A DNA stretch of 62,050 nt, counting the filler, from Diploschistes diacapsis (lineage: Eukaryota), in NCBI GenBank assembly GCA_023645945.1. It is 9 parts of 9 records of this genome, joined end to end, with 100 filler letters (N's around TTAATTAATTAA, not from the genome) between each part and the next. Parts side by side here need not be neighbours in the genome. Positions count along the whole stretch, not along the records: positions 1 to 26,778 come from JALAIB010000172.1; 8 more parts are not named here. One strand, given 5' to 3'. Shown piece by piece: positions 1 through 62,050 of this stretch. The notes beneath the pieces were generated by a model. It ran no database searches. It had not been told where the DNA came from and was given only the letters and a program-made list of their open reading frames with translations. Both the position numbers and the translations under genes were made by a program. Position 1 is the first letter of the stretch. Every line of letters begins with the position of its first letter.

Positions 1-37
1 GGTCCGAATGATCATTTATAAGTACAATAGGTCAACT

Positions 38-496
38 TGTTATGATCTCTATCTATACAAGGTATACACGAGTAAGATCAAGGTGGGTTTGGTTTCTGTT
101 AGAAAAGGAATATAATAAAAAAAGAAGATAGAACAGTTATAGATCTTAGATTGTCTTTAGAAAGAAAGTTTTTTAAATAATAAAAATAACGAATATAAAT
201 TGATCCCGAATAATCGTTAAGGATGTTTATAAAAATAAACACGTCTTTTTTCACAAAGATAAAGTCGTGTTTATATATAATTAGCTCGCTCGCCGCTTAT
301 TATAAACTTAACGAACGGTATTTTCGAGACTCGTCGTTTATAAGAATAAACGCGATTATCGAGCGGTGGCGAAAGCTTACTCGCCGTTCACGAGAATGAG
401 CGCGAGCAGTGAGCACATCACGTGACCTCTGGTCTCGTGACTGACCTATATACAATAAAGCTGGGACGTGTTAAGTCTAGTACTTGGATCGTAACA
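38..496 (-). mobile_element. LTR of an LTR retrotransposon (RIP-mutated), same family as 26925-27377 and 27378-27741
   Basis: Termini TGTTATGATC (38-47) and GATCGTAACA (487-496) are inverted repeats with TG...CA ends. 38-245 is the reverse complement of ~27170-27377, apart from mostly transition differences. Orientation is taken from the polypurine tract next to the 26925 copy. Confidence 0.8.
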
Positions 497-1160
497 CGAT
501 AGAGCGTCTAAACTCTTTATAAAATCGATATAAGGAATAATTATTATTCCGGTTTTAATGTTGTTATTACGATATGAAAGATATATAGACCGTATTTTAG
601 TATTTCGACTGATGGCTTATTTAAAGAACTATTTTTTAATAAAAATTCAAATTTGTCTTATACGCGATCTTATGGTTCGTTAATTTTCTTTTATATCATA
701 AAAGGTGATGTCGAAAGCGTTCGTAATGTATTAAAAAAGCACGAAGCTAATATATAGGATTATAACCCGTATTGTCTGGGTCTTTTATAGGCTGGCCGTT
801 CTGTGCCACTAACACTAACACTAACACCGCAGCCAAAATTTTCTCGACACTGACACTAACACTAACACTACACTACAGTAAACGCATGGACACGGACACC
901 GCAGCTAAAAAATCTAAAACACTGATACTGACACTGCCGGTGTCCGTGACACGGACACTGTAGTGTCAGTGTCAGTGACGGCCAGCCTAGTTTATACCAG
1001 AACTAATTATTAAAGAAGAGGAAGGAGTAAGAAGGGCAAAATCCCCCTAAATACTAATCAGCCAAGATCTTAAACGTGATTTTTAATATCCCGAATACGC
1101 TCTATTAATTTAATTTTATAATTATTTCTCTTTTTCCTACTCTTGTTCTCCGGTGTGACA
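497..1160. repeat. AT-rich, RIP-like degenerate repeat region flanking the Starship-like element
   Basis: TpA-rich and CpA-poor with retained CpG, and no credible ORF. It ends near TGTGACA (~1154-1160), which could be another LTR end. Confidence 0.5.
790..987. mobile_element. MITE (~200 bp) with terminal inverted repeats and internal ACACT(A/G) hexamer arrays
   Basis: TA-GGCTGGCCGT (788-799) and ACGGCCAGCC-TA (978-989) are exact reverse complements. Subterminal CACTAACACTAACACTA on the left mirrors TAGTGTCAGTGTCAGTG on the right. Confidence 0.75.
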
Positions 1161-1410
1161 AGCCCTTGTTCTTAGTAATGGCCGGTTGGTTTCCATATTG
1201 ACTTCGTTAATACTTGGACAAGGGTCGGAAGCCAGGCCTGGTCAACCTGGAGTCTAGAATCGGGATGCTTGGTGTGTCCAAAATCAGGATGCGTGGGTGT
1301 CCAGAAGCGAGAATTTATGAAAAAGGTAGGCAAGCATAGTCTAGGGAGGCTTGCTGCGTCTTTGTCCTTAGTCTATACGTTGCAAACATCTAATATGCCT
1401 TCCGTTATGC

Positions 1411-1590
1411 TGCTCCAAGGGGCCACTCCTTATCCGAGTCTTGCTACTTCTTGTCTCTTTGTATCGATCGTCAATTGCTCCCTAGAAGCCCAACACCTTA
1501 TTCGGGTTCTATTACTTTGTGTTTTCCTTCTCACCGATGGTCAACTGCTCCCTAAAGGGCTATCTCCTTATTCGAGATCTATAGCTCCTG
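1411..1590 (+). repeat. Three imperfect ~65-70 bp direct repeats upstream of the recombinase
   Basis: TGCTCCAAGGGGCCACTCCTTATCCGAG (1411), TGCTCCCTAGAAGCCCAACACCTTATTCGGG (1476) and TGCTCCCTAAAGGGCTATCTCCTTATTCGAG (1546). The last two are preceded by CGAT(C/G)GTCAA. Confidence 0.6.
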
Positions 1591-1676
1591 TCTCTCTTCT
1601 TCTCTACCCTTTACTTTCTCTTTCATTACTTATCTCGCTACCTGCCTGCTTTACTTTCCACTCTCGTTATATTTAG

Positions 1677-4271
1677 GATGCCAGGAAGACTTCTATTGAG
1701 GAATTCTACGAACGAGCACGAAAGAATGGCGCTGAAATAGATACCGGTATTGTCAATAGTGATGAGCTTCTAAGAGACATTGAGCCGTGTACAAAGAGGG
1801 TATATGAGCGTGCGATGAATCTATGGAATGGGTGAGCTCTAAAGATGGCTGATAGAGGAGTTATTCTTGTTCAATGCCGCTGACTTGATAGGTACGCAAA
1901 AGAGCACCCTTATGCGAACGCCAACGATATCGAGTCTTCAAAGGGCTTTGCACGATCTATGGCCTACGGAATAGAAGGGCTGCATGATGGTCCGAAGGCA
2001 GCCTTGGAAACTGTTCTTACCTATTTTCGAAACTTTGTAGCTGCACGTGCTCGAGCGAAAGATCCGCTACCTAAAGCTACCTATGTTTGCATTAGGAATG
2101 TAAGTTGTGATATAGTAACTCGATATATCCGTCTATAGAAAAATTAGAAACGTCTAATCTATTTAATAGTTTATCAAAGGTCCTCTGAGGAAAGAGATTG
2201 GTCTTGCGATAAAAAAGCGGAAGAGGAGATACTGTACCCGAAACCATTTTCAACGTCTCGGGACGCAGCTCTGATTAAGAGACTGGAAGATCTATAAAAG
2301 TCCTGGAATAAGAATAGACAGATGGGGCGAGATTCAATTGAATATATTCTGCGTAGCAAGAATCAGTGAATTTATAGAATCTACAGCTCGTGCCGGTTCT
2401 AACCGAGGATTGCGTTATCTTGTAAGTCCTAATATTAAAGAAATACAATCTACGCTCTACTGATCTATTATCAATTAGGAAATTCTCTTTGGAGTTTTTC
2501 GAAATGAGTATGGGACGACTGAGTTTGGCATTCAGGTGGTGCGAGACGCAAAAGGCATGACAAATTCTCCAGATAAAAGGTCAGTGTTCCCAACACTTCC
2601 AATATATTGTAAAGAGTACAGTGTCTAATTCTATAGTAGGCCAGAGCACTCCTTACATGAGGGCTTGGAGCCGGTACCGTTGATCTGTGATCCAATCTTT
2701 ACGGTACTCACGAAAGCTTTAGGGGATAAGGTATTCAGAGATTACTTTAGTGCAGAAGAACTCTTTGAGATCGAGATAGAAGCTGATGAGATGCGCCGGA
2801 TTGGATTCAGAGCTGAGGTGCTCGATAAGCCATTCTTCGAAAGTTTAGATGGCAATACTCAAAAAGCTGGCGCGGTCGGTAATGATATAAGAGATCTAGG
2901 TCATCGTGCAGGATATGTCAGACCCCCAGCCATGCAAGACTTCAGAGCGGAGGTTATGTTTCCCGGCGGTATGTTGTTGCTGTGGTCCATACTATAGGCT
3001 GATGATTTTTAACTAACGGCTAAAGACCGCAACTATTCATCTGCCCAAACTAAAAAAATGGCTGGGCATCGAGACGAGCAAACCTACGACAGGTACTATG
3101 CACCAAACAATAGTGGTGTTGACGGCCAAAATCTGTACGGAGAAGGAAAACTACGCACAGTTGTCAGCGACCGATTCCGAGGAGAGACTATAACTCACAA
3201 TCCCGAACTCTGGCAGTCGCTACCTGCGGAAAAACAAGAACAAGTCGAAAGGTCTCCAGAGTTCATCGCCATTGAACAGCAGTTAGAGGACCTAGCCGCA
3301 GACGGTAACCTTGCAATCGGTGACGCCAAGGAGCTTCGGAAAATGTTAAGTATTCAGAAGAGAAAATTGGGCAAAGATGCCCTTCGCGAGTTTCAAAAGA
3401 AACAATCGAACAAAATCCTCCTATAGGGAAGTTGTAGCGAATCAATAGGACGTCATCGGACTACATTCTCGCGTACTCGACATCTTATGCCGGAGCGCAG
3501 TTTTCTAGCCGATAACCTATTCCGTGTTGCTCCTCTCCACAGCGAGATAGGTCGGGAGGTTCTTGACAACATGATAGCGCTCTACAAGCAGGAGAACGAA
3601 GTTGGGCACTGTCCGGGCTTAGAGCTAGATAAGTGCAGCTGCGCCAAGCCTTTCGAATCATTTCAGGTGCTGAAGTTCCATTTTCAGGATGTCCATGGCT
3701 ACAAGCTTCCCAGGCGGAAGAGAAAAGGTCTAACAAACTCTAAGCGACCTCGGCTTTGCCGCTCCCTTCTCGAAGCGGGCACTAAATTCGAGACGCACTT
3801 CTTCATCAATGAGACGGAGAAGCTTCCGACATCCAGACTGTGTCTCCCTATATGCTTTTGAAAGTCTCTGAAGACGTTCCGCCCGTTCTACCAGATATAC
3901 TAAACTTACCGGACCTAACAGAGTCAACTTATAGTGGCTCAGCAACACCGGATATTGATGAATTACAGAGACAAGAAGGAAATTTAACCAGCCATGATTA
4001 CGAAGTGCCTGATCTATTCTCCCAGTTTATTCGGTCGTCTTCTCCGTGCATTCGAACGAAGGATGGCAGCGAGATCAGCCAAGCTGTGTCCTCTTCTGTC
4101 AGGTGTCTGCTCCTAAGAGAGACCAGCTCGACCGAAGCGGTTGACCGCAAAGTGGTTAACAGTAATAGCGAGTCAGCCAAGGCTGCACAATCTCGCATCA
4201 TGCTTCCTATGAAGCCGCAGAAAACCAAGCCTAGAATTATACTTCGAATAGGCCCTCGGAAGACTGCCTAA
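1677..4271 (+). pseudogene. DUF3435-family tyrosine recombinase (Starship captain), disrupted
   Basis: Exons 1677-1831, 1892-2099, 2170-2421, 2479-2579, 2640-2968 and 3026 onward, joined at GT-AG introns, give ARISEFIES, VFRNEYG..EFGIQVVRDAKGM, GHRAGY..QDFRAE, AGHRDEQTYDRYYAPNNSGVDGQ and ITHNPELWQSLPAEKQ. There are in-frame stops TGA 2272-2274 and TAG 3424-3426, a frame switch near 3840, and no clear start codon. Confidence 0.85.
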
Positions 4272-4973
4272 CACGCTGCACCTACGAGGTTTATCCCTGG
4301 GAGCGTCCTTGTTCGTTTACTAGACCAAGGGTCGGTCGAAGGTCTTTCCTCCAAATTATTATTCGCTTGTTTAAAGGGCGGAGCGGTGATGGCCGTTCTT
4401 TTACGGGAACTTGGCTCGTTGGAGTAGAGGTTGCAGTTCCAAGGGTAGATTGCCGCCTGACTCCACCTATATAAGCTTAATAATCCATAGGAAAAGCCAT
4501 ACTTCCTGTCCGGCCTTCACCAATATAGTTGTTCCATTTTTCAAGCATTGAAGCACGGTTGATCATCGTAGATTGTACCGACCACATAGAAGCGCCATAG
4601 GCTGAGGTTTTAAAATGGGTAAATTAGACTATACCTTCGGCATCTGCACTTGCAACTACCTGCGCCATGCTGCCGTTGAGCTGATCGAGCAACTGTGAGG
4701 TGGCGTATCCTCAGGACGCACAGTGCAGCTTTGGACCACCCACGCAACATCTTATCCAATCATGCTGCATTTCAACAGCTGGCCATCCATCTGATTATGA
4801 AAGGCTGAGATTTGGTGAATCCCGTCTAGCGTCTAGCGTAGCGTGATTCTGGTCCAACAAACCCCGCATTAGGACCCCCCTATCACACCTTTGATAGTAT
4901 AAGAACACAAGACTGGACCGATTTCCCACCTCAGTCCTCTCCATCCTCTTCAAATTCATACCACTACGCCAAA

Positions 4974-6325
4974 ATGCTCGCAAGGAAGAGAGCTGCAAGA
5001 TTAGCTGCCCAGGCAGCCGAGCCAATCTCGTACGCGCACGACCTATTCATAAAGGGTGCTTTTTAATTTTCTGTACGAGCGCACTGATACATTATAGACC
5101 CTACTGTACTGACCCATGGACTCTGCTCATCGGCCCCAAGCGAACAAAATATACTGTTCTTTCCGGAATACTTTCCAAACACCCACAGTTCAAAGGAAAT
5201 CGTGAAATATCGCAATCGTCTTCGACAGTAGAATTGCCCGAAGTATGCGAGGATGCCGGTCACACACTTGTGCATTACCTCTATACCGGCACCTATGAAA
5301 CGCTTCAGTCAAAAGATACTGAAGATAAGACTGCTGAGCTTAGGAGAAATGCACACCTCTATGGAATTGCTACCAAGTATGATCTTACTGGTCTAAAATT
5401 ACTAGCCCAAACAGAAATTGAGAAGACGCAAGGTGTGGTGGCTATTATTGATTTTCTAAATATTGCCAAGGACGTTTTTCAAATCTTGCTGGAGAAGGAT
5501 GATTGGTTTACCCTCCACGTCAAGGCAGAGATAGAGCGCGCACTGGAGGTCGATGAAAGTTTGTTCAGGAACATAGGCTTCTTGGAACTTGTTGGAGAGG
5601 TCAAAAGCTTCGACAAGTTCCTTGTGGAAATTATGGGTAGGATCTATATCGACAATATTGCGGTCATGGCCCGAAAGACACAGAGTCCCACCAACACGTC
5701 CTCTAGCAAACTTGCCTTCACTCCCGAGAGTTCGAGCATTTCCGCTAATGAGAAGTCCTATGATGAGCCTCTGTTCGAGGGCTTAGCAGAGTCGACAACG
5801 CTTGAAAACCCAGCATTGTGCGATAAAACCCCTCTCGGCAAAGACTTTCACTATGAAACAATATCTTCTGAGGCAGTTGAATGTGAGGCAGTTGAATGTG
5901 AAGAGACTCCCCATGGAAGAGCGAGCAAGAAGGAAAAAAAGAAAGGGAAAAAAGGAAAAGGACGAACCTCAGAGTCACAGATTGAGCCGATACCTGTACC
6001 TGAGCCTGAGCCTGAGCCTGCTCATTACCCTCTTGAAGAGGCATGTGTCGAATGCCATACTGAGCCTGAGCCTGCTCATTACCCTCTTGAAGAGGCATGT
6101 GTCGAATGCCATACTGAGTCTGAGCCTGCTCATTACCCTCTTGAAGAGGCATGTGTCGAATGCCATACTGAGCCTAATGTTCAAGAAAATGTTTTATGTG
6201 TCGACCGGGCTGAGCATTTGCGAACCTATGACTCATGGGCACATTGCAGAAAGTGCTGCGCCATGATACATCAATTATCCCTTCGAATTCCACGCAATAT
6301 GGCCATCGACGAGCGACGATTTTGA
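4974..6325 (+). CDS. BTB/POZ-domain protein with acidic linker, three 18-aa repeats and a C-terminal Cys/His motif
   Basis: ATG 4974 and intron 5030-5097 join in frame to the 5234-6325 ORF. SPYCTDPWTLLIGP...VELPEVCEDAGHTLVHYLYTGTY...AHLYGIATKYDLTGLKLLA is typical of fungal BTB. The C-terminus reads C..RAEHL..W.HCRKC. Confidence 0.8.
6007..6174 (+). repeat. Near-perfect 54-bp tandem repeat x3 encoding EPEPAHYPLEEACVECHT
   Basis: Units 6007-6060, 6061-6114 and 6115-6168 are identical except for one C>T. Confidence 0.95.
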
Positions 6326-7128
6326 AGTGGTCGAGCCGAGTCTCGACGCGCGAGAATTGGACTTGTGAAGATCTGCTTCTGCCTAAGTGAAAGTTGTATA
6401 AACTGTGAATTGGTAGAAGAAATTTTGGTTTTTATAACGGTTAATGAAGATTAAAGTCTAGCTATCTAAATACGTGAATCCATCACATGTCTTCAATGCG
6501 AAAATTGTCAAGAAAACCTTTGTGAAATTATACTTTGTGACCACGTACAGCAGCGTTGGGCCTTGGCCCACCTATGACAGAGTGTATGAGCATGCCAGCG
6601 ATAAGGGGTTGGACATTTAATCCTGATCTTCTCCTATTTCATTTCATGTCCGGGATTTAGGACCGTGGCTATCTTTTTATTTCGCCTGACATGGGCGAAG
6701 GGACTCACTGCTTTACCTTTAGCTCACATTGAAGCAGCATGCACGCGTGAGCGCGGTCGCTGCATAAATACAGTATCATCTACTCTCCGTAAGCAAAGCC
6801 AAGCCGGTCCTACCACACGGCTATCAGTCCTATGGCAGGGCGCGTCTTTTTGTCTGGTCTCCTTTGGCGGATGCGATCTGCCCAGTATGCAGAAGGGAGA
6901 TATTGGCGGATGAGAAGCTTGAACCGCCAGCTCCGCATGCCACAGCAATCACGCTACTTCGATTGAGATGGATTATCATGAGCGGGATATGCTTGGACGC
7001 GATGCTGACGCGGGCTAACGGTTACAATATTTGGTTGACTGCTCAAGTCACTAAACACTCTCGGTTGGTAATAGAGAATTGAATTGAGTGAGAACGCAGC
7101 ACGAGGAAGAGGAAACATTGGCAGTTCC

Positions 7129-9119
7129 CTATTCAGCTCTGCCCCACTCGACATAACGCTCAGTATTCGTGAAATCAGACGCCAAATTCAGGCGAAACTC
7201 TTCTTCAGCGCCTTCCTGTTCTGGTTGAAGCTTCAATTTGGTAGGCCACTCCTCAATGACGGTATTGCTCTCCTTCATCCGAACGCACAGATCAGTGGAG
7301 ATTTGCTTAAAATTGTGGAATACCATATATCTAAAGAACGGTCAGCTTCAGGATAACAATTTCAGATCATTAGTATTTACCTCTCGAAATATATGTCCAG
7401 ATTAAGCGCTAAATCGCGCGCATCCCATATTCTCAATAAATCTGCATCGTTCATCGATGGGGGGGGAAACATCCGAGGAGACGGAAGGTACTTAGAGAGA
7501 AACTCTATGTCAGGCATTTCGTCCACTGAACTCCCCATCTTGACTGCCTCCTTGACTGCGTTAACAAAGAGGGTGATAAGAGTGGCATGCGGGTTCTGTC
7601 GTGGTGATTGTAGCAAGGGGGATAAGAGAGAAAGCGTATTGCGGATTCCAACATAGCCTCTATCGCAGATATTAGCTACCTTGCGGTAATTTAGCAGGCA
7701 TCTAGTCAATTGGGTACGAAGCATACCTCTATTCTGGAGTATGTGTTTCGCTCAAGATGCTGGGGCAATTCTTTCACATCCATATTATATAGAACAAAGC
7801 CAATTCGGATTTTCCCAAGTCGGTGTAGGAATCTTTTGAAAATGTCATGGAGATAGATGTACAATTTGCCGTACCAATCCCGTGGCGCAGGCGATGATAT
7901 ATGTTGAACATGCAAGATTGGCCATCCACTGGAAGGATCCGCCTTGTCATCCATAGGCCAGGTATTAGAAGTGTGGAAAAAGGTTCTGGGTAATTGAAAT
8001 TAGGATCGACTGAACAGATTTGAGGATACTCACGGGTTTGGTATGTGGAACCCTATGCGTGGATGTCCGAACGGGAGAAGTAAACCATCCTCTCTGAATC
8101 GCTGCTTCGCAATACGCATGAAAGGTGATGCATCTTTAAAGTACCATCGGTCCCGATAGTCCACCCTTTCAGGAGCAAGTGTCACAGCCGTGCGGGTCTG
8201 CGTGGCATCTTTAAAGGTCACATCGTCCGGTACATCTAAGAACTGGTGGAGTTGAAGCCAGTCCTTTTTCTTCAGTACGAGGCGAAGGGTTTGCCCGCCC
8301 GCAAATGCCCAGGTTTTGCCTAGTATAGTGTTCGGCGGCTTGTTGGCGATCTGGCTACACACTTCCATAATCAGTGGCTTCACACCATCCTGTAGCCGAG
8401 ACAGCAAACTTGAGGAAATTGAAGCAGAGTACCAAAGGTGAATCAACTCTTCTGCAGTGTCTGGTAATGCTGCCGTTCCCTTAGCATCACCGGTGCCTTG
8501 TGCAGTGAGGGCCAGAAGTAGCAAAAGGGTGTTTCGTGCTACCACGTCAAACTCTCGATCATTCAGCGTAATGTTGATCCGCTGGTTCGTCTCGTCTGGA
8601 AGGTCTGCAACTGTCTTCACGACATGGCGCAAGTCACCCGACGCTGTTTTTTGTTAGTATATGTAGCCCAACCGGATATGACACGGACCAGCGAAGAGCA
8701 ACTCGAGATCTTCTTGATAATGGATGCCTTCATTCTGCTCCAGCTTCAAAATATCCAAGGCTGGAGTATTTCCCCACAAGTATTTTTTGCCACCAAACAC
8801 GTTGTGCCAGTTCTTAGAAGCTGTGCCGGTCGCCCATGGCGGTTCGCGGCCTTCGCGATCCCATGCCGGACGCCAGTTGTCCTTACCCAGTGGAGATCTA
8901 CAGACCTTCCTGTGCTCTGGCCAATGAGCCTTTTGACAATCAAGTCCACAATACTGATTGCGATTGTCAGTGCATGTTTGCCAATCACGAGACAGGTGAA
9001 AGAGCGCTAACGACAACAAGCTTGCAGTTTCCGCACGCATTACTCCCCAGTCGCTCGCAGGGACACGTTCCCGGGATCCAATTAGCGCAAGTAGGTAGAA
9101 GAACTGAAATTGTACTCAT
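7129..9119 (-). CDS. MYND zinc-finger / DUF4470-like protein (multi-exon)
   Basis: ATG 9119 MSTISVLLPTCANW...ACGNCKLVV/YCGLDCQKAHWPEHRKVC (MYND), then KYLWGNTPALDILKL, LLFA/SGDLRHVVKTV, TLNDREFDVVARN, DGLLLPFGHPR, DKADPSSGW, NICDRGYVG, NPHATLITLFVNAV and EWPTKLKL. Exons are separated by GT-AG introns. Confidence 0.85.
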
Positions 9120-9739
9120 AGTAGTAATGTATACTAGTTATAGTATTATAGGAGGGTCAGTTAGTACAGCTCAACGAAAGAGTCACGGCATAAGCCTTTG
9201 AAAGGAAGCGTTAAAAGAAAAGCAGCTTTAGAATAAATAGTAGGAGAAAGTAAGTTACTGTTTGAAGGGTCAGTAGAAGATAGTTAGATGGGATATCAAG
9301 TCGAACGTCGGAAAATCTGCTTGAAGCTTTTCAAAATTAGTTTAGTTCAGCGATGGGGCTCAGAATTTGTAGGTAGCGTTGGCCTAGAGAAAATGCTTGG
9401 CTGTTCGATCCCGTGGTCGGGAGGATGACGAACAACGGGCAGCGACCCCCGCAAGTGGCTTTGATCCAAGGATGAACATCATTCCCTCGTTGCCAAGTAC
9501 AATTCTCAACGAGGAAATAACCGGTACCTGCGCTCGAGTGAGGAGCTTCTTCTGTTTGTCAAGATCCAAGACATATACGAGATATGCATACACAGGCTCT
9601 AACAAGCTAATATGCCCTTTTAGAATAGGCACCGCTCAGACTATGTTGGCTTGCTGCCTAGACTTAAACCAGCCTCGTCTCTCTTCTGCACGCTAGGAGG
9701 CCGTCTAGTATCTATATTCCCAATAATTATTCCGCATAA

Positions 9740-9826
9740 ATCATCTTTATATATTGTCGCTGCGAAGGACGGCTATAAGGCGATAGCGAAGCTGGTGCTT
9801 GAAATTGGTAACGCTAGGCCCAACCG
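9740..9826 (+). pseudogene. Isolated degenerate ankyrin repeat fragment
   Basis: SLYIVAAKDGYKAIAKLVLEIGNARPN resembles the consensus PL..AA..GH.AI.KLLL..G.A.PN, with His replaced by Tyr as a C>T transition would produce. Confidence 0.5.
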
Positions 9827-10031
9827 AGCGTTGTGTCCGTGGTGCATTATCACGTGAACCGACGAGCGACGTTTGCCGTGCGCCTAATTTAGACGTCGCA
9901 GAGGAATATCCATCACTCAGAGAGATCCATGCTAGTGTATGTTCACAACCCTTTTTAAAGGCTGCTGGAATTTACTAACAGTTAAGAAAAGATCTCATAT
10001 ACATTTAGACGGACTTTAGCACATTCTAAAG

Positions 10032-10700
10032 ATGTCCACAGCAAATTGTCCCGATAGTCTCCCTATTCCTGAAACTGGGGACTCTGTGGCGCTTCTCTGT
10101 TCAGAACTGATTCCTTTGGAAAGGGTAATTCGGGATAAAAAAAGCATTGCTGTCGCAACCAAGTTTGCTGCTGTTCCACTTCAGCAAAGGGACGCCACAA
10201 AGAACGCCGTCAAACAAATGAGCTCCGCTGAATCCCAGTGCTGGCAGGCATATGCCGAGAAACGCTTCCAACTACCGAAAATTGACTGGTCCTGTGATGT
10301 TGGTATCGTTCCTACTTCGACAAGGCCTCTCCGGGTGGCTCGACGGCGTGCGGAGGCTTTGAACTACCTTTACGAAACCGATCAGGCGACGCCAGGGCAC
10401 TCAGTCTGGTTTGTAGAAAAGCAGCTTCCATACCTTCCCTTGGTGAAAGCAATGGCGCGAGTGATTGGAGCAGAAAGAGACTTGCTAGGAGGCCACTGTA
10501 CCTTGAACGCAACACAAATGGCGGATTTGCAGACAATTAACAAAATTTTGTCAATATCTGGAAGCATCATTGAGACAAACAAGAAAGACGTCTTACCGCC
10601 AGGACTTGGGCAGGCACAGCAAGTATTAGGATGTCAGCGAGAGCAACTTCGATTATTGCTTAGAGGTGTGAAAGCCAAAAGACCATTGGATCCCCTCTAA
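10032..10700 (+). CDS. Hypothetical protein (222 aa), intronless, Starship cargo
   Basis: Uninterrupted ATG-started ORF with protein-like composition; no family recognised. Confidence 0.65.
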   Translation: MSTANCPDSLPIPETGDSVALLCSELIPLERVIRDKKSIAVATKFAAVPLQQRDATKNAVKQMSSAESQCWQAYAEKRFQLPKIDWSCDVGIVPTSTRPLRVARRRAEALNYLYETDQATPGHSVWFVEKQLPYLPLVKAMARVIGAERDLLGGHCTLNATQMADLQTINKILSISGSIIETNKKDVLPPGLGQAQQVLGCQREQLRLLLRGVKAKRPLDPL

Positions 10701-11398
10701 TTAATTGACAACTTCAACACTATAGATCTCTCGATAGTGGATAGGTGCGTACATAATGATCGATCGTGGATGCTCGCACGCCCTTAACTACGCAGCGCTC
10801 AAATTACCCAGCTAATTCTAGTCCTAGTACAAGAAAAGCGAGTCGTAGGTTTTTCTCAACTGTTCCAAGTGACAATGATTTGGAGAACTGCCCAGGCGCG
10901 GGTGCGTCGCAACGCGCGCTCATTCACTAAGGCTGCACGGCTCAGATACTGCCGTACTATGATTACCAGGAGCAATAAGGGCTTGATGGTGGAGCTGTGG
11001 TGAAGGGTCCTGCAATGTCACTGAAAGGAGGCTCCCTAGAAACTAGGCGACGAGGCATCGACGCAAACGTAATCTTCGGGTGAGAGACGCAGGGGTCCAG
11101 GGCGGCTAAAGCACAGAACTCATAGAATCAAGCAAATGCCCATATGTATGTGAAGCCCAGATTGCTATGATTTGGCTCGCCATGGTGGGCAACTGGCGAT
11201 CCTGGGGTGCATATTATGGGTACATTTTTACGATCATTTGGTGAATACTCAATACCATAAAACTATCAAATTTTATTAGCCTAAATACTCGTTGGGCGAC
11301 TCATGAAAAACCTTTGGCACGCAATACGTATCTTTTTATTTTAGACCATTCTCGACCACTTGCAACCCCAACAAAGCAGCAGTACAGAAAGCACATTT

Positions 11399-12020
11399 TA
11401 ACCCTCTACCAAAAAGTCAAGTATACCTTCACCAAACTCTTCGGTCTCTAGCAAGGAATTCCAAAAGGGCATTCATGACGGATCCTCATAAAGATGTACG
11501 TGCGCCACCTTAATGATGATACGCCTTAATTGCGCGTGACCATCATCCATACACCCGAACACTTCACGGGTGCAATCAAGAAGCTCCTCCTCTGTACAAT
11601 TTTCTTGCAGATTAGGTTCAAGGTTTCGAAGAGCGAGTGTCTGCAACTCGTGCAGTTCGAGTTGACTAGCAAGTAAAAATACTCTCAGGTGGATCAAGAA
11701 TGGTGGTTCGTCCGCTATCAATTTGTTTATCCGCCATTCAGGCACCAATGAGAAGGACTCTTACCAAAGTCTTGAAGGGCCGTGATTGGATCGTATGAAT
11801 AACTCTTTTGGTATATGTAGGTGAATACACGCCAAATCGAATGTACGCTAGCAGAGGACCAGTTTAGCGGTCATACTTCGCCGGCTGAGAAGACCCCGAG
11901 TTTGTTTTTGAAAAAGGGACACTGAGTCTCCAAGATGATGCAATGAACAGGTAATTCGACTCCAGTCTTTCCTAGTCTAATGGTAAGGTCAGAAAATTTG
12001 TGGTTGTTAAACTAGCTGTC
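11399..12020 (-). pseudogene. BTB/POZ-domain pseudogene
   Basis: The minus strand reads FNNHKFSDLTIRLGKTGVELPVHCIILETQCPFFK...GEV*PLNW..SIWRVFTYIYQKSY (stop at 11871-11873), an intron, then LIHLRVFLLASQLELHELQTLA...LRRIIIKVA and a frame-shifted tail FWNSLLETEEFGEGILDFLVEG*. The first exon upstream is unclear. Confidence 0.75.
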
Positions 12021-12683
12021 CTACTATCAGCTACTTAGCGCAAGCACTAGGATTAATACGTTGCCAACTATGGCCTGGTATTGCGTGTTCCACGTTATTC
12101 GAATGTAAGGGTTCGATATTAAAGGACGAATCTAGCGTCCAAAGCCTCAAGTCCGAGACTTGTATTGCATACAGTTGGCATAGAAGACATGGCTTGTTCG
12201 GTTTGTTGTTATCTGGATGATATAATAAAATGCTATAGCTCAAAGGCGGAGCCAGAGAATTTATAAGCAGATTTCTATCTGGGGTCTTCCCACTTCAGGT
12301 CCTAGTCCACTTCAGGTCCCTTCTTATAACTCTTGCCCCGAAGTTCTGAGTTGTGTCCAATTCTGCCCCATATCCACTGTCCATTTCTGCCCAGTTGACT
12401 TCTGCCTAGTGACTAGGAAAACAGCTCGAAGAGTGTCGCATTGTAGAACTTCGCATGACGTTGGATATATCAGAGTGAGGGAAAAGATGCTGAGAAGAAT
12501 GTTAGAAAAATGAGCGTACTATTGTCGAAACAAAAGAATTTGCCACCTTTGCTTCGTCAAATCTTGATGTACAGGCAATTGCCAGAGCTAATTCGTAAGA
12601 TAGCCTTCCAGCTGACACAGTCAAAGCATATCACAAGATCCCTGAGCCTCCACCTTTCAGGCTGATCTGCTTGCATTAAGATG

Positions 12684-13447
12684 TCAATTATCACGTCTGA
12701 TGGCTATCCGCTTCCCATGCATCCATCCCAATGCGCCAACTGTACGACCGTCATCTGGAAAGAAAGTTGTTTCGGTTTCGGTCTCAGAAGGCCATGTTGT
12801 CCAAGACGAATGTTGCTCCTCTGTAGAGCCGGCTGAAGCTCCATTTTGACTAAGAATGCTTCCGAGGGGAAATGTTGGTGGGATCAGCATATTGAGAATT
12901 TTGGTGGTCTGTGTCTTGGTCTTTTTCTTTTTCCCTGATTGAGATGTGGTAAATATGGTAACAATTACCATTACGTGACTTGAGAGTATTTCACAAGGAC
13001 CTTCGAGTCTCTTAATTCTCGCATCAGCGGCTGCAAAGCCGGGGCGAAGAACTAAAGTCGAAGGTGCTTCTAAGAGCGGGACGGCAATACCGTCGTCTTC
13101 AACATCAATGGTGCGGTTGGCTGCATTGTTTGGGTTCCATAGTCTAAGATCAATGTCTTTACCATCCAGCATTAGTGACCAGTGGCGAGTGCGAGGAATA
13201 TATGCTTGGGGCTTTTCTTTACGGACTCGGGTGATCAATTCGTCAACGAATAGGCGCAGAGTCTGCCCAATATCAGCGGTTCATTCCCGTCGAAATTCAT
13301 TTATAATTTTACTGATTCTGTGGCTACATCAATACCAGTTGCAGAGTAAGTCGTTGACAAATCTGAGAAACGAAAGCAGACGCTTAGTTTTGAAAGGCGC
13401 ATTCTTTCTTCTAAGAGAAGCGGCGGCGCATCAGAAGTATATGGCAT
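12684..13447 (-). CDS. Hypothetical protein, two exons, Starship cargo
   Basis: MPYTSDAPPLLLEER... (ATG 13447), a probable short intron near 13280-13312, then ..IGQTLRLFVDELITRVRK... in the 12684-13238 frame. No family recognised. Confidence 0.5.
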
Positions 13448-13725
13448 GGTAATCGGTTGTTTTTGAAATGTCCTTAATCGATGAATTGATATACCATTGA
13501 GATTATCGCTTGAAATAATATAAACTACAGTTGTCGCATGGTATGGTAATGATGTCATGATGACGTTGCTGAACCAAGGTTATGTCTGAGCCATACCAAA
13601 GTCTTCCAGATTTTGGAGGACATTATGTTCGGTCCTCGTTTCTCCTATTCATCAACCATACCCGCATCTGTCAACTTTCTTTTGAACCTCAGTATTCCTT
13701 ACGCCCGTCATCTCTGTATTACAGA

Positions 13726-16161
13726 ATGTTGTCAGAAGATAGCAACCGACTTGAAAAGATCGACAGATTATACTCCCTACGGCTCGATAAATATGTTCCC
13801 TTACCTATGGTAAGATCACTTTCCATTGATCAATAGCTTGACAGCTGACTGATGATGCATACAGCTTGTCGTAGTAGGTGACCAGTCTAGCGGCAAGAGC
13901 TCTGTCCTCGAGGGGCTCACTGGCCTGCCTTTTCCTCGGGATGCTGGTCTCTGTACTCGGTTCCCCACTCAAGTGGTCTTCAAACGTTCTGTAACAAAAA
14001 GGATTGAAATTAGTATCATACCAGCCAGCGTTAACAACAGTTATGATGAGAAAGTGACTGGCCACTGGGAAGTTGACGACTTGAACCATGAAAACTTCCT
14101 CAAATATCTTTCGAAGGTAATTCCCTAAAAATATCCAAGAAGATCGAACTGCTTATTCTTATCAGGCATGTGAGTGCATGGGGGTACCTTCTGTAGGAGC
14201 CTCTGCGGAAAATTCTCTTAAGTCGTTCTCGCGTGATATCCTGAAAATCGAAATGTCAGGCCCGGATTTTGAGCATTTCAGTGTGGTAGATTTACCGGGC
14301 ATTTTTCGGAGTATGTTATCCGAATCTTGCAGAGTCTGCATGCTCATCCGTTAGCGCCAACACCAGGGAAAACCACCAAAGAGGACATGCCATTCATTAA
14401 GGAAATGATAGGAGATTATATTCAAAATGAACGGTGCATAATACTGTAAGAGCATCCAGACGCAGTAGAGACAATCGCTAAGATTCGTGCAGAGCTGTCG
14501 TCCCTGCCAATGTTGACATAGCTACTCAAGAAATTGTCCAAATGGCGGAGGACGCAGACAGGGAAGGCATAAGGACATTAGCCGTCCTGACCAAACCAGA
14601 TCTTGTAGATAAAGGAGCCGAAGATAAGGTTCGCCCCAGTATTCTTTCAATAAAGATCGATGATAATAAAATTTGACAGGTTTTGGATCTAGTCCTTGGG
14701 CGAGGGGGACACTTTCGGCTTGGCTATACTGTTGTGTGCAATCGAAGTCAGAGCAACCTGGACGTCGACCTAGCACAAAGAAATAAGGCAGAGGCCTCCT
14801 TCTTTCTCGCAAAACCTTGGAGCGCTGTTCCAGCTGATCGGGCTGGGATAGGTGCCCTTAAACTTCGGCTGGATAAACTACTTGTAGAGCTGACTAGGCA
14901 GGAATTCCGTAACGTCTCCAAAGATATCAGCCAGGCCATACAAGGTTGCTACAAACGGCTTGAAGATTTGGGACCGGAAAGATCTAATAAAACAGAGCAA
15001 AGAAATTTTCTGCTTCGAATCGCTACGTCTTTCCAAAATCTAACCTCACACGCCCTTGATGCTTATTACTGGCGAGATGACTGCTTTGCTAGCGAAGATG
15101 AGCTTCGACTTGCTACTGTTGTTAAGAGGCTCCAGGAAGAATTTTCCAATACAATGCGTAAGAATGGTCATATACGTGGTTTTCAGAACTCCAGCTCCGT
15201 AAAACGTGCGACCACAACATCAGAATCAGGTTATAAACAGGCATCGAAAACTATGGATGGGTTGCCTGATGTCCTCGAGACAACTGACGCATCGGATCTT
15301 GAAGAGATTGATCATCAAAGTCATCTGTCTTCCACAGCACTAAACCCAGAGTTGCAAAATGAGCTATTTCTTGCCTTAGCGACAGTTCCGAAGCTTCTGG
15401 AAATGCCAACCGATGGCATCTACGACTGGATTAGACGAGAATATGACCGTTCCAAAGGGTTCGAGATAGGCACAATCAATCCCTCTGTATTGCCTGTGCT
15501 TTATCATGAACAGATTAAGAATTGGCGTTCTATTACAAAATCTCATATCAACGAGGTCATTAAGGCAACGCATTATTTTATTTACGCCCTACTTAGCCAC
15601 GTATGCCCCGATCCTGCGATACGAAAGAAATTCTGGGGGTACCTGCTTGGTCCTGTGCTTGCTTCTTACAAAAACGCAATCGACCATGTTGATATGCTTT
15701 TGCAGATTGAGGAGACTGGGAATATGAGGACTCTGAATCACTATTTTGCGATAACGCGAAAGCGGCTCCAGCTCGCCCGGATTCAACGACGATTTGCGAA
15801 GTCTAAAACCTGGGAAACTAAGGACGAAAAAGAGCCACTCATACGGATGAAAGATGTGCTGGATATCCATCTAAGCAATGAGGACCAAGCTGTGGAGGAC
15901 CTTCATGACATACTGCGCTCTTACTACAAATTGTCCCGAAAGCAGTTCGTTGATGCTATCTCCAAAGGGGCTGTGGATTTTCTGCTGTTGACCGTGAAGG
16001 ATGGGCCTCTAAGGGTGTGTTCGCCTGAGTTTGTGGGTGCACTTCCCGACAAGGACCTGGAGCAAATAGCAGGTGAAAGTACTGAAGATATTTCAGTGAG
16101 AGCTAATCTTGCACGAGAACTCTCAGTTCTGCAAGAAGGTCAGAAGATTTTAGGTGCCTAG
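13726..16161 (+). CDS. Dynamin-family (Mx-like) large GTPase with GED
   Basis: Six exons give G1 [32 protein letters not shown]3 VVDLPG, G4 LTKPD, then LGYTVVCNR and the GED-like [18 protein letters not shown]. No stops seen. An upstream in-frame ATG exists at 13582. Confidence 0.92.
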
Positions 16162-17127
16162 CGGTACAAACTGAACCAAGCTCTGGCTTTGAATCGTCGA
16201 GAATCTCAGAGTTAGTTCTCAGTAGGTATATTATGGAGCAATGCCTGTATTTCCTTTAACGATGGATTTCGAGCCACGATCTTATAATCAAAAAGGAGAT
16301 CAACTTGCGATTAGATCAAGAAATGGTCGAATCTTAAGCTTCGATATTAATCGTATAATACTTGAACTTGATATATAAACACTCAGCGTAGTTGTGGGTC
16401 TGTTAGCAGTCAGTATATATATTACTAGGGTATCGCCACCTCAGTCACTGAGGTAGCCATCGGCCAGTGTTGCTTGTGTACGCTATTTTGTTTTATACTA
16501 AAATCTACTATATACGAATAACAATCGTGTAAAAAGACCCATCTATATATTCTAGCGAACTACTAACGCCAGGTCCGTTTAATTTAGCTAGGTAGGATAT
16601 ATTCATTTTAGCTATTCCATCCATTGCCGTGGGAAATATTAAAACTATCGCCGCAGTTATACTTTTCTCAAGGCTATCTTAACATGTAGAGGTAAAAGGG
16701 ATATTAATTATATCCAGATATTATTTATATCGAGGGTAAGTATGGATAAGCGTAGGTACCCGGTTGCACGAGAATGACGCAGTCGCGACGGTAGGGCAGC
16801 CATTATCCTAGTCTGAAAGAGGGGTGATGTCGACGCAGGTTCCTGTTCACTTGGCGGTGGCGGGGCGCGCTCCCTGGCCCCTCTGCCTCCGGACTTGCGA
16901 CGCTTATATACCATCATGCACCTAACGTCACGCATAGGCTCCGACATATTCGCCAGCTCTTTGTCTTCTTTTACCCCTATAATCTCCGTTCAAACCGCCT
17001 CCAGCGCGGTTCATCACCTAAACACAAAGACCTGTCCCTTTCCCCTGTCTCACCCAACCTAGCCTCGGGTTTCAGCACGTTGCGCCGAAACTCCTGCGAA
17101 AAGCAGAAAGGTAGCACGCTTACGAGG

Positions 17128-17914
17128 ATGGGCAATCGGTTAGTCCACTTCTCTTACACATGTGAAGCGAGTCCAGGGGCATCATGCAGGCTCTTGGTAT
17201 CAACTCAAAACAACGACAGGACTAGCTAACACTATGCGCAGTCCTTCGAAGCTTTCGAAAGAAGAGCTTCTTCAGCTCCAAGCGGATACGCGTTTCGATA
17301 AGAAGGAGCTGCAGCAGTGGTATAAAGGTCGGCTGGCCTTGATATCTATTCTATGATGCCATTGGCGCTCATCTAATATAGGGTTCTTAAAGGACTGCCC
17401 TTCCGGTAAGCTGTCCGAAGAGGGCTTCCAGAACATATATAAGCAGTTCTTCCCGAATGGCGACTCTTCGGAATTCGCATCGAAAGTGTTCCATGTCTTC
17501 GACAGAGACGGCTCGGGCGAGATAGACTTCAAGGAGTTCATTTGCGCGCTGAGCATAACTTCGAGAGGGAGTGTGGAGGACAAGCTCGAGTGGGCATTCC
17601 AGCTGTACGATCTGGATAAGGACGGGAAGATATCTTTCAACGAGATGCTGGAGATTGTGAAGGCCATTTACAAAATGGTGAGTCTTTGCAAATCATGATC
17701 CCAGACCGTACTATGCTAACAGGAGCTTTTGCAGGTCGGATCCATGGTTCAGCTTCCGGAAGACGAATCCACACCCGAGAAGCGGGTCAGGAAGATCTTC
17801 CGCATGATGGACAAGGATGAGAATGGCTTCTTGGACAAGCAGGAGTTCAAGGAAGGAAGCCAACGAGACGAGAGCATTGTTTCCGCTCTCTCCCTTTACG
17901 ATGGTCTGGTTTAG
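17128..17914 (+). CDS. FRQ1: Frequenin / neuronal calcium sensor-1
   Basis: MGN N-terminus (myristoylation Gly), [20 protein letters not shown], and EF-hand loops [24 protein letters not shown] and [13 protein letters not shown]-terminus [10 protein letters not shown]; three introns. Confidence 0.95.
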
Positions 17915-19074
17915 GTTTATATTCTGGGTTGGCTTTGGGGCTAGGCTTTGTGAAATTATGCCTAGTTGTATATCTACCTTTCACAGTTTGGAATACCCAG
18001 GGTTGTTGGCCGTTTCGCTTTGAGAAAATCATATCGTGCAACACGCATGTGAACTGGCGCGGGTTATTCAATTCCTGATGCTTTCCGTTGGCCGCACTGT
18101 CTACTGATATTCAAGGCTATTGCGCCTTGGATTCGGTCGGGATGGATTCTTGAGAGCGATGCCAACGAGATGGGAATGCAAAAAGACTCGGAATTGTCTG
18201 TGAAATGCTATAGAGGTCACCTTCGAAGAGCCTTTTGAGAAGACGTGTTGTTGCTACCTGCTGTTGCCTACTGGACGCTTGGATGTTGAGAAGTCTGTAT
18301 TCATGATTCTATTACGCCCACGATTGATACAAGCCATGGTATACCACGACCCAACGTCCCATTCGCGATCGAAGAATTGGCTTGAGACGTCACTTGAGCC
18401 AGGGCCTGGATTCCCATGTTTGAGTGGGTTTCCTAATAATAGATTGCTGTATTGCGAAGCTACCACGACATGGCAATTGAAAAAGAAGTTCAATTCGCCC
18501 CCTATTTCAAGGTTTGGCAACTATCGTAGGTACTAGGTATGTACTAGTTGCTTTGAGCCATATCTAAACCTTCCCTTATAAACCTTGCCTTGTCCCATCA
18601 GATCGCCTTATCCACATTCAAGGTCATGGTCCCTATACTTAGTACCGCGCATATATGCTGCGTCCCAACAGATCATCGAATACTAGGTGATCCGGTAGAG
18701 AAGGTAGATTCTCATCGCTCAGGAATTGGTTGGATTGCTTGGGATGACATTAGAGGAGCTGATATGGGACATTGGATGCATACGGTAGCCTGGCTTACTG
18801 CTTACTGACGAGGACGAGGTTGTGACAATTGATGATTTGATTCAGCGGTTCACCAGAGAGAGCGGCAGGGATTAAATCCGATTGGCTGAGGTGATCTGAA
18901 GTGAAGCTGGCCAAAAAAGTACCAGGCCAGTGTCGCTCTTTTCTCATCACCTTCATCAATGATGCGGAATCGCTAGTCCTCAAGGGACTGGATACTCGAA
19001 TTTCACTTGGCTGTTGACCCTGTCTTTGGGGGATTTTTTCTAACATCATCTACTCCGCACCGGGAAGAGACGCA

Positions 19075-21139
19075 ATGGAAGGCAGCTCAGTGTTCAGCAT
19101 TCGGTGGCTGGCCGCAACTTTGTGTTCTTTCTTGCTCCTCTCGCCTCTGGCATCTGCCTTCTACCTTCCGGGCGTTGCGCCTACATCTTATGAAGAAGGG
19201 GACTTGGTACCTCTGCATGTTAATAGGGTCATACCCGTACAGTCCGATGATGACCAGCAGCTGCATTCCGCAGTTTCCTATGACTACTACAACCGCTTGT
19301 TTCACTTCTGCAGGCCGGACGATTCAAAAGGAGGTGTGCAGGATGTTGGTCCCGAGTCGCTTGGCGCAGTGCTGTTCGGGGATCGCATAAAGACTTCGCC
19401 TTTCGAATTGAAGATGAAGAAAAATGAAACCTGCAAGAGACTATGCAACGAGCAGGTGTTCAAACCGCGAGGTGCTAAGTTCTTCAACAACCGAATAAAG
19501 CAGAATTACGCATATAGTTGGCTAGTCGACGGTCTACCCGCAGGACAGCAGTACCTGAGTCCTAGCGGCCAGATATACTATAGCCGAGGGTTTCCTCTGG
19601 GCAAGCATGAGGGTACCCAGACTCCTCAGGTCTACAATCACTACGACATCGTGATAGACTACCATGATGTTGGAAAAGATAAGTACCGCGTTGTCGGTGT
19701 CGTTGTTCAACCAGGATCTGCAAGAGACTCGAAGACCATCGAGAATGACGGCGTCGAATGTGGCGATGTGACAAGGGAGGAAAACGCCCTTAGGCTCAAT
19801 GAGGTTGGCGACACGTCTGTCACGTGGACATATAGTGTCTTTTGGAGACCGTCGCGCGTCGCTTGGGCTGTCCGTTGGGATACCTACCTCCATGTCGATG
19901 ACCCAAAGATCCATTGGTTCTCGCTCATCAACTCCACAGTCATTGTCTTTTTCCTTGTAGGAACAGTGTCTGCAATCTTGACGAGGGCATTGAGAAAGGA
20001 CTTCGCCCGATACAACAGGCTCGACACGTTCAACTTGGATGATTTTTCCGCTGCTGATGACCCAGATGAGGCTGTCCAGGAGGACTCTGGATGGAAGCTC
20101 GTACATGGAGATGTCTTTAGGCCACCTCCGAACGCTCTCCTACTGAGCGTTTTCCTCGGCAATGGTGCTCAGCTTTTCCTAATGACCGGCATCACAATCA
20201 TTTTTGCCTTGTTTGGCTTCCTCTCGCCTTCGAACCGAGGATCCTTGGGTACTGCCGTTCTTGTGCTGTATACTATTCTGGGTTTCGTTGGTGGCTACGT
20301 TTCCGCTCGCACGTACAAGACCTTCGGAGGAGAAGCGTGGAAGCGCAACATCACTGTGACCCCGGTGTTCGTTCCCGGCGTCGTCTTCAGCGTCTTCTTT
20401 ACACTAAATTTCTTCCTGTGGATCCGAGGTTCCAGTAACGCCGTACCATTTTCCACTATGCTTGTTCTTGTGGGACTATGGTTCCTAATCACTCTGCCAC
20501 TCAGTATCGCAGGAAGCTGGGCTGGGTTCAGACAGCCGGTATGCACCACATCCCTGAATGAAGTCCCTGACTGACAGCATCCAGCCCTTCTCATCGCCTG
20601 TACGTACAAATCAGATTCCGCGCCAAATTCCTCCAATGCATTCCTACCTCCGCCCACTTTCCTCAATGCTATGGGTCGGCTCGCTTCCCTTCGGAGCCAT
20701 TTTCGTCGAGCTTTTCTTCGTCATGAACAGCATCTGGTTCGATAAGATCTACTACATGTTCGGATTTCTGTTTCTGTGCTACGGGATCACGATCATTACC
20801 TGCGCTGCAGTGACCGTAATGTTTGTCTACTATCTCTTGTGCGCAGAGAACTACCGATGGCAATGGAGGGCCTTCAATAGCGCCGGAGCCGGCGCAGCGT
20901 TCGTCTTCATGTTTTCGCTCATATACTGGGTCTGGAAATTGCGGTTCGCCGGCCTTACTTCTGTCGTGCTTTACGTCGGTTACAGCTCCCTGATCAGTTT
21001 CTTGTTCTACATATTAACAGGTACGTATGGTGCTCCAACACAATTTCAGCCCACTAAACCATCTTGTGTAGGAACTATTGGGTTCTTCTCGAGCTGGGCG
21101 TTTATACACAGGATCTACAGATCCATTCGCATAGATTGA
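19075..21139 (+). CDS. EMP70: Endomembrane protein 70 / TM9SF nonaspanin
   Basis: Signal peptide followed by FYLPGVAPTSY, IHWFSLINS, EDSGWKLVHGDVFRPP and PVRTNQIPRQIP; C-terminus IYRSIRID; two introns. Confidence 0.95.
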
Positions 21140-21684
21140 GCCGCGAAGTTGTTCAACTTGTACTATATGTATTTTTCTCCATGACAGCGAATGCATACGG
21201 GATTTGTTGGGGCTGTTTTTGCGTCGGGATAACAGCTTTGTCTAGTCTCGACATTAAATGTTACAAAAGTTTTCAACTTTTACGGGCGCTTTTCAGCGAG
21301 GTGTTACGCTGTTGTAAGAGTCATAAGATACTCATAGCTGCTTGAGCGCGTTGCGGCTTAAAATATTCTGCCCCTCGATAAACCCCACAACCGGATCATA
21401 TCTCCTGTCTACACATCCTCGAGCTCCTGCAACCATACCTTGTGAATCTAGTTGCTTGATTGTTGTTGTTCACCGACTCTTCCTATACCCTGACCCTTTG
21501 TTTATTAGGGTTGAACGATTCTTAGCTTCTCAGCAGTCCTGGGTGTTCTTCACGACCAGTCTATTCCGATCTTTATACGGTTCTATTCGTCATCAACGCG
21601 GAGACATATTAGCCTTTCAGCTTCACCCTTTCACATATTTGACCGCTTCGTCGGTGGTTCGGCGACTGCTGGGCTTTTCGAATA

Positions 21685-22335
21685 ATGGCAGGCTCCGCAG
21701 CGGCGGGCCTCCTGGGCCGCCAACTCAAGCAGATGCAAACAGACAAAGACATACCGGGCATAAGCTGCGGCCTGGTCGCCAACAACGTTTTCGAATGGGA
21801 AGTGATGCTGATGATCTCCGACGAGTGCAAATACTACGGTGGTAGGAGCAGGACATCCGAATAAGCGAGTTGGCACAGGAAGGTTGATCTCCCTTGTTTC
21901 TAGGAGGTTTCTTTCGAGCGACGCTGAAGTTTCCCGAGGCGTATCCCCTCTTGCCGCCGAAGATGAAGTTCGAATCTCCGATATTCCATCCAAACGGTCA
22001 GTTCTAGCGCTTCTCAGCTTCCACACCTCTTTTTTTCATACTCGGAGCGAGGCAAGTGCGCTGATGCAGCTCTCTTAGTCTATCCGAATGGCGAGGTCTG
22101 CATATCTATATTACACCCACCAGAGGAAGACAAGTTCGGCTACGAGTCCGCGTCGGAACGATGGTCGCCTGTCCAGACTCCCGAGACGATTCTCCTCAGC
22201 GTCATCTCCATGCTCAGCAGTCCAAACGACGAGAGCCCGGCAAACGTAGAGGCAGCAAGGATGTGGAGGGAAGATCCGAAAGAGTTTCGAAGGAAGTGTC
22301 GAATCAATGTACGGGCTAGTCTTGGTGACGAATAG
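21685..22335 (+). CDS. Ubiquitin-conjugating enzyme E2, UBE2G1/Ubc7-like family
   Basis: MAGSAAAGLLGRQLKQMQTDKDIPGISCGL..VFEWEV / GFFRATLKFPEAYPLLPPKMKFESPIFHPN / VYPNGEVCISILHPPEEDKFGYESASERWSPVQT; two introns. Confidence 0.92.
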
Positions 22336-23162
22336 GTGGCAATGGTCCAAGGAGTAGGGAAGAGGGTAAGAGGGCAGTTTTGCACATAGTGGGCCACATA
22401 TTTGGTTATCGACTCTCTCGAACGACAGAACGCTGCAAATATGGATATTTACCACGTCTCGAGTGTTATCTACGCGTCTTGATGAGCTTCATGGGTAAAT
22501 ACATTTTACTTGACCCGAACTTCACAGACCAGCTCCTGAACATATAAGCTTCGAGGATCTCGCGTAGCCTCAGCGGTTTGTCGGTTCTAGTAGCAGGGTC
22601 TCAACGGCCCCTCTCTGAAGTTCTATGTCCTTTTCTTCGCCTGGTGCTCCCTAGTACGTGTTAATTGAACAACTCGGCCATGAAGGATAGTTGCAACTAA
22701 TGAAGGCGGGTGGCGTCTCGATGTTTATCAGCCTCGCTCCATAGCTTTTGATACATTGGTAGAGGTTCCTGTGCATCTCGCGAATATTTGTTCCGAACCT
22801 GATAACTGGGAGTGTGTTTTCAAGGTAAAGAAGCGATTATGGGTGGAAAAAATATACTTTGGTGATAGAGGCAAGTTACACTTCACGAAGAAGGAAAGAG
22901 CATGCTTATCCAGCGAAAAGAGGTCCTTAGATAGGCAAAGGTTGGTCTAAGATATGGAATGATGAACGCGCTCCCTAGTCAGTGCTGATGTGGTGGTAAT
23001 CTGATCATTTGATGATGTTTGTTATGCTGGATAGCACTCCAATCGTCCAGTCACCTTCACTATCGATATACATATAGTCTGAAGCTCTTCCAGTTTCTTT
23101 GTTGACTTATCAATTATTAATGCACAATCATTCAGCTCTTCCCAACACTATATTTAACACAA

Positions 23163-24090
23163 TCAGTCACTTCGATCCTCCGCCGGGCTCCCCCCGCCTT
23201 CATGGAACTCAGAGAACAGTCGCCCTTTCAAGTTCTTTATCTCACTTCTGATGACCTCTCTGTCCGCTTTCATGATAACGGCTTCCACAGCCGCAACAAT
23301 CTCCTTGAGCTTCTCCGTAGTCCGCTTTTGCTCCTCTTGGGACCACACAGCTTTACCCCCCTTACCGTTTCCGCTCCGGTCAGTGGACTGTGGTTGTTGC
23401 TGACCACTTTCCTCCCTCCTGAAATCATCAAACATCTTGACGACTTTTGCGGATGACTTTTCGATCAATGTTGTTTCCTCGGTGCCGCAAGACTGCTCCC
23501 GGAAGAATCCGACACAGTAAAGAGCACTCCTCAGCGAGGCATACGACCGCACTACCTCCTCGACATAGTATGGCATCATATCCTCAGCCGCCCTCGCACC
23601 TACACGAGTCAGCTAAGTACGCGTCCGTGCGGTGGCAGGAGGCAACAGTACCGCCACAATATCGCTGAAAGTCCATCATCAACGCAACCATGTTCTCCAT
23701 GTCCTGAAACCTGCTTTCCAGTCGCAGAAGCGCCGCAATACTCCCCTCCGTCAGCTGCGGCCGCTCAGCCGGCTCATCATCCTCCGAATCGCTCTCCGAA
23801 AGAGGAGCTCTCGACATCGAAGGCGAGTAGGGCGGCGTGTGCGCTCTCGAGCCGCTTGGGTGCGCTCTTGTCGACGGCTCCGCGTGATGGGACCGAAGCG
23901 CTTCGAAGCTCGATTCGGCAGATAGCGCTGCGCTTCGCTGTGACTTGCGGTTGGAGTGTGGCTTTTCTCCATGGTAGGGGCTAGTCCTGCTGGAGGCGGG
24001 CCTTCGTGATGTTGAAGCCTGCTTGTCGGATGCAGGACGTGACGGCAGCACGGCTGTCTTTCCGCTTTTCGAGCCGGCCATGGTTTTCAT
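23163..24090 (-). CDS. Hypothetical protein (Ser/Arg-rich N-terminus, helical C-terminus), one intron
   Basis: ORFs 23584-24090 and 23163-23579 are joined by a GTACTG...CTGAC...TAG intron at ~23600-23651. Confidence 0.6.
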
Positions 24091-25026
24091 GCTCTTGCTA
24101 CTAATCTAGAGCAATAGTAGAGGGCAGAAGGCGAAAGAGTCGGGGAGGTAAGAAAAGTGCTGAGAGTGGATTGCCAGGCTATTATAGGGATATCTTATGG
24201 CGGTAGTTTTGTTTGACAGGGCCTGCGTCTGTACTGCATCTCAAAGAGACCTGCAGCACCGCACCTGGGATGGCTATTGGCTCTTGCTCGTTGCACACGT
24301 TTGCTTCGTCTCAACAAAGCACCTTCCGCCATACTGATGATTATACGAGCATAATCGACACATCAACCTATCATATAGCATTTTTGCTGGTCAATTTCTG
24401 CGCTTGTAACTGATGGCTTGCTTCGCCGATGCCTTGTACACCAGGGATGCTGAGCCCGGCAAATGCTTTCCTGTGTGCTTGAGGAGCTCTCCGACTGTAC
24501 GAGCCATGATAGACAAACCTTGGAACGCTCGGAAGCATTTCATTTTAGGCCTGATCTGAGACTGCAAATACATCCTGAACGTATGTGTGCTGAGCTTGAA
24601 TCCAACTCGTGGCAGTCTACTGAATGGAAATGGTAAAACCTGTCTTCCGGTTGTTGCCTACAATTTGTGTTGATAGAGATCACCGGGTAGGGTTGGGTTC
24701 GCTCACCTGCACTGCCTTGTCACGCAAAAAGATTGGCGTTACTCACAAACCTCTGCATCTCCTGTTCTCTACCTTTTAGGTAGTATCGATACCTCCGTCT
24801 ATACGGATATACGGATATACGCGGACAAACTTCTTATGTAAAGCTTACCCACTGTCTTTCGTGCGTTTACGGAGGAGGTATCTATTGCGCTTCTGATCCC
24901 CCTACCTTGCTTTGGAGGCATCCCATGGCAGGATGTAGACCATATATGTATACTTCGATGAGCCCACATTGCTGAAGTCCCAAACTGCTGAAGAGTTTCT
25001 GGGTGACTGCGCGCTCTCACGGCAGA

Positions 25027-26206
25027 ATGGTTGGCTTGGACGCGGTACGCGCTTCGAATGCTACGCTGAAGAACCTCAAGCCAGGGTTGGTGGGTGTCTT
25101 CGGTATCTAATCGTGTAATACCTGGTCATTCTTCGTGTCACTTACTGAATTTTTAGTTGGCGGAACAAGTGGAATCGGAGAGACGACGCTGCGGGCTTTC
25201 GTGAAGCATACTGTCAGTCCAAAGGTTTACATCGTCGGAAGGTAATCACGTCTCATCCACCCAACAGTCGCCCCAGTAACGGCTTGGTTCAGGAACGATG
25301 AAGCGGCCTCAAAGATCAAGGCCGACGTCGAGGTTCTTAATGACAGCGCTCATGTGGACTTCGTCAAGACCGATGCCTCTCTCCTCAAAAACGTGGATAT
25401 CGCCTGTAAAGAAATCCAAGCCAAAGAAGACAAAGTGAACATTCTCGTCCTAACATCCGGTTACCTTACTTTCAGCGGTCGAGACGGTAATCTTCCTTTG
25501 ACCCGTCCGAGCGTCCCTGGCAAGACTCACAATTATCACAGAAACAAGTGAAGGTCTCGACCGCAAGTTCGCCCTTAACTACTACTCCCGCATGCGCTTC
25601 GTCACCAACCTCCTTCCCCAACTCGCCGCCGCACACGACGGTCCCAACCCTGTCTCCCGCGTCGTCTCCGTCCTGGGTGCCGGCAGCGAAGGCAAGCTCA
25701 TCGAGTCCGACCTGGAGCTGAAAACCCACTTCTCTGTCAGGAACTGCGCGGCGCACAGCATCACCATGACGTCGCTAGCGTTCGAGCAGCTCGCCAAGAC
25801 TAACCCGGGCACGAGCTTCGTACATTCGGCCCCTGGCGGAGTGGCGACCAACGCAGCAAAGCGCATGGGCGGCATTACGGGGAAGCTGATAGAGTGGACG
25901 GCGAAGAGTCCCTTCTTGAGTCCGTGGATGGTGCCGCTCGGCGAGAGCGGCGAGAGGCATCTCTACGCTGCGACGGCGCCGGCTTTTGCAGCGAGGGGTG
26001 CGGTGGTAGAGAGGAGAGGAAGGGGGGAGGTGGGTCTTGGTGTGGATGGAGTCAGGGGGAGTGGTGCGTATCTGGTTGGCGCCGATAGCGAGATCATGGG
26101 GAGCAATAAGATGATCCAGGGGGAGAGGGAGAGAGGGATGGTGGAAAAGGTGTGGGAACATACCTTGGGGGTTTTCAGGAGGGTGGATGGCAAGACCAAG
26201 GAGTAA
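25027..26206 (+). CDS. Short-chain dehydrogenase/reductase
   Basis: Rossmann motif VFVGGTSGIGETT..VYIVGRN, then LNYYSRMRFVTNLLP and SFVHSAPGGVAT; three introns. Confidence 0.9.
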
Positions 26207-26778
26207 GAAATTAGAGTGATGTGCAGTGGTGAACAAACTCCCAGCAACGCCTTCGTAATCTGAATTTTAAGTATACTAGGGATTTTACTTAAGAAGGTTA
26301 GGTGGTGAATGCTCCCGAGCCGTCGTGGGCTGACAATCTTGGTGTTTAATGGTCATTCAAACCATTAACGTGTGTTCTTTTTTTTCCCCATTCGTCAACG
26401 AACACTTTAGGGCCAACAATACCCAGATAGGAAAGTCTTGGATCGAAATGTGTTCATTCTTTTTAGACGAACACCTCAGGGCTGGCAACACTGAATTAGG
26501 AAGGGGTTATTCGAACGTCAGATCACCAAATTTGTTTAGTATTTCATAGCAAATCTTTTGTTTCAGCAAGATCTAAACCCCCCAAATGCTTCCAACTAGA
26601 ACCCAACACGAATTCCAAACGAGCAATTCATAGTCTGCCACACACACGCCTACTCCACCCATTTCCCAATAACCACACTGCCTTCGACCTGACACACCCT
26701 CCCTCCCCTCTTTCTCTTTCTCTGCGCTCTTTCTCTACGCTCTTTTTCTTTTTCTCTTTCCCCTTCCCTCCTCTCCCG

Positions 26779-26878
26779 NNNNNNNNNNNNNNNNNNNNNN
26801 NNNNNNNNNNNNNNNNNNNNNNTTAATTAATTAANNNNNNNNNNNNNNNNNNNNNNNNNNNNNNNNNNNNNNNNNNNN
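26779..26878. other. Artificial contig spacer N44-TTAATTAATTAA-N44; identical spacers at 31204, 35628, 40048, 44467, 48885, 53282 and 57678
   Basis: Exactly 100 bp each, with a linker that places stop codons in all six frames. Confidence 0.98.
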
Positions 26879-26924
26879 TCTTTCGGCGAATCATCGAGCC
26901 GATAATGTTAAAAGAAAGGGATAA

Positions 26925-27377
26925 TATTACGATTTAAGATACTAATAATAATATTTAGTATATAATAGTTAGTCGAATATTTCCCAGTCATTTCTTATAT
27001 ATAATCCAATTATAATAACGCGGGACACGTGATCGATAAACGACGTCCGATAACTATTTAATAATTAACGTTTGGCGGTTATTAGATAGAAATCGTCAGC
27101 CGATTAGAATTTAATATTTATTAATATTTAATTTATATATAAACGTCGTTATAATTTTTATAAATTCAGAACGTGTTTATTTTTATAAATATTTTTAATT
27201 ATTACTCGGGATTAATTTATATTCGTTATTTTTATTATTAAAAAGCTTTCTTTCTAAAGACAGTCTAAGACCTGTAACTGTTCTACTTTCTTCTCCTGCT
27301 TGCACTCCTCTTCTAACAGAGACCAAACCCACCTTGATCCTACTCGTGTATACCTTGTATAGATAGAGATCATAACA
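26925..27377 (+). mobile_element. 3' LTR of an LTR retrotransposon preceded by a polypurine tract
   Basis: AAAAGAAAGGGATAA (~26910-26924) is followed by TATTACGATTTAAGATACTAA (transition-mutated TGTTACGATCCAAGGTACTAA). The LTR ends GATCATAACA at 27377. Confidence 0.75.
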
Positions 27378-27741
27378 GTAGAGTAGTTACAGGTTTTGGA
27401 CTGTTTCTGGAAAGAAGGCTTTCTAGTGATAGAGGGTAACGAATATAGATTGATCCCGAGTAATGATTAGGGATGTTTATGAAAGTGAACACGCCCTGGA
27501 TTTATGGAGGTTATGGCGCCGTTTTTATATAGTTAACAGCTCTCTAGTGGAGTAGATGAGTAGATGAGTAGAATTATCGTTCTCCCTTTCTACCCATTAC
27601 TGGGTAGAATGGTTTTCTAGACTTTTTATTTATTACGTGACCCGTGTTAACCTGATTGGATTATATATAAGGAATGGTTGGGAAGTGCTCGACTAGCTGT
27701 TGCGTGCTAAGTACTACCGATTAGTACCTTGGATCGTAACA
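27378..27741 (-). mobile_element. Truncated same-family LTR in the opposite orientation
   Basis: 27378-27495 aligns directly with ~128-245, and the copy ends TTGGATCGTAACA (27741) like 484-496. It is less mutated than the other copies. Confidence 0.75.
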
Positions 27742-28398
27742 CCGACGCCGTCGACGATTTTTTTAACGTTTTTAAAGCTCGTTATATTTTATTTGCGACG
27801 TCTTAAATCTTTTAAGAAGTAAATCTTTTAGAAAATTCGATTTTAAACTTCCGATAAGAACTCAAAATGCCCCGAAGTTTTTTTAAAATAATTAAAGCGG
27901 TTAAAGAGGTTCTTACGGAGTTTACGTTTTTGGCGATAGAAAATAAAAGGTTTAAAAAGGTTTCGATATATCGTTAAAAACGTAAGCGCATTATTATAAT
28001 TATAAAAAATATATTTTCGATTTTTATTAAAATTGTTAACGCGCGTTAGGCGAAGCGAAAAGCATTTTACGAGACAGGTAAATAAGAGAAGCAGAAGTAG
28101 ATTAAAAAGAAGAGGTTAATAATACTTCAGGCTGCTGGGATATATAAAAATAAGAAAATGGTCCCGAAAGGAAGGTTAATTATCTTGGGAAAGTTTTCTG
28201 GCGTTAGCGTCGTCGACGTTGGCGATTAGATATAATTAAATAAATTTATAGAATTAAATATAGTTATTATTCGATTTACAGAGCTTTAAATTAATTATTT
28301 TTAGAAATATTTTATTTTAAATATTTATTATTGTAGTTTTTATTATTATATCACGTGCTCGGGTATTAGGGTCTGATCGGGTACTAGGGTCACGACTC
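27742..28398 (+). mobile_element. RIP-degraded 3' part of a Tc1/mariner (Fot1/Pot-like) DNA transposon with terminal repeat
   Basis: Decayed transposase-tail-like peptide FLAIENKRFKK..KRKR. The end CGGGTACTAGGGTCACGACTC-TA has an internal direct repeat, and the same ~100 bp end recurs at 40148-40253. Confidence 0.65.
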
Positions 28399-28435
28399 TA
28401 GCAGAAGCTGCTGGTTCAGGATTTTACATGTCCAT

Positions 28436-28610
28436 CCCGCTAGGCCACCTAGGCCGCGTCCGCCGGGATGCTTTCTACGTTTTCCAACGCGTCCGTGGCC
28501 AGCGCTAACGACACGACCACGGAGATCTTGTTGTACCGAACCTGGTAGGCATTTGTGGAAACTTGTTATACGGCTTGTTCAACTTTCAAGTTGACAGAGA
28601 ACGAAGAACC
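28436..28610 (-). pseudogene. RPL28: Truncated, frameshifted, intronless copy of 60S ribosomal protein uL15 (L27a/Rpl28/Cyh2) with 5' leader
   Basis: ATG at 28552 reads MPTRFGTTR, then after a frameshift [26 protein letters not shown], matching the uL15 N-terminus [33 protein letters not shown]. Confidence 0.85.
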
Positions 28611-29439
28611 TTATAAATTCTAGCCTGACATTTTGGTGCCGAAATCTCCATACCCTACTTACTTTGCAGATTAGATTAGATTAGGGTCAAGTAGACGCAT
28701 AACAAATACCCCGATCATAATATCCGCGTTGCAGCGGCGGCGGCGGGCATCAAGGTTTATTCATATTCTCCTCTCTGTTATACCATTACAATCCATCCAC
28801 TCACTCGTCATCCCCTCTCTTCTTAGCCCACTTTATTTCCGCTGCGAGGAACGCGTTCCTTTGCACTCCACTAAACAAAAGACAAAAACCTATTAAACAA
28901 CTCAGCGACGACGACATCAAGACTTATACTGGACTGAAGACATTGGCAACAAGGGCCAGCCATCCAAGTGTAGCAGAATGAGAAAGGGACAGACGACAGG
29001 ACATGACAACAAGATTTTGAGGAGTAGAGCGAGGGAGAGAAAGCAGAGAGTAAGAAAAAAGAGGTGGAGGGGAAAATGGCCTACGCAGTTTGGTCGTCAA
29101 CCTCCCGGTTAGATATAAAACAAGGCCATAAGGTTGTAGACAGAAGCTTAGTAAATGGCTCCCTAGATTTTTTTGCTTTGTTTATCTTCATGACTTCCGC
29201 GTAACAGACAGCAGACAGCAGACAGCATGCGTAGTCGGTTAAAGCGTAGGGTCTCTTTTGGCTCTAAAATGTTGTTGGCGTTGATTTCGTAAAATGCTAT
29301 CGATATTCTTATGCGCTATCTGAGTACTACTACGTATTTCGTAGCCCAATTTTCCCCATGGCGCCAGTTAGTACCATTCGAAGGGAATAAAGTGATCATG
29401 AAGACCTTGATCTGAGGCCGGGCCCTTTCGACCCAGAAG

Positions 29440-30545
29440 AATCAAATGCGCAAGATAGACGAGCAACTTCCTTTTCTCGACATGGTGTTAATCATGCTTG
29501 GTCCAACAAGTGAATGTTTTAGATGTTCCATTGTGGAGCTCCTAAATTATCTCAAAAACGTTGCGCTATTGCCAGTAAAGGATGTTCAAGGTCACGACAC
29601 AAATATTTTGCTCGTCATCGACTTAGAAACTTAAGGACTGCTTGATCGTGGACGTCCTAAAGTCCGCCATACCATTCCACTTTGCCGCAATGGAATATGC
29701 AATCTTGGTTGTGTGGATCAATTGTCCAACTTCAGAATCAAGGTCTGCTCGGACCTTAGATGAAGACATTAGAGACGACAAAGTCAGACGGGACGCGTCC
29801 TGAATCAAACTTTGCGATGGCTTCACGCCTTGCAGTTGGCATATCCTGAACCAGCAACCTGATACCAATACTTGTACAGAGGAACAGCCCAATCTGTCCC
29901 GCATCCGAACTAGTTTCTTTCCGTCGTGGCGGCATCACCGACTTGTTTCGTCTCTTTGAATCGAACTAGGTCAGTCATGTCATTGATATATGATACCTCG
30001 AACGCATGCAATGGCTTGTTGTACCGCGGTGTGTGCCCACGATGCATCAGGCCATGCACTGTAGGCACCGTTGAGCCAACTGGGCTGCTGTTCGCCTTGT
30101 GCAAGAGGGATTTTAGACCACTGAAAACACGAGATTGAACCTCGTCGGACGAGTACACTAGAGTCTTATCAGAGTTGCCGCCTGCTGCAAGGGCTGAAAA
30201 TGCAATTCGGGCCTTGATCTGCGCCGACGCCTTAGCGGTCATTCTGGGTGATTAGCTGCCAAAGGTGCTTTCCGCTTGAAAGCCGAATTCTCTGGGTTGC
30301 TGTTCCTGCGCCGAAACTAATATCGAGTCCTCTGTTCCCAGCATGCTCTCGGGTTGGCAACGGGCACACCCTTGGAGTACAGTATTCTGGCTGGTGTTGC
30401 AAGCTGCCTGGCAAACAGATGTCCTATCAAGAACAAGAAATTTGTGAGGAGTGCAGATGTATCCCCCCCCCTTGGCTTCGTCACCGCCGTATCTCCAACC
30501 ATCCAGGACATGACGGCCATGACAGCGTTGAGAGAATCCACGCAT
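29440..30545 (-). pseudogene. Decayed intronless coding sequence of unknown origin (~300 aa in several frames)
   Basis: Chained overlapping minus-strand ORF pieces 30317-30541, 30232-30414, 29910-30242 and 29623-29904, with protein-like composition and no obvious introns. Confidence 0.4.
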
Positions 30546-31303
30546 TTTTTACACCACAGACATCTATCTCCCTATTGCTCATAGCAAGCTTTTCGGGAAC
30601 ACTACCAAGTATCCAAGAAAAAAAATGATCTAAATCAATAAAGCGATTTAAACAATGGCAAATATAAGAAAAACCAAAACGTCTAAAACTTACAAAGCAA
30701 CCCGTCCCTAAGAATAGAGTGTTTCAGTCCTCTCGATCAATTAGCCAAACAGGTTGTGGTTTCGCTATATATATATCATCAGTTTAGTTCAATACTGGCA
30801 CAAACCAGTATTTTCGGTCTTTTTGGCTGTGTGGGCCTGGCGGTACTAAACTGGCGCTTTGCAATAATATCACAGAGTAAAAAAGAATCAAGTCACGTGA
30901 TGTTAGCATCGGTAAACGAAGGGCGATGGATTTAGCGGAATTCGGTTTACAACTTTTCAAGACCCACCCCGGGTGAACGGACTTGTTGAGCTTATTTCAT
31001 CTCTGCAACCAGGCTTCGCTTGGCAACAAAATGAGCGTTATTAGCTATAAAAGATATCCCTTCCGCTAATACGTACATTAGACCTTTGACCCCACTTCCA
31101 CTGTTCCCCCCCCCCTAGCCTCAAAGGAGAAACATGAGAAGGAAAAGCAGAACTGGTCAACCGTGTCGTCCGTCGAAAAACCCCCCCCCCCTCTATGCAT
31201 TCANNNNNNNNNNNNNNNNNNNNNNNNNNNNNNNNNNNNNNNNNNNNTTAATTAATTAANNNNNNNNNNNNNNNNNNNNNNNNNNNNNNNNNNNNNNNNN
31301 NNN

Positions 31304-32330
31304 GTACTGTAAGTATTCTCAATTTTTTTATCACATAATTTCAATTATTTAAAAAATGAAGCTATTCACAACTTCATTTTACTAATAAACATGTAGATGG
31401 GCGCGATGCAGCCCGTAGACCTCCTTAATCCCCCTCTGCCGCCCCAACGCCCGCCCCTGCAGCGCAGCCTCCCGCTGCTCCTCCCAGCCGGCCTCCGCGC
31501 TCCTCCTTTTCGTGTCCGGATGCGCCTTGAGGTAAGCGGCGCCGGCGTTACGGACACCGTAGCGAAAAAGTCACTTACCGCTAGCGGCCTCGATAGCGAT
31601 ACGGAAATCGAGATCGTCGACGCCGCGAAACTACCGAGCGATATCGGCAACCGAAAAGTTTAAAAAAACCTATCGGACCGCGAAATCTATAAAAACACTC
31701 GGGATCTTAACGCGGTCGATTTTTTCGAAACTATCGACGTAAACGTCGACGTATTTACGAATACGCGACAAAACGACGTTGCCGTTAAACATATAAATAA
31801 TCTTAATTATTATCTTATATTCTAACGCGTCTCGGGTTATCTTTCTTTTTTTATTAAAATTAACGACGTATAAATCGATAACCTATTTTTTCCGCTACCG
31901 ACGATATCGGAAAATTTCTATCGTTTTATAACGGTCCCGAAAGAACCAAACGTTATCGACGAAGAACCATAAAATAACTTATTACGCGACGGAAAACGTA
32001 AGCTTTTCGTTCATAACGAAAAGACGTTCCCGCTACGCGACAAGATTCTCGAAAAAAACGTAGAAACCGGAAAACGACGTCGAAAAACGAGAAAGGACGG
32101 CGGAAAAAAAGAACGAAAACGTAAAAACTAACGACCCGTCGAAAGCGACGTTAACGTCGATAAATAGACGTTCTAGATCCTATAATATTATATTAATTAA
32201 ATAATAAATTTCGAAATATTTATTATTCGAGATTAAGCATTCGATAAAACTTCGAAATGCTCGAAAATTTATATAAAGTAAAAAAAAAAAAAGAATAAAA
32301 AATTTGTTTAGTAATAGAAAGGGAGCTCAC
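31304..32330. repeat. RIP-degraded repeat of unidentified family
   Basis: Strong TpA and CpG enrichment with CpA depletion and many stops, around a GC-rich patch at 31397-31660. Confidence 0.55.
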
Positions 32331-32647
32331 CTACCTGTTTAGGAATAGGGGTAAAAAAAATTAATTTCAGTCAGAATAACTATGCTGCTAAGTGCCATGG
32401 CTACGCACCTAATTCCCGCTGTTACAGTATTCTAATAAGGCGGCACAATTTCGCATAAGTTACAGCATATTGTGCTATGAGCGGCTGCTGTTCATTACAC
32501 ATGTACCTAACCATACAGTAATGTCTCCATTCCCTTAACTCATATATGCTGCCTCTTTCGCATAAAGGAAAATGTTCACGTTTCTCAATTATTCCGCAAG
32601 ACCATCGCTTTGAGCCAACCGAATCGCAATTTGAGCGGAGGTAGAGA

Positions 32648-35028
32648 ATGTCGGCTGCCGACAGCTTGCCTGACTCCATAGGAAATACAAAACCTTCACA
32701 GCCCGGTCTCAATGTAAACGGTGAACCATCTGGAACGGATGCGGAAAAACCGCCGCTTCTGGAAGATGTTATGCAGCTCGCAAGACTTGGAGATGTTGAG
32801 CCCATGAGACGTCTACTAGATGGCGGAAGGTTCCGAGCTGATCACAAAGACCACGAAGGCATCACACCTCTCCATGTATGTCTCTCCTTGTTCGTCCACC
32901 CTGAAGCGACAAGCATGACTGACGAAACAGTGGGCTGCTATAAATAATCACTATGCCATGTGCAAATTTCTCATCGGTTCCGGCGCCGATGTCAATGCGA
33001 AAGGAGGTGAAGCTGTCGCAACGCCTACAATGTGGGCCGCGCAGAGATGCAACTACTACGTTGTGAACTTGCTGTTACAGCATGGGGCAGATCCGCTATT
33101 GACCGATGCACAGGGCTACAATATTCTTCACTTGGCGACTTTCGACGGCAACGTGTTCTTGCTTGTTCTACTTCTACATCAAAATATATCAATCGATACA
33201 CCGGATCTCCAGGGCCACACAAGCCTTATGTGGGCCGCATATAAGGGCTACCCTGCATGCGTGGACCTTTTTCTTCGATGGGGCGCCAATGTCTCTGCCA
33301 CCGATGACAATGGCTTCATGGCGCTACATTGGGCGCTTGTGAAAGGCTCACTGGGCTGCATACAGAAACTCATCGAGTATGGTGCTGACAGGTTTGCGGA
33401 GACTTCCGATGGCAAAACACCAGCAACTGTAGCAGAAGAGATGAAGTCATCCAAAATGTGGCATCAAGCGTTACATGAGTGTGGCTTTGATGAACACGGT
33501 CATTCGAAAAAAATTCCCTTACCAGTCGGCGTCTCGTTGATGAACAATGTCACCCTTAACAGGTTTTATTTCTTATATCCGTTCTTCTTGGTCCCGACTT
33601 TAATATGGATCTTAAGTACTTTTCCTTTATTCGTTGCTGCTCCCCTTGCCGGTGTTGCTGCCTATGCTCTACAGTCGATAGCTCAGCGACTGCTCAACTA
33701 TGCACCGCTTGAGATGCGGCGACTTCACGAGACCGTAAGTCGCAGAATACAGCATCATAGTGGGCCTTTTGGACTGACCTAGGAAAGCCCTATCTTTCTG
33801 GCATTTTCGCTGGGACCTGCTTCTGGGTTGGCATCCGTTGGATTACCAGGGTCCTTCCAAGTATTCCTGCGCCCTTGCAGCGTCAGTAATAACGATAGCT
33901 AACTTGTCATAGCCACTTGGCGCACTCATCTCGTACTCAATCTTATCTTTGGGATTGTATACACTTTGTGCGGTTACTTTTATATAATCAGCATGACAGA
34001 GGATCCAGGCTATGTGCCCAAAGCGGGCAGCAGAGTCCAGCAGAAGGTAATTGTCACAGAGTTGCTGAATCTCTGGAAATTTGACGATCAGAATTTCTGC
34101 GTTCAGTGTATGATTAGGTCGCCGCTTCGCGGCAAGCACTGCAGGAGGTGTAAGCGGTGTGTTGCAAAACATGACCAGTAAGTTTCATCAAAAGGACCCT
34201 GGGGGATACTGATGGCCCTAGTCACTGCCCTTGGATCCACAATTGTGTGGGGGTGAATAATCTTCGTCATTTTGTACTCTATGTTATGACAATGCAAATG
34301 GGAATAATCGTGTTCATACGGCTAGTGTTATTGCGTAAGTGCAAACACTTCAGGGATATGGAATACTATTTAAAACGGTCCAAGATCTAGAATCATCTCC
34401 TCTTACGGGCAAGCCGGGATGCCGTATACTCTCAGAGGCAATATGCGATGTCATATTAAGGGATAACTTTACGGTCATACTAACGATCTGGGTGACATTG
34501 CAGCTGACGTGGGTTACCATGCTCCTTTTCGTCCAGTGCATCCAAATTGCTAGGGCTATCACTACATATGAAAGCATGCGTGGCCTCCCAGAGCACACCG
34601 CGCATGCTTCCGAAACAATCACCGCAGCCATCACATCAGGCTCACTTAGCATGAGTGGTGCGCAGCTTCCTAGTGGCAATACTGGTGGGGCACATCATGG
34701 ACATGCGCACAGGGAAGGGTTCCTTGGTCAGTGGAAGAAATTACTAGGGCTTGACGCGTTCGTGGCCACGGCGCAGAGTGAGATAAACAAGGGAACATCC
34801 CAGAGAAGGCGCAATCCTTATTCTCGTGGGCTTTGGATGAATTGTCAAGATTTCTGGTGTGATCCAGCTCCTATATTCGGAAAACGGGAAGTGGGTTCAG
34901 CTTTGCTCGACGGGGAAGTTATCAACTATACAAGAATGTACGAGTCGCCACCGATAATGAAACGCCAACGAGGAAGACTTGCTGATGAGGAAGGACTGCA
35001 TCAGAGCGTCCCGTTACAGGGAGAATGA
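32648..35028 (+). CDS. AKR1: Palmitoyltransferase Akr1 (ankyrin repeats + DHHC)
   Basis: Ankyrin repeats [21 protein letters not shown] and [12 protein letters not shown], then [38 protein letters not shown] across an intron, and [15 protein letters not shown]. Confidence 0.95.
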
Positions 35029-35380
35029 ATGTTTAGGACGCCCATAGAAACACAGATATTTAGTGGCAGGGAAATCATGCAAGAATGCTATGTGCATGCC
35101 ATAGGCCACATTGTTTGATATGTCCCGAACTATCAATTACATTATGAAAGATTCTTTCTTATAATTTTTAAAATACAATCCAGCAGGACCGGCGAGAACA
35201 AAGACGGTGCCGAGAAGGCTCGGCCCAAAACGGCTTGCAAGCAGGACCAGAATAAGTTAGGCCTAGGATCTACACTTGCTCGCGATAAAAGGTAAGCAGT
35301 GAAACATAGCCGCTATGCTTTTTATGGGCAGAAAGCATAGGGTAAACAGATACCTTCATGATTGAGATTGAGATATTATA

Positions 35381-35627
35381 ACGTGTTTCACGGGGATTCC
35401 GGCCACCCCCAGATTCCGGCCACCTTAAATCATTATTTTTATCTTATATTCGATCTTTCTTAATAATGATTACCTCGTATAATAATAATTCGATTTTAAT
35501 AGAATTTAATATCAACGACTGTTTACAGGCCCTAAAATCATAATAATATATTAATATTCGAAAAACTGCCCGCGTATTTAAAGTATCTCGGTCGATTATT
35601 ATAGATCGATTCGATAAAGTTTAATCT
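35381..35627 (+). mobile_element. 5' end of a Fot1/Pot-like DNA transposon (RIP-mutated)
   Basis: TA-ACGTGTTTCACGGG TIR with duplicated GATTCCGGCCACC, followed by the HTH-psq-like LQALKS**YINIRKTARVFKVSRSIIIDRF. Confidence 0.8.
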
Positions 35628-35727
35628 NNNNNNNNNNNNNNNNNNNNNNNNNNNNNNNNNNNNNNNNNNNNTTAATTAATTAANNNNNNNNNNNNNNNNN
35701 NNNNNNNNNNNNNNNNNNNNNNNNNNN

Positions 35728-36217
35728 GAGGAGGAGGAGGAGGAGGGGCTGGTGCTTGTGCTTGTGCCTGTGCCTGTGATTGTGCTGATGGGGGCGTTAC
35801 GTTGGGAAAGGGCGTCGGAATTGGTGCAGACTGGTGTTGAGCCTGGGCTGGCACGGCCTGGAGACAGACCGCGGTCCAGATGTAGTTGTCTGAGGATGTT
35901 TGGCCCGGAAGCGAGGGGAGGGAGTGCTGGGGCGGTGGTGGGACGTAGGGTGGCGGTTGTGATGGGTGTGCTGGAGGGAGATTGATGGTGGACCTGCTTC
36001 TGGTGGCTGGTGCTGGAGAGGGGGCAAGACGAGGGAGATGAGTCTGCGGTGGTGATGTGGAGAATGGCGGATGATATGTGTGGCTTGCTGGTCTCGGCAT
36101 TGCCGGGTCGGGAACTGCGGGCGGTAACGGGGTGTCTGCTGGCATGGGGTTCTCGAAGGAGCCTAGCAGAGCTGGATTCCCATGCCAGAGAGGTGTGTTG
36201 TTCTTGTGGGCAGCCAT
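35728..36217 (-). CDS. Partial Pro/Gln-rich hypothetical protein running into the contig end
   Basis: ATG-started open frame; low complexity only. Confidence 0.35.
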
Positions 36218-36463
36218 GGAGATATTTCTTATCTTCGGAGCTTAGGTTTGGTTGGTATCTTGAAGGGATTGTTGGAGTATGAGCCAGACTGAAATCACGC
36301 ACAAGAAAAAGGAATGCACTTTGGGAGACCGATTTTTATATTTCTTGAGTGGACAACGCGATTTGAGTAATATACATGGCCAGCGTCAGCCCCATGCCTT
36401 GTCTATGCAGTCACATTGTGTACGAGGCATTCAAGAAGGATACACAGTCATATACGTACCACC

Positions 36464-38767
36464 TCATTCTAGATCCTTCTCACGGAGCTTGCGAGGTTTC
36501 TTCGTCCTCTTCCTCCCCGTCTCGTCCTTCCTACCGCGCAACTCTTCGGCCAAATCCCGGATAGTATCATCCTCTTCCCTGGCCCCAACGCGTATCTCTA
36601 TGGTTCGCGTCTTCGGCCTGGGCCTTGCCGAGCCGGATCTCGACGAGCGGACGACGCGTGTCTTTGCCCCCAGCGCCCAGAGATCGCCCCATCTCGCTTT
36701 CCTTGCATCTCGGTATCCTTGATTGCTGAAAGATTTTGGAACCGTCCATCGCTCAAGATTCGCGGCCGGCGTGCAGAGGTCAAACGTCACGTGCTTGTGC
36801 CGCTTAATGGCAGGCGCTAGGAGACGCGGAAGGGTCATTGGGTTTGGAACAGCATCGTCATCTTCGTAGCCCCTCAGGGCTGCCAGTGTTGACTCTTCAT
36901 TCTGAGGTGTAAGGGTTGTTGTCCTTTCGTCAATACCCCTTCTCACCGAAACATAACTGAATTGTATATCTTCATGATTGGAGTGCTTGGGACCGTGAAT
37001 ACGTTGAAGGAAAGGCGGCCGAACAAACCTCTGGGAGAAATGACAGTGATCCTTTCTACCAGACATCTGCCCAGACTCCATGTACATCGGGCATGTGCCA
37101 TGATTAGTACAAGGTGCGATTATCATACCTGGTTCTTTCTTGATAAAGCGCCCAGGACTGGCGGCTTGAATCTCGTTCTCAACGACTGCAGATCCGGGGG
37201 AAGCTATGTGATGGTTGAGCAGCACTTCCCGTGCTCCTGCAACCAATTCAAACCCACGAGGTACGCCTTTCTCGATGATGATCAGGACGCCCCCATTCGG
37301 ATTCAGAAGCGTAAAGTAGTTCTGCACTTGAGCTTTGCGCATGTAGTCCTCTTTCAATGTCCACAGCGTATGGGGAGCGATTATGAGGTCGTACTGCTTG
37401 CGAAGCTCGGGATTGTGGGTTTGAGAACCTGGTAGATCTCTGGTGGAAACAAAATCTTGCATTCGCGGAAGGAATGTTGTGTTTTCCAGCAGCAATTTTA
37501 TCCGCTGTCGGAGCTCACTGGATCCGGCGATCACGGTAGCCTTGCCTAGCGGTACTGGGTTTTTCGGCGATTCCTCAGGGTACAATCGGGTCCACTCCGC
37601 CCTCAACACTTCATGCCATGCCAGTATACCAGCACCGCCTGCACCTGCATCAAGAACTCTAGGACCGCCTTCCCTGCGTAGCAACCCTTCGAGCCATTCG
37701 GAGCCGAGCCTTCTCCTTGTCTCGACGAGTGTAGCCATCACGGACGCATACGCACCAGGCATGTTGGCTGCGATGAATGAACTTGCCTCCATTGGACCCA
37801 TACGCGACTGCGAAGCTTCGAGAGCGATTGGCTTTTGCTGCAAATGTCTTCCTCTGCCTGAAGGCGTGGCAACAGAGTCTGGCAGTATCTCTCCGCCAAA
37901 CGTTTTCTTCGTGCATTCTGCGAGTTGTTTGTTAGATACCATAGACAGGATGCCAGAGATAGGTTCAACAAAGGTATTCTTGGGCAGTAGAATCGAGGAC
38001 GGAAAGGTAGCGAAACGGCCAGCTTCGGTGTATGGATGCGATCGATTGTTGCTCTCGTCGCGAGCCCTCTCCTCTTCACTTAAATCCGGTTCAATGTCTG
38101 CTAAGGTATACTCCTGCCCATCGTCGTTAATGTATCCCTCTTCGCCTTCAGAACTTGCAGCAGCATCCATATCTCTCAATAGCATCATTCTCGCGGCATA
38201 CTCTTCATCAGTCTCTGAATCAAGACGCTTCGAAGGGATCAGATCCTCTGCCAGCAGATCTCCCTCTTCCTCGACCTCAGGAATGTTATCGACCTCCTCC
38301 AATTCGCCATCGCCTCGCTCTCGATACAAGGTCGGCCCCTTCTCCTCTTCTTCCTCCACTGCCGATTCTTCTATGTCTTCAAGAAGCTCGGCATCTTCTG
38401 CAGATGTCTCTGCTACTGGCGGACCGTAGAGCCTCTCGTAGATCTTATATTCTTCTGCAGAGAGGTAGTTTGCTGGAAGTGTAGCACCAAAAGTATTTCT
38501 GGCATGTCTAACGGCGGCTTCTAGGTCTTCGTATGGTGTTGCATCTGCTGAGCATTGTTGTTCAATACTGTCCGAAGTAGCAGGGTCTGCAAATTTCAGC
38601 GGTTGCACCGTGCTGAAAGCCCGCAACGGCTGCCCGACATGGCCAGGGGAACGCGGGAGTCTTCCAACAGATATTGCGTTGGGGCTTGCGAAGCCGACGT
38701 TGAAAAGGGCGTATAAAGCTCTCCTACAGCCCGAGCAAAGTGGCTTCATAGACCTTTCGATAAGCAT
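36464..38767 (-). CDS. RSM22: Mitochondrial small-subunit assembly factor Rsm22 (methyltransferase fold)
   Basis: 767-aa ORF with a mitochondrial presequence-like N-terminus, VLDAGAGGAG, YDLIIAPHTL, GGVLIIIEKGVPRGFE, IIAPCTNHGTCPM, CHFSQRF and GYRDARKARWGDLW. Confidence 0.93.
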   Translation of the reverse strand: MLIERSMKPLCSGCRRALYALFNVGFASPNAISVGRLPRSPGHVGQPLRAFSTVQPLKFADPATSDSIEQQCSADATPYEDLEAAVRHARNTFGATLPANYLSAEEYKIYERLYGPPVAETSAEDAELLEDIEESAVEEEEEKGPTLYRERGDGELEEVDNIPEVEEEGDLLAEDLIPSKRLDSETDEEYAARMMLLRDMDAAASSEGEEGYINDDGQEYTLADIEPDLSEEERARDESNNRSHPYTEAGRFATFPSSILLPKNTFVEPISGILSMVSNKQLAECTKKTFGGEILPDSVATPSGRGRHLQQKPIALEASQSRMGPMEASSFIAANMPGAYASVMATLVETRRRLGSEWLEGLLRREGGPRVLDAGAGGAGILAWHEVLRAEWTRLYPEESPKNPVPLGKATVIAGSSELRQRIKLLLENTTFLPRMQDFVSTRDLPGSQTHNPELRKQYDLIIAPHTLWTLKEDYMRKAQVQNYFTLLNPNGGVLIIIEKGVPRGFELVAGAREVLLNHHIASPGSAVVENEIQAASPGRFIKKEPGMIIAPCTNHGTCPMYMESGQMSGRKDHCHFSQRFVRPPFLQRIHGPKHSNHEDIQFSYVSVRRGIDERTTTLTPQNEESTLAALRGYEDDDAVPNPMTLPRLLAPAIKRHKHVTFDLCTPAANLERWTVPKSFSNQGYRDARKARWGDLWALGAKTRVVRSSRSGSARPRPKTRTIEIRVGAREEDDTIRDLAEELRGRKDETGRKRTKKPRKLREKDLE

Positions 38768-39113
38768 TATCTCGCATGTTATATGATGTCTGTTCCTTCA
38801 TGCCAAAATCTCTATCAAAGTGAGTCGGAGATAACGTAACGGATTTTCGGGTTTTGGTAGCTGCTCCCATCATGACCTAAAATCAACATTCGAATTACCC
38901 AAGACAAGCACCTTTCGACGCCGCTGTTTCTCACAGCATATTAAGGCCAGTAGGTAGGCTATAGTATAGTAGTGATGAATATGAGGACCATATACAGTGC
39001 TCCGATGTCTATAACTAATGAAAATTTTCGTGTTGCACAGCATGTTCGAGCAAGCGGGGGAAGACTTCAACAACACTTGATTTCCCTCTCAAACCTGTCT
39101 ACACAAAGTTGTA

Positions 39114-39720
39114 ATGCTTCGTTTACTTGGCAAGAAGCTCTTCAAGACCCTGTCTCCTGTTCTCCGATATCCAGCAAGATTCCGCAATTTCAAGCCTGTA
39201 TACACATCCCCTAGACTGGCAAGCCAGCGGAATCTCCGTGGATGGACACTCGCAGCAGCCGCCTTTGCGGCTCCGCTTACCATTGGCGATATACTTCAGC
39301 AGTACCGCAATTTTCATAACAACAAAGTGCTTTTGGACTTTCTCTTCGATCCTCTGGAGCAGTATCACGTGGAACTTAACCCGAAGCTGTCACAAGAGAT
39401 AAGCAGCATGTTGGCTGCTGAACTAGGAAAGGGAACAGAAGAAGACTCTCCGATCTCCAACTATCACAAACACATGATTGTGCAGGGAGATTTTTCCATT
39501 AAGCAGCTGACCCAGATTGGTCCGTTCGGCACAAACAGCAAGCAACCAAGCCCATCAGTCTGAGAATCTGTTGAGTAGTAGGATAGAAACTTAAGAGTGA
39601 TCCTGATATTGCCATTAGGATCCATCTCCTAGATGGACGAGAAGAGTTTCGTTGACCCGATGGTTGAACTTCGAGCATTTCGGTTTCCATTTTCTCAGAT
39701 CACTTAGGGTCGAAGCACTA
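39114..39720 (+). pseudogene. Hypothetical gene, probably disrupted downstream of 39563
   Basis: 149-aa ORF divergent from RSM22, followed by coding-like sequence with stops (KLKSDPDIAIRIHLL). Family not recognised. Confidence 0.3.
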
Positions 39721-40147
39721 TGAAGTCTCAAAAAATAATATGGCAAGATGTAATGTTCTGTTTTCATTGTCGTCAGCATTGAAGGTTGGGATCGAAAGGA
39801 GAATAGCTGCCGATCAAACTTGCCTCGCTGAGCATACGCGTTCACGACTTATGGATGTCCCCATTTTCCGCTTTTCAAAAGCTGATATGCATCACTCAAA
39901 GACTCCTCCCCAAGCCGTACTCGGCCCACTCATCTACCCATTCCCATTCATCATCCTTTCCTCCTCCCCCACCACGAAATCTCTAACGCCTCCCTTCCAA
40001 TCCGCAATCCTCCCTCCCGTGATCCTAACAACCACCACCTTCACCCCNNNNNNNNNNNNNNNNNNNNNNNNNNNNNNNNNNNNNNNNNNNNTTAATTAAT
40101 TAANNNNNNNNNNNNNNNNNNNNNNNNNNNNNNNNNNNNNNNNNNNN

Positions 40148-40251
40148 CTATAAGGCTTTAAATTAATTATTTTTAGAAATATTTTATTATAAATATTTAT
40201 TATTGTAGTTTTGTTATTGTATCATGTGTTCGGGTACTAGGGTCACGACTC
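40148..40251 (+). mobile_element. Terminus of the same DNA transposon as 28280-28398
   Basis: Near-identical GCTTTAAATTAATTATTTTTAGAAATATTTTA...CGGGTACTAGGGTCACGACTC-TA. Confidence 0.75.
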
Positions 40252-40538
40252 TACTTGTAGTCGATCTTTCTCCGCTGCTGCTACGGACAGATACCATCTA
40301 CCGTCTGTACATATAGGATACGAAGGACAACCATAATAGAATTGTTGAAGGCATGGTGCATTGTTCTTGTGGCTGAACGAACTCATCATGTAGATAGACT
40401 TTTTTGGTTTCCACGATACCGTGGAAGCGAACAAGGCAAGTAAGGGGCAAGGGGCAATACTTGACTGGATTTCTTCACACAATTGTTCCCTCGTGAAATT
40501 GATTGACATCTTCAACTAATTGATACAAGAGTATCAAG

Positions 40539-43500
40539 TCAGTCGTCTTCCTTTGGATCCTCGACTTTCGACCACGCCGCGAGGCAATCCACGGCCTCTT
40601 TTCGAACATTCCTCCTTGGATCGTCTAAAACGGGTGCTAACCCGCCCTCTACTGTCTTCATATTGGCTATGAGAATCACATCCTTTATCTTCCCAGGGAA
40701 CGTAGCCATACAGCGTAGCGCATTTAATCGAATGTTCTCCTATGTTTGTTCAGATATCGTCAAATAAAACCGGTTGCGGCCAGCTTACAGGGTTATTCTC
40801 CTCAAGATACGCTGAGGCTCTGATGAGCCTCGCTAGTATGCTTGGCACATGTTCCACCAAACTAATTGGGTCTTTCTGAAGTATTATGGTCAATGTCTTA
40901 ATAGTAGCTGCCTTTGCTTCGTTATCTTCCAGGTCCAAGCTTTGCAACAAAAGCGGTAGCAGCGATTCCAACTGTAACATCAAAACGGTCGGATCCAGTT
41001 GCTTCAGCATACCACAGAGCGCCGTGAGATGATTGCGTTTCACAAAGCCAGGCGACTTTCTAGTTATCTCTTTAATCATCGGAACGCATTGTATGAAGAC
41101 CTTTTGTTTTGCTAGTAGGCGAATATTTGCACCATTTTCCTTCGAAAGCATGCACTCCAGTGATATTATCATGCCAAATCCGCGAGCAGCATCCGAGCCA
41201 TACGTTTCATTGGACAAGAACCTAAGCAGAGTATTCAGTAATTTCTCCATTCCGAACATTCGGAACAAAAGTGCCTTAGAGATCCAAAAGGCTACATGGA
41301 TTTTTCGATTCGTAGTGGGACTACATAGTAAGGAAGTGCTTCCAGAGTCGCAGACCAGCTTGAGTGGTTCATCCAAAGTTGAAATATCCATGAACTTGTT
41401 GATGACCATGGCTATGTGCTCCAGCAGAAAACGACGAATACCTAGCGAGTGCTCGTGGAAGCAATGTTGAACCAGTTCTTTTACCAACAATGGCAGGTTG
41501 GCGTTAGGCACGGGCAATTGAATCTACCATGTGAATATTAGCTCCTTTCTCAGATGGAGGCGGGGCAGAAACTAACATGATACGGCAAAGCGGCAACGAG
41601 GTGAGTTGAAAGAATCACAGTCAGCCGCCGAAAGAAAGATATTTTCCCAGTTCCGTTGAGAAATATAAAGACAGGACCACCAGTGTACAGCTTGTAGACT
41701 TGTTCAGCGATCTCAGTCTGGAATTCTATATCCGAAGCTCGGACTGTAATATATATAATCTTTCCCAGCGCATCAAACGTTGATTCATTCAGCAATGGGT
41801 GTCTGGCTCCCAAGGTGCAGAGTTCCGCGGCATGCTGGAGCAACTTCAAGATTCGGGCTCGTTGACTTGCAAATTGGGGGCTGTCCTGCCAATGGGGTTG
41901 GCTAAAAGCGAAGTAAAGTGACGACAACAGAGCCTCAATATATTGAGTAAAAATCTCTTTCGATACAGCAACATCAAGACAACCGAAAAGTCGCCTTGTC
42001 AAAAGATCAAAGAGCTCGGGCTCAGCACTAAGGGATGCGAGAACGCTCAGCGCCCTTGTGTATTCTGCCATTGGGTGGAGCTCGGACTCTGGTAGCTTAC
42101 ACAAAAGTCGGGGTATTGTGATAGTTGCAATTAGCTCAGGTTGAACCTTGGATATCCGCAGAAGCCCTTGAATAGCACCTCGTTGTAGATCCCGTTGGAA
42201 CTCTACTCCTTCATCTACGGCAATGTTTTCGAGGTACTGAACCACCAAAGCAATCTCCGCATCTTCCATCAGGTCCCTCATCTGACATAACGCGAGCAAG
42301 CTGTCAAGGACAAGCATACGGAACGAAGGCTCCTTGTTGGTGGTTGCCTGCAGAGCTTGGGTGAGGAGGCTAAAAAGGCGGTCTTTGAAAGGACGCAACG
42401 GGTTTGCAGTATTTGAGTCAGGGATTTGCTTCGGAGACCCACAGATGGATAGATCCGAATCAAGGAGAAGCTTCAAGGGCTCTATCACAGCTCGCTTTTC
42501 CTCTATCGTGCCGGCATCTGCGTACATGAGCAGAATGCTGGGGATCACTCTATCAACAGTAGCGAACAAGGCTAGCGTCGTGGTTCTCGCGATCGCTTCA
42601 AGCAGTCGGCTTGCAGCCTTGGCTTGCTTGTGCTGCGGTTCTTTGATACGTTCCATGCATTCAGTGATTATGGAGTCCAAGACCGGCGGCGGACAACTCG
42701 AAGAGGGATGTTCAACGGCGCAGAGCCGAGATATCAGTGTCTGTAGTACTGCTACCGCCTCTTCTGCTAAATCGTCCTCCTGTGGGTTTAAGACCTCGTA
42801 TTTGAGCGAGTCCCACAGCGTGGGAGAGTATCGGCACAGAACTTCGAGGCGATAAGACTGTACACAAGCATGCAGGGTCTGTATTACGTCGCTCTTCGGA
42901 TTGTTAGATCGAATAAATCTACTAGTGGCTAGAAGGCTGACCTTGATATTTGAGGAACCAGAGTCTAACTTCTCCATCAACTGAGGAAAGGCGTATGGTG
43001 CCATGAGGCTCGACCCCGCAATACATCCTCGCAGAGATTCTTTGAGGTCCTGCGAGGTGATGCCAAACGGGTTTCCTGGTGGGGGTCGGAATGTTATTGG
43101 GTAGTAACAGAAGACGGAGTCGAAGAGAAGCTGCGAGCATCAGAGGGAGAAAACTCATCCAGTCCTCGTTGTGCTCACCTCGGCCTGGGCCGTTATGTCC
43201 CATTCAGATATAAGCACATTGAGGACTGAAAAGACTATCATCAGGTTGCGAGGGTCCTTCTCACCGCTGACAAAGTTAGTGATTCCCACGATAGTTTCTG
43301 GCCCTTGTCCGCGAATCACGGTTCGATGCTTCAAAAGGATATTGTTTAGCAGTTGCAAGGATTCCAGCCTCTGGCTCTGTGGCCTTGTTTGAATATTCTC
43401 CTGGTCTAATAGCAGGCTATAGCGAGGTTAGTGCAACCTAAGTCAAACCGATGATTTATAACGATAGGTGATGGTGGAAACAGATATACAAGGGCACTTA

Positions 43501-43908
43501 CTCACGCCTTGAACGTCATTACAGCTAGATCATCATGGAACCTCGAGGAGTTCTGTATTATGATAAGACCGGTAGTGGCACCTCCATCCTTAATACGGTC
43601 GCAAAGGAATTGCGTTATCGCATTCAACTGTTGTCTTGAAAGAAAATCCGATGGCAGAGCCGCCAGAACTTGCGAGAGGTAGAGTATCGCTTTTGAGCGA
43701 ATAGTAACATCCTCATCCTGCAGATATGCTCCGAGTGACTCTATAACTTGAATCAGGTTCGCTTCCTTTGCTTCGAGTTCTAACGTAGTAAGAGACAGAA
43801 TACAGTTGGGATGGCTGACGACCAACTTGTAGCTGTCCTTCGAGCAATCCGTTGGGCTGCTGGTTTGTCCAAGTCAACAGTATGAATGTAATCGCGAACA
43901 TCCAACAT
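40539..43908 (-). CDS. MMS19: MMS19/Met18 cytosolic Fe-S assembly targeting factor (HEAT repeats)
   Basis: LIQVIESLGAYLQDEDVTIRSKA, VSGEKDPRNLMIVFS, CYYPITFRPPPGNPFG, LWDSLKYEV and IRLLAKQKVF; C-terminus LDDPRRNVRKEAVDC; several introns. Confidence 0.93.
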
Positions 43909-44098
43909 AGCGAAGCCTTAGCTTGCTACAATACTTAAATCCTAGAACAGTCGGGAAAATATCAAAGTAGCTTCGGCAGGTCTTATTCTGCTTACTGTAC
44001 ACAAAAATTATATGACAAGTACCATGGTTCTCAAGATACTTTCTCAGTCATAATATCATGTGTCTGGCGACACATTGTTGAAACTGGTGGAAGTTCTA

Positions 44099-44308
44099 AC
44101 GTGTTTCATTACTTAACGGCCCACCCCATAAAGCGGCTTACAATCCCTGCACCTTCGTAAAATGTATTTTTCAACATTTTTACCTTTCGTACATATAATT
44201 TTATGTGTGGTTGTAGGGCTCAAAAGCTCGTTTAAAACTATTTAACGAAATTATATTATAATGTAGTGAACCGCTTCGCGGTGTGATCCGTTAAGTAATA
44301 AAACACGT
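44099..44308. mobile_element. Fot1-type MITE (210 bp) with TA target duplication
   Basis: TA-ACGTGTTTCATTACTTAACGG...CCGTTAAGTAATAAAACACGT-TA. A second, inverted and more mutated copy starts at 44414 and runs into the gap. Confidence 0.85.
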
Positions 44309-44566
44309 TAATAGGTAACTGATGACTAAGAATATATTCTTTAGCTAGTCCTAACTAGGGATTAATTTTAGCCTGCCTAGCCTTCTAGCTGACTATTGTT
44401 TAGTAATAATATAACGTGTTTTATTATTTAACGGATTATATCATAAAGCGGTTTATTAAATTATAANNNNNNNNNNNNNNNNNNNNNNNNNNNNNNNNNN
44501 NNNNNNNNNNTTAATTAATTAANNNNNNNNNNNNNNNNNNNNNNNNNNNNNNNNNNNNNNNNNNNN

Positions 44567-46165
44567 TTAATACCGATAAAATAAGGAAATACAAAATTAT
44601 TACCCGCGAAAGAATAAATAATCGAAATATTAATATTATCGTCGAAATTATATAAAATACTTAAAACTTCGTTAAGAAACATATAATATTAACGCAATAA
44701 CGATAAAAATAATACGCGGATAAGCACCGACGTTTTATTAAAAAGATTAATTTCGATAATTCGATTTAATTAAATATATATAATATCAAAACTACCCGAG
44801 CTTATAAGAAATTAAACAACAAATAAAATAGTTTTTATAACGTTCTACGGAAGATAAACGATATAGATTTCAAATTAGATCTATTAACGTCGATAAAGCA
44901 GTTTAAAACCTTTTATTCGTTTCTATTTTCGAAAGACCCGCAAGACCTTTTAAAAAGATAGATGTATCCTAAATCATTTCCGATAAAAACGGAGGACGAA
45001 AAAGAATAAAAGATCGAAGAAATCTTTAACGTTAAAAAAAACCTCGGGCGAGGAATAAACATTTAATATAAAATACGTTAAATAAAATAGTTCATCGACG
45101 ATAATTAGTATCCCGCCGTTAATTTCAAAAATGCTCTTAAGATCCTACGGGAATTTTATTAATTAAATCCCGAAAAGATAAAACTTCCGTAATTAATAAT
45201 ATTCGAAAATAGATAATTTATATTAATAAAAATTATAAACGGGAACGAATCTTTAAAATAAAACGATATCGATTATTACGACGATCACGTTTTTTTATAA
45301 AATCTAAAAACGTATTTAATTAAAAATAATATTAAAAGAAGTTTAAAAAAGCGAAAATATTTATTATAAAAGAATAACGAGTATTTTTTTAAATAAATTA
45401 AAAAAAGGAATAAAAATCGAAATAAAAATTAATTAAAAAAAGAACATCGCGCTTATAAGAGACACAAGCATCTAGAAAGGGAGGTAGTAAGACAGCCCAG
45501 CTTAAGGGCTTATCAAGCCACGGTAGGGTTAATGCCCAGGTGCTTGTCAAGCCACGGCAGGATTAGTGCCCAGGTGCTTGCCAAGACACGGCAGGGTTAG
45601 GAAATGGTTGTATAGTCCCCGAACCCCGGTAGGCCTAACACCCATACTACTTAACGGTACCCTCCTCCCACTTAGATAGTTTCTTCTTCAGCTTTTCGAA
45701 TCGAGACCTTTTACTTACAGATACCTAAGCTATACCTAATCCTTCCGGATCAGGCCCAGCCCCCGGTAGAGTAGCATCCTTTCCTGCGCTGGCGTTTCAG
45801 TTACTACTATTAAGAGATGTCGCTTGCGTATCGCTTAGACTTGCATTTGCCGGTGTCGCTTGTGACGTCATGGCCCACGATGCCATTAGGCATCCACTAT
45901 TTGTTGCTATAAGAACTCGTTATACCCACCTAGCTTTTGGAATCTATCTTCTTCACCACTTACAAATTTGACGCTATACTGACAGCAACCCCCAATAAAT
46001 CTACCCGGTTTTTTAAGCCTAGATTTTTTAGGGTTAGGGCTTACTGCTTCGCTTAGGAACTTGGAGGCTACTTGCCGACGCATGATATTATTATTATTAG
46101 AACTTCGGAGTATCTATAGACCCGGCTCTGAGTATTTGCAACTCCTATCTTTATGGGAGATCTCA
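44567..46165 (+). mobile_element. RIP-degraded Ty3/Gypsy chromovirus 3' end: integrase tail, chromodomain, PPT and 3' LTR
   Basis: E*KIEEIFNVKKNLGRGINI*YKIR*..YPAVNFKNALKILREFY (~45005-45160) is chromodomain-like. PPT AGAAAGGGAGGTAG (45474-45487). The LTR starts at 45488 and its end is tentatively TCTCA at 46165. Confidence 0.75.
45508..45600 (+). repeat. 34-bp tandem repeat (~2.7 copies) inside the LTR
   Basis: GCTT(A/G)TCAAGCCACGG(T/C)AGG(G/A)TTA(A/G)TGCCCAGGT repeated. Confidence 0.85.
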
Positions 46166-47310
46166 AACTCTTTAGGTTCCGGACACGCGAGTGCTGATCT
46201 ATTATTCCCTTAGATCTGTGTATTTACATGATTCGGTATTCCAAGCCTCAGGGAGAATTCAACTTCGCAACAAGCAACGTCTTTAAGCCAACCATTAAAA
46301 AATAACCGTTTCTTGCTTGCCACAATACATTGCAACTCAGAGGTGCGGGAGGAGGGACCTGGCCCTAATATCTGACAGCAGTGGACACCGTTGGTAAAGG
46401 TCACTGGAGGCAAAAACTTTACTTGCCTACCCTGATCTTAACTTGCATCGGGAGGTCTAAAAATTTTTAGTACTGCGGAGAAGCTGAGTATGATGAATCT
46501 GGGAAAGCTTAGCTAATATTTTAGAAGTGCACAATGATGCTGCAGCTACAGAAATCTCGGTCTACTCTTGCATGCCTAGGTCAAGTTACATTTCTCCAAC
46601 CATGGAGAGCTTGTCCACCATCCCTATTGCAGGATAGAACATCACAACCAAAGGGAGCGGTTTCTACCGCTCCACAGACGTTCCGACCAAGCAGACTGTT
46701 GTGGCCCTGGACCATGATGTTCAAAATAAGAGCCAATCGAACCTTAAGAAGTACCGGGGCAGATCGAAGGATTTGTAAAGAACTAAGCGGTAGACTTTTA
46801 CCAAGCGGGGCGTGAGATATGCTATCAAACTATGGTGGAGGAGGGTTACGTTTTATTAGGGGACGTTCGCTGTAGCTTCGGATAGCCCATTCAAATATGT
46901 ACGGTGGTACTGGATGCCCTGGGACGCCGGTTGTTCGAACGGATGGGGGTAAGCATCTATATCATTTTCCCACAACCTACCGCTGCTCTAGTGTTTTCAT
47001 ACCCCTTGACTCTGAAACTACTGATTGGTCGATTATTTTGCTCTCTGTCTCTTCTCTCCTTGCTACCAGGAACCAGAGGACTATGGTCTATATTTCAATC
47101 GAACAACGTGCCAAAGGTCCTCGTCAGCGCACCTGTACGTAGTTCTTCCAAGTCCCAATACAAAAGATCTGGTATAGTTTTCGCTTGTTGAAAGACAAAT
47201 CTATTTCTGCAACTTCATGCATCACAACCGCATTCTCTCCGCCCAAGGAGCAACCTTCTCTACTCCTCGAAACAACCCGCCCCCTAATTCCCAAGATCTC
47301 TCAACCTCGC

Positions 47311-48099
47311 CTACGCCACCTTCTCCTCCACCTTCCCCGTCTTCAAATCAAACAAGAACCCCTTCACCACCAGCCCCTCCCTCAAAAGCGGACTCGCCCT
47401 CAGCAGCTCCACATCCTCCTTCAAGCTAGCCTCGAAATCCTTGTTAGCAATCTCTCCGAACTCCATCCCTTCGATTTCGTGCCTGTGGCCGGATCCGGGT
47501 CCCGTGCGCTCCTTCAGCCATTTGCGGATGGCCTCGTTGCTGACGTTGGTGAGGCCGCAGTCCGTGTGGTGCACGACGAGGACGGCGCTCAGGCCCAGCA
47601 AATTGTCGAGCACGACGAGGGAGCGCAAGGCGTCCAGGGCGCGGCCGCCAGCGTTGCGGATCACTGCGTGTTCTTTATGGGGCGCAGAGTTAGGCTTTTT
47701 TTTGGGAGGTGACGAAGGGAAGATGGATGGGGAAAGCGGAAAGCGAGAGTGGAAAGTGAGAGCGTACCGCCGATGCCGAAGTTGAAGTACTTTTCTGGGA
47801 TGAGGCGTGCGTCGACGCAGGATACTGGCGGTGGTGGGCCTTGGTCAGCTTGGGAGATCGAGGAGGAAGAGGGAGATGGGAGAGCGGAGAGAAAAGAGAG
47901 GGGAATGCGTGGTACTGATGCAGATGACTGATGGGCCCGTGATGCTGCTGCGGAGTTCGTGGTAGGAAGGGGGAGCTTGGTGGGCCTTTTGGTACTCCCT
48001 GGAGCACGTCAGCTCTAGCCGTGAAGTAAGCTTCGGCAAGAAAGCGCACTTGTTGTTGGCGAGGAGGGCATCGATCTTGTTCTGGGCTGCGTCCGCCAT
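47311..48099 (-). CDS. Beta-class carbonic anhydrase
   Basis: Spliced MADAAQNKIDALLANNK..ISCVDARLIPE..VIRNAGGRA..VVHHTDCG contains the CxDxR and HxxC zinc ligands. Confidence 0.92.
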
Positions 48100-49258
48100 G
48101 ATGTGCTGCTGTATGGTGGGATATTGGGAATTCCCCAAGTCGGGTCAGGGAAGAATCTCTTGAGAGGAGTCAGCAAGTTCAGTGCCGTTCAATTCCAGAA
48201 CTGTTGAGGGTTGTCGAGAGATGAACATGATTCCTCGCCGCCTTTTATACCATCGAGGAAGCGGTGCGTAAAGACCCTCGGGCAGGTTTTGGGGTGCGTC
48301 CACATGCTTACGGGATGCACCAAGGGTAATGACAAATCTACTAAATCGATTAGGAATATCATCATTGCACCTAGCCCTCCAAGCTGGGAAAAGCTGGAGG
48401 TCTTTGTTCCAGCTGCAAGTAGAACCTTCTTTGACCCCGACGTCGCCGAGCTGAGTCAAGGGGGCCCCAACGCTAGACGCGAAGCGAGTTGCCGTAAACG
48501 GTTAGCTTAGGGCTACCCCCCGCGTCTTGGGGCTGGCTGCCCTGCATTCTCCAGCTGAGAGCAAAGAAAGCACAAAAAAATGACTTCGACCCGATTGTCG
48601 TCTGAATGGCGGAAAGAAAGGTCCCCCGTGGGTGCTGGCTGGAAGAGGCTTGGCGAGTTTTTGTTTCCGCGCGGCAGTTTGTGACCTCACCCCTTTGTTT
48701 TCACTATATCTGGGAAGGTAGTCGGTTAGTCTGTACAATGGATGATGTTTCTGGGACCGTAGAGCACAAGGCTCGGCGAGATAAAGGTGTTTTTTTTCCG
48801 TTGGTAATATATCTGGGTTTCTGGGCGGAGAACTGGGTGACTATTGAAGAAGTGCTGGCGAGGGACTGGTGGAGGCGATAGGGGNNNNNNNNNNNNNNNN
48901 NNNNNNNNNNNNNNNNNNNNNNNNNNNNTTAATTAATTAANNNNNNNNNNNNNNNNNNNNNNNNNNNNNNNNNNNNNNNNNNNNGTAAACAAATGTGGCT
49001 GGGGAGGGGGATGACTCCACAGGTACTTGTGGCTGCAGACAAATTTGGGTGATTGAGAAAGTATCTGTAGAACCATGGTACTCATCTTGTAATTTATGTG
49101 TACAGTAGGCAGAATAGCACTTGCCGCCTGGTCAAGCTTCGCGGGGCATTACTAGGAAAATGCAAATCTCCCAAGCACTCAAAAGCAAAAGTCTGCTCTC
49201 GAACTGGAATTTAATAGCATCCGCCACTAAACAAAAATTGTGAACTTTGTATGCCAAA

Positions 49259-50104
49259 ATGCCTCGCAAAGCGAGCGAAAAGCCTGCGGCCCTTGGACGT
49301 CCGAAATCGAGAGCTCCCCACAACGAGGTCGATCACGATAGAAACCACGAGACGATCCGGGAACGAGCTCCTTCTCCTCCGCAGGGGTTATTCCCAGTGG
49401 GTCCTTTTGATATAGCTCTGCAGCTTTGTGCTTATATGTATCGAGGAATACAGGGTCAGGGCTCCTAACCCATTAACCGAGAAGGAGAAGGCTCAGGTTG
49501 CTGCTTATCGGGAACTGAGAGATCGCATTAACCGAGGACCGCTGTATGCAGTATTGGGTGACAATGTGAAAGTCACAAAGCAAAAGGGATACAAGCCTTC
49601 TGGCCGGCCCCTCATGGACCCTTTCGATGGCGTGGAAACGTACAGTCAACGGTATCAGGTGCGGAAGAAAACGCTGCCAAAGCTCGATACACGGCCATAT
49701 GGTATTTTCATTACTACCCTACTACCGAACCTTCTAAAGAGAGTATAGTCCTCAAGTTCTTCCCTAAAGAGCTATGGGGCACCCTCGATCCTTCCCTATC
49801 CTCGCAGAGATCTGCCAATTCGGAGAAGAGGAAACTTCAGCTTTCCTCAGCCAGACTCGCTAGACTTGATGTGGAAAACGCCGACGCTTTTGGCACGAAG
49901 AAGGATGGGATGGAAGAGGACGGTGACGAGGACGCAGCCGCTCAGGACGGAGAGATGGCTGAAGAGATGAAGGACGATATGTACGAAACGGACGAAGACG
50001 ACAAAGGGGGGGATTACAACGCCGAAGGCTACTTCGATGACGGCGGAGAAGATGCGGGAGACGACTACGATGCTGGAGATGGCGGCGATGATTCTTATGA
50101 TTGA
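49259..50104 (+). CDS. RPC31: RNA polymerase III subunit C31 (Rpc31/RPC7)
   Basis: GLFP/EY, RINRGPLY, DPFDGVETYSQRY, PY/VLKFFPKELWGTL and an acidic tail DYNAEGYFDDGGED; two introns. Confidence 0.9.
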
Positions 50105-50170
50105 TGTCAGCTACTGAGAATAATGTGCTTGCTGCCATGATTACCTCTCTCATACAAGGTCTTAACTATT

Positions 50171-51260
50171 TCAAAGTGTGCCTGGCAGTTTCTTGGCCAA
50201 GACGTCTTCCAAATAAGTCGATAGCCTCGAAGCTGTTTCAGCCACTGTGATAGAGGATTCTTGTGCCTGGAAAGGTCTTTTCCTGCAATTGTCCGTCCGA
50301 GCCTTCGCCTCTCTTGCCGCTACATGGTTGGCTTGTTCCTCCAGCCACATTTCTAGCAGCGTCTTCCCATTCGATTTATCATTTACGAAATCCAGGAGCT
50401 TCGAGACCCCTCCTTTCGACATACTGTGCGTTGCTCTATGTTTTTGTCTCTTTCTGGCCGTGCGGGTGTTGTCGTGGCCAAATATGTCACCACTATTTCG
50501 TCTCTTCTTGGACCCTTTCTGAGTTGGTGGCACATTGTCTTCATCTTGGTATCCCCACTGCTGTCAGAGTCCTCTTCTGGAATAGCCTTTATTTCCTTAG
50601 GGGAAAGGACTTTTCCAGGTTCGATCTGCTCCTGTATTCCGCTTTGTTGGGCACCATCCTTGGTTTCAGCCTTACCCTCACTGGTATCCTGAAGGTTATC
50701 GTCATAAGCTGCGCGCTTTGAAATCTGGTTGGATTTCGTGTCAGATGCAGCTTCCCCCCTAAGGTCTAGCTGATACTGTGAATGAGCCTGTTGATACCGT
50801 TGAGGATGAACCGGCAACTGCTCCAGCTTCGAGGGGCCTGTTCTGATGATAAGAATGTCCGAGTGGCCAGGTAGACCCTGCCTGGTGCTGAATTTCTCCA
50901 CCCTTCTTCAGAATTATCGTTCATTATCGGCCTCAAGTCCATGTCAAAGTGAGAAAAGCCTGGAAGGTCGCCTCGATTCACTAGTATCAAAATTCCTACA
51001 AGACGGAAGAGAAAGCAACATAAACTGAACTGGGCTAATACCCGCTGGCTATTGTCGTGCTTTTAAGCAAATTTGCAGCGCAGCGTCACCAAGGGGCTCG
51101 ATGCACAAGACTCAGCTCTGTCAAGCCCATACTCAGGCTTCATGGCGCCTTGATCAGTGCATGTCCTTGCCTCTACAAAGATAAACCATTCGATAATGGT
51201 TTGCTTGCAAAGCAGAGCAATGTTTGCACCGTCAAAAGCTTTCTTTATCCACAACAAATT
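50171..51260 (-). pseudogene. Frameshifted hypothetical gene remnant
   Basis: Overlapping protein-like pieces 51063-51257, 50766-50990, 50383-50901 and 50171-50533 in different frames. Confidence 0.35.
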
Positions 51261-51676
51261 AAAGAGTTTGGAACCAAGATGCGTCTAGCTCTTTTGATGC
51301 TTAGTTTCGCTTAAGAAAACACCGTCCCCTCGCTTATAGTAGCGCAGGGAAGCGACGGCATTGGCTGTTCATTGAAGGCCAGCAAGGCGCATTTTCTCCG
51401 CATGCAACGTGCTGATACACACCTTGCGAACGAGATCCAGATTAAAGGTGTCTGATTGATGCACTTTGCCGTATCCAGCTGGCTCTCGGTTCACATGAAG
51501 CAACCTCGCGAACAGCCCGCTCATGGTGGGCCAGGTAAGGAGACCAAACGTTTCCGTTCTTCTTCTTTTTCATGTTATGATGGCTTTTCATTGACGTCCT
51601 CGTCAGTTGTTCTATGTTTGTATGAGCTTCGTTGTGATATTGTACACGAATCCGTCTGCTTTGCAATTGTGCAAAC

Positions 51677-53093
51677 ATGAGGCTCTCCCCCCGACTTCCT
51701 GCGCCATCGCCATTGCCCACATCGGCTCCATCAGCGGAGCTCGTGGAGAGAGCATTGGAAATTCGACAAGGTTATTTTGGAGGTGCCACGTGCGGATACT
51801 TCAGCGGCCTGTTCCGTACGTATAACTCAGCTCTCTACCAGTTCAACGTCGATTTACCTTACTGATATGTTCGAATACCAGAAAGCCCTGCGACATGCGA
51901 CATCGGTTCGACATGTGCTATGAACAGCACGGCCTCGGTTCATGGCTGTTGTGTTGATATTAACAACTGTCCTATCGCAACTTCATGCGTTGACAGCAAG
52001 TCCTCGGCCGCCTGTGACTCCGACTGCCAAAACAACCCCTTCGTTATCGTATGGTACATCTATCCCAACTCACAGAAAGCTCCTCCTTGGCCCTCGAAAC
52101 TCTCAACTAACGGCTGCATCTAGTGATAACTTGGAACCATACTGCGTCACAAACATCTTCACCTCCCCAAACCTCCGCGGTTACGCCTGCGACAGCACCC
52201 CGGGCACCGTCTCCATCGACCCCACCTACTTCGGCGAACCTTCGCAAAGCGCCTACATCAGCTACGCCGAAGCCTCCTTCAATGCCGTGGCTGCCACCTC
52301 AGAAGTGGTCGTCTTCTCCGCCTCCATAAGCAACGGCGTCGTCGTGCCCCCCAGCACGGCAGGCGAAACCTCACCCACCGAGAATTACAACGTCCACAAC
52401 CCCTCCACCACGATCTCCTCCGCCGCTGCCTCTTCCACTTCTTCAAGCTCCACCCTAGCACCAAGCCTCATCGCCGCCATCGCTATCCCCTCCGTCATCG
52501 GCATCCTGCTCCTGGCCGCCGGCACTTTCTTTCTGATCTTGTACCTGCGCAAACGCAACCGCCGGCACGCCGGCGCCGCGCAGAACATCATCACGGGCCC
52601 CTACACCCACGTGCCGCCCTACACGCACAGCGACGGCAGCGGCCACGGCAGCGCCTTCCGCTCCCCGTACCCGGACGCGTACGCCATGAACATGACCAAA
52701 GAATACCCCTTGCACTCCTACTCCCAGCTCTCGTCGCCTCCACAACCCCCGAGCTTCCCAAGCAGCAGCCCCTTCGACTCTCCGCACTCCTCGCATGGGC
52801 CCATGCGAAGCCCTTACTCGTACGGTTCAGATAGAGAGGAGGTGGAGGCCCAGTACAGGATGTATGGCCACGGCCGGCCGGGTCTGAACAGGGAGAATCT
52901 CGATGCGCTGAGCGGGTCGGGGAGCGGGAGTGGCGGCGGTGTTGGTGGTGGTGGACCACGGGCGAGCGAGGAGTTGGCGAGGAGTAGGCGGCTGAGTGAC
53001 GACGGGGAGGTGGAGACGGTGGCGGCGGGGCCGGAGGCGGAGGCGGAGGTGGAGTTGGAGTCGGAGCCGGAGCCGGCGGTGGCGGCGACGTGA
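51677..53093 (+). CDS. Single-pass membrane protein: Cys-rich ectodomain, Ser/Thr stalk, TM helix, Tyr/Pro-rich tail
   Basis: TCGYFSG / CDIGSTCAMN..HGCC..CPIATSCVD..CDSDCQNN / PYCVT..YAC, then TM LIAAIAIPSVIGILLLAAGTFFLILYL followed by RKRNRR; two introns. The 3' end may be misassembled. Confidence 0.7.
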
Positions 53094-53281
53094 ACAGTGG
53101 TGGCAACGGCGCTGCGGCCGCCGTTGGTGCGGCCGGCGAGCAGCTGGGCCTCAGGTACGAGGACGAGGAGTTGCTGGTGCTGCGGCCGACGATGCAGCTG
53201 CCGTGCAAGAGCCGGTGCGGCGTGCTGGAGTTTAACCCGCGGTTCAACATGTTGGCGACGGCGGAGAGGGAGGTGTTGATG
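53000..53281 (+). other. SWD2: C-terminal fragment of WD40 protein Swd2/WDR82 overlapping the end of the membrane-protein gene
   Basis: LVLRPTMQLPCKSRCGVLEFNPRFNMLATAEREVLM resembles the Swd2 tail (..FNPRYNM.ATA..EV.FW). The frame is open only back to a Gly-rich run after TGA at ~52997. Confidence 0.55.
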
Positions 53282-53486
53282 NNNNNNNNNNNNNNNNNNN
53301 NNNNNNNNNNNNNNNNNNNNNNNNNTTAATTAATTAANNNNNNNNNNNNNNNNNNNNNNNNNNNNNNNNNNNNNNNNNNNNAGGTATCTTTGCCCGCTAT
53401 CCATTCATCTAGCCTTTCCCCAGGCGTAAAGAGAAAGCTGCTACGCTACAATTTCAACTCCGAGCCCACTCACACTCACAAGCACC

Positions 53487-53585
53487 CGCACACACACACA
53501 CACACACACAACACACACACGCACGGGGGGATACCACGCTGGTCCCACCACAACTGATATCAGCCACCGATGCCATCCAGAGACG

Positions 53586-53669
<84 letters not shown>
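53487..53669. repeat. Microsatellites (CA)n ~53489-53520 and (CAT)n ~53586-53669
   Basis: Directly visible. There is also (CCACTG)n at ~53955-53981. Confidence 0.95.
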
Positions 53670-54786
53670 GCCCGGCTGCAGGCTGCAGGAAGCAAGCAAC
53701 ACAGACCGCCCCCGGTCGGCATTCCACATTCCACATGGCCAACCAATTATCTTATCTGGCCCGTTCAAGGACGATAGAGGAAAATCAGTCAGCCTTGCAG
53801 GTCGGTCAGACATAGAGACAGATAGATACCTAGATACACACGAAAACAGCGGCTGGCTTTGTCTCTTCGAGTTGCCCCCGTTGTGTCTGCAGATAGATGT
53901 ACTTTCATTTCCATGCTGTAACTTGTCCCGTGCGCTCATTACCCATTACCATTGCCACTGCCACTGCCACTGCCACTGCCATTACCATGATCATTAATTT
54001 ACCATTAACCATTGCCCGCCTCCGCCTCCGGGCTCCGGTACAACAACCTTTACGTTTTGGTGGCTTGCCAATCTAACGGGTCTTGGATTCCTCTTTGAGA
54101 TTCCTGTTTGAGACAGATCCCTCTTTTGAATCGACCAGCCAGGCCCGCACCGTTCTTTTTTCGGATAGCACCCCTTCCCTTCCCTCCTTGCTCCTTGCAC
54201 CTTGCGCCCCTGCTTCAAGGTACAAGGAAGTCGATCCATCAGATTTTTCTCCAGCCCGGTAGTAATTATATCATCTTCCTCCTTCTCGACAGGGAAGGCC
54301 CAATGCTTTTAATATTTTTTTCTTTTCTTTTCTTTTCTTTCTTTTCGCTTTCTCTTTTTGGTACCAACGCTTCTTCGGAGTTCAAAACGGTTTTCTTATA
54401 TGTCGCCTTCACGCCATATTTCTCCCATAGTTTGACCCCGTTCTTGCTCTGAAGCCGTCTTTTCGAGGTCGACTGTCGCTTCGCTTAGTCCTTCCCTGGC
54501 CATTCCTCGGCCCACATTTGCTTTTCATACTCTCTCATCGCCCAAGACCACCGAGAACTCTGATTCCTATTCTCAAGTGGATCCACCCAACATACGTTGC
54601 ATCGACCGCGTTAGTCCGGCACCGTACGCGCAGGTGCTCTTGGGCTGCGGTTCATCCTGATGTTTTGAGGCTGTTAAATTGCAGGAGCCTCCAATAGTTG
54701 GAAAGCCACTACCGGCACCCCTCGCCTAAGGAACCAACCAGCCTCTCCCGCAACCATTGTCCGCCATAAGCCGAGAACCCGCTCTG

Positions 54787-55350
54787 ATGCTTCTAACTCT
54801 GAAACCTCCAATCCAGTCCGAATACCAGCGTCAAGGTCCTCATGTGTACTCGCCCCCGCGCACGAAGCCTCTGAAACTGCATTCTCCTCCAACCCCCAAG
54901 GGTGGCATCCTCCCTCCATTCTCCGATCCACAGTCGCAGAGGATGAGCACTCCGCACAGGCTTCCGCCACCGCTGGGGATGACCCTGCCCAACCCAACCC
55001 AGGATCGTGGCCCACCGCCCCCTCCGCCCTCGCTCGGTCAGACACAGCCCATGGGCCAGCTTCCGGCGCCTCCCACGAGCCAATGGCAAGGCACCGAAGA
55101 AGCCATGCGGCACTGGCTGGTCGCGAAGGCGGAGGAAGACAAGAGAAAGCAGGAGGAAGAAAAGACTCGGCAGGAAAGCTTGAAGCTTGAACAGCGGAAG
55201 ATAGAGCAGTCAATGCTTCGAGAGTCGCTACAGGGCGGTATGCCCCCACACCTGGTCCCAATGGTCTTTGTCGGAATGGGAGGCGGCGCTCTTGCGAACT
55301 CGACCATTGAGTGGGCGCAGCACTATATGTCCCAGATGACTCTTCACAAC

Positions 55351-55394
<44 letters not shown>

Positions 55395-56231
55395 ACAACC
55401 ACAGTATCAGCCACTGCCGCCGGCACTACCACCTGCGCAATCGTCTCCCGACATCCGCCGAGATCGAGCAAATCCTGGACCACAGCCCAATCCATACGCG
55501 CAGCATCAGCCACAGCCTCAGAATCCCGGAGCTTCAGCATATGGCTTCGATAGGCTCAGAACCGCTCAGCAGGCCATTCAAACCCCTCCTGGACCCACTT
55601 CTGCGCCAAGATCTGGACTACCACGCTTGAACACTGGCGACATGCAGATTCAACACCCGCCACCGCCTGGAGCGCAGCTACCGGTTCAGCAATCCGTGCA
55701 CCAGCAAGCGCACCCGTCGCAGCAAGAAGCGGCCCAATCTACACCCACTTCAATATACTTCCATCACTGGGTGCCGCCAAATAGCAACAAAGAGCCTGCA
55801 ACTCCCTCGGGTGAGTTTTACACGCTTGATCGATTGTATACATCAGGATGCTAACCCCCCCCTCCCCTCCCCGCTCAGACTACGCACATTCGCCCAAGAA
55901 ACGGAAGACTAACATGGGCCACGAGACGTCGCCATCCTTCACCCAACTGACGTCGACCGGTCGTCGCAACAGAGCGCATTCCCTCCAGCAGAGCGAGACT
56001 TCCTATTCGTCGCGCAGGAGTCATGACGGGCACCACGCTACCAGCCGACCTCCCAGCAGGCATCGACGGCCGAGCGGCGTCTCTGAAGTAGGCGAGCGTG
56101 ACCCGAGGCATGCTTCTTCCCAGCCCGACGGTACACAGTCCGGTCAATCACGCCAAGCTTCGGCCGGGCCAGAGCGAAAGCGAACGGACAGCGGAACGCC
56201 GAAGCGAGAGGGCGAAGGCCCGCCATCATAG
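54787..56231 (+). CDS. Pro/Gln-rich hypothetical protein with a coiled coil and YFHHWVPP motif
   Basis: WLVAKAEEDKRKQEEEKTRQESLKLEQRKIEQSMLRESLQGGMPPHLVPMVF, polyQ, and SIYFHHWVPP; intron ~55811-55879. Confidence 0.8.
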
Positions 56232-57902
56232 TTTTTTTTCTTCTTTTTTCTGACATGCACGATGCTTTTCTATGTACGGAAGACGATTGCTTCAAGATAC
56301 CCACCCTGGTGGCCGTTTTTGTATTTCAAGATTCGATGACGGAAGATAATGGCAGCATTTGTTTCACCATTTGCTGAAGCGTGCAGCATCATGACGACAA
56401 AACTTCACTTCTTGGAAAGACAGGTTTCTTCCACTATCATGTCTAATACGCATTGTCCTGTAGGCCATCTCGGTCGATTTTTCACATTCGAGAGTCCCGC
56501 AGGAAGTATGGGGCAGAGGATGGCGGCAGCAGTTGATAGTCCTTGGACGGGGATGGGACCCAACTCTGCGGCTTATCAGTCGCGCTGGCGCAACACCCAC
56601 CATTGATGCTATTGACTGGAGTTTACTGGCCTATTTGTTCTGAAACATGTGGATATACTTCTTTGGGTGCAAGCGTCCTGCTGCTTGATGGTCGGCTGTA
56701 GCATTGGGCAGGGATTGCGGAGAGGAAAGGGGGCTTCGTTCTGGAACAGTCGGAGGCTTGTCTATCATGAGCCTTTTTCGACGAGACTCGAAAGTAAATA
56801 GATGCGCAGTCGATGCAAATACCTCGTCGAAACCCCTGCAAAGGGTTGATCAAGGTAGACAGTCTTCTGTATAGCTTTGCCGCAATGAACACTTGCACAT
56901 TCGTCAACATTCGGCCATTATACAAGTTACCAGACTAGGATACAGATGCTATAGGTACCGCATATTCCACACAGGTTTACCCTCCCCAGCGAAGCGGGCT
57001 GCTAAAGCGTAGTGCACATGTTTGGATAGCTCTACGATTAAGATCTCCCCCCCCCTCCTTGATTTGAGGCTTTGCGTGGGCTTTCAAAACTTGGAGTTCC
57101 GATCTAATCTCTTATCTAATCTTCCTATCTCTGAGCTCCTTCCACCTACGCGTTACTACCTTCCGATAAACGCCGTTGCAGCTCAAGAAGACATTCCCAA
57201 AAAAAAAAAAAACCCCCCGGTCCTGATATCGCGTACTGCCGATCACAATCTTCTCTTTGCCTTTCTCACGCAAATAAACCACCCACCACCAACGGGCCCC
57301 AGTACAAAGTTACCCGGTGACAACAAAACAATTGGCCCCCACCCATCCCCATCTTCTCTCCAAGCACCACCGCGCTCATCACCGGCGCTGCCTCGGGCAT
57401 CGGGCTCGCAATTTGCCCGGCTCCGCGCCCGCCGTGGCATGAAGCTTGCGCTTGTGGACATGCACACTCCCGAGAATCTTGCCACTGCCGCGGGCCTCCC
57501 TGAAAAAAGCGAGAGTGGGGAGCGAGGGCTCGGGCGCAGAGGTCGAGACCTATTGCGGCGGACGTGTCGCGCGCGCAGGATCGGAAACGAGCTCAAGGTC
57601 CAGGTCGACCCGGCGGTTCGGCGCGGTGCAATTTCCTCGTGCTGTATGCGGGGATTCGGGTTGAAGGGGGGGGGGAGNNNNNNNNNNNNNNNNNNNNNNN
57701 NNNNNNNNNNNNNNNNNNNNNTTAATTAATTAANNNNNNNNNNNNNNNNNNNNNNNNNNNNNNNNNNNNNNNNNNNNGAGTGGAGGGGAGGGGAGGGGAG
57801 GGGAGTGGACCTATGAACCAGACAAAAAGCCATTTCCCGAAGAGGTTATTCTTTGAAGGTTGTCTGCACATCATCTTAGTGGCCCGAATTGGTCGAGAAG
57901 GT

Positions 57903-57957
57903 GCATCACATCGCATCGCATCGCATCGCATCGCATCGCACCGCACCGCACCGCACC
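57903..57957. repeat. Compound pentanucleotide repeat (GCATC)n(GCACC)n
   Basis: Directly visible. Confidence 0.9.
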
Positions 57958-58428
57958 GACCTCCAAGTTGATTCGGGCTCAGTAGGTGTTGCATCTGTTG
58001 ATCTTGGGTGGACTGGTACAAAGTCAGCTGCCTCTGAATATCACTACAGTCAACCTCGTATCATATCATATTACCATATCATTACTAACACCGTGAACAG
58101 CCCAATTATTGCTCGCCCTGGTTCAGCGCCTACCCAGCTTCCCTTCTTAGCTCGGTACGCTGGTCTGATCGCGCATGATTTACCAGGCCTGAACCTGAAC
58201 CTGAACGCAATAGACAAGCACGGCTGCTGGGACCATGACGGTACTAACCGAACGCAACCTTGCATAGGCAGGGCCTTGAAATCCCCGCGGAAAAGGGTCT
58301 TTGATCCTACCAGCTGTTCGTGGTCATGGCGAAGCTCTTGAAGTTAAGAGAACATCCGATGTGTTTCGTCCAACCTCACAAGTCAATCGATCTCGCTATT
58401 TCGACCCAAGTATTAATGACACAAGAAG

Positions 58429-59884
58429 ATGGCGAGTGGCCCCCCCTTTCCGGGCGCAATACCTCCTCCAGAGGGAGTGATCCCCAACGTTATTGACCCC
58501 CCAAATGATATGACTGCTGTCTGGTTAGCTGCCTTGATTATATGCCTTGTGATTCCTACGCTTTCTGTACCATTGCGCTTCTACATCAAAGTCCACCTCT
58601 TGAAGCAAGTTACGAAGACAGACTGTGAGTTCAATTCTTGCAAACAATTTCCATTTCGGGGACAGGAACTGAGCAGCTTTTTAGATTTGCATCTTGTATC
58701 ATGGGTAAGAAGGCGGACAAGCCTCGTTAACGGAGATTATGGTGTAATAATGGTAGATTCTTTTTCTTGCGACTATATCTCTCGGTCTCGCGCTGGTTCG
58801 GTTCGGTGTCGGACTTCATGCTTGGGACGTGACTCCTGAAGCTTTTTCCGCTTTTGCAGAGGTATATCCCCTGTCCATACTGTTGTCCATTTCTGCTAAG
58901 GTGTGGTATAAGGTCATCAATATACAACAAGTTATCTACATGCCGGCCATATTTTCCGTCAAAACTGTTATTCTCACCCAATATTTGAACATTTTCTGTC
59001 CGTCAAAGAAAGCTCCGAGGTGGAAGGTTATAGTGAGCCTTATTGTAGCCAACGCTATCTTTTTTACCATCCTATTTTTTCTCGAGATCTTCCAGTGCAT
59101 TCCTCGGCCAAAGATATGGAACCCATCTATTCCTGGCTCTTGTATTAACATCGAGCAAACCTTCATCGCTTCTGGCGTTATCAATGTCTGTGACGACTTT
59201 ACCATACTGATACTTCCAATTTCTTGGATCTGGAGGCTGCAGTCTCCTTTAAGAAAGAAGATTGGTATCTGCGTCGTCTTCTGCACCGGCGTGTTGTATG
59301 TGGCTTTCTTCGCAGATAGACGATGGTTGGCAAAGCTGATTGTATTATAGTGCATGTATCTGCAGTGTCATGCGTTTGGTCGAGAGCATTAGAAGCGTAA
59401 ACAACCCTGACATCACTTTTGCGCTCCTTCCCGTCTCCCTTTGGGCGTAAGCACTCGTTCCCCCACCAAGACGCCCATAGCCTGATATTAGGACAGAATG
59501 GCAGAAATTGCAAGTGGAATGTTGGTCTGCAACATGCCCTATCTCCCGCGTCTGTTCAACCAATCTTCAGATGCTGCTGAGGTTCGTGGCAAGCTCAGCA
59601 GTTACTGGTCGCGCAGGATTCCGGGTTATGGCGGAAACTCTCGTTACCATCGTAAAGACTATTCGGAAGTTGACGGGTACCCGTTGAATTCTGTGAATGG
59701 GATCCCTGGTCCTAGTGCGGAGACGGTGGTAGGAGGAAATGCAGAAGTGACGGGTGCAGCAGAGTTCGATGGATTAGACGATAGTGCCAATGCAGGAGAT
59801 GGAATACTGAAAACGATCTCAATTCAGCACTCGGCAGCCCAAAGAGGGACGAGGAGGGACCAACCAGCCATATTCAAAAAGTGA
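58429..59884 (+). CDS. Pth11-like integral membrane protein (fungal rhodopsin-like domain, no CFEM)
   Basis: GAIPPPEGVIPN, VPLRFYIK, GVGLHAWDV, KTVILTQYLNIF, IFQCIPRPKIWNPSIPGSC, DFTILILPISWIWRLQ and AEIASGMLVCNMP; several introns. Confidence 0.88.
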
Positions 59885-60299
59885 AGAGGGAAGGAATTGG
59901 TAGGATAAAAGATCGGATCAAAGCATGCTCGATTTCCAGACTGGGTGATTGGAGCTGCTGTTTCTAGGGAATAGAACCAAGTACTGGACGCACAAAGTCG
60001 GCATAGTGCGCATCGTTTAGGGAGTGTGTAGAGTGAACAGACCGGATGAAAGATATCCTGCAGGAAGGGCTTGTTTGCTCTGCATCCTCAGCCGCAGACA
60101 TGTAGATAGTAGATCAGGACAGTATCACACGGAACTGAAATTAATCCCTCGGTTCTGTGAGTTTCTGTCTTCAGCCTCGGTGCAGTCATTATAGAAAAAT
60201 AGGCAGCTTACTTGCCTCAATCACCTATCTCTTTCAACAGCCTTGACCCATGCTCTTTTCTAACTTTCCTACAATTTGGACTGTGTTACCTGCAGTGAG

Positions 60300-61318
60300 A
60301 TGAATGTGCAGAGCGATGAAGAACACTTGCTTCCATCGACGGCTGAGAAGGAAAGTGGTTTTGATTCCGGGTTGGAGAGGCAGGCGCCTCCGCGAAACCG
60401 CTTTCCATGGCTTCTTTTGGCCTTCGCAATAGCCGTTCTCTCGATCTTGCTAAACTTCTGGCTCTTGATAAAACCTGTATTTCGAACTTCAGACTCAGCC
60501 AGCTTGCTTGCTACCCACCGCTCGCCATATAGTTTGTTACCTACTCCTGCTTGCAGTTTTTTGACATCATCGATCTAATATCTTTCTCAGCCGGCCTCTC
60601 GCTTGACATGCCAACAATATACCATCATCATTCAGATTGGTGGGGAAGTAACAGCACTCGCGCTGACGAGCTTTGGGAAAGCATCGACACAGACCCTATG
60701 GTGGTGGCTCTCACCGATGATTTCGCTCGAGAGCACGGCCTGCCACGTTCCAGTCGCTTTCCATGGGATAAGCGCAAGGGCCGCTATTTCCTCAAAGTCT
60801 TTCACCAACTCCATTGCCTGGTCTGCACTCTTGCCCTGTCCCTTGGAGTTGTCATTTCCAACACACAAGCTCTGATCCTAATCCCTGTACTATTCTGGCA
60901 TCTTGCAAGCAGCCTAGCTCGCTAACTTCATTCGCTCTAGAAGTTCATCCGTCGCTACGTGAGCGATATGCAGCGGCAGAATATTTCTATGCTCGACGGC
61001 ATGCACGTTCACCACTGCCTCGATACCTTGCGCCAGGACACACTGTGCCGTGCAGACGATACGCCGATGCCGACCTCCGAAAATCTAAGAGCTATCGGTG
61101 ACGGACAGCCGCTGATGTGCCGAGACTACACCAAGCTCGTCGAGTGGGCGTACGCGCCAGAACGGCATGCGTGCCATCGCTCGCTGAGCGATTACAAGCC
61201 CATCGTCAATTCGATTGAGAGGTATGCTTTCTGTAAGTCCGATTCGCAAAATGACGATGTTGCAAGGCAATGGTTTGCCGAGCATGGCCATGTAGATCCG
61301 TGGGCGGCAGAGGCTTGA
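60300..61318 (+). CDS. UstYa / DUF3328 family oxidase
   Basis: N-terminal TM anchor, ADELWESID, FPWD..KGRYFLKVFHQLHCL and HVHHCLDTLRQDTLCRADDTPM (two HxxHC motifs), then GDGQPLMCRDY..LVEWA; two introns. Confidence 0.92.
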
Positions 61319-62050
61319 AGAGCTGGTTGGCGAGCTAGGATATTGGGCATCGTACATTTACTTGTACTCCTAAAGGCAGGATAACTGACGGGTTTTGAAT
61401 ATTTGCTGCCTTTTATTGCGGAATCTTTGAGCTTTTATTATCCTTTTCCTCCGGGCTATGCCTGATTTGACATTTTAATTCGTGTTGCAGTCCCTGAATT
61501 CGGCCATGGCTTGAGACCACTTTGATCTGTGGGTGATATGAAGGGGAAAAAAAGATGGCCGCTCTCTTTCCCCTGAAATAGCCAGGAGGGTGGAACGCGC
61601 AATGTATTTTCCAACCGCTTTTTCAGCTACCCCCTTTTTGCTATCCTATCTATCGTGGCATGGGCAGTCGCAGGACTCTTTGCTTTTTGCACCTCAAACC
61701 CATTCCGCACTTCCAATCGAAAGAAATCATTTCATCCCAGCTGACAATGACTGACTGCAGTCAGTCTGTCATCAAGGCGCGACTATCTCCCGCCCCCCGC
61801 ATCAACATGATATGCACATCCTTGGTGACAACGTTCCTGTTCCTGCGCGGCGCAAGCTTCAGCTCGATGTTGGTTTTCTTTGTGTCAAACACATTGCGCG
61901 ATGGGCTATAAACAAAACAGAAACGCTCCTGATTTCTCTTCGACTTTCTTAAGTTCTTTGTGATCTTGCTATAAAAAAGTTTTCCTTGAACCCAACCGTA
62001 CCCTCTCTGCTCCTCCGAACCACCCAAGATTCCCCCCCCCCCTGAAGCAC

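Follow-up and report, generated by a model that had tools for sequence, protein, structure and literature searches.

The locus described here raises the question of whether a run of unrelated genes, headed by a tyrosine recombinase and lying between a degraded repeat and conserved housekeeping genes, reached its present site as the cargo of a mobile element. In Starships, a DUF3435 tyrosine recombinase (the captain) encoded at the 5′ end excises the element and reinserts it elsewhere together with all the downstream sequence. Starship elements of the Pezizomycotina were reportedly described by Gluck-Thaler et al. in 2022 and Urquhart et al. in 2023. The window, meaning the whole 62,050-nt stretch of Diploschistes diacapsis DNA that was analysed (assembly GCA_023645945.1, nine parts joined end to end, the first occupying positions 1 to 26,778), had been read in a first-pass annotation as carrying a small, possibly undescribed Starship at 1180–16465. 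A protein encoded in it has 100 % identity to a database entry named ‘MAG: Diploschistes diacapsis’, a lichen fungus.

Setting and composition of the gene block

The features of the locus, in order along the window, are as follows.

1..1180, unstranded: RIP-type degraded repeat block, AT-rich (GC 0.35–0.36; composite RIP index +0.5 to +0.7)
1180..1676, plus strand: about 500 nt separating the repeat from the captain start, placed by position only
1677..4271, plus strand: DUF3435 captain tyrosine-recombinase pseudogene, about 5 introns (Pfam PF11917 and tblastn)
4898..6325, plus strand: long, probably BTB-like ORF whose BTB-like segment lies at about 5189–5368
7132..9119, minus strand: intact MYND zinc-finger and DUF4470 gene, about 5 introns (Pfam and end-to-end alignment)
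10020..10700, plus strand: orphan ORF, perhaps not a gene, with no family support
11473..12011, minus strand: possible BTB gene relic, three short ORFs, one piece with a sub-cut-off BTB match
12684..13280, minus strand: orphan ORF with no family support
13726..16161, plus strand: intact Mx/Vps1-like dynamin GTPase gene, about 6 exons, about 720 aa (Pfam and exon mapping)
16162..17127, unstranded: intergenic stretch ahead of the frequenin ATG (17128), with an AT-rich part at 16220–16760
17128–17695, plus strand: frequenin (EF-hands), right flank, housekeeping
19–21 kb: EMP70, right flank, housekeeping

The setting proposed in the first-pass annotation was borne out, with a RIP-mutated repeat to the left (positive RIP index and AT-rich composition across 1–1250, at the left window edge) and housekeeping genes to the right, namely frequenin, EMP70 and also a UBC gene. 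The window begins inside the repeat, and whatever would flank an element on its left lies out of view. The repeat block contains a palindromic stretch of about 200 nt (791–990), and two of its segments recur further along the window: bases 38–280 match 27133–27377 in inverted orientation at 85 % identity, and bases 129–243 match 27379–27493 at 76 %. The inverted match would be consistent with a larger composite element of about 40–27,400, bounded by 240-nt inverted copies and enclosing frequenin, EMP70 and UBC. We consider such an element very improbable, since both copies lie in AT-rich RIP-type blocks, the 27-kb copy is itself palindromic and the two look like a scattered small repeat. The enclosed genes are moreover conserved housekeeping genes with higher GC3, and the Starship inverted repeats described so far, in the literature text available, are about 10–12 nt.

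GC3 was 0.41–0.54 for the genes of the block against 0.50–0.68 for the flanking genes, a small gap for which expression level could account. A mild RIP-like signature was observed across the captain block at 1000–4750 (index −0.45 to +0.16). The index was −0.2 to −1.26 at 4750–8750 and 9750–16000, where the genes look unmutated, and slightly positive across 16001–17250. The sharp drop past about 4750 favours an explanation in which the captain is a solitary relic, i.e. a fragment of an older or unrelated Starship in a repeat-rich spot, and its downstream neighbours (BTB-like, MYND-DUF4470 and dynamin) have always been resident, lineage-specific genes that it did not mobilize. Confinement of the signature to the repeat and the captain fits a repeated captain beside single-copy genes just as well as it fits an element.

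The captain is a pseudogene

A tyrosine recombinase gene had been claimed to come first in the block, and this was upheld. When 1677–4271 was checked against the captain profile as the first-pass annotation had proposed, the DUF3435 profile PF11917 matched exon 3013–3426 above its cut-off (E 3.8e-6, 26.5 bits against 25.8), and tblastn with four full-length DUF3435 homologues (P0004, P0006, P0008 and P0009) gave E values of 2e-105 to 3e-81. The homologue alignment starts at residue 2–3, corresponding to base 1680, and ends at about 3654, with 44–55 % identity across exon 3013–3426. A conserved core of about 560 aa and a Cys/His finger-like stretch are present, the full-length homologues being 780–850 aa. 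The gene is the first recognizable one past the RIP-type repeat and is transcribed toward the remaining genes.

Several lesions were found in this gene. The ATG at 1678–1680 is offset by one base from the conserved frame; at 2272–2274, a TGA stands for a Trp (QLW-NDW) shared by the three homologues inspected in alignment; a TAG is in frame at 3424–3426; and the reading frame shifts near 3813–3861. At 2935–2937, CAA (Gln) occurs where the same three homologues carry the His of the HxxR box, active-site residues having been assigned from the general tyrosine-recombinase motif pattern. Judged from its sequence, 1677–4271 is a pseudogene: its start is frameshifted, two stops interrupt the frame and Gln replaces the presumed active-site His. 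With the recombinase gene dead, nothing at the locus can move by itself.

The same lesions bear on whether this could be an active compact Starship whose apparent defects are assembly errors or are spliced out in some unusual way. The captain retains long stretches with 40 % identity to full-length captains and would keep most of its presumed catalytic residues, and the assembly is metagenome-derived, so single-base errors are possible. Set against this are three independent disabling changes, two of them substitutions rather than homopolymer-type errors, and a TGA flanked on both sides by conserved residues, so that any intron spanning it would take these residues out as well. Among the exon matches, the public annotation for this organism has no long captain, the best match showing 52 % identity. 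We judge an active element very improbable.

Element boundaries

No repeat pair bracketing 1180–16465 was found, and no terminal inverted or direct repeats stood above chance; repeats of 4–6 nt are not judgeable without an empty site. Near the captain, the top-scoring inverted pair reached 26; 200 shuffles gave 20.0±2.3, with values up to 29. Two candidate pairs flanking the captain, a 19-nt inverted pair (1290–1308 and 4728–4746) and an 18-nt direct pair (1211–1228 and 4318–4335), fell within the range of the shuffled controls and were rejected. The stretch at 1180–1676 has no significant inverted or direct repeat partner, and the ORF at 1179–1676 has no Pfam family match; a repeat partner for 16162–17127 was also sought and not found. 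No tRNA or 5S rDNA target site was found in 1–30 kb, and the auxiliary domains DUF3723, ferric reductase (FRE), patatin-like (PLP) and NLR were absent from 1–17 kb in Pfam searches.

The element end previously placed at 16465 has no specific support, and with no repeats above chance the boundaries are undefined. Word matching found part of the stretch in three public sequencing runs (shares of 1.00, 0.48 and 0.17); the latter two refer to a query drawn half from the block and half from its flank and do not bear on whether the block is present. For an element inserted here, the 5′ end would be expected within about 1180–1676 and the 3′ end within 16162 to about 17000. The failure to find ends and the absence of canonical auxiliary genes are both expected if the captain is a lone fragment beside resident genes. 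In the text available of the paper describing starfish (Gluck-Thaler & Vogan 2024, PMC11162782), the authors likewise consider many annotated captains to be probable pseudogenes or to lie outside identifiable elements.

What remains of the small Starship first proposed is a captain that heads the block and points inward. An active element is not sustained, given the pseudogene captain and the lack of ends, and with these two deficiencies the most that ‘small Starship’ can stand for is a derelict.

Genes downstream of the captain

Downstream of the dead captain are two intact genes, MYND-DUF4470 and dynamin, together with a BTB-like ORF. In the first of these, which the first-pass annotation had called MYND/DUF4470-like, a MYND finger (PF01753, E 3.6e-5) is followed by DUF4470 (PF14737, E 1.7e-18) in one protein, and the call is further confirmed by full-length alignment. 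The protein is collinear end to end with P0055, P0057 and P0061 (residues 1–580; proteins of 574–582 aa) at 58–70 % identity, and each break in the alignment coincides with an intron-like gap. Its best matches, at 64–69 % identity, come from Leotiomycetes, Elaphomyces and Tolypocladium, and no lichen-named relative occurs among the 120 matches listed. On these sequence matches, its distribution is of the accessory type, being patchy and non-lichen among the matches listed. The same database returned five lichen-MAG names when queried with the dynamin.

The Mx-like dynamin was also confirmed, as Dynamin_N (4.5e-13), Dynamin_M (7.7e-21) and GED (2.9e-5) were all matched by Pfam. Among the GTPase motifs, [12 protein letters not shown] and TKPD can be read in the sequence, G1, G3 and G4 are intact, and exon mapping against P0013, P0014 and P0017 showed the gene to be intact across its introns. 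Fungal Mx/Vps1-like GTPases carry the same three domains. The window dynamin belongs to a divergent, multi-copy accessory branch and is not the conserved Vps1 or Dnm1 orthologue; its likeness to antiviral Mx is one of domain architecture only. Automatic names among its relatives include ‘Interferon-induced GTP-binding protein’ and ‘related to VPS1’. A role in conflict or defence would be a guess. The closest named relatives are from Teloschistaceae lichen MAGs, at 57–60 % identity. With lichen fungi as its nearest named relatives, the dynamin could be vertically inherited, and this too favours resident genes beside a captain fragment.

The other predictions fared less well. The long ORF at 4898–6325 is probably BTB-like: its Pfam BTB match (E 0.096) is below threshold, and 24 of 30 Atlas feature matches fall in BTB-bearing sets (scores 0.95–0.96). 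It has no ATG ahead of the BTB-like part, which implies a start in an upstream exon, and it contains three 54-nt tandem repeats at 6006–6175. The BTB gene of the first-pass annotation is therefore a weak call, as is the BTB pseudogene at 11473–12011, in which one 46-aa piece (11874–12011) has a BTB match of E 8.6e-4 at 19.9 bits against a cut-off of 20.5 and the remaining pieces have no Pfam family match. A Cullin-3 adaptor would need a Cullin-3-binding surface and a substrate-binding domain in addition to the BTB fold; a second domain beside BTB was sought in the BTB-like ORFs and not found.

The ankyrin relic was not recovered. No ORF scanned between 4272 and 17300 had an ankyrin match in Pfam, and tblastn with three ankyrin proteins gave a best E value of 0.54. 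Family support was likewise lacking for the two orphan genes, with no Pfam family passing E 0.05 for 12684–13280 and none passing E 0.1 for 10020–10700, which also had no Atlas match and low recognition. A reading of the whole gene set as a defence or conflict module is speculation.

Dynamin relatives beside captains in metagenome loci

The genomic context of dynamin relatives was surveyed in 80 metagenome loci (878,649 nt), dereplicated to 49 groups (522,017 nt), in which captains were identified by neighbour clustering and Pfam. Only 45 of the 80 loci have 5 kb or more of flanking sequence on one side. Dynamin identities among these loci were 28–53 %.

DUF3435 genes or relics were found 1–4.3 kb from the dynamin in four of the 49 groups (L058/L059, L072/L012, L031 and L001), and no captain was found in the other 45. 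The dynamin is on the 3′ side of the captain in all four and in the window alike. Captain and dynamin are immediate neighbours in three of the four linked loci; the window has 9.5 kb and several genes between them. Linked dynamins are often the very next gene to the captain and often decay alongside it. From the counts in the available text of PMC11162782 (8,369 captains in 1,422 genomes) and an assumed genome size of about 40 Mb, approximately 0.06 captains would be expected by chance in flanks totalling about 0.4 Mb. All other transposon domains combined, taken as an internal control, also occurred in just four groups (L011, L037, L056 and L071).

The captains of the four linked groups represent two lineages, and that of the window a third. 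The window lineage was not found near dynamin relatives in the 80 loci, either by tblastn with its relatives or with a clade HMM; this search gave false negatives for the other captain lineages. In a quick tree the window dynamin forms a clade with that of L001, where the captain is a relic, and with four lichen proteins (SH-aLRT 100). L001 is the closest relative of the window dynamin for which genomic context is available.

Co-occurrence of the cargo with captains elsewhere, which the first-pass annotation had suggested looking for, was seen for the dynamin. Across the 80 dynamin loci, no matches to the BTB-like, MYND-DUF4470 or orphan sequences were found apart from a weak DUF4470-like one in L019 (E 8e-6). 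Frequenin, EMP70 and UBC were present in none of the 80.

These results bear on both accounts of the gene block. That the window captain differs in lineage from those beside dynamins elsewhere agrees with a solitary relic among resident genes. The same account is opposed by the adjoining of dynamin relatives and captains in four groups, L001 included, with the dynamin always 3′, by the lack of the frequenin/EMP70 neighbourhood at other dynamin loci and by the MYND-DUF4470 gene, with its lack of lichen-named relatives among the 120 matches listed. Overall, we regard it as a serious candidate that falls somewhat short of an even chance.

They also raise the possibility that Mx/Vps1-like dynamins are a recurrent and so far unrecognized companion of Starship captains, a proposal we put forward tentatively and think less likely than not. 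In the searchable literature, the association was found only as a dynamin-like gene listed among Gaeumannomyces Starship cargo (PMC12134995, Table 1) and as a passing remark (bioRxiv 10.64898/2026.04.14.718449), both in the portions of text available. No pairing of Starship with DUF4470, or of Starship and captain with MYND, was found in the searchable literature.

A proposed derelict Starship and its relation to known elements

The explanation we prefer, to which we give about an even chance, is that what survives here is a small Starship-type element that can no longer move, ‘derelict’ in the terminology of the starfish paper. The downstream genes would have arrived as cargo of the captain and been retained while the captain decayed. 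The evidence counted for this reading is that a captain heads the block, its decay, the dynamin linkage, the distribution of MYND-DUF4470, the lack of synteny, GC3 and precedent. A length of about 15 kb lies close to the lower end of known Starship sizes and counts against this reading, and a 17.9-kb cargo-less candidate from Xanthoria was, in the text available, judged a false positive by its own authors.

The window resembles Starships in having a DUF3435 gene first, transcribed toward unrelated accessory genes. It differs from them in its pseudogene captain, its size of about 15 kb and in that no terminal repeats and no DUF3723, FRE, PLP or NLR were found. Degraded Starships with pseudogenized captains are known, for example Wallaby, which according to the text available of PMC11162782 also has a captain with premature stops, is presumably immobile and has RIP-type mutation nearby. 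The boundaries of Wallaby are known from comparison and those of the window are not, which makes ‘derelict Starship’ an inference here.

Starships in lichen fungi have already been described, first in 2026, in the available text of PMC13486527, a screen of 554 genomes reporting Tangerine, a Starship family of lichen-forming Lecanoromycetes. As in the window, the Tangerine host is lichen-forming, the relatives of the cargo are mainly non-lichen and RIP-affected repeats lie around the element. Unlike the window, Tangerine elements are 85–102 kb in length with defined ends, an empty site and DUF3723, PLP and NLR genes. Tangerine captains also have no core-binding domain, whereas the alignment of the window captain to long homologues begins at residue 2.

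By itself the locus is a modest finding, one more decayed Starship-type relic among lichen formers, and it cautions that finding a DUF3435 match ahead of a set of genes does not in itself establish a Starship. The lead it offers is that one dynamin-like GTPase family adjoins captains of different lineages and is perhaps a further conserved auxiliary class. Should the pattern hold genome-wide, dynamin would count among the auxiliary Starship genes, as DUF3723, FRE, PLP and NLR do, and might then act for the element (in conflict, defence or maintenance) and not for its host.

Layout of the locus

The window DNA is fungal and its genes contain introns. A public sequencing run labelled 'lichen metagenome' contains every sampled word of 11501–21500, a query taken half from the block and half from its flank, and may be where the DNA comes from; two further runs contain shares of 0.48 and 0.17, which say nothing on whether the block is present in them. 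As the first-pass annotation had described, the block of genes between the captain (the DUF3435 tyrosine recombinase of Starship transposons) and frequenin is flanked by a RIP-mutated repeat on one side and by housekeeping genes on the other. Bases 1–1250 are AT-rich (GC 0.35–0.42) with a composite RIP index of +0.5 to +0.7, and frequenin, EMP70 and UBC genes lie to the right. Because the AT-rich, RIP-positive segment also includes a unit (38–280) that reappears inverted at 27133–27377 with 85% identity, the left window edge was read as a decayed repeat, with the true left flank out of view. That the 240-nt repeats delimit a larger composite element is highly improbable. The features were as follows.

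1677–4271 (+), DUF3435 gene (Pfam, tblastn)
4898–6325 (+), long BTB-like ORF (weak Pfam BTB)
7132–9119 (−), MYND-DUF4470 gene (Pfam, end-to-end alignment)
10020–10700 (+), ORF without any family support
11473–12011 (−), possible BTB relic
12684–13280 (−), ORF without any family support
13726–16161 (+), dynamin-family gene (Pfam, homologue mapping)
17128 (ATG), frequenin gene
After frequenin, the housekeeping genes EMP70, a UBC gene, an ankyrin-DHHC gene, Rsm22, MMS19 and Rpc31

Several further repeats were observed. Within the RIP-type repeat, about 200 nt at 791–990 are palindromic, rich in short 'cactaa/cactga' repeats and bounded by the inverted ends aggctggccgt ... acggccagcct, and resemble a small foldback or MITE-like insertion. 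Near 27 kb, the AT-rich block (26900–27750) forms a palindrome of its own (26927–27040 versus 27739–27625) and also contains the 38–280 unit, forward and inverted, around base 27378. Dispersed short repeats occur between the housekeeping genes (28283–28373 and 40155–40244, 92% identical; 43974–44050 and 49050–49126, 84% identical). At the far right, a fungal rhodopsin-domain ORF and two UstYa-like ORFs (58757–61315) form a possible small secondary-metabolism neighbourhood.

Captain gene

The Pfam DUF3435 match was confined to the exon at 3013–3426 and was barely over the curated cut-off (E 3.8e-6). A search with this exon returned 11 proteins at E ≤ 0.001 with 44–55% identity, the full-length relatives among them (782–848 aa) belonging to Gaeumannomyces, Colletotrichum, Helicocarpus and Blastomyces. 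When these were aligned to the window by tblastn, the match ran from their residue 2–3 at base 1680 to approximately 3654, at 37–40% identity (E 2e-105 to 3e-81) and with five intron-like gaps, which upholds the earlier call of a tyrosine recombinase gene first in the block.

Defects were read from alignments with three captain homologues (P0004, P0006 and P0008). The sole ATG (1678–1680) shares one base with the first conserved codon, GCC (1680–1682), and the conserved reading 'ARKTSIEEFY' has an in-frame TAG ahead of it, as would result from losing one base after the ATG. A TGA at 2272–2274 occupies the Trp position of 'QLW-NDW' in all three homologues and is not removable by any intron, because conserved residues flank it on both sides. 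At 2935–2937 a CAA (Gln) stands where all three carry the His of 'HDFRAE', which we interpret as the tyrosine-recombinase HxxR box. A TAG follows at 3424–3426, within a less conserved linker, and the reading frame shifts further downstream, near 3813–3861. Judged from these defects in its sequence, the captain gene is a pseudogene, and an active element headed by it is very unlikely. The RIP index of 1000–4750 is intermediate (−0.45 to +0.16) and that of the adjoining genes clearly negative, which suggests that the captain region, not the rest of the block, was mutated as repeated DNA.

Accessory genes

The MYND-DUF4470 gene is present as first annotated, collinear with its homologues over their whole 574–582 aa (residues 1–580, 58–70% identity). 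The alignment breaks at intron-like gaps only, and the gene looks intact. Relatives comprised 166 proteins at E ≤ 0.001. The 120 matches listed include Leotiomycetes (Bisporella, Pseudogymnoascus, Tricladium, Phialocephala), Elaphomyces and Tolypocladium as well as Xylariales, Aspergillus, Penicillium, Fusarium and others. None of these 120 bears a lichen name; lichen-MAG names from the same database account for 5 of 41 dynamin matches.

The dynamin gene likewise proved to have all the parts of an Mx-like protein: given four or five introns, the P-loop GDQSSGKS, DLPG and TKPD motifs, the middle domain and the GED are all there, and homologue mapping gave a gene of about 720 aa in six exons. 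Its last exon is 100% identical to P0012, a public protein model named 'MAG: hypothetical protein LQ340_001964 [Diploschistes diacapsis]'. That 393-aa model, probably a mis-annotation, starts past the P-loop (G1) and DLPG (G3) and is missing a portion of the middle domain. The dynamin resembles Mx in its architecture; relatives called 'interferon-induced' owe that name to automatic annotation.

The proposed BTB gene and BTB pseudogene fared less well. Pfam matches were weak, both for the long ORF (E 0.096) and, within the presumed relic, for a stretch of 46 aa (E 8.6e-4), but an Atlas feature search placed 24 of 30 matches of the long ORF in BTB-bearing ascomycete clusters. No ATG precedes the BTB-like part of this ORF, so its start would lie in an exon further upstream. 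Inside the same ORF, three tandem 54-nt copies (6006–6175, 98–100% identical) encode a repeated Cys/His-containing peptide, whose weak multi-haem cytochrome c Pfam matches (E 0.002) are probably spurious. The two ORFs at 10020–10700 and 12684–13280 remain orphans, as annotated. The ankyrin relic was not recovered: Pfam scans of ORFs and tblastn with ankyrin proteins gave no ankyrin signal in 4.3–17.3 kb. Nothing tested supports a defence or proteostasis gene set. No ankyrin/NLR-type piece is present, and the evidence for BTB is weak.

Element boundaries

An element spanning 1180–16465 had been proposed, and its end at 16465 has no specific support. The repeat search of 1–20 kb found no evidence for element ends, yielding short pairs of the chance kind only and no pair bracketing 1180 and 16465. 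No tRNA or Rfam family, 5S rRNA included, was found in 1–30 kb. Separately, an inverted 19-mer pair around the captain was considered as ends and rejected (score 26 versus 20.0 ± 2.3, maximum 29, in 200 shuffles). The suggestion of a small Starship is therefore kept in part: a DUF3435 captain heads the block, but it is a pseudogene and no ends were found. The main rival to a derelict Starship, a solo captain relic beside resident genes, is nearly as likely, because no end is defined, the RIP-type signal ends directly after the captain and the canonical Starship auxiliary genes are absent.

Dynamin relatives and captains at other loci

The last exon of the dynamin was aligned with 30 relatives and metagenome contigs were then scanned. 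Of 148 pattern matches, 112 encode a dynamin relative, and 80 loci (878,649 nt) were kept, 45 of them flanked by 5 kb or more on one side or both. The 80 loci formed 49 groups at 90% DNA identity (522,017 nt). Frequenin, EMP70 and UBC occur in none of the 80, which gives no indication of conserved synteny. The window's own dynamin clade is represented by a single locus, L001.

Neither tblastn with relatives of the window's captain nor an HMM of them found a captain in the dynamin loci. Clustering of neighbouring ORFs gave one family common to five loci, which Pfam identified as DUF3435 (E 7.5e-66 to 1.4e-12). The Pfam scan covered 217 ORFs of at least 150 aa in the 49 representative loci (276 before dropping ORFs mostly overlapped by longer ones) and four shorter extra ORFs. 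Querying all 8,324 ORFs of 50 aa or more by phmmer with four seeds gave no further captain, though short-exon captains of other lineages could have escaped both searches. The linked loci were as follows.

L058 (= L059): captain 14056 to 12249 (−); truncated dynamin C-terminal remnant 9956–10728 (+)
L072 (= L012): captain 4732–6534 (+); dynamin 8426–10699 (+); co-directional, like the window
L031: captain 15934 to 14132 (−); full-length dynamin 9305–11470 (+); convergent
L001: captain a 158-nt relic 9013–9171 (−); dynamin 3092–4727 (+), no GTPase part found; TPR_10/TPR_12 gene between

The L031, L072 and L001 captains form one lineage (64–79% identical) and that of L058 another (26–42%); the window's captain matches neither. 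The dynamin is found 3′ of the captain in the window, as in each of the four linked groups. The available text of PMC11162782 counts 8,369 captains after size filtering across 1,422 genomes; at an assumed genome of about 40 Mb, a rough estimate from this is that about 0.06 captains would be expected in about 0.4 Mb of flanks. As an internal control, other transposon domains combined (Tc5/DDE_1, LINE endonuclease, copia gag, chromodomain) were likewise found in only 4 groups. A quick tree of 55 dynamin sequences, which left out the too fragmented L031 and L058, put the window, L001 and four Teloschistaceae proteins together (SH-aLRT 100) and placed L072 in a distant clade. Linkage thus recurs across distant branches and is far from universal. 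The expectation that cargo would co-occur with captains elsewhere holds for dynamin relatives in 4 of 49 groups, and the other 45 show no captain.

Other features of these loci were observed. L072:3718–6545 and L031:14121–16928 share 2.8 kb at 79% identity, comprising the captain gene and about 1 kb upstream, and the similarity ends abruptly at an edge that is a candidate for a shared Starship 5′ end; their dynamins are in opposite orientation relative to the captain. In L001, the window's closest metagenomic relative, the gene between captain relic and dynamin (7376–8461) has TPR_10/TPR_12 repeats, a type common in fungal NLR-like proteins. L024, whose dynamin is a close relative of that of L072, has no DUF3435 ORF within 10 kb, and carries one ORF with four zf-C2H2_jaz fingers and another with a ferric-reductase-type FAD_binding_8 domain (14516–15064 and 20270–20764), domain types known around Starship captains or auxiliary genes. 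In L053, a second, divergent Dynamin_N ORF and a DUF7605 ORF (2498–3871) are found on the opposite strand, some 5 kb upstream of the matched dynamin gene, and may make this locus a dynamin gene pair.

Nature of the locus

Starships are well described. A derelict Starship, in which the captain would have headed a block of accessory genes and then decayed past function, fits the evidence best, with about an even chance of being correct, because the decayed captain heads an accessory block, the dynamin family recurs just downstream of captains elsewhere and the MYND-DUF4470 gene is patchy. The same patchy, cross-class distribution is reported for lichen Starship cargo in the available text of PMC13486527.

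The locus type is already known. Within the text available of each source, degraded Starships with stop-riddled captains (PMC11162782) and lichen-fungus Starships, described in 2026 with 554 genomes screened for captains and a reference captain tree of 1,222 plus 494 representatives (PMC13486527), are in print, and a single listing of Gaeumannomyces cargo includes a dynamin-like gene (PMC12134995). For Aspergillus fumigatus, the text available mentions dynamin-family domains among lineage-dependent accessory genes, beside captains, and a BTB gene as Starship cargo. Our literature search found no paper joining 'Starship' with 'DUF4470', or 'Starship' and 'captain' with 'MYND'. The dynamin–captain linkage would be compatible with a conflict-related role but is no demonstration of one. 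A general link of this dynamin family with captains, if real, is the only part of the locus that might be new.
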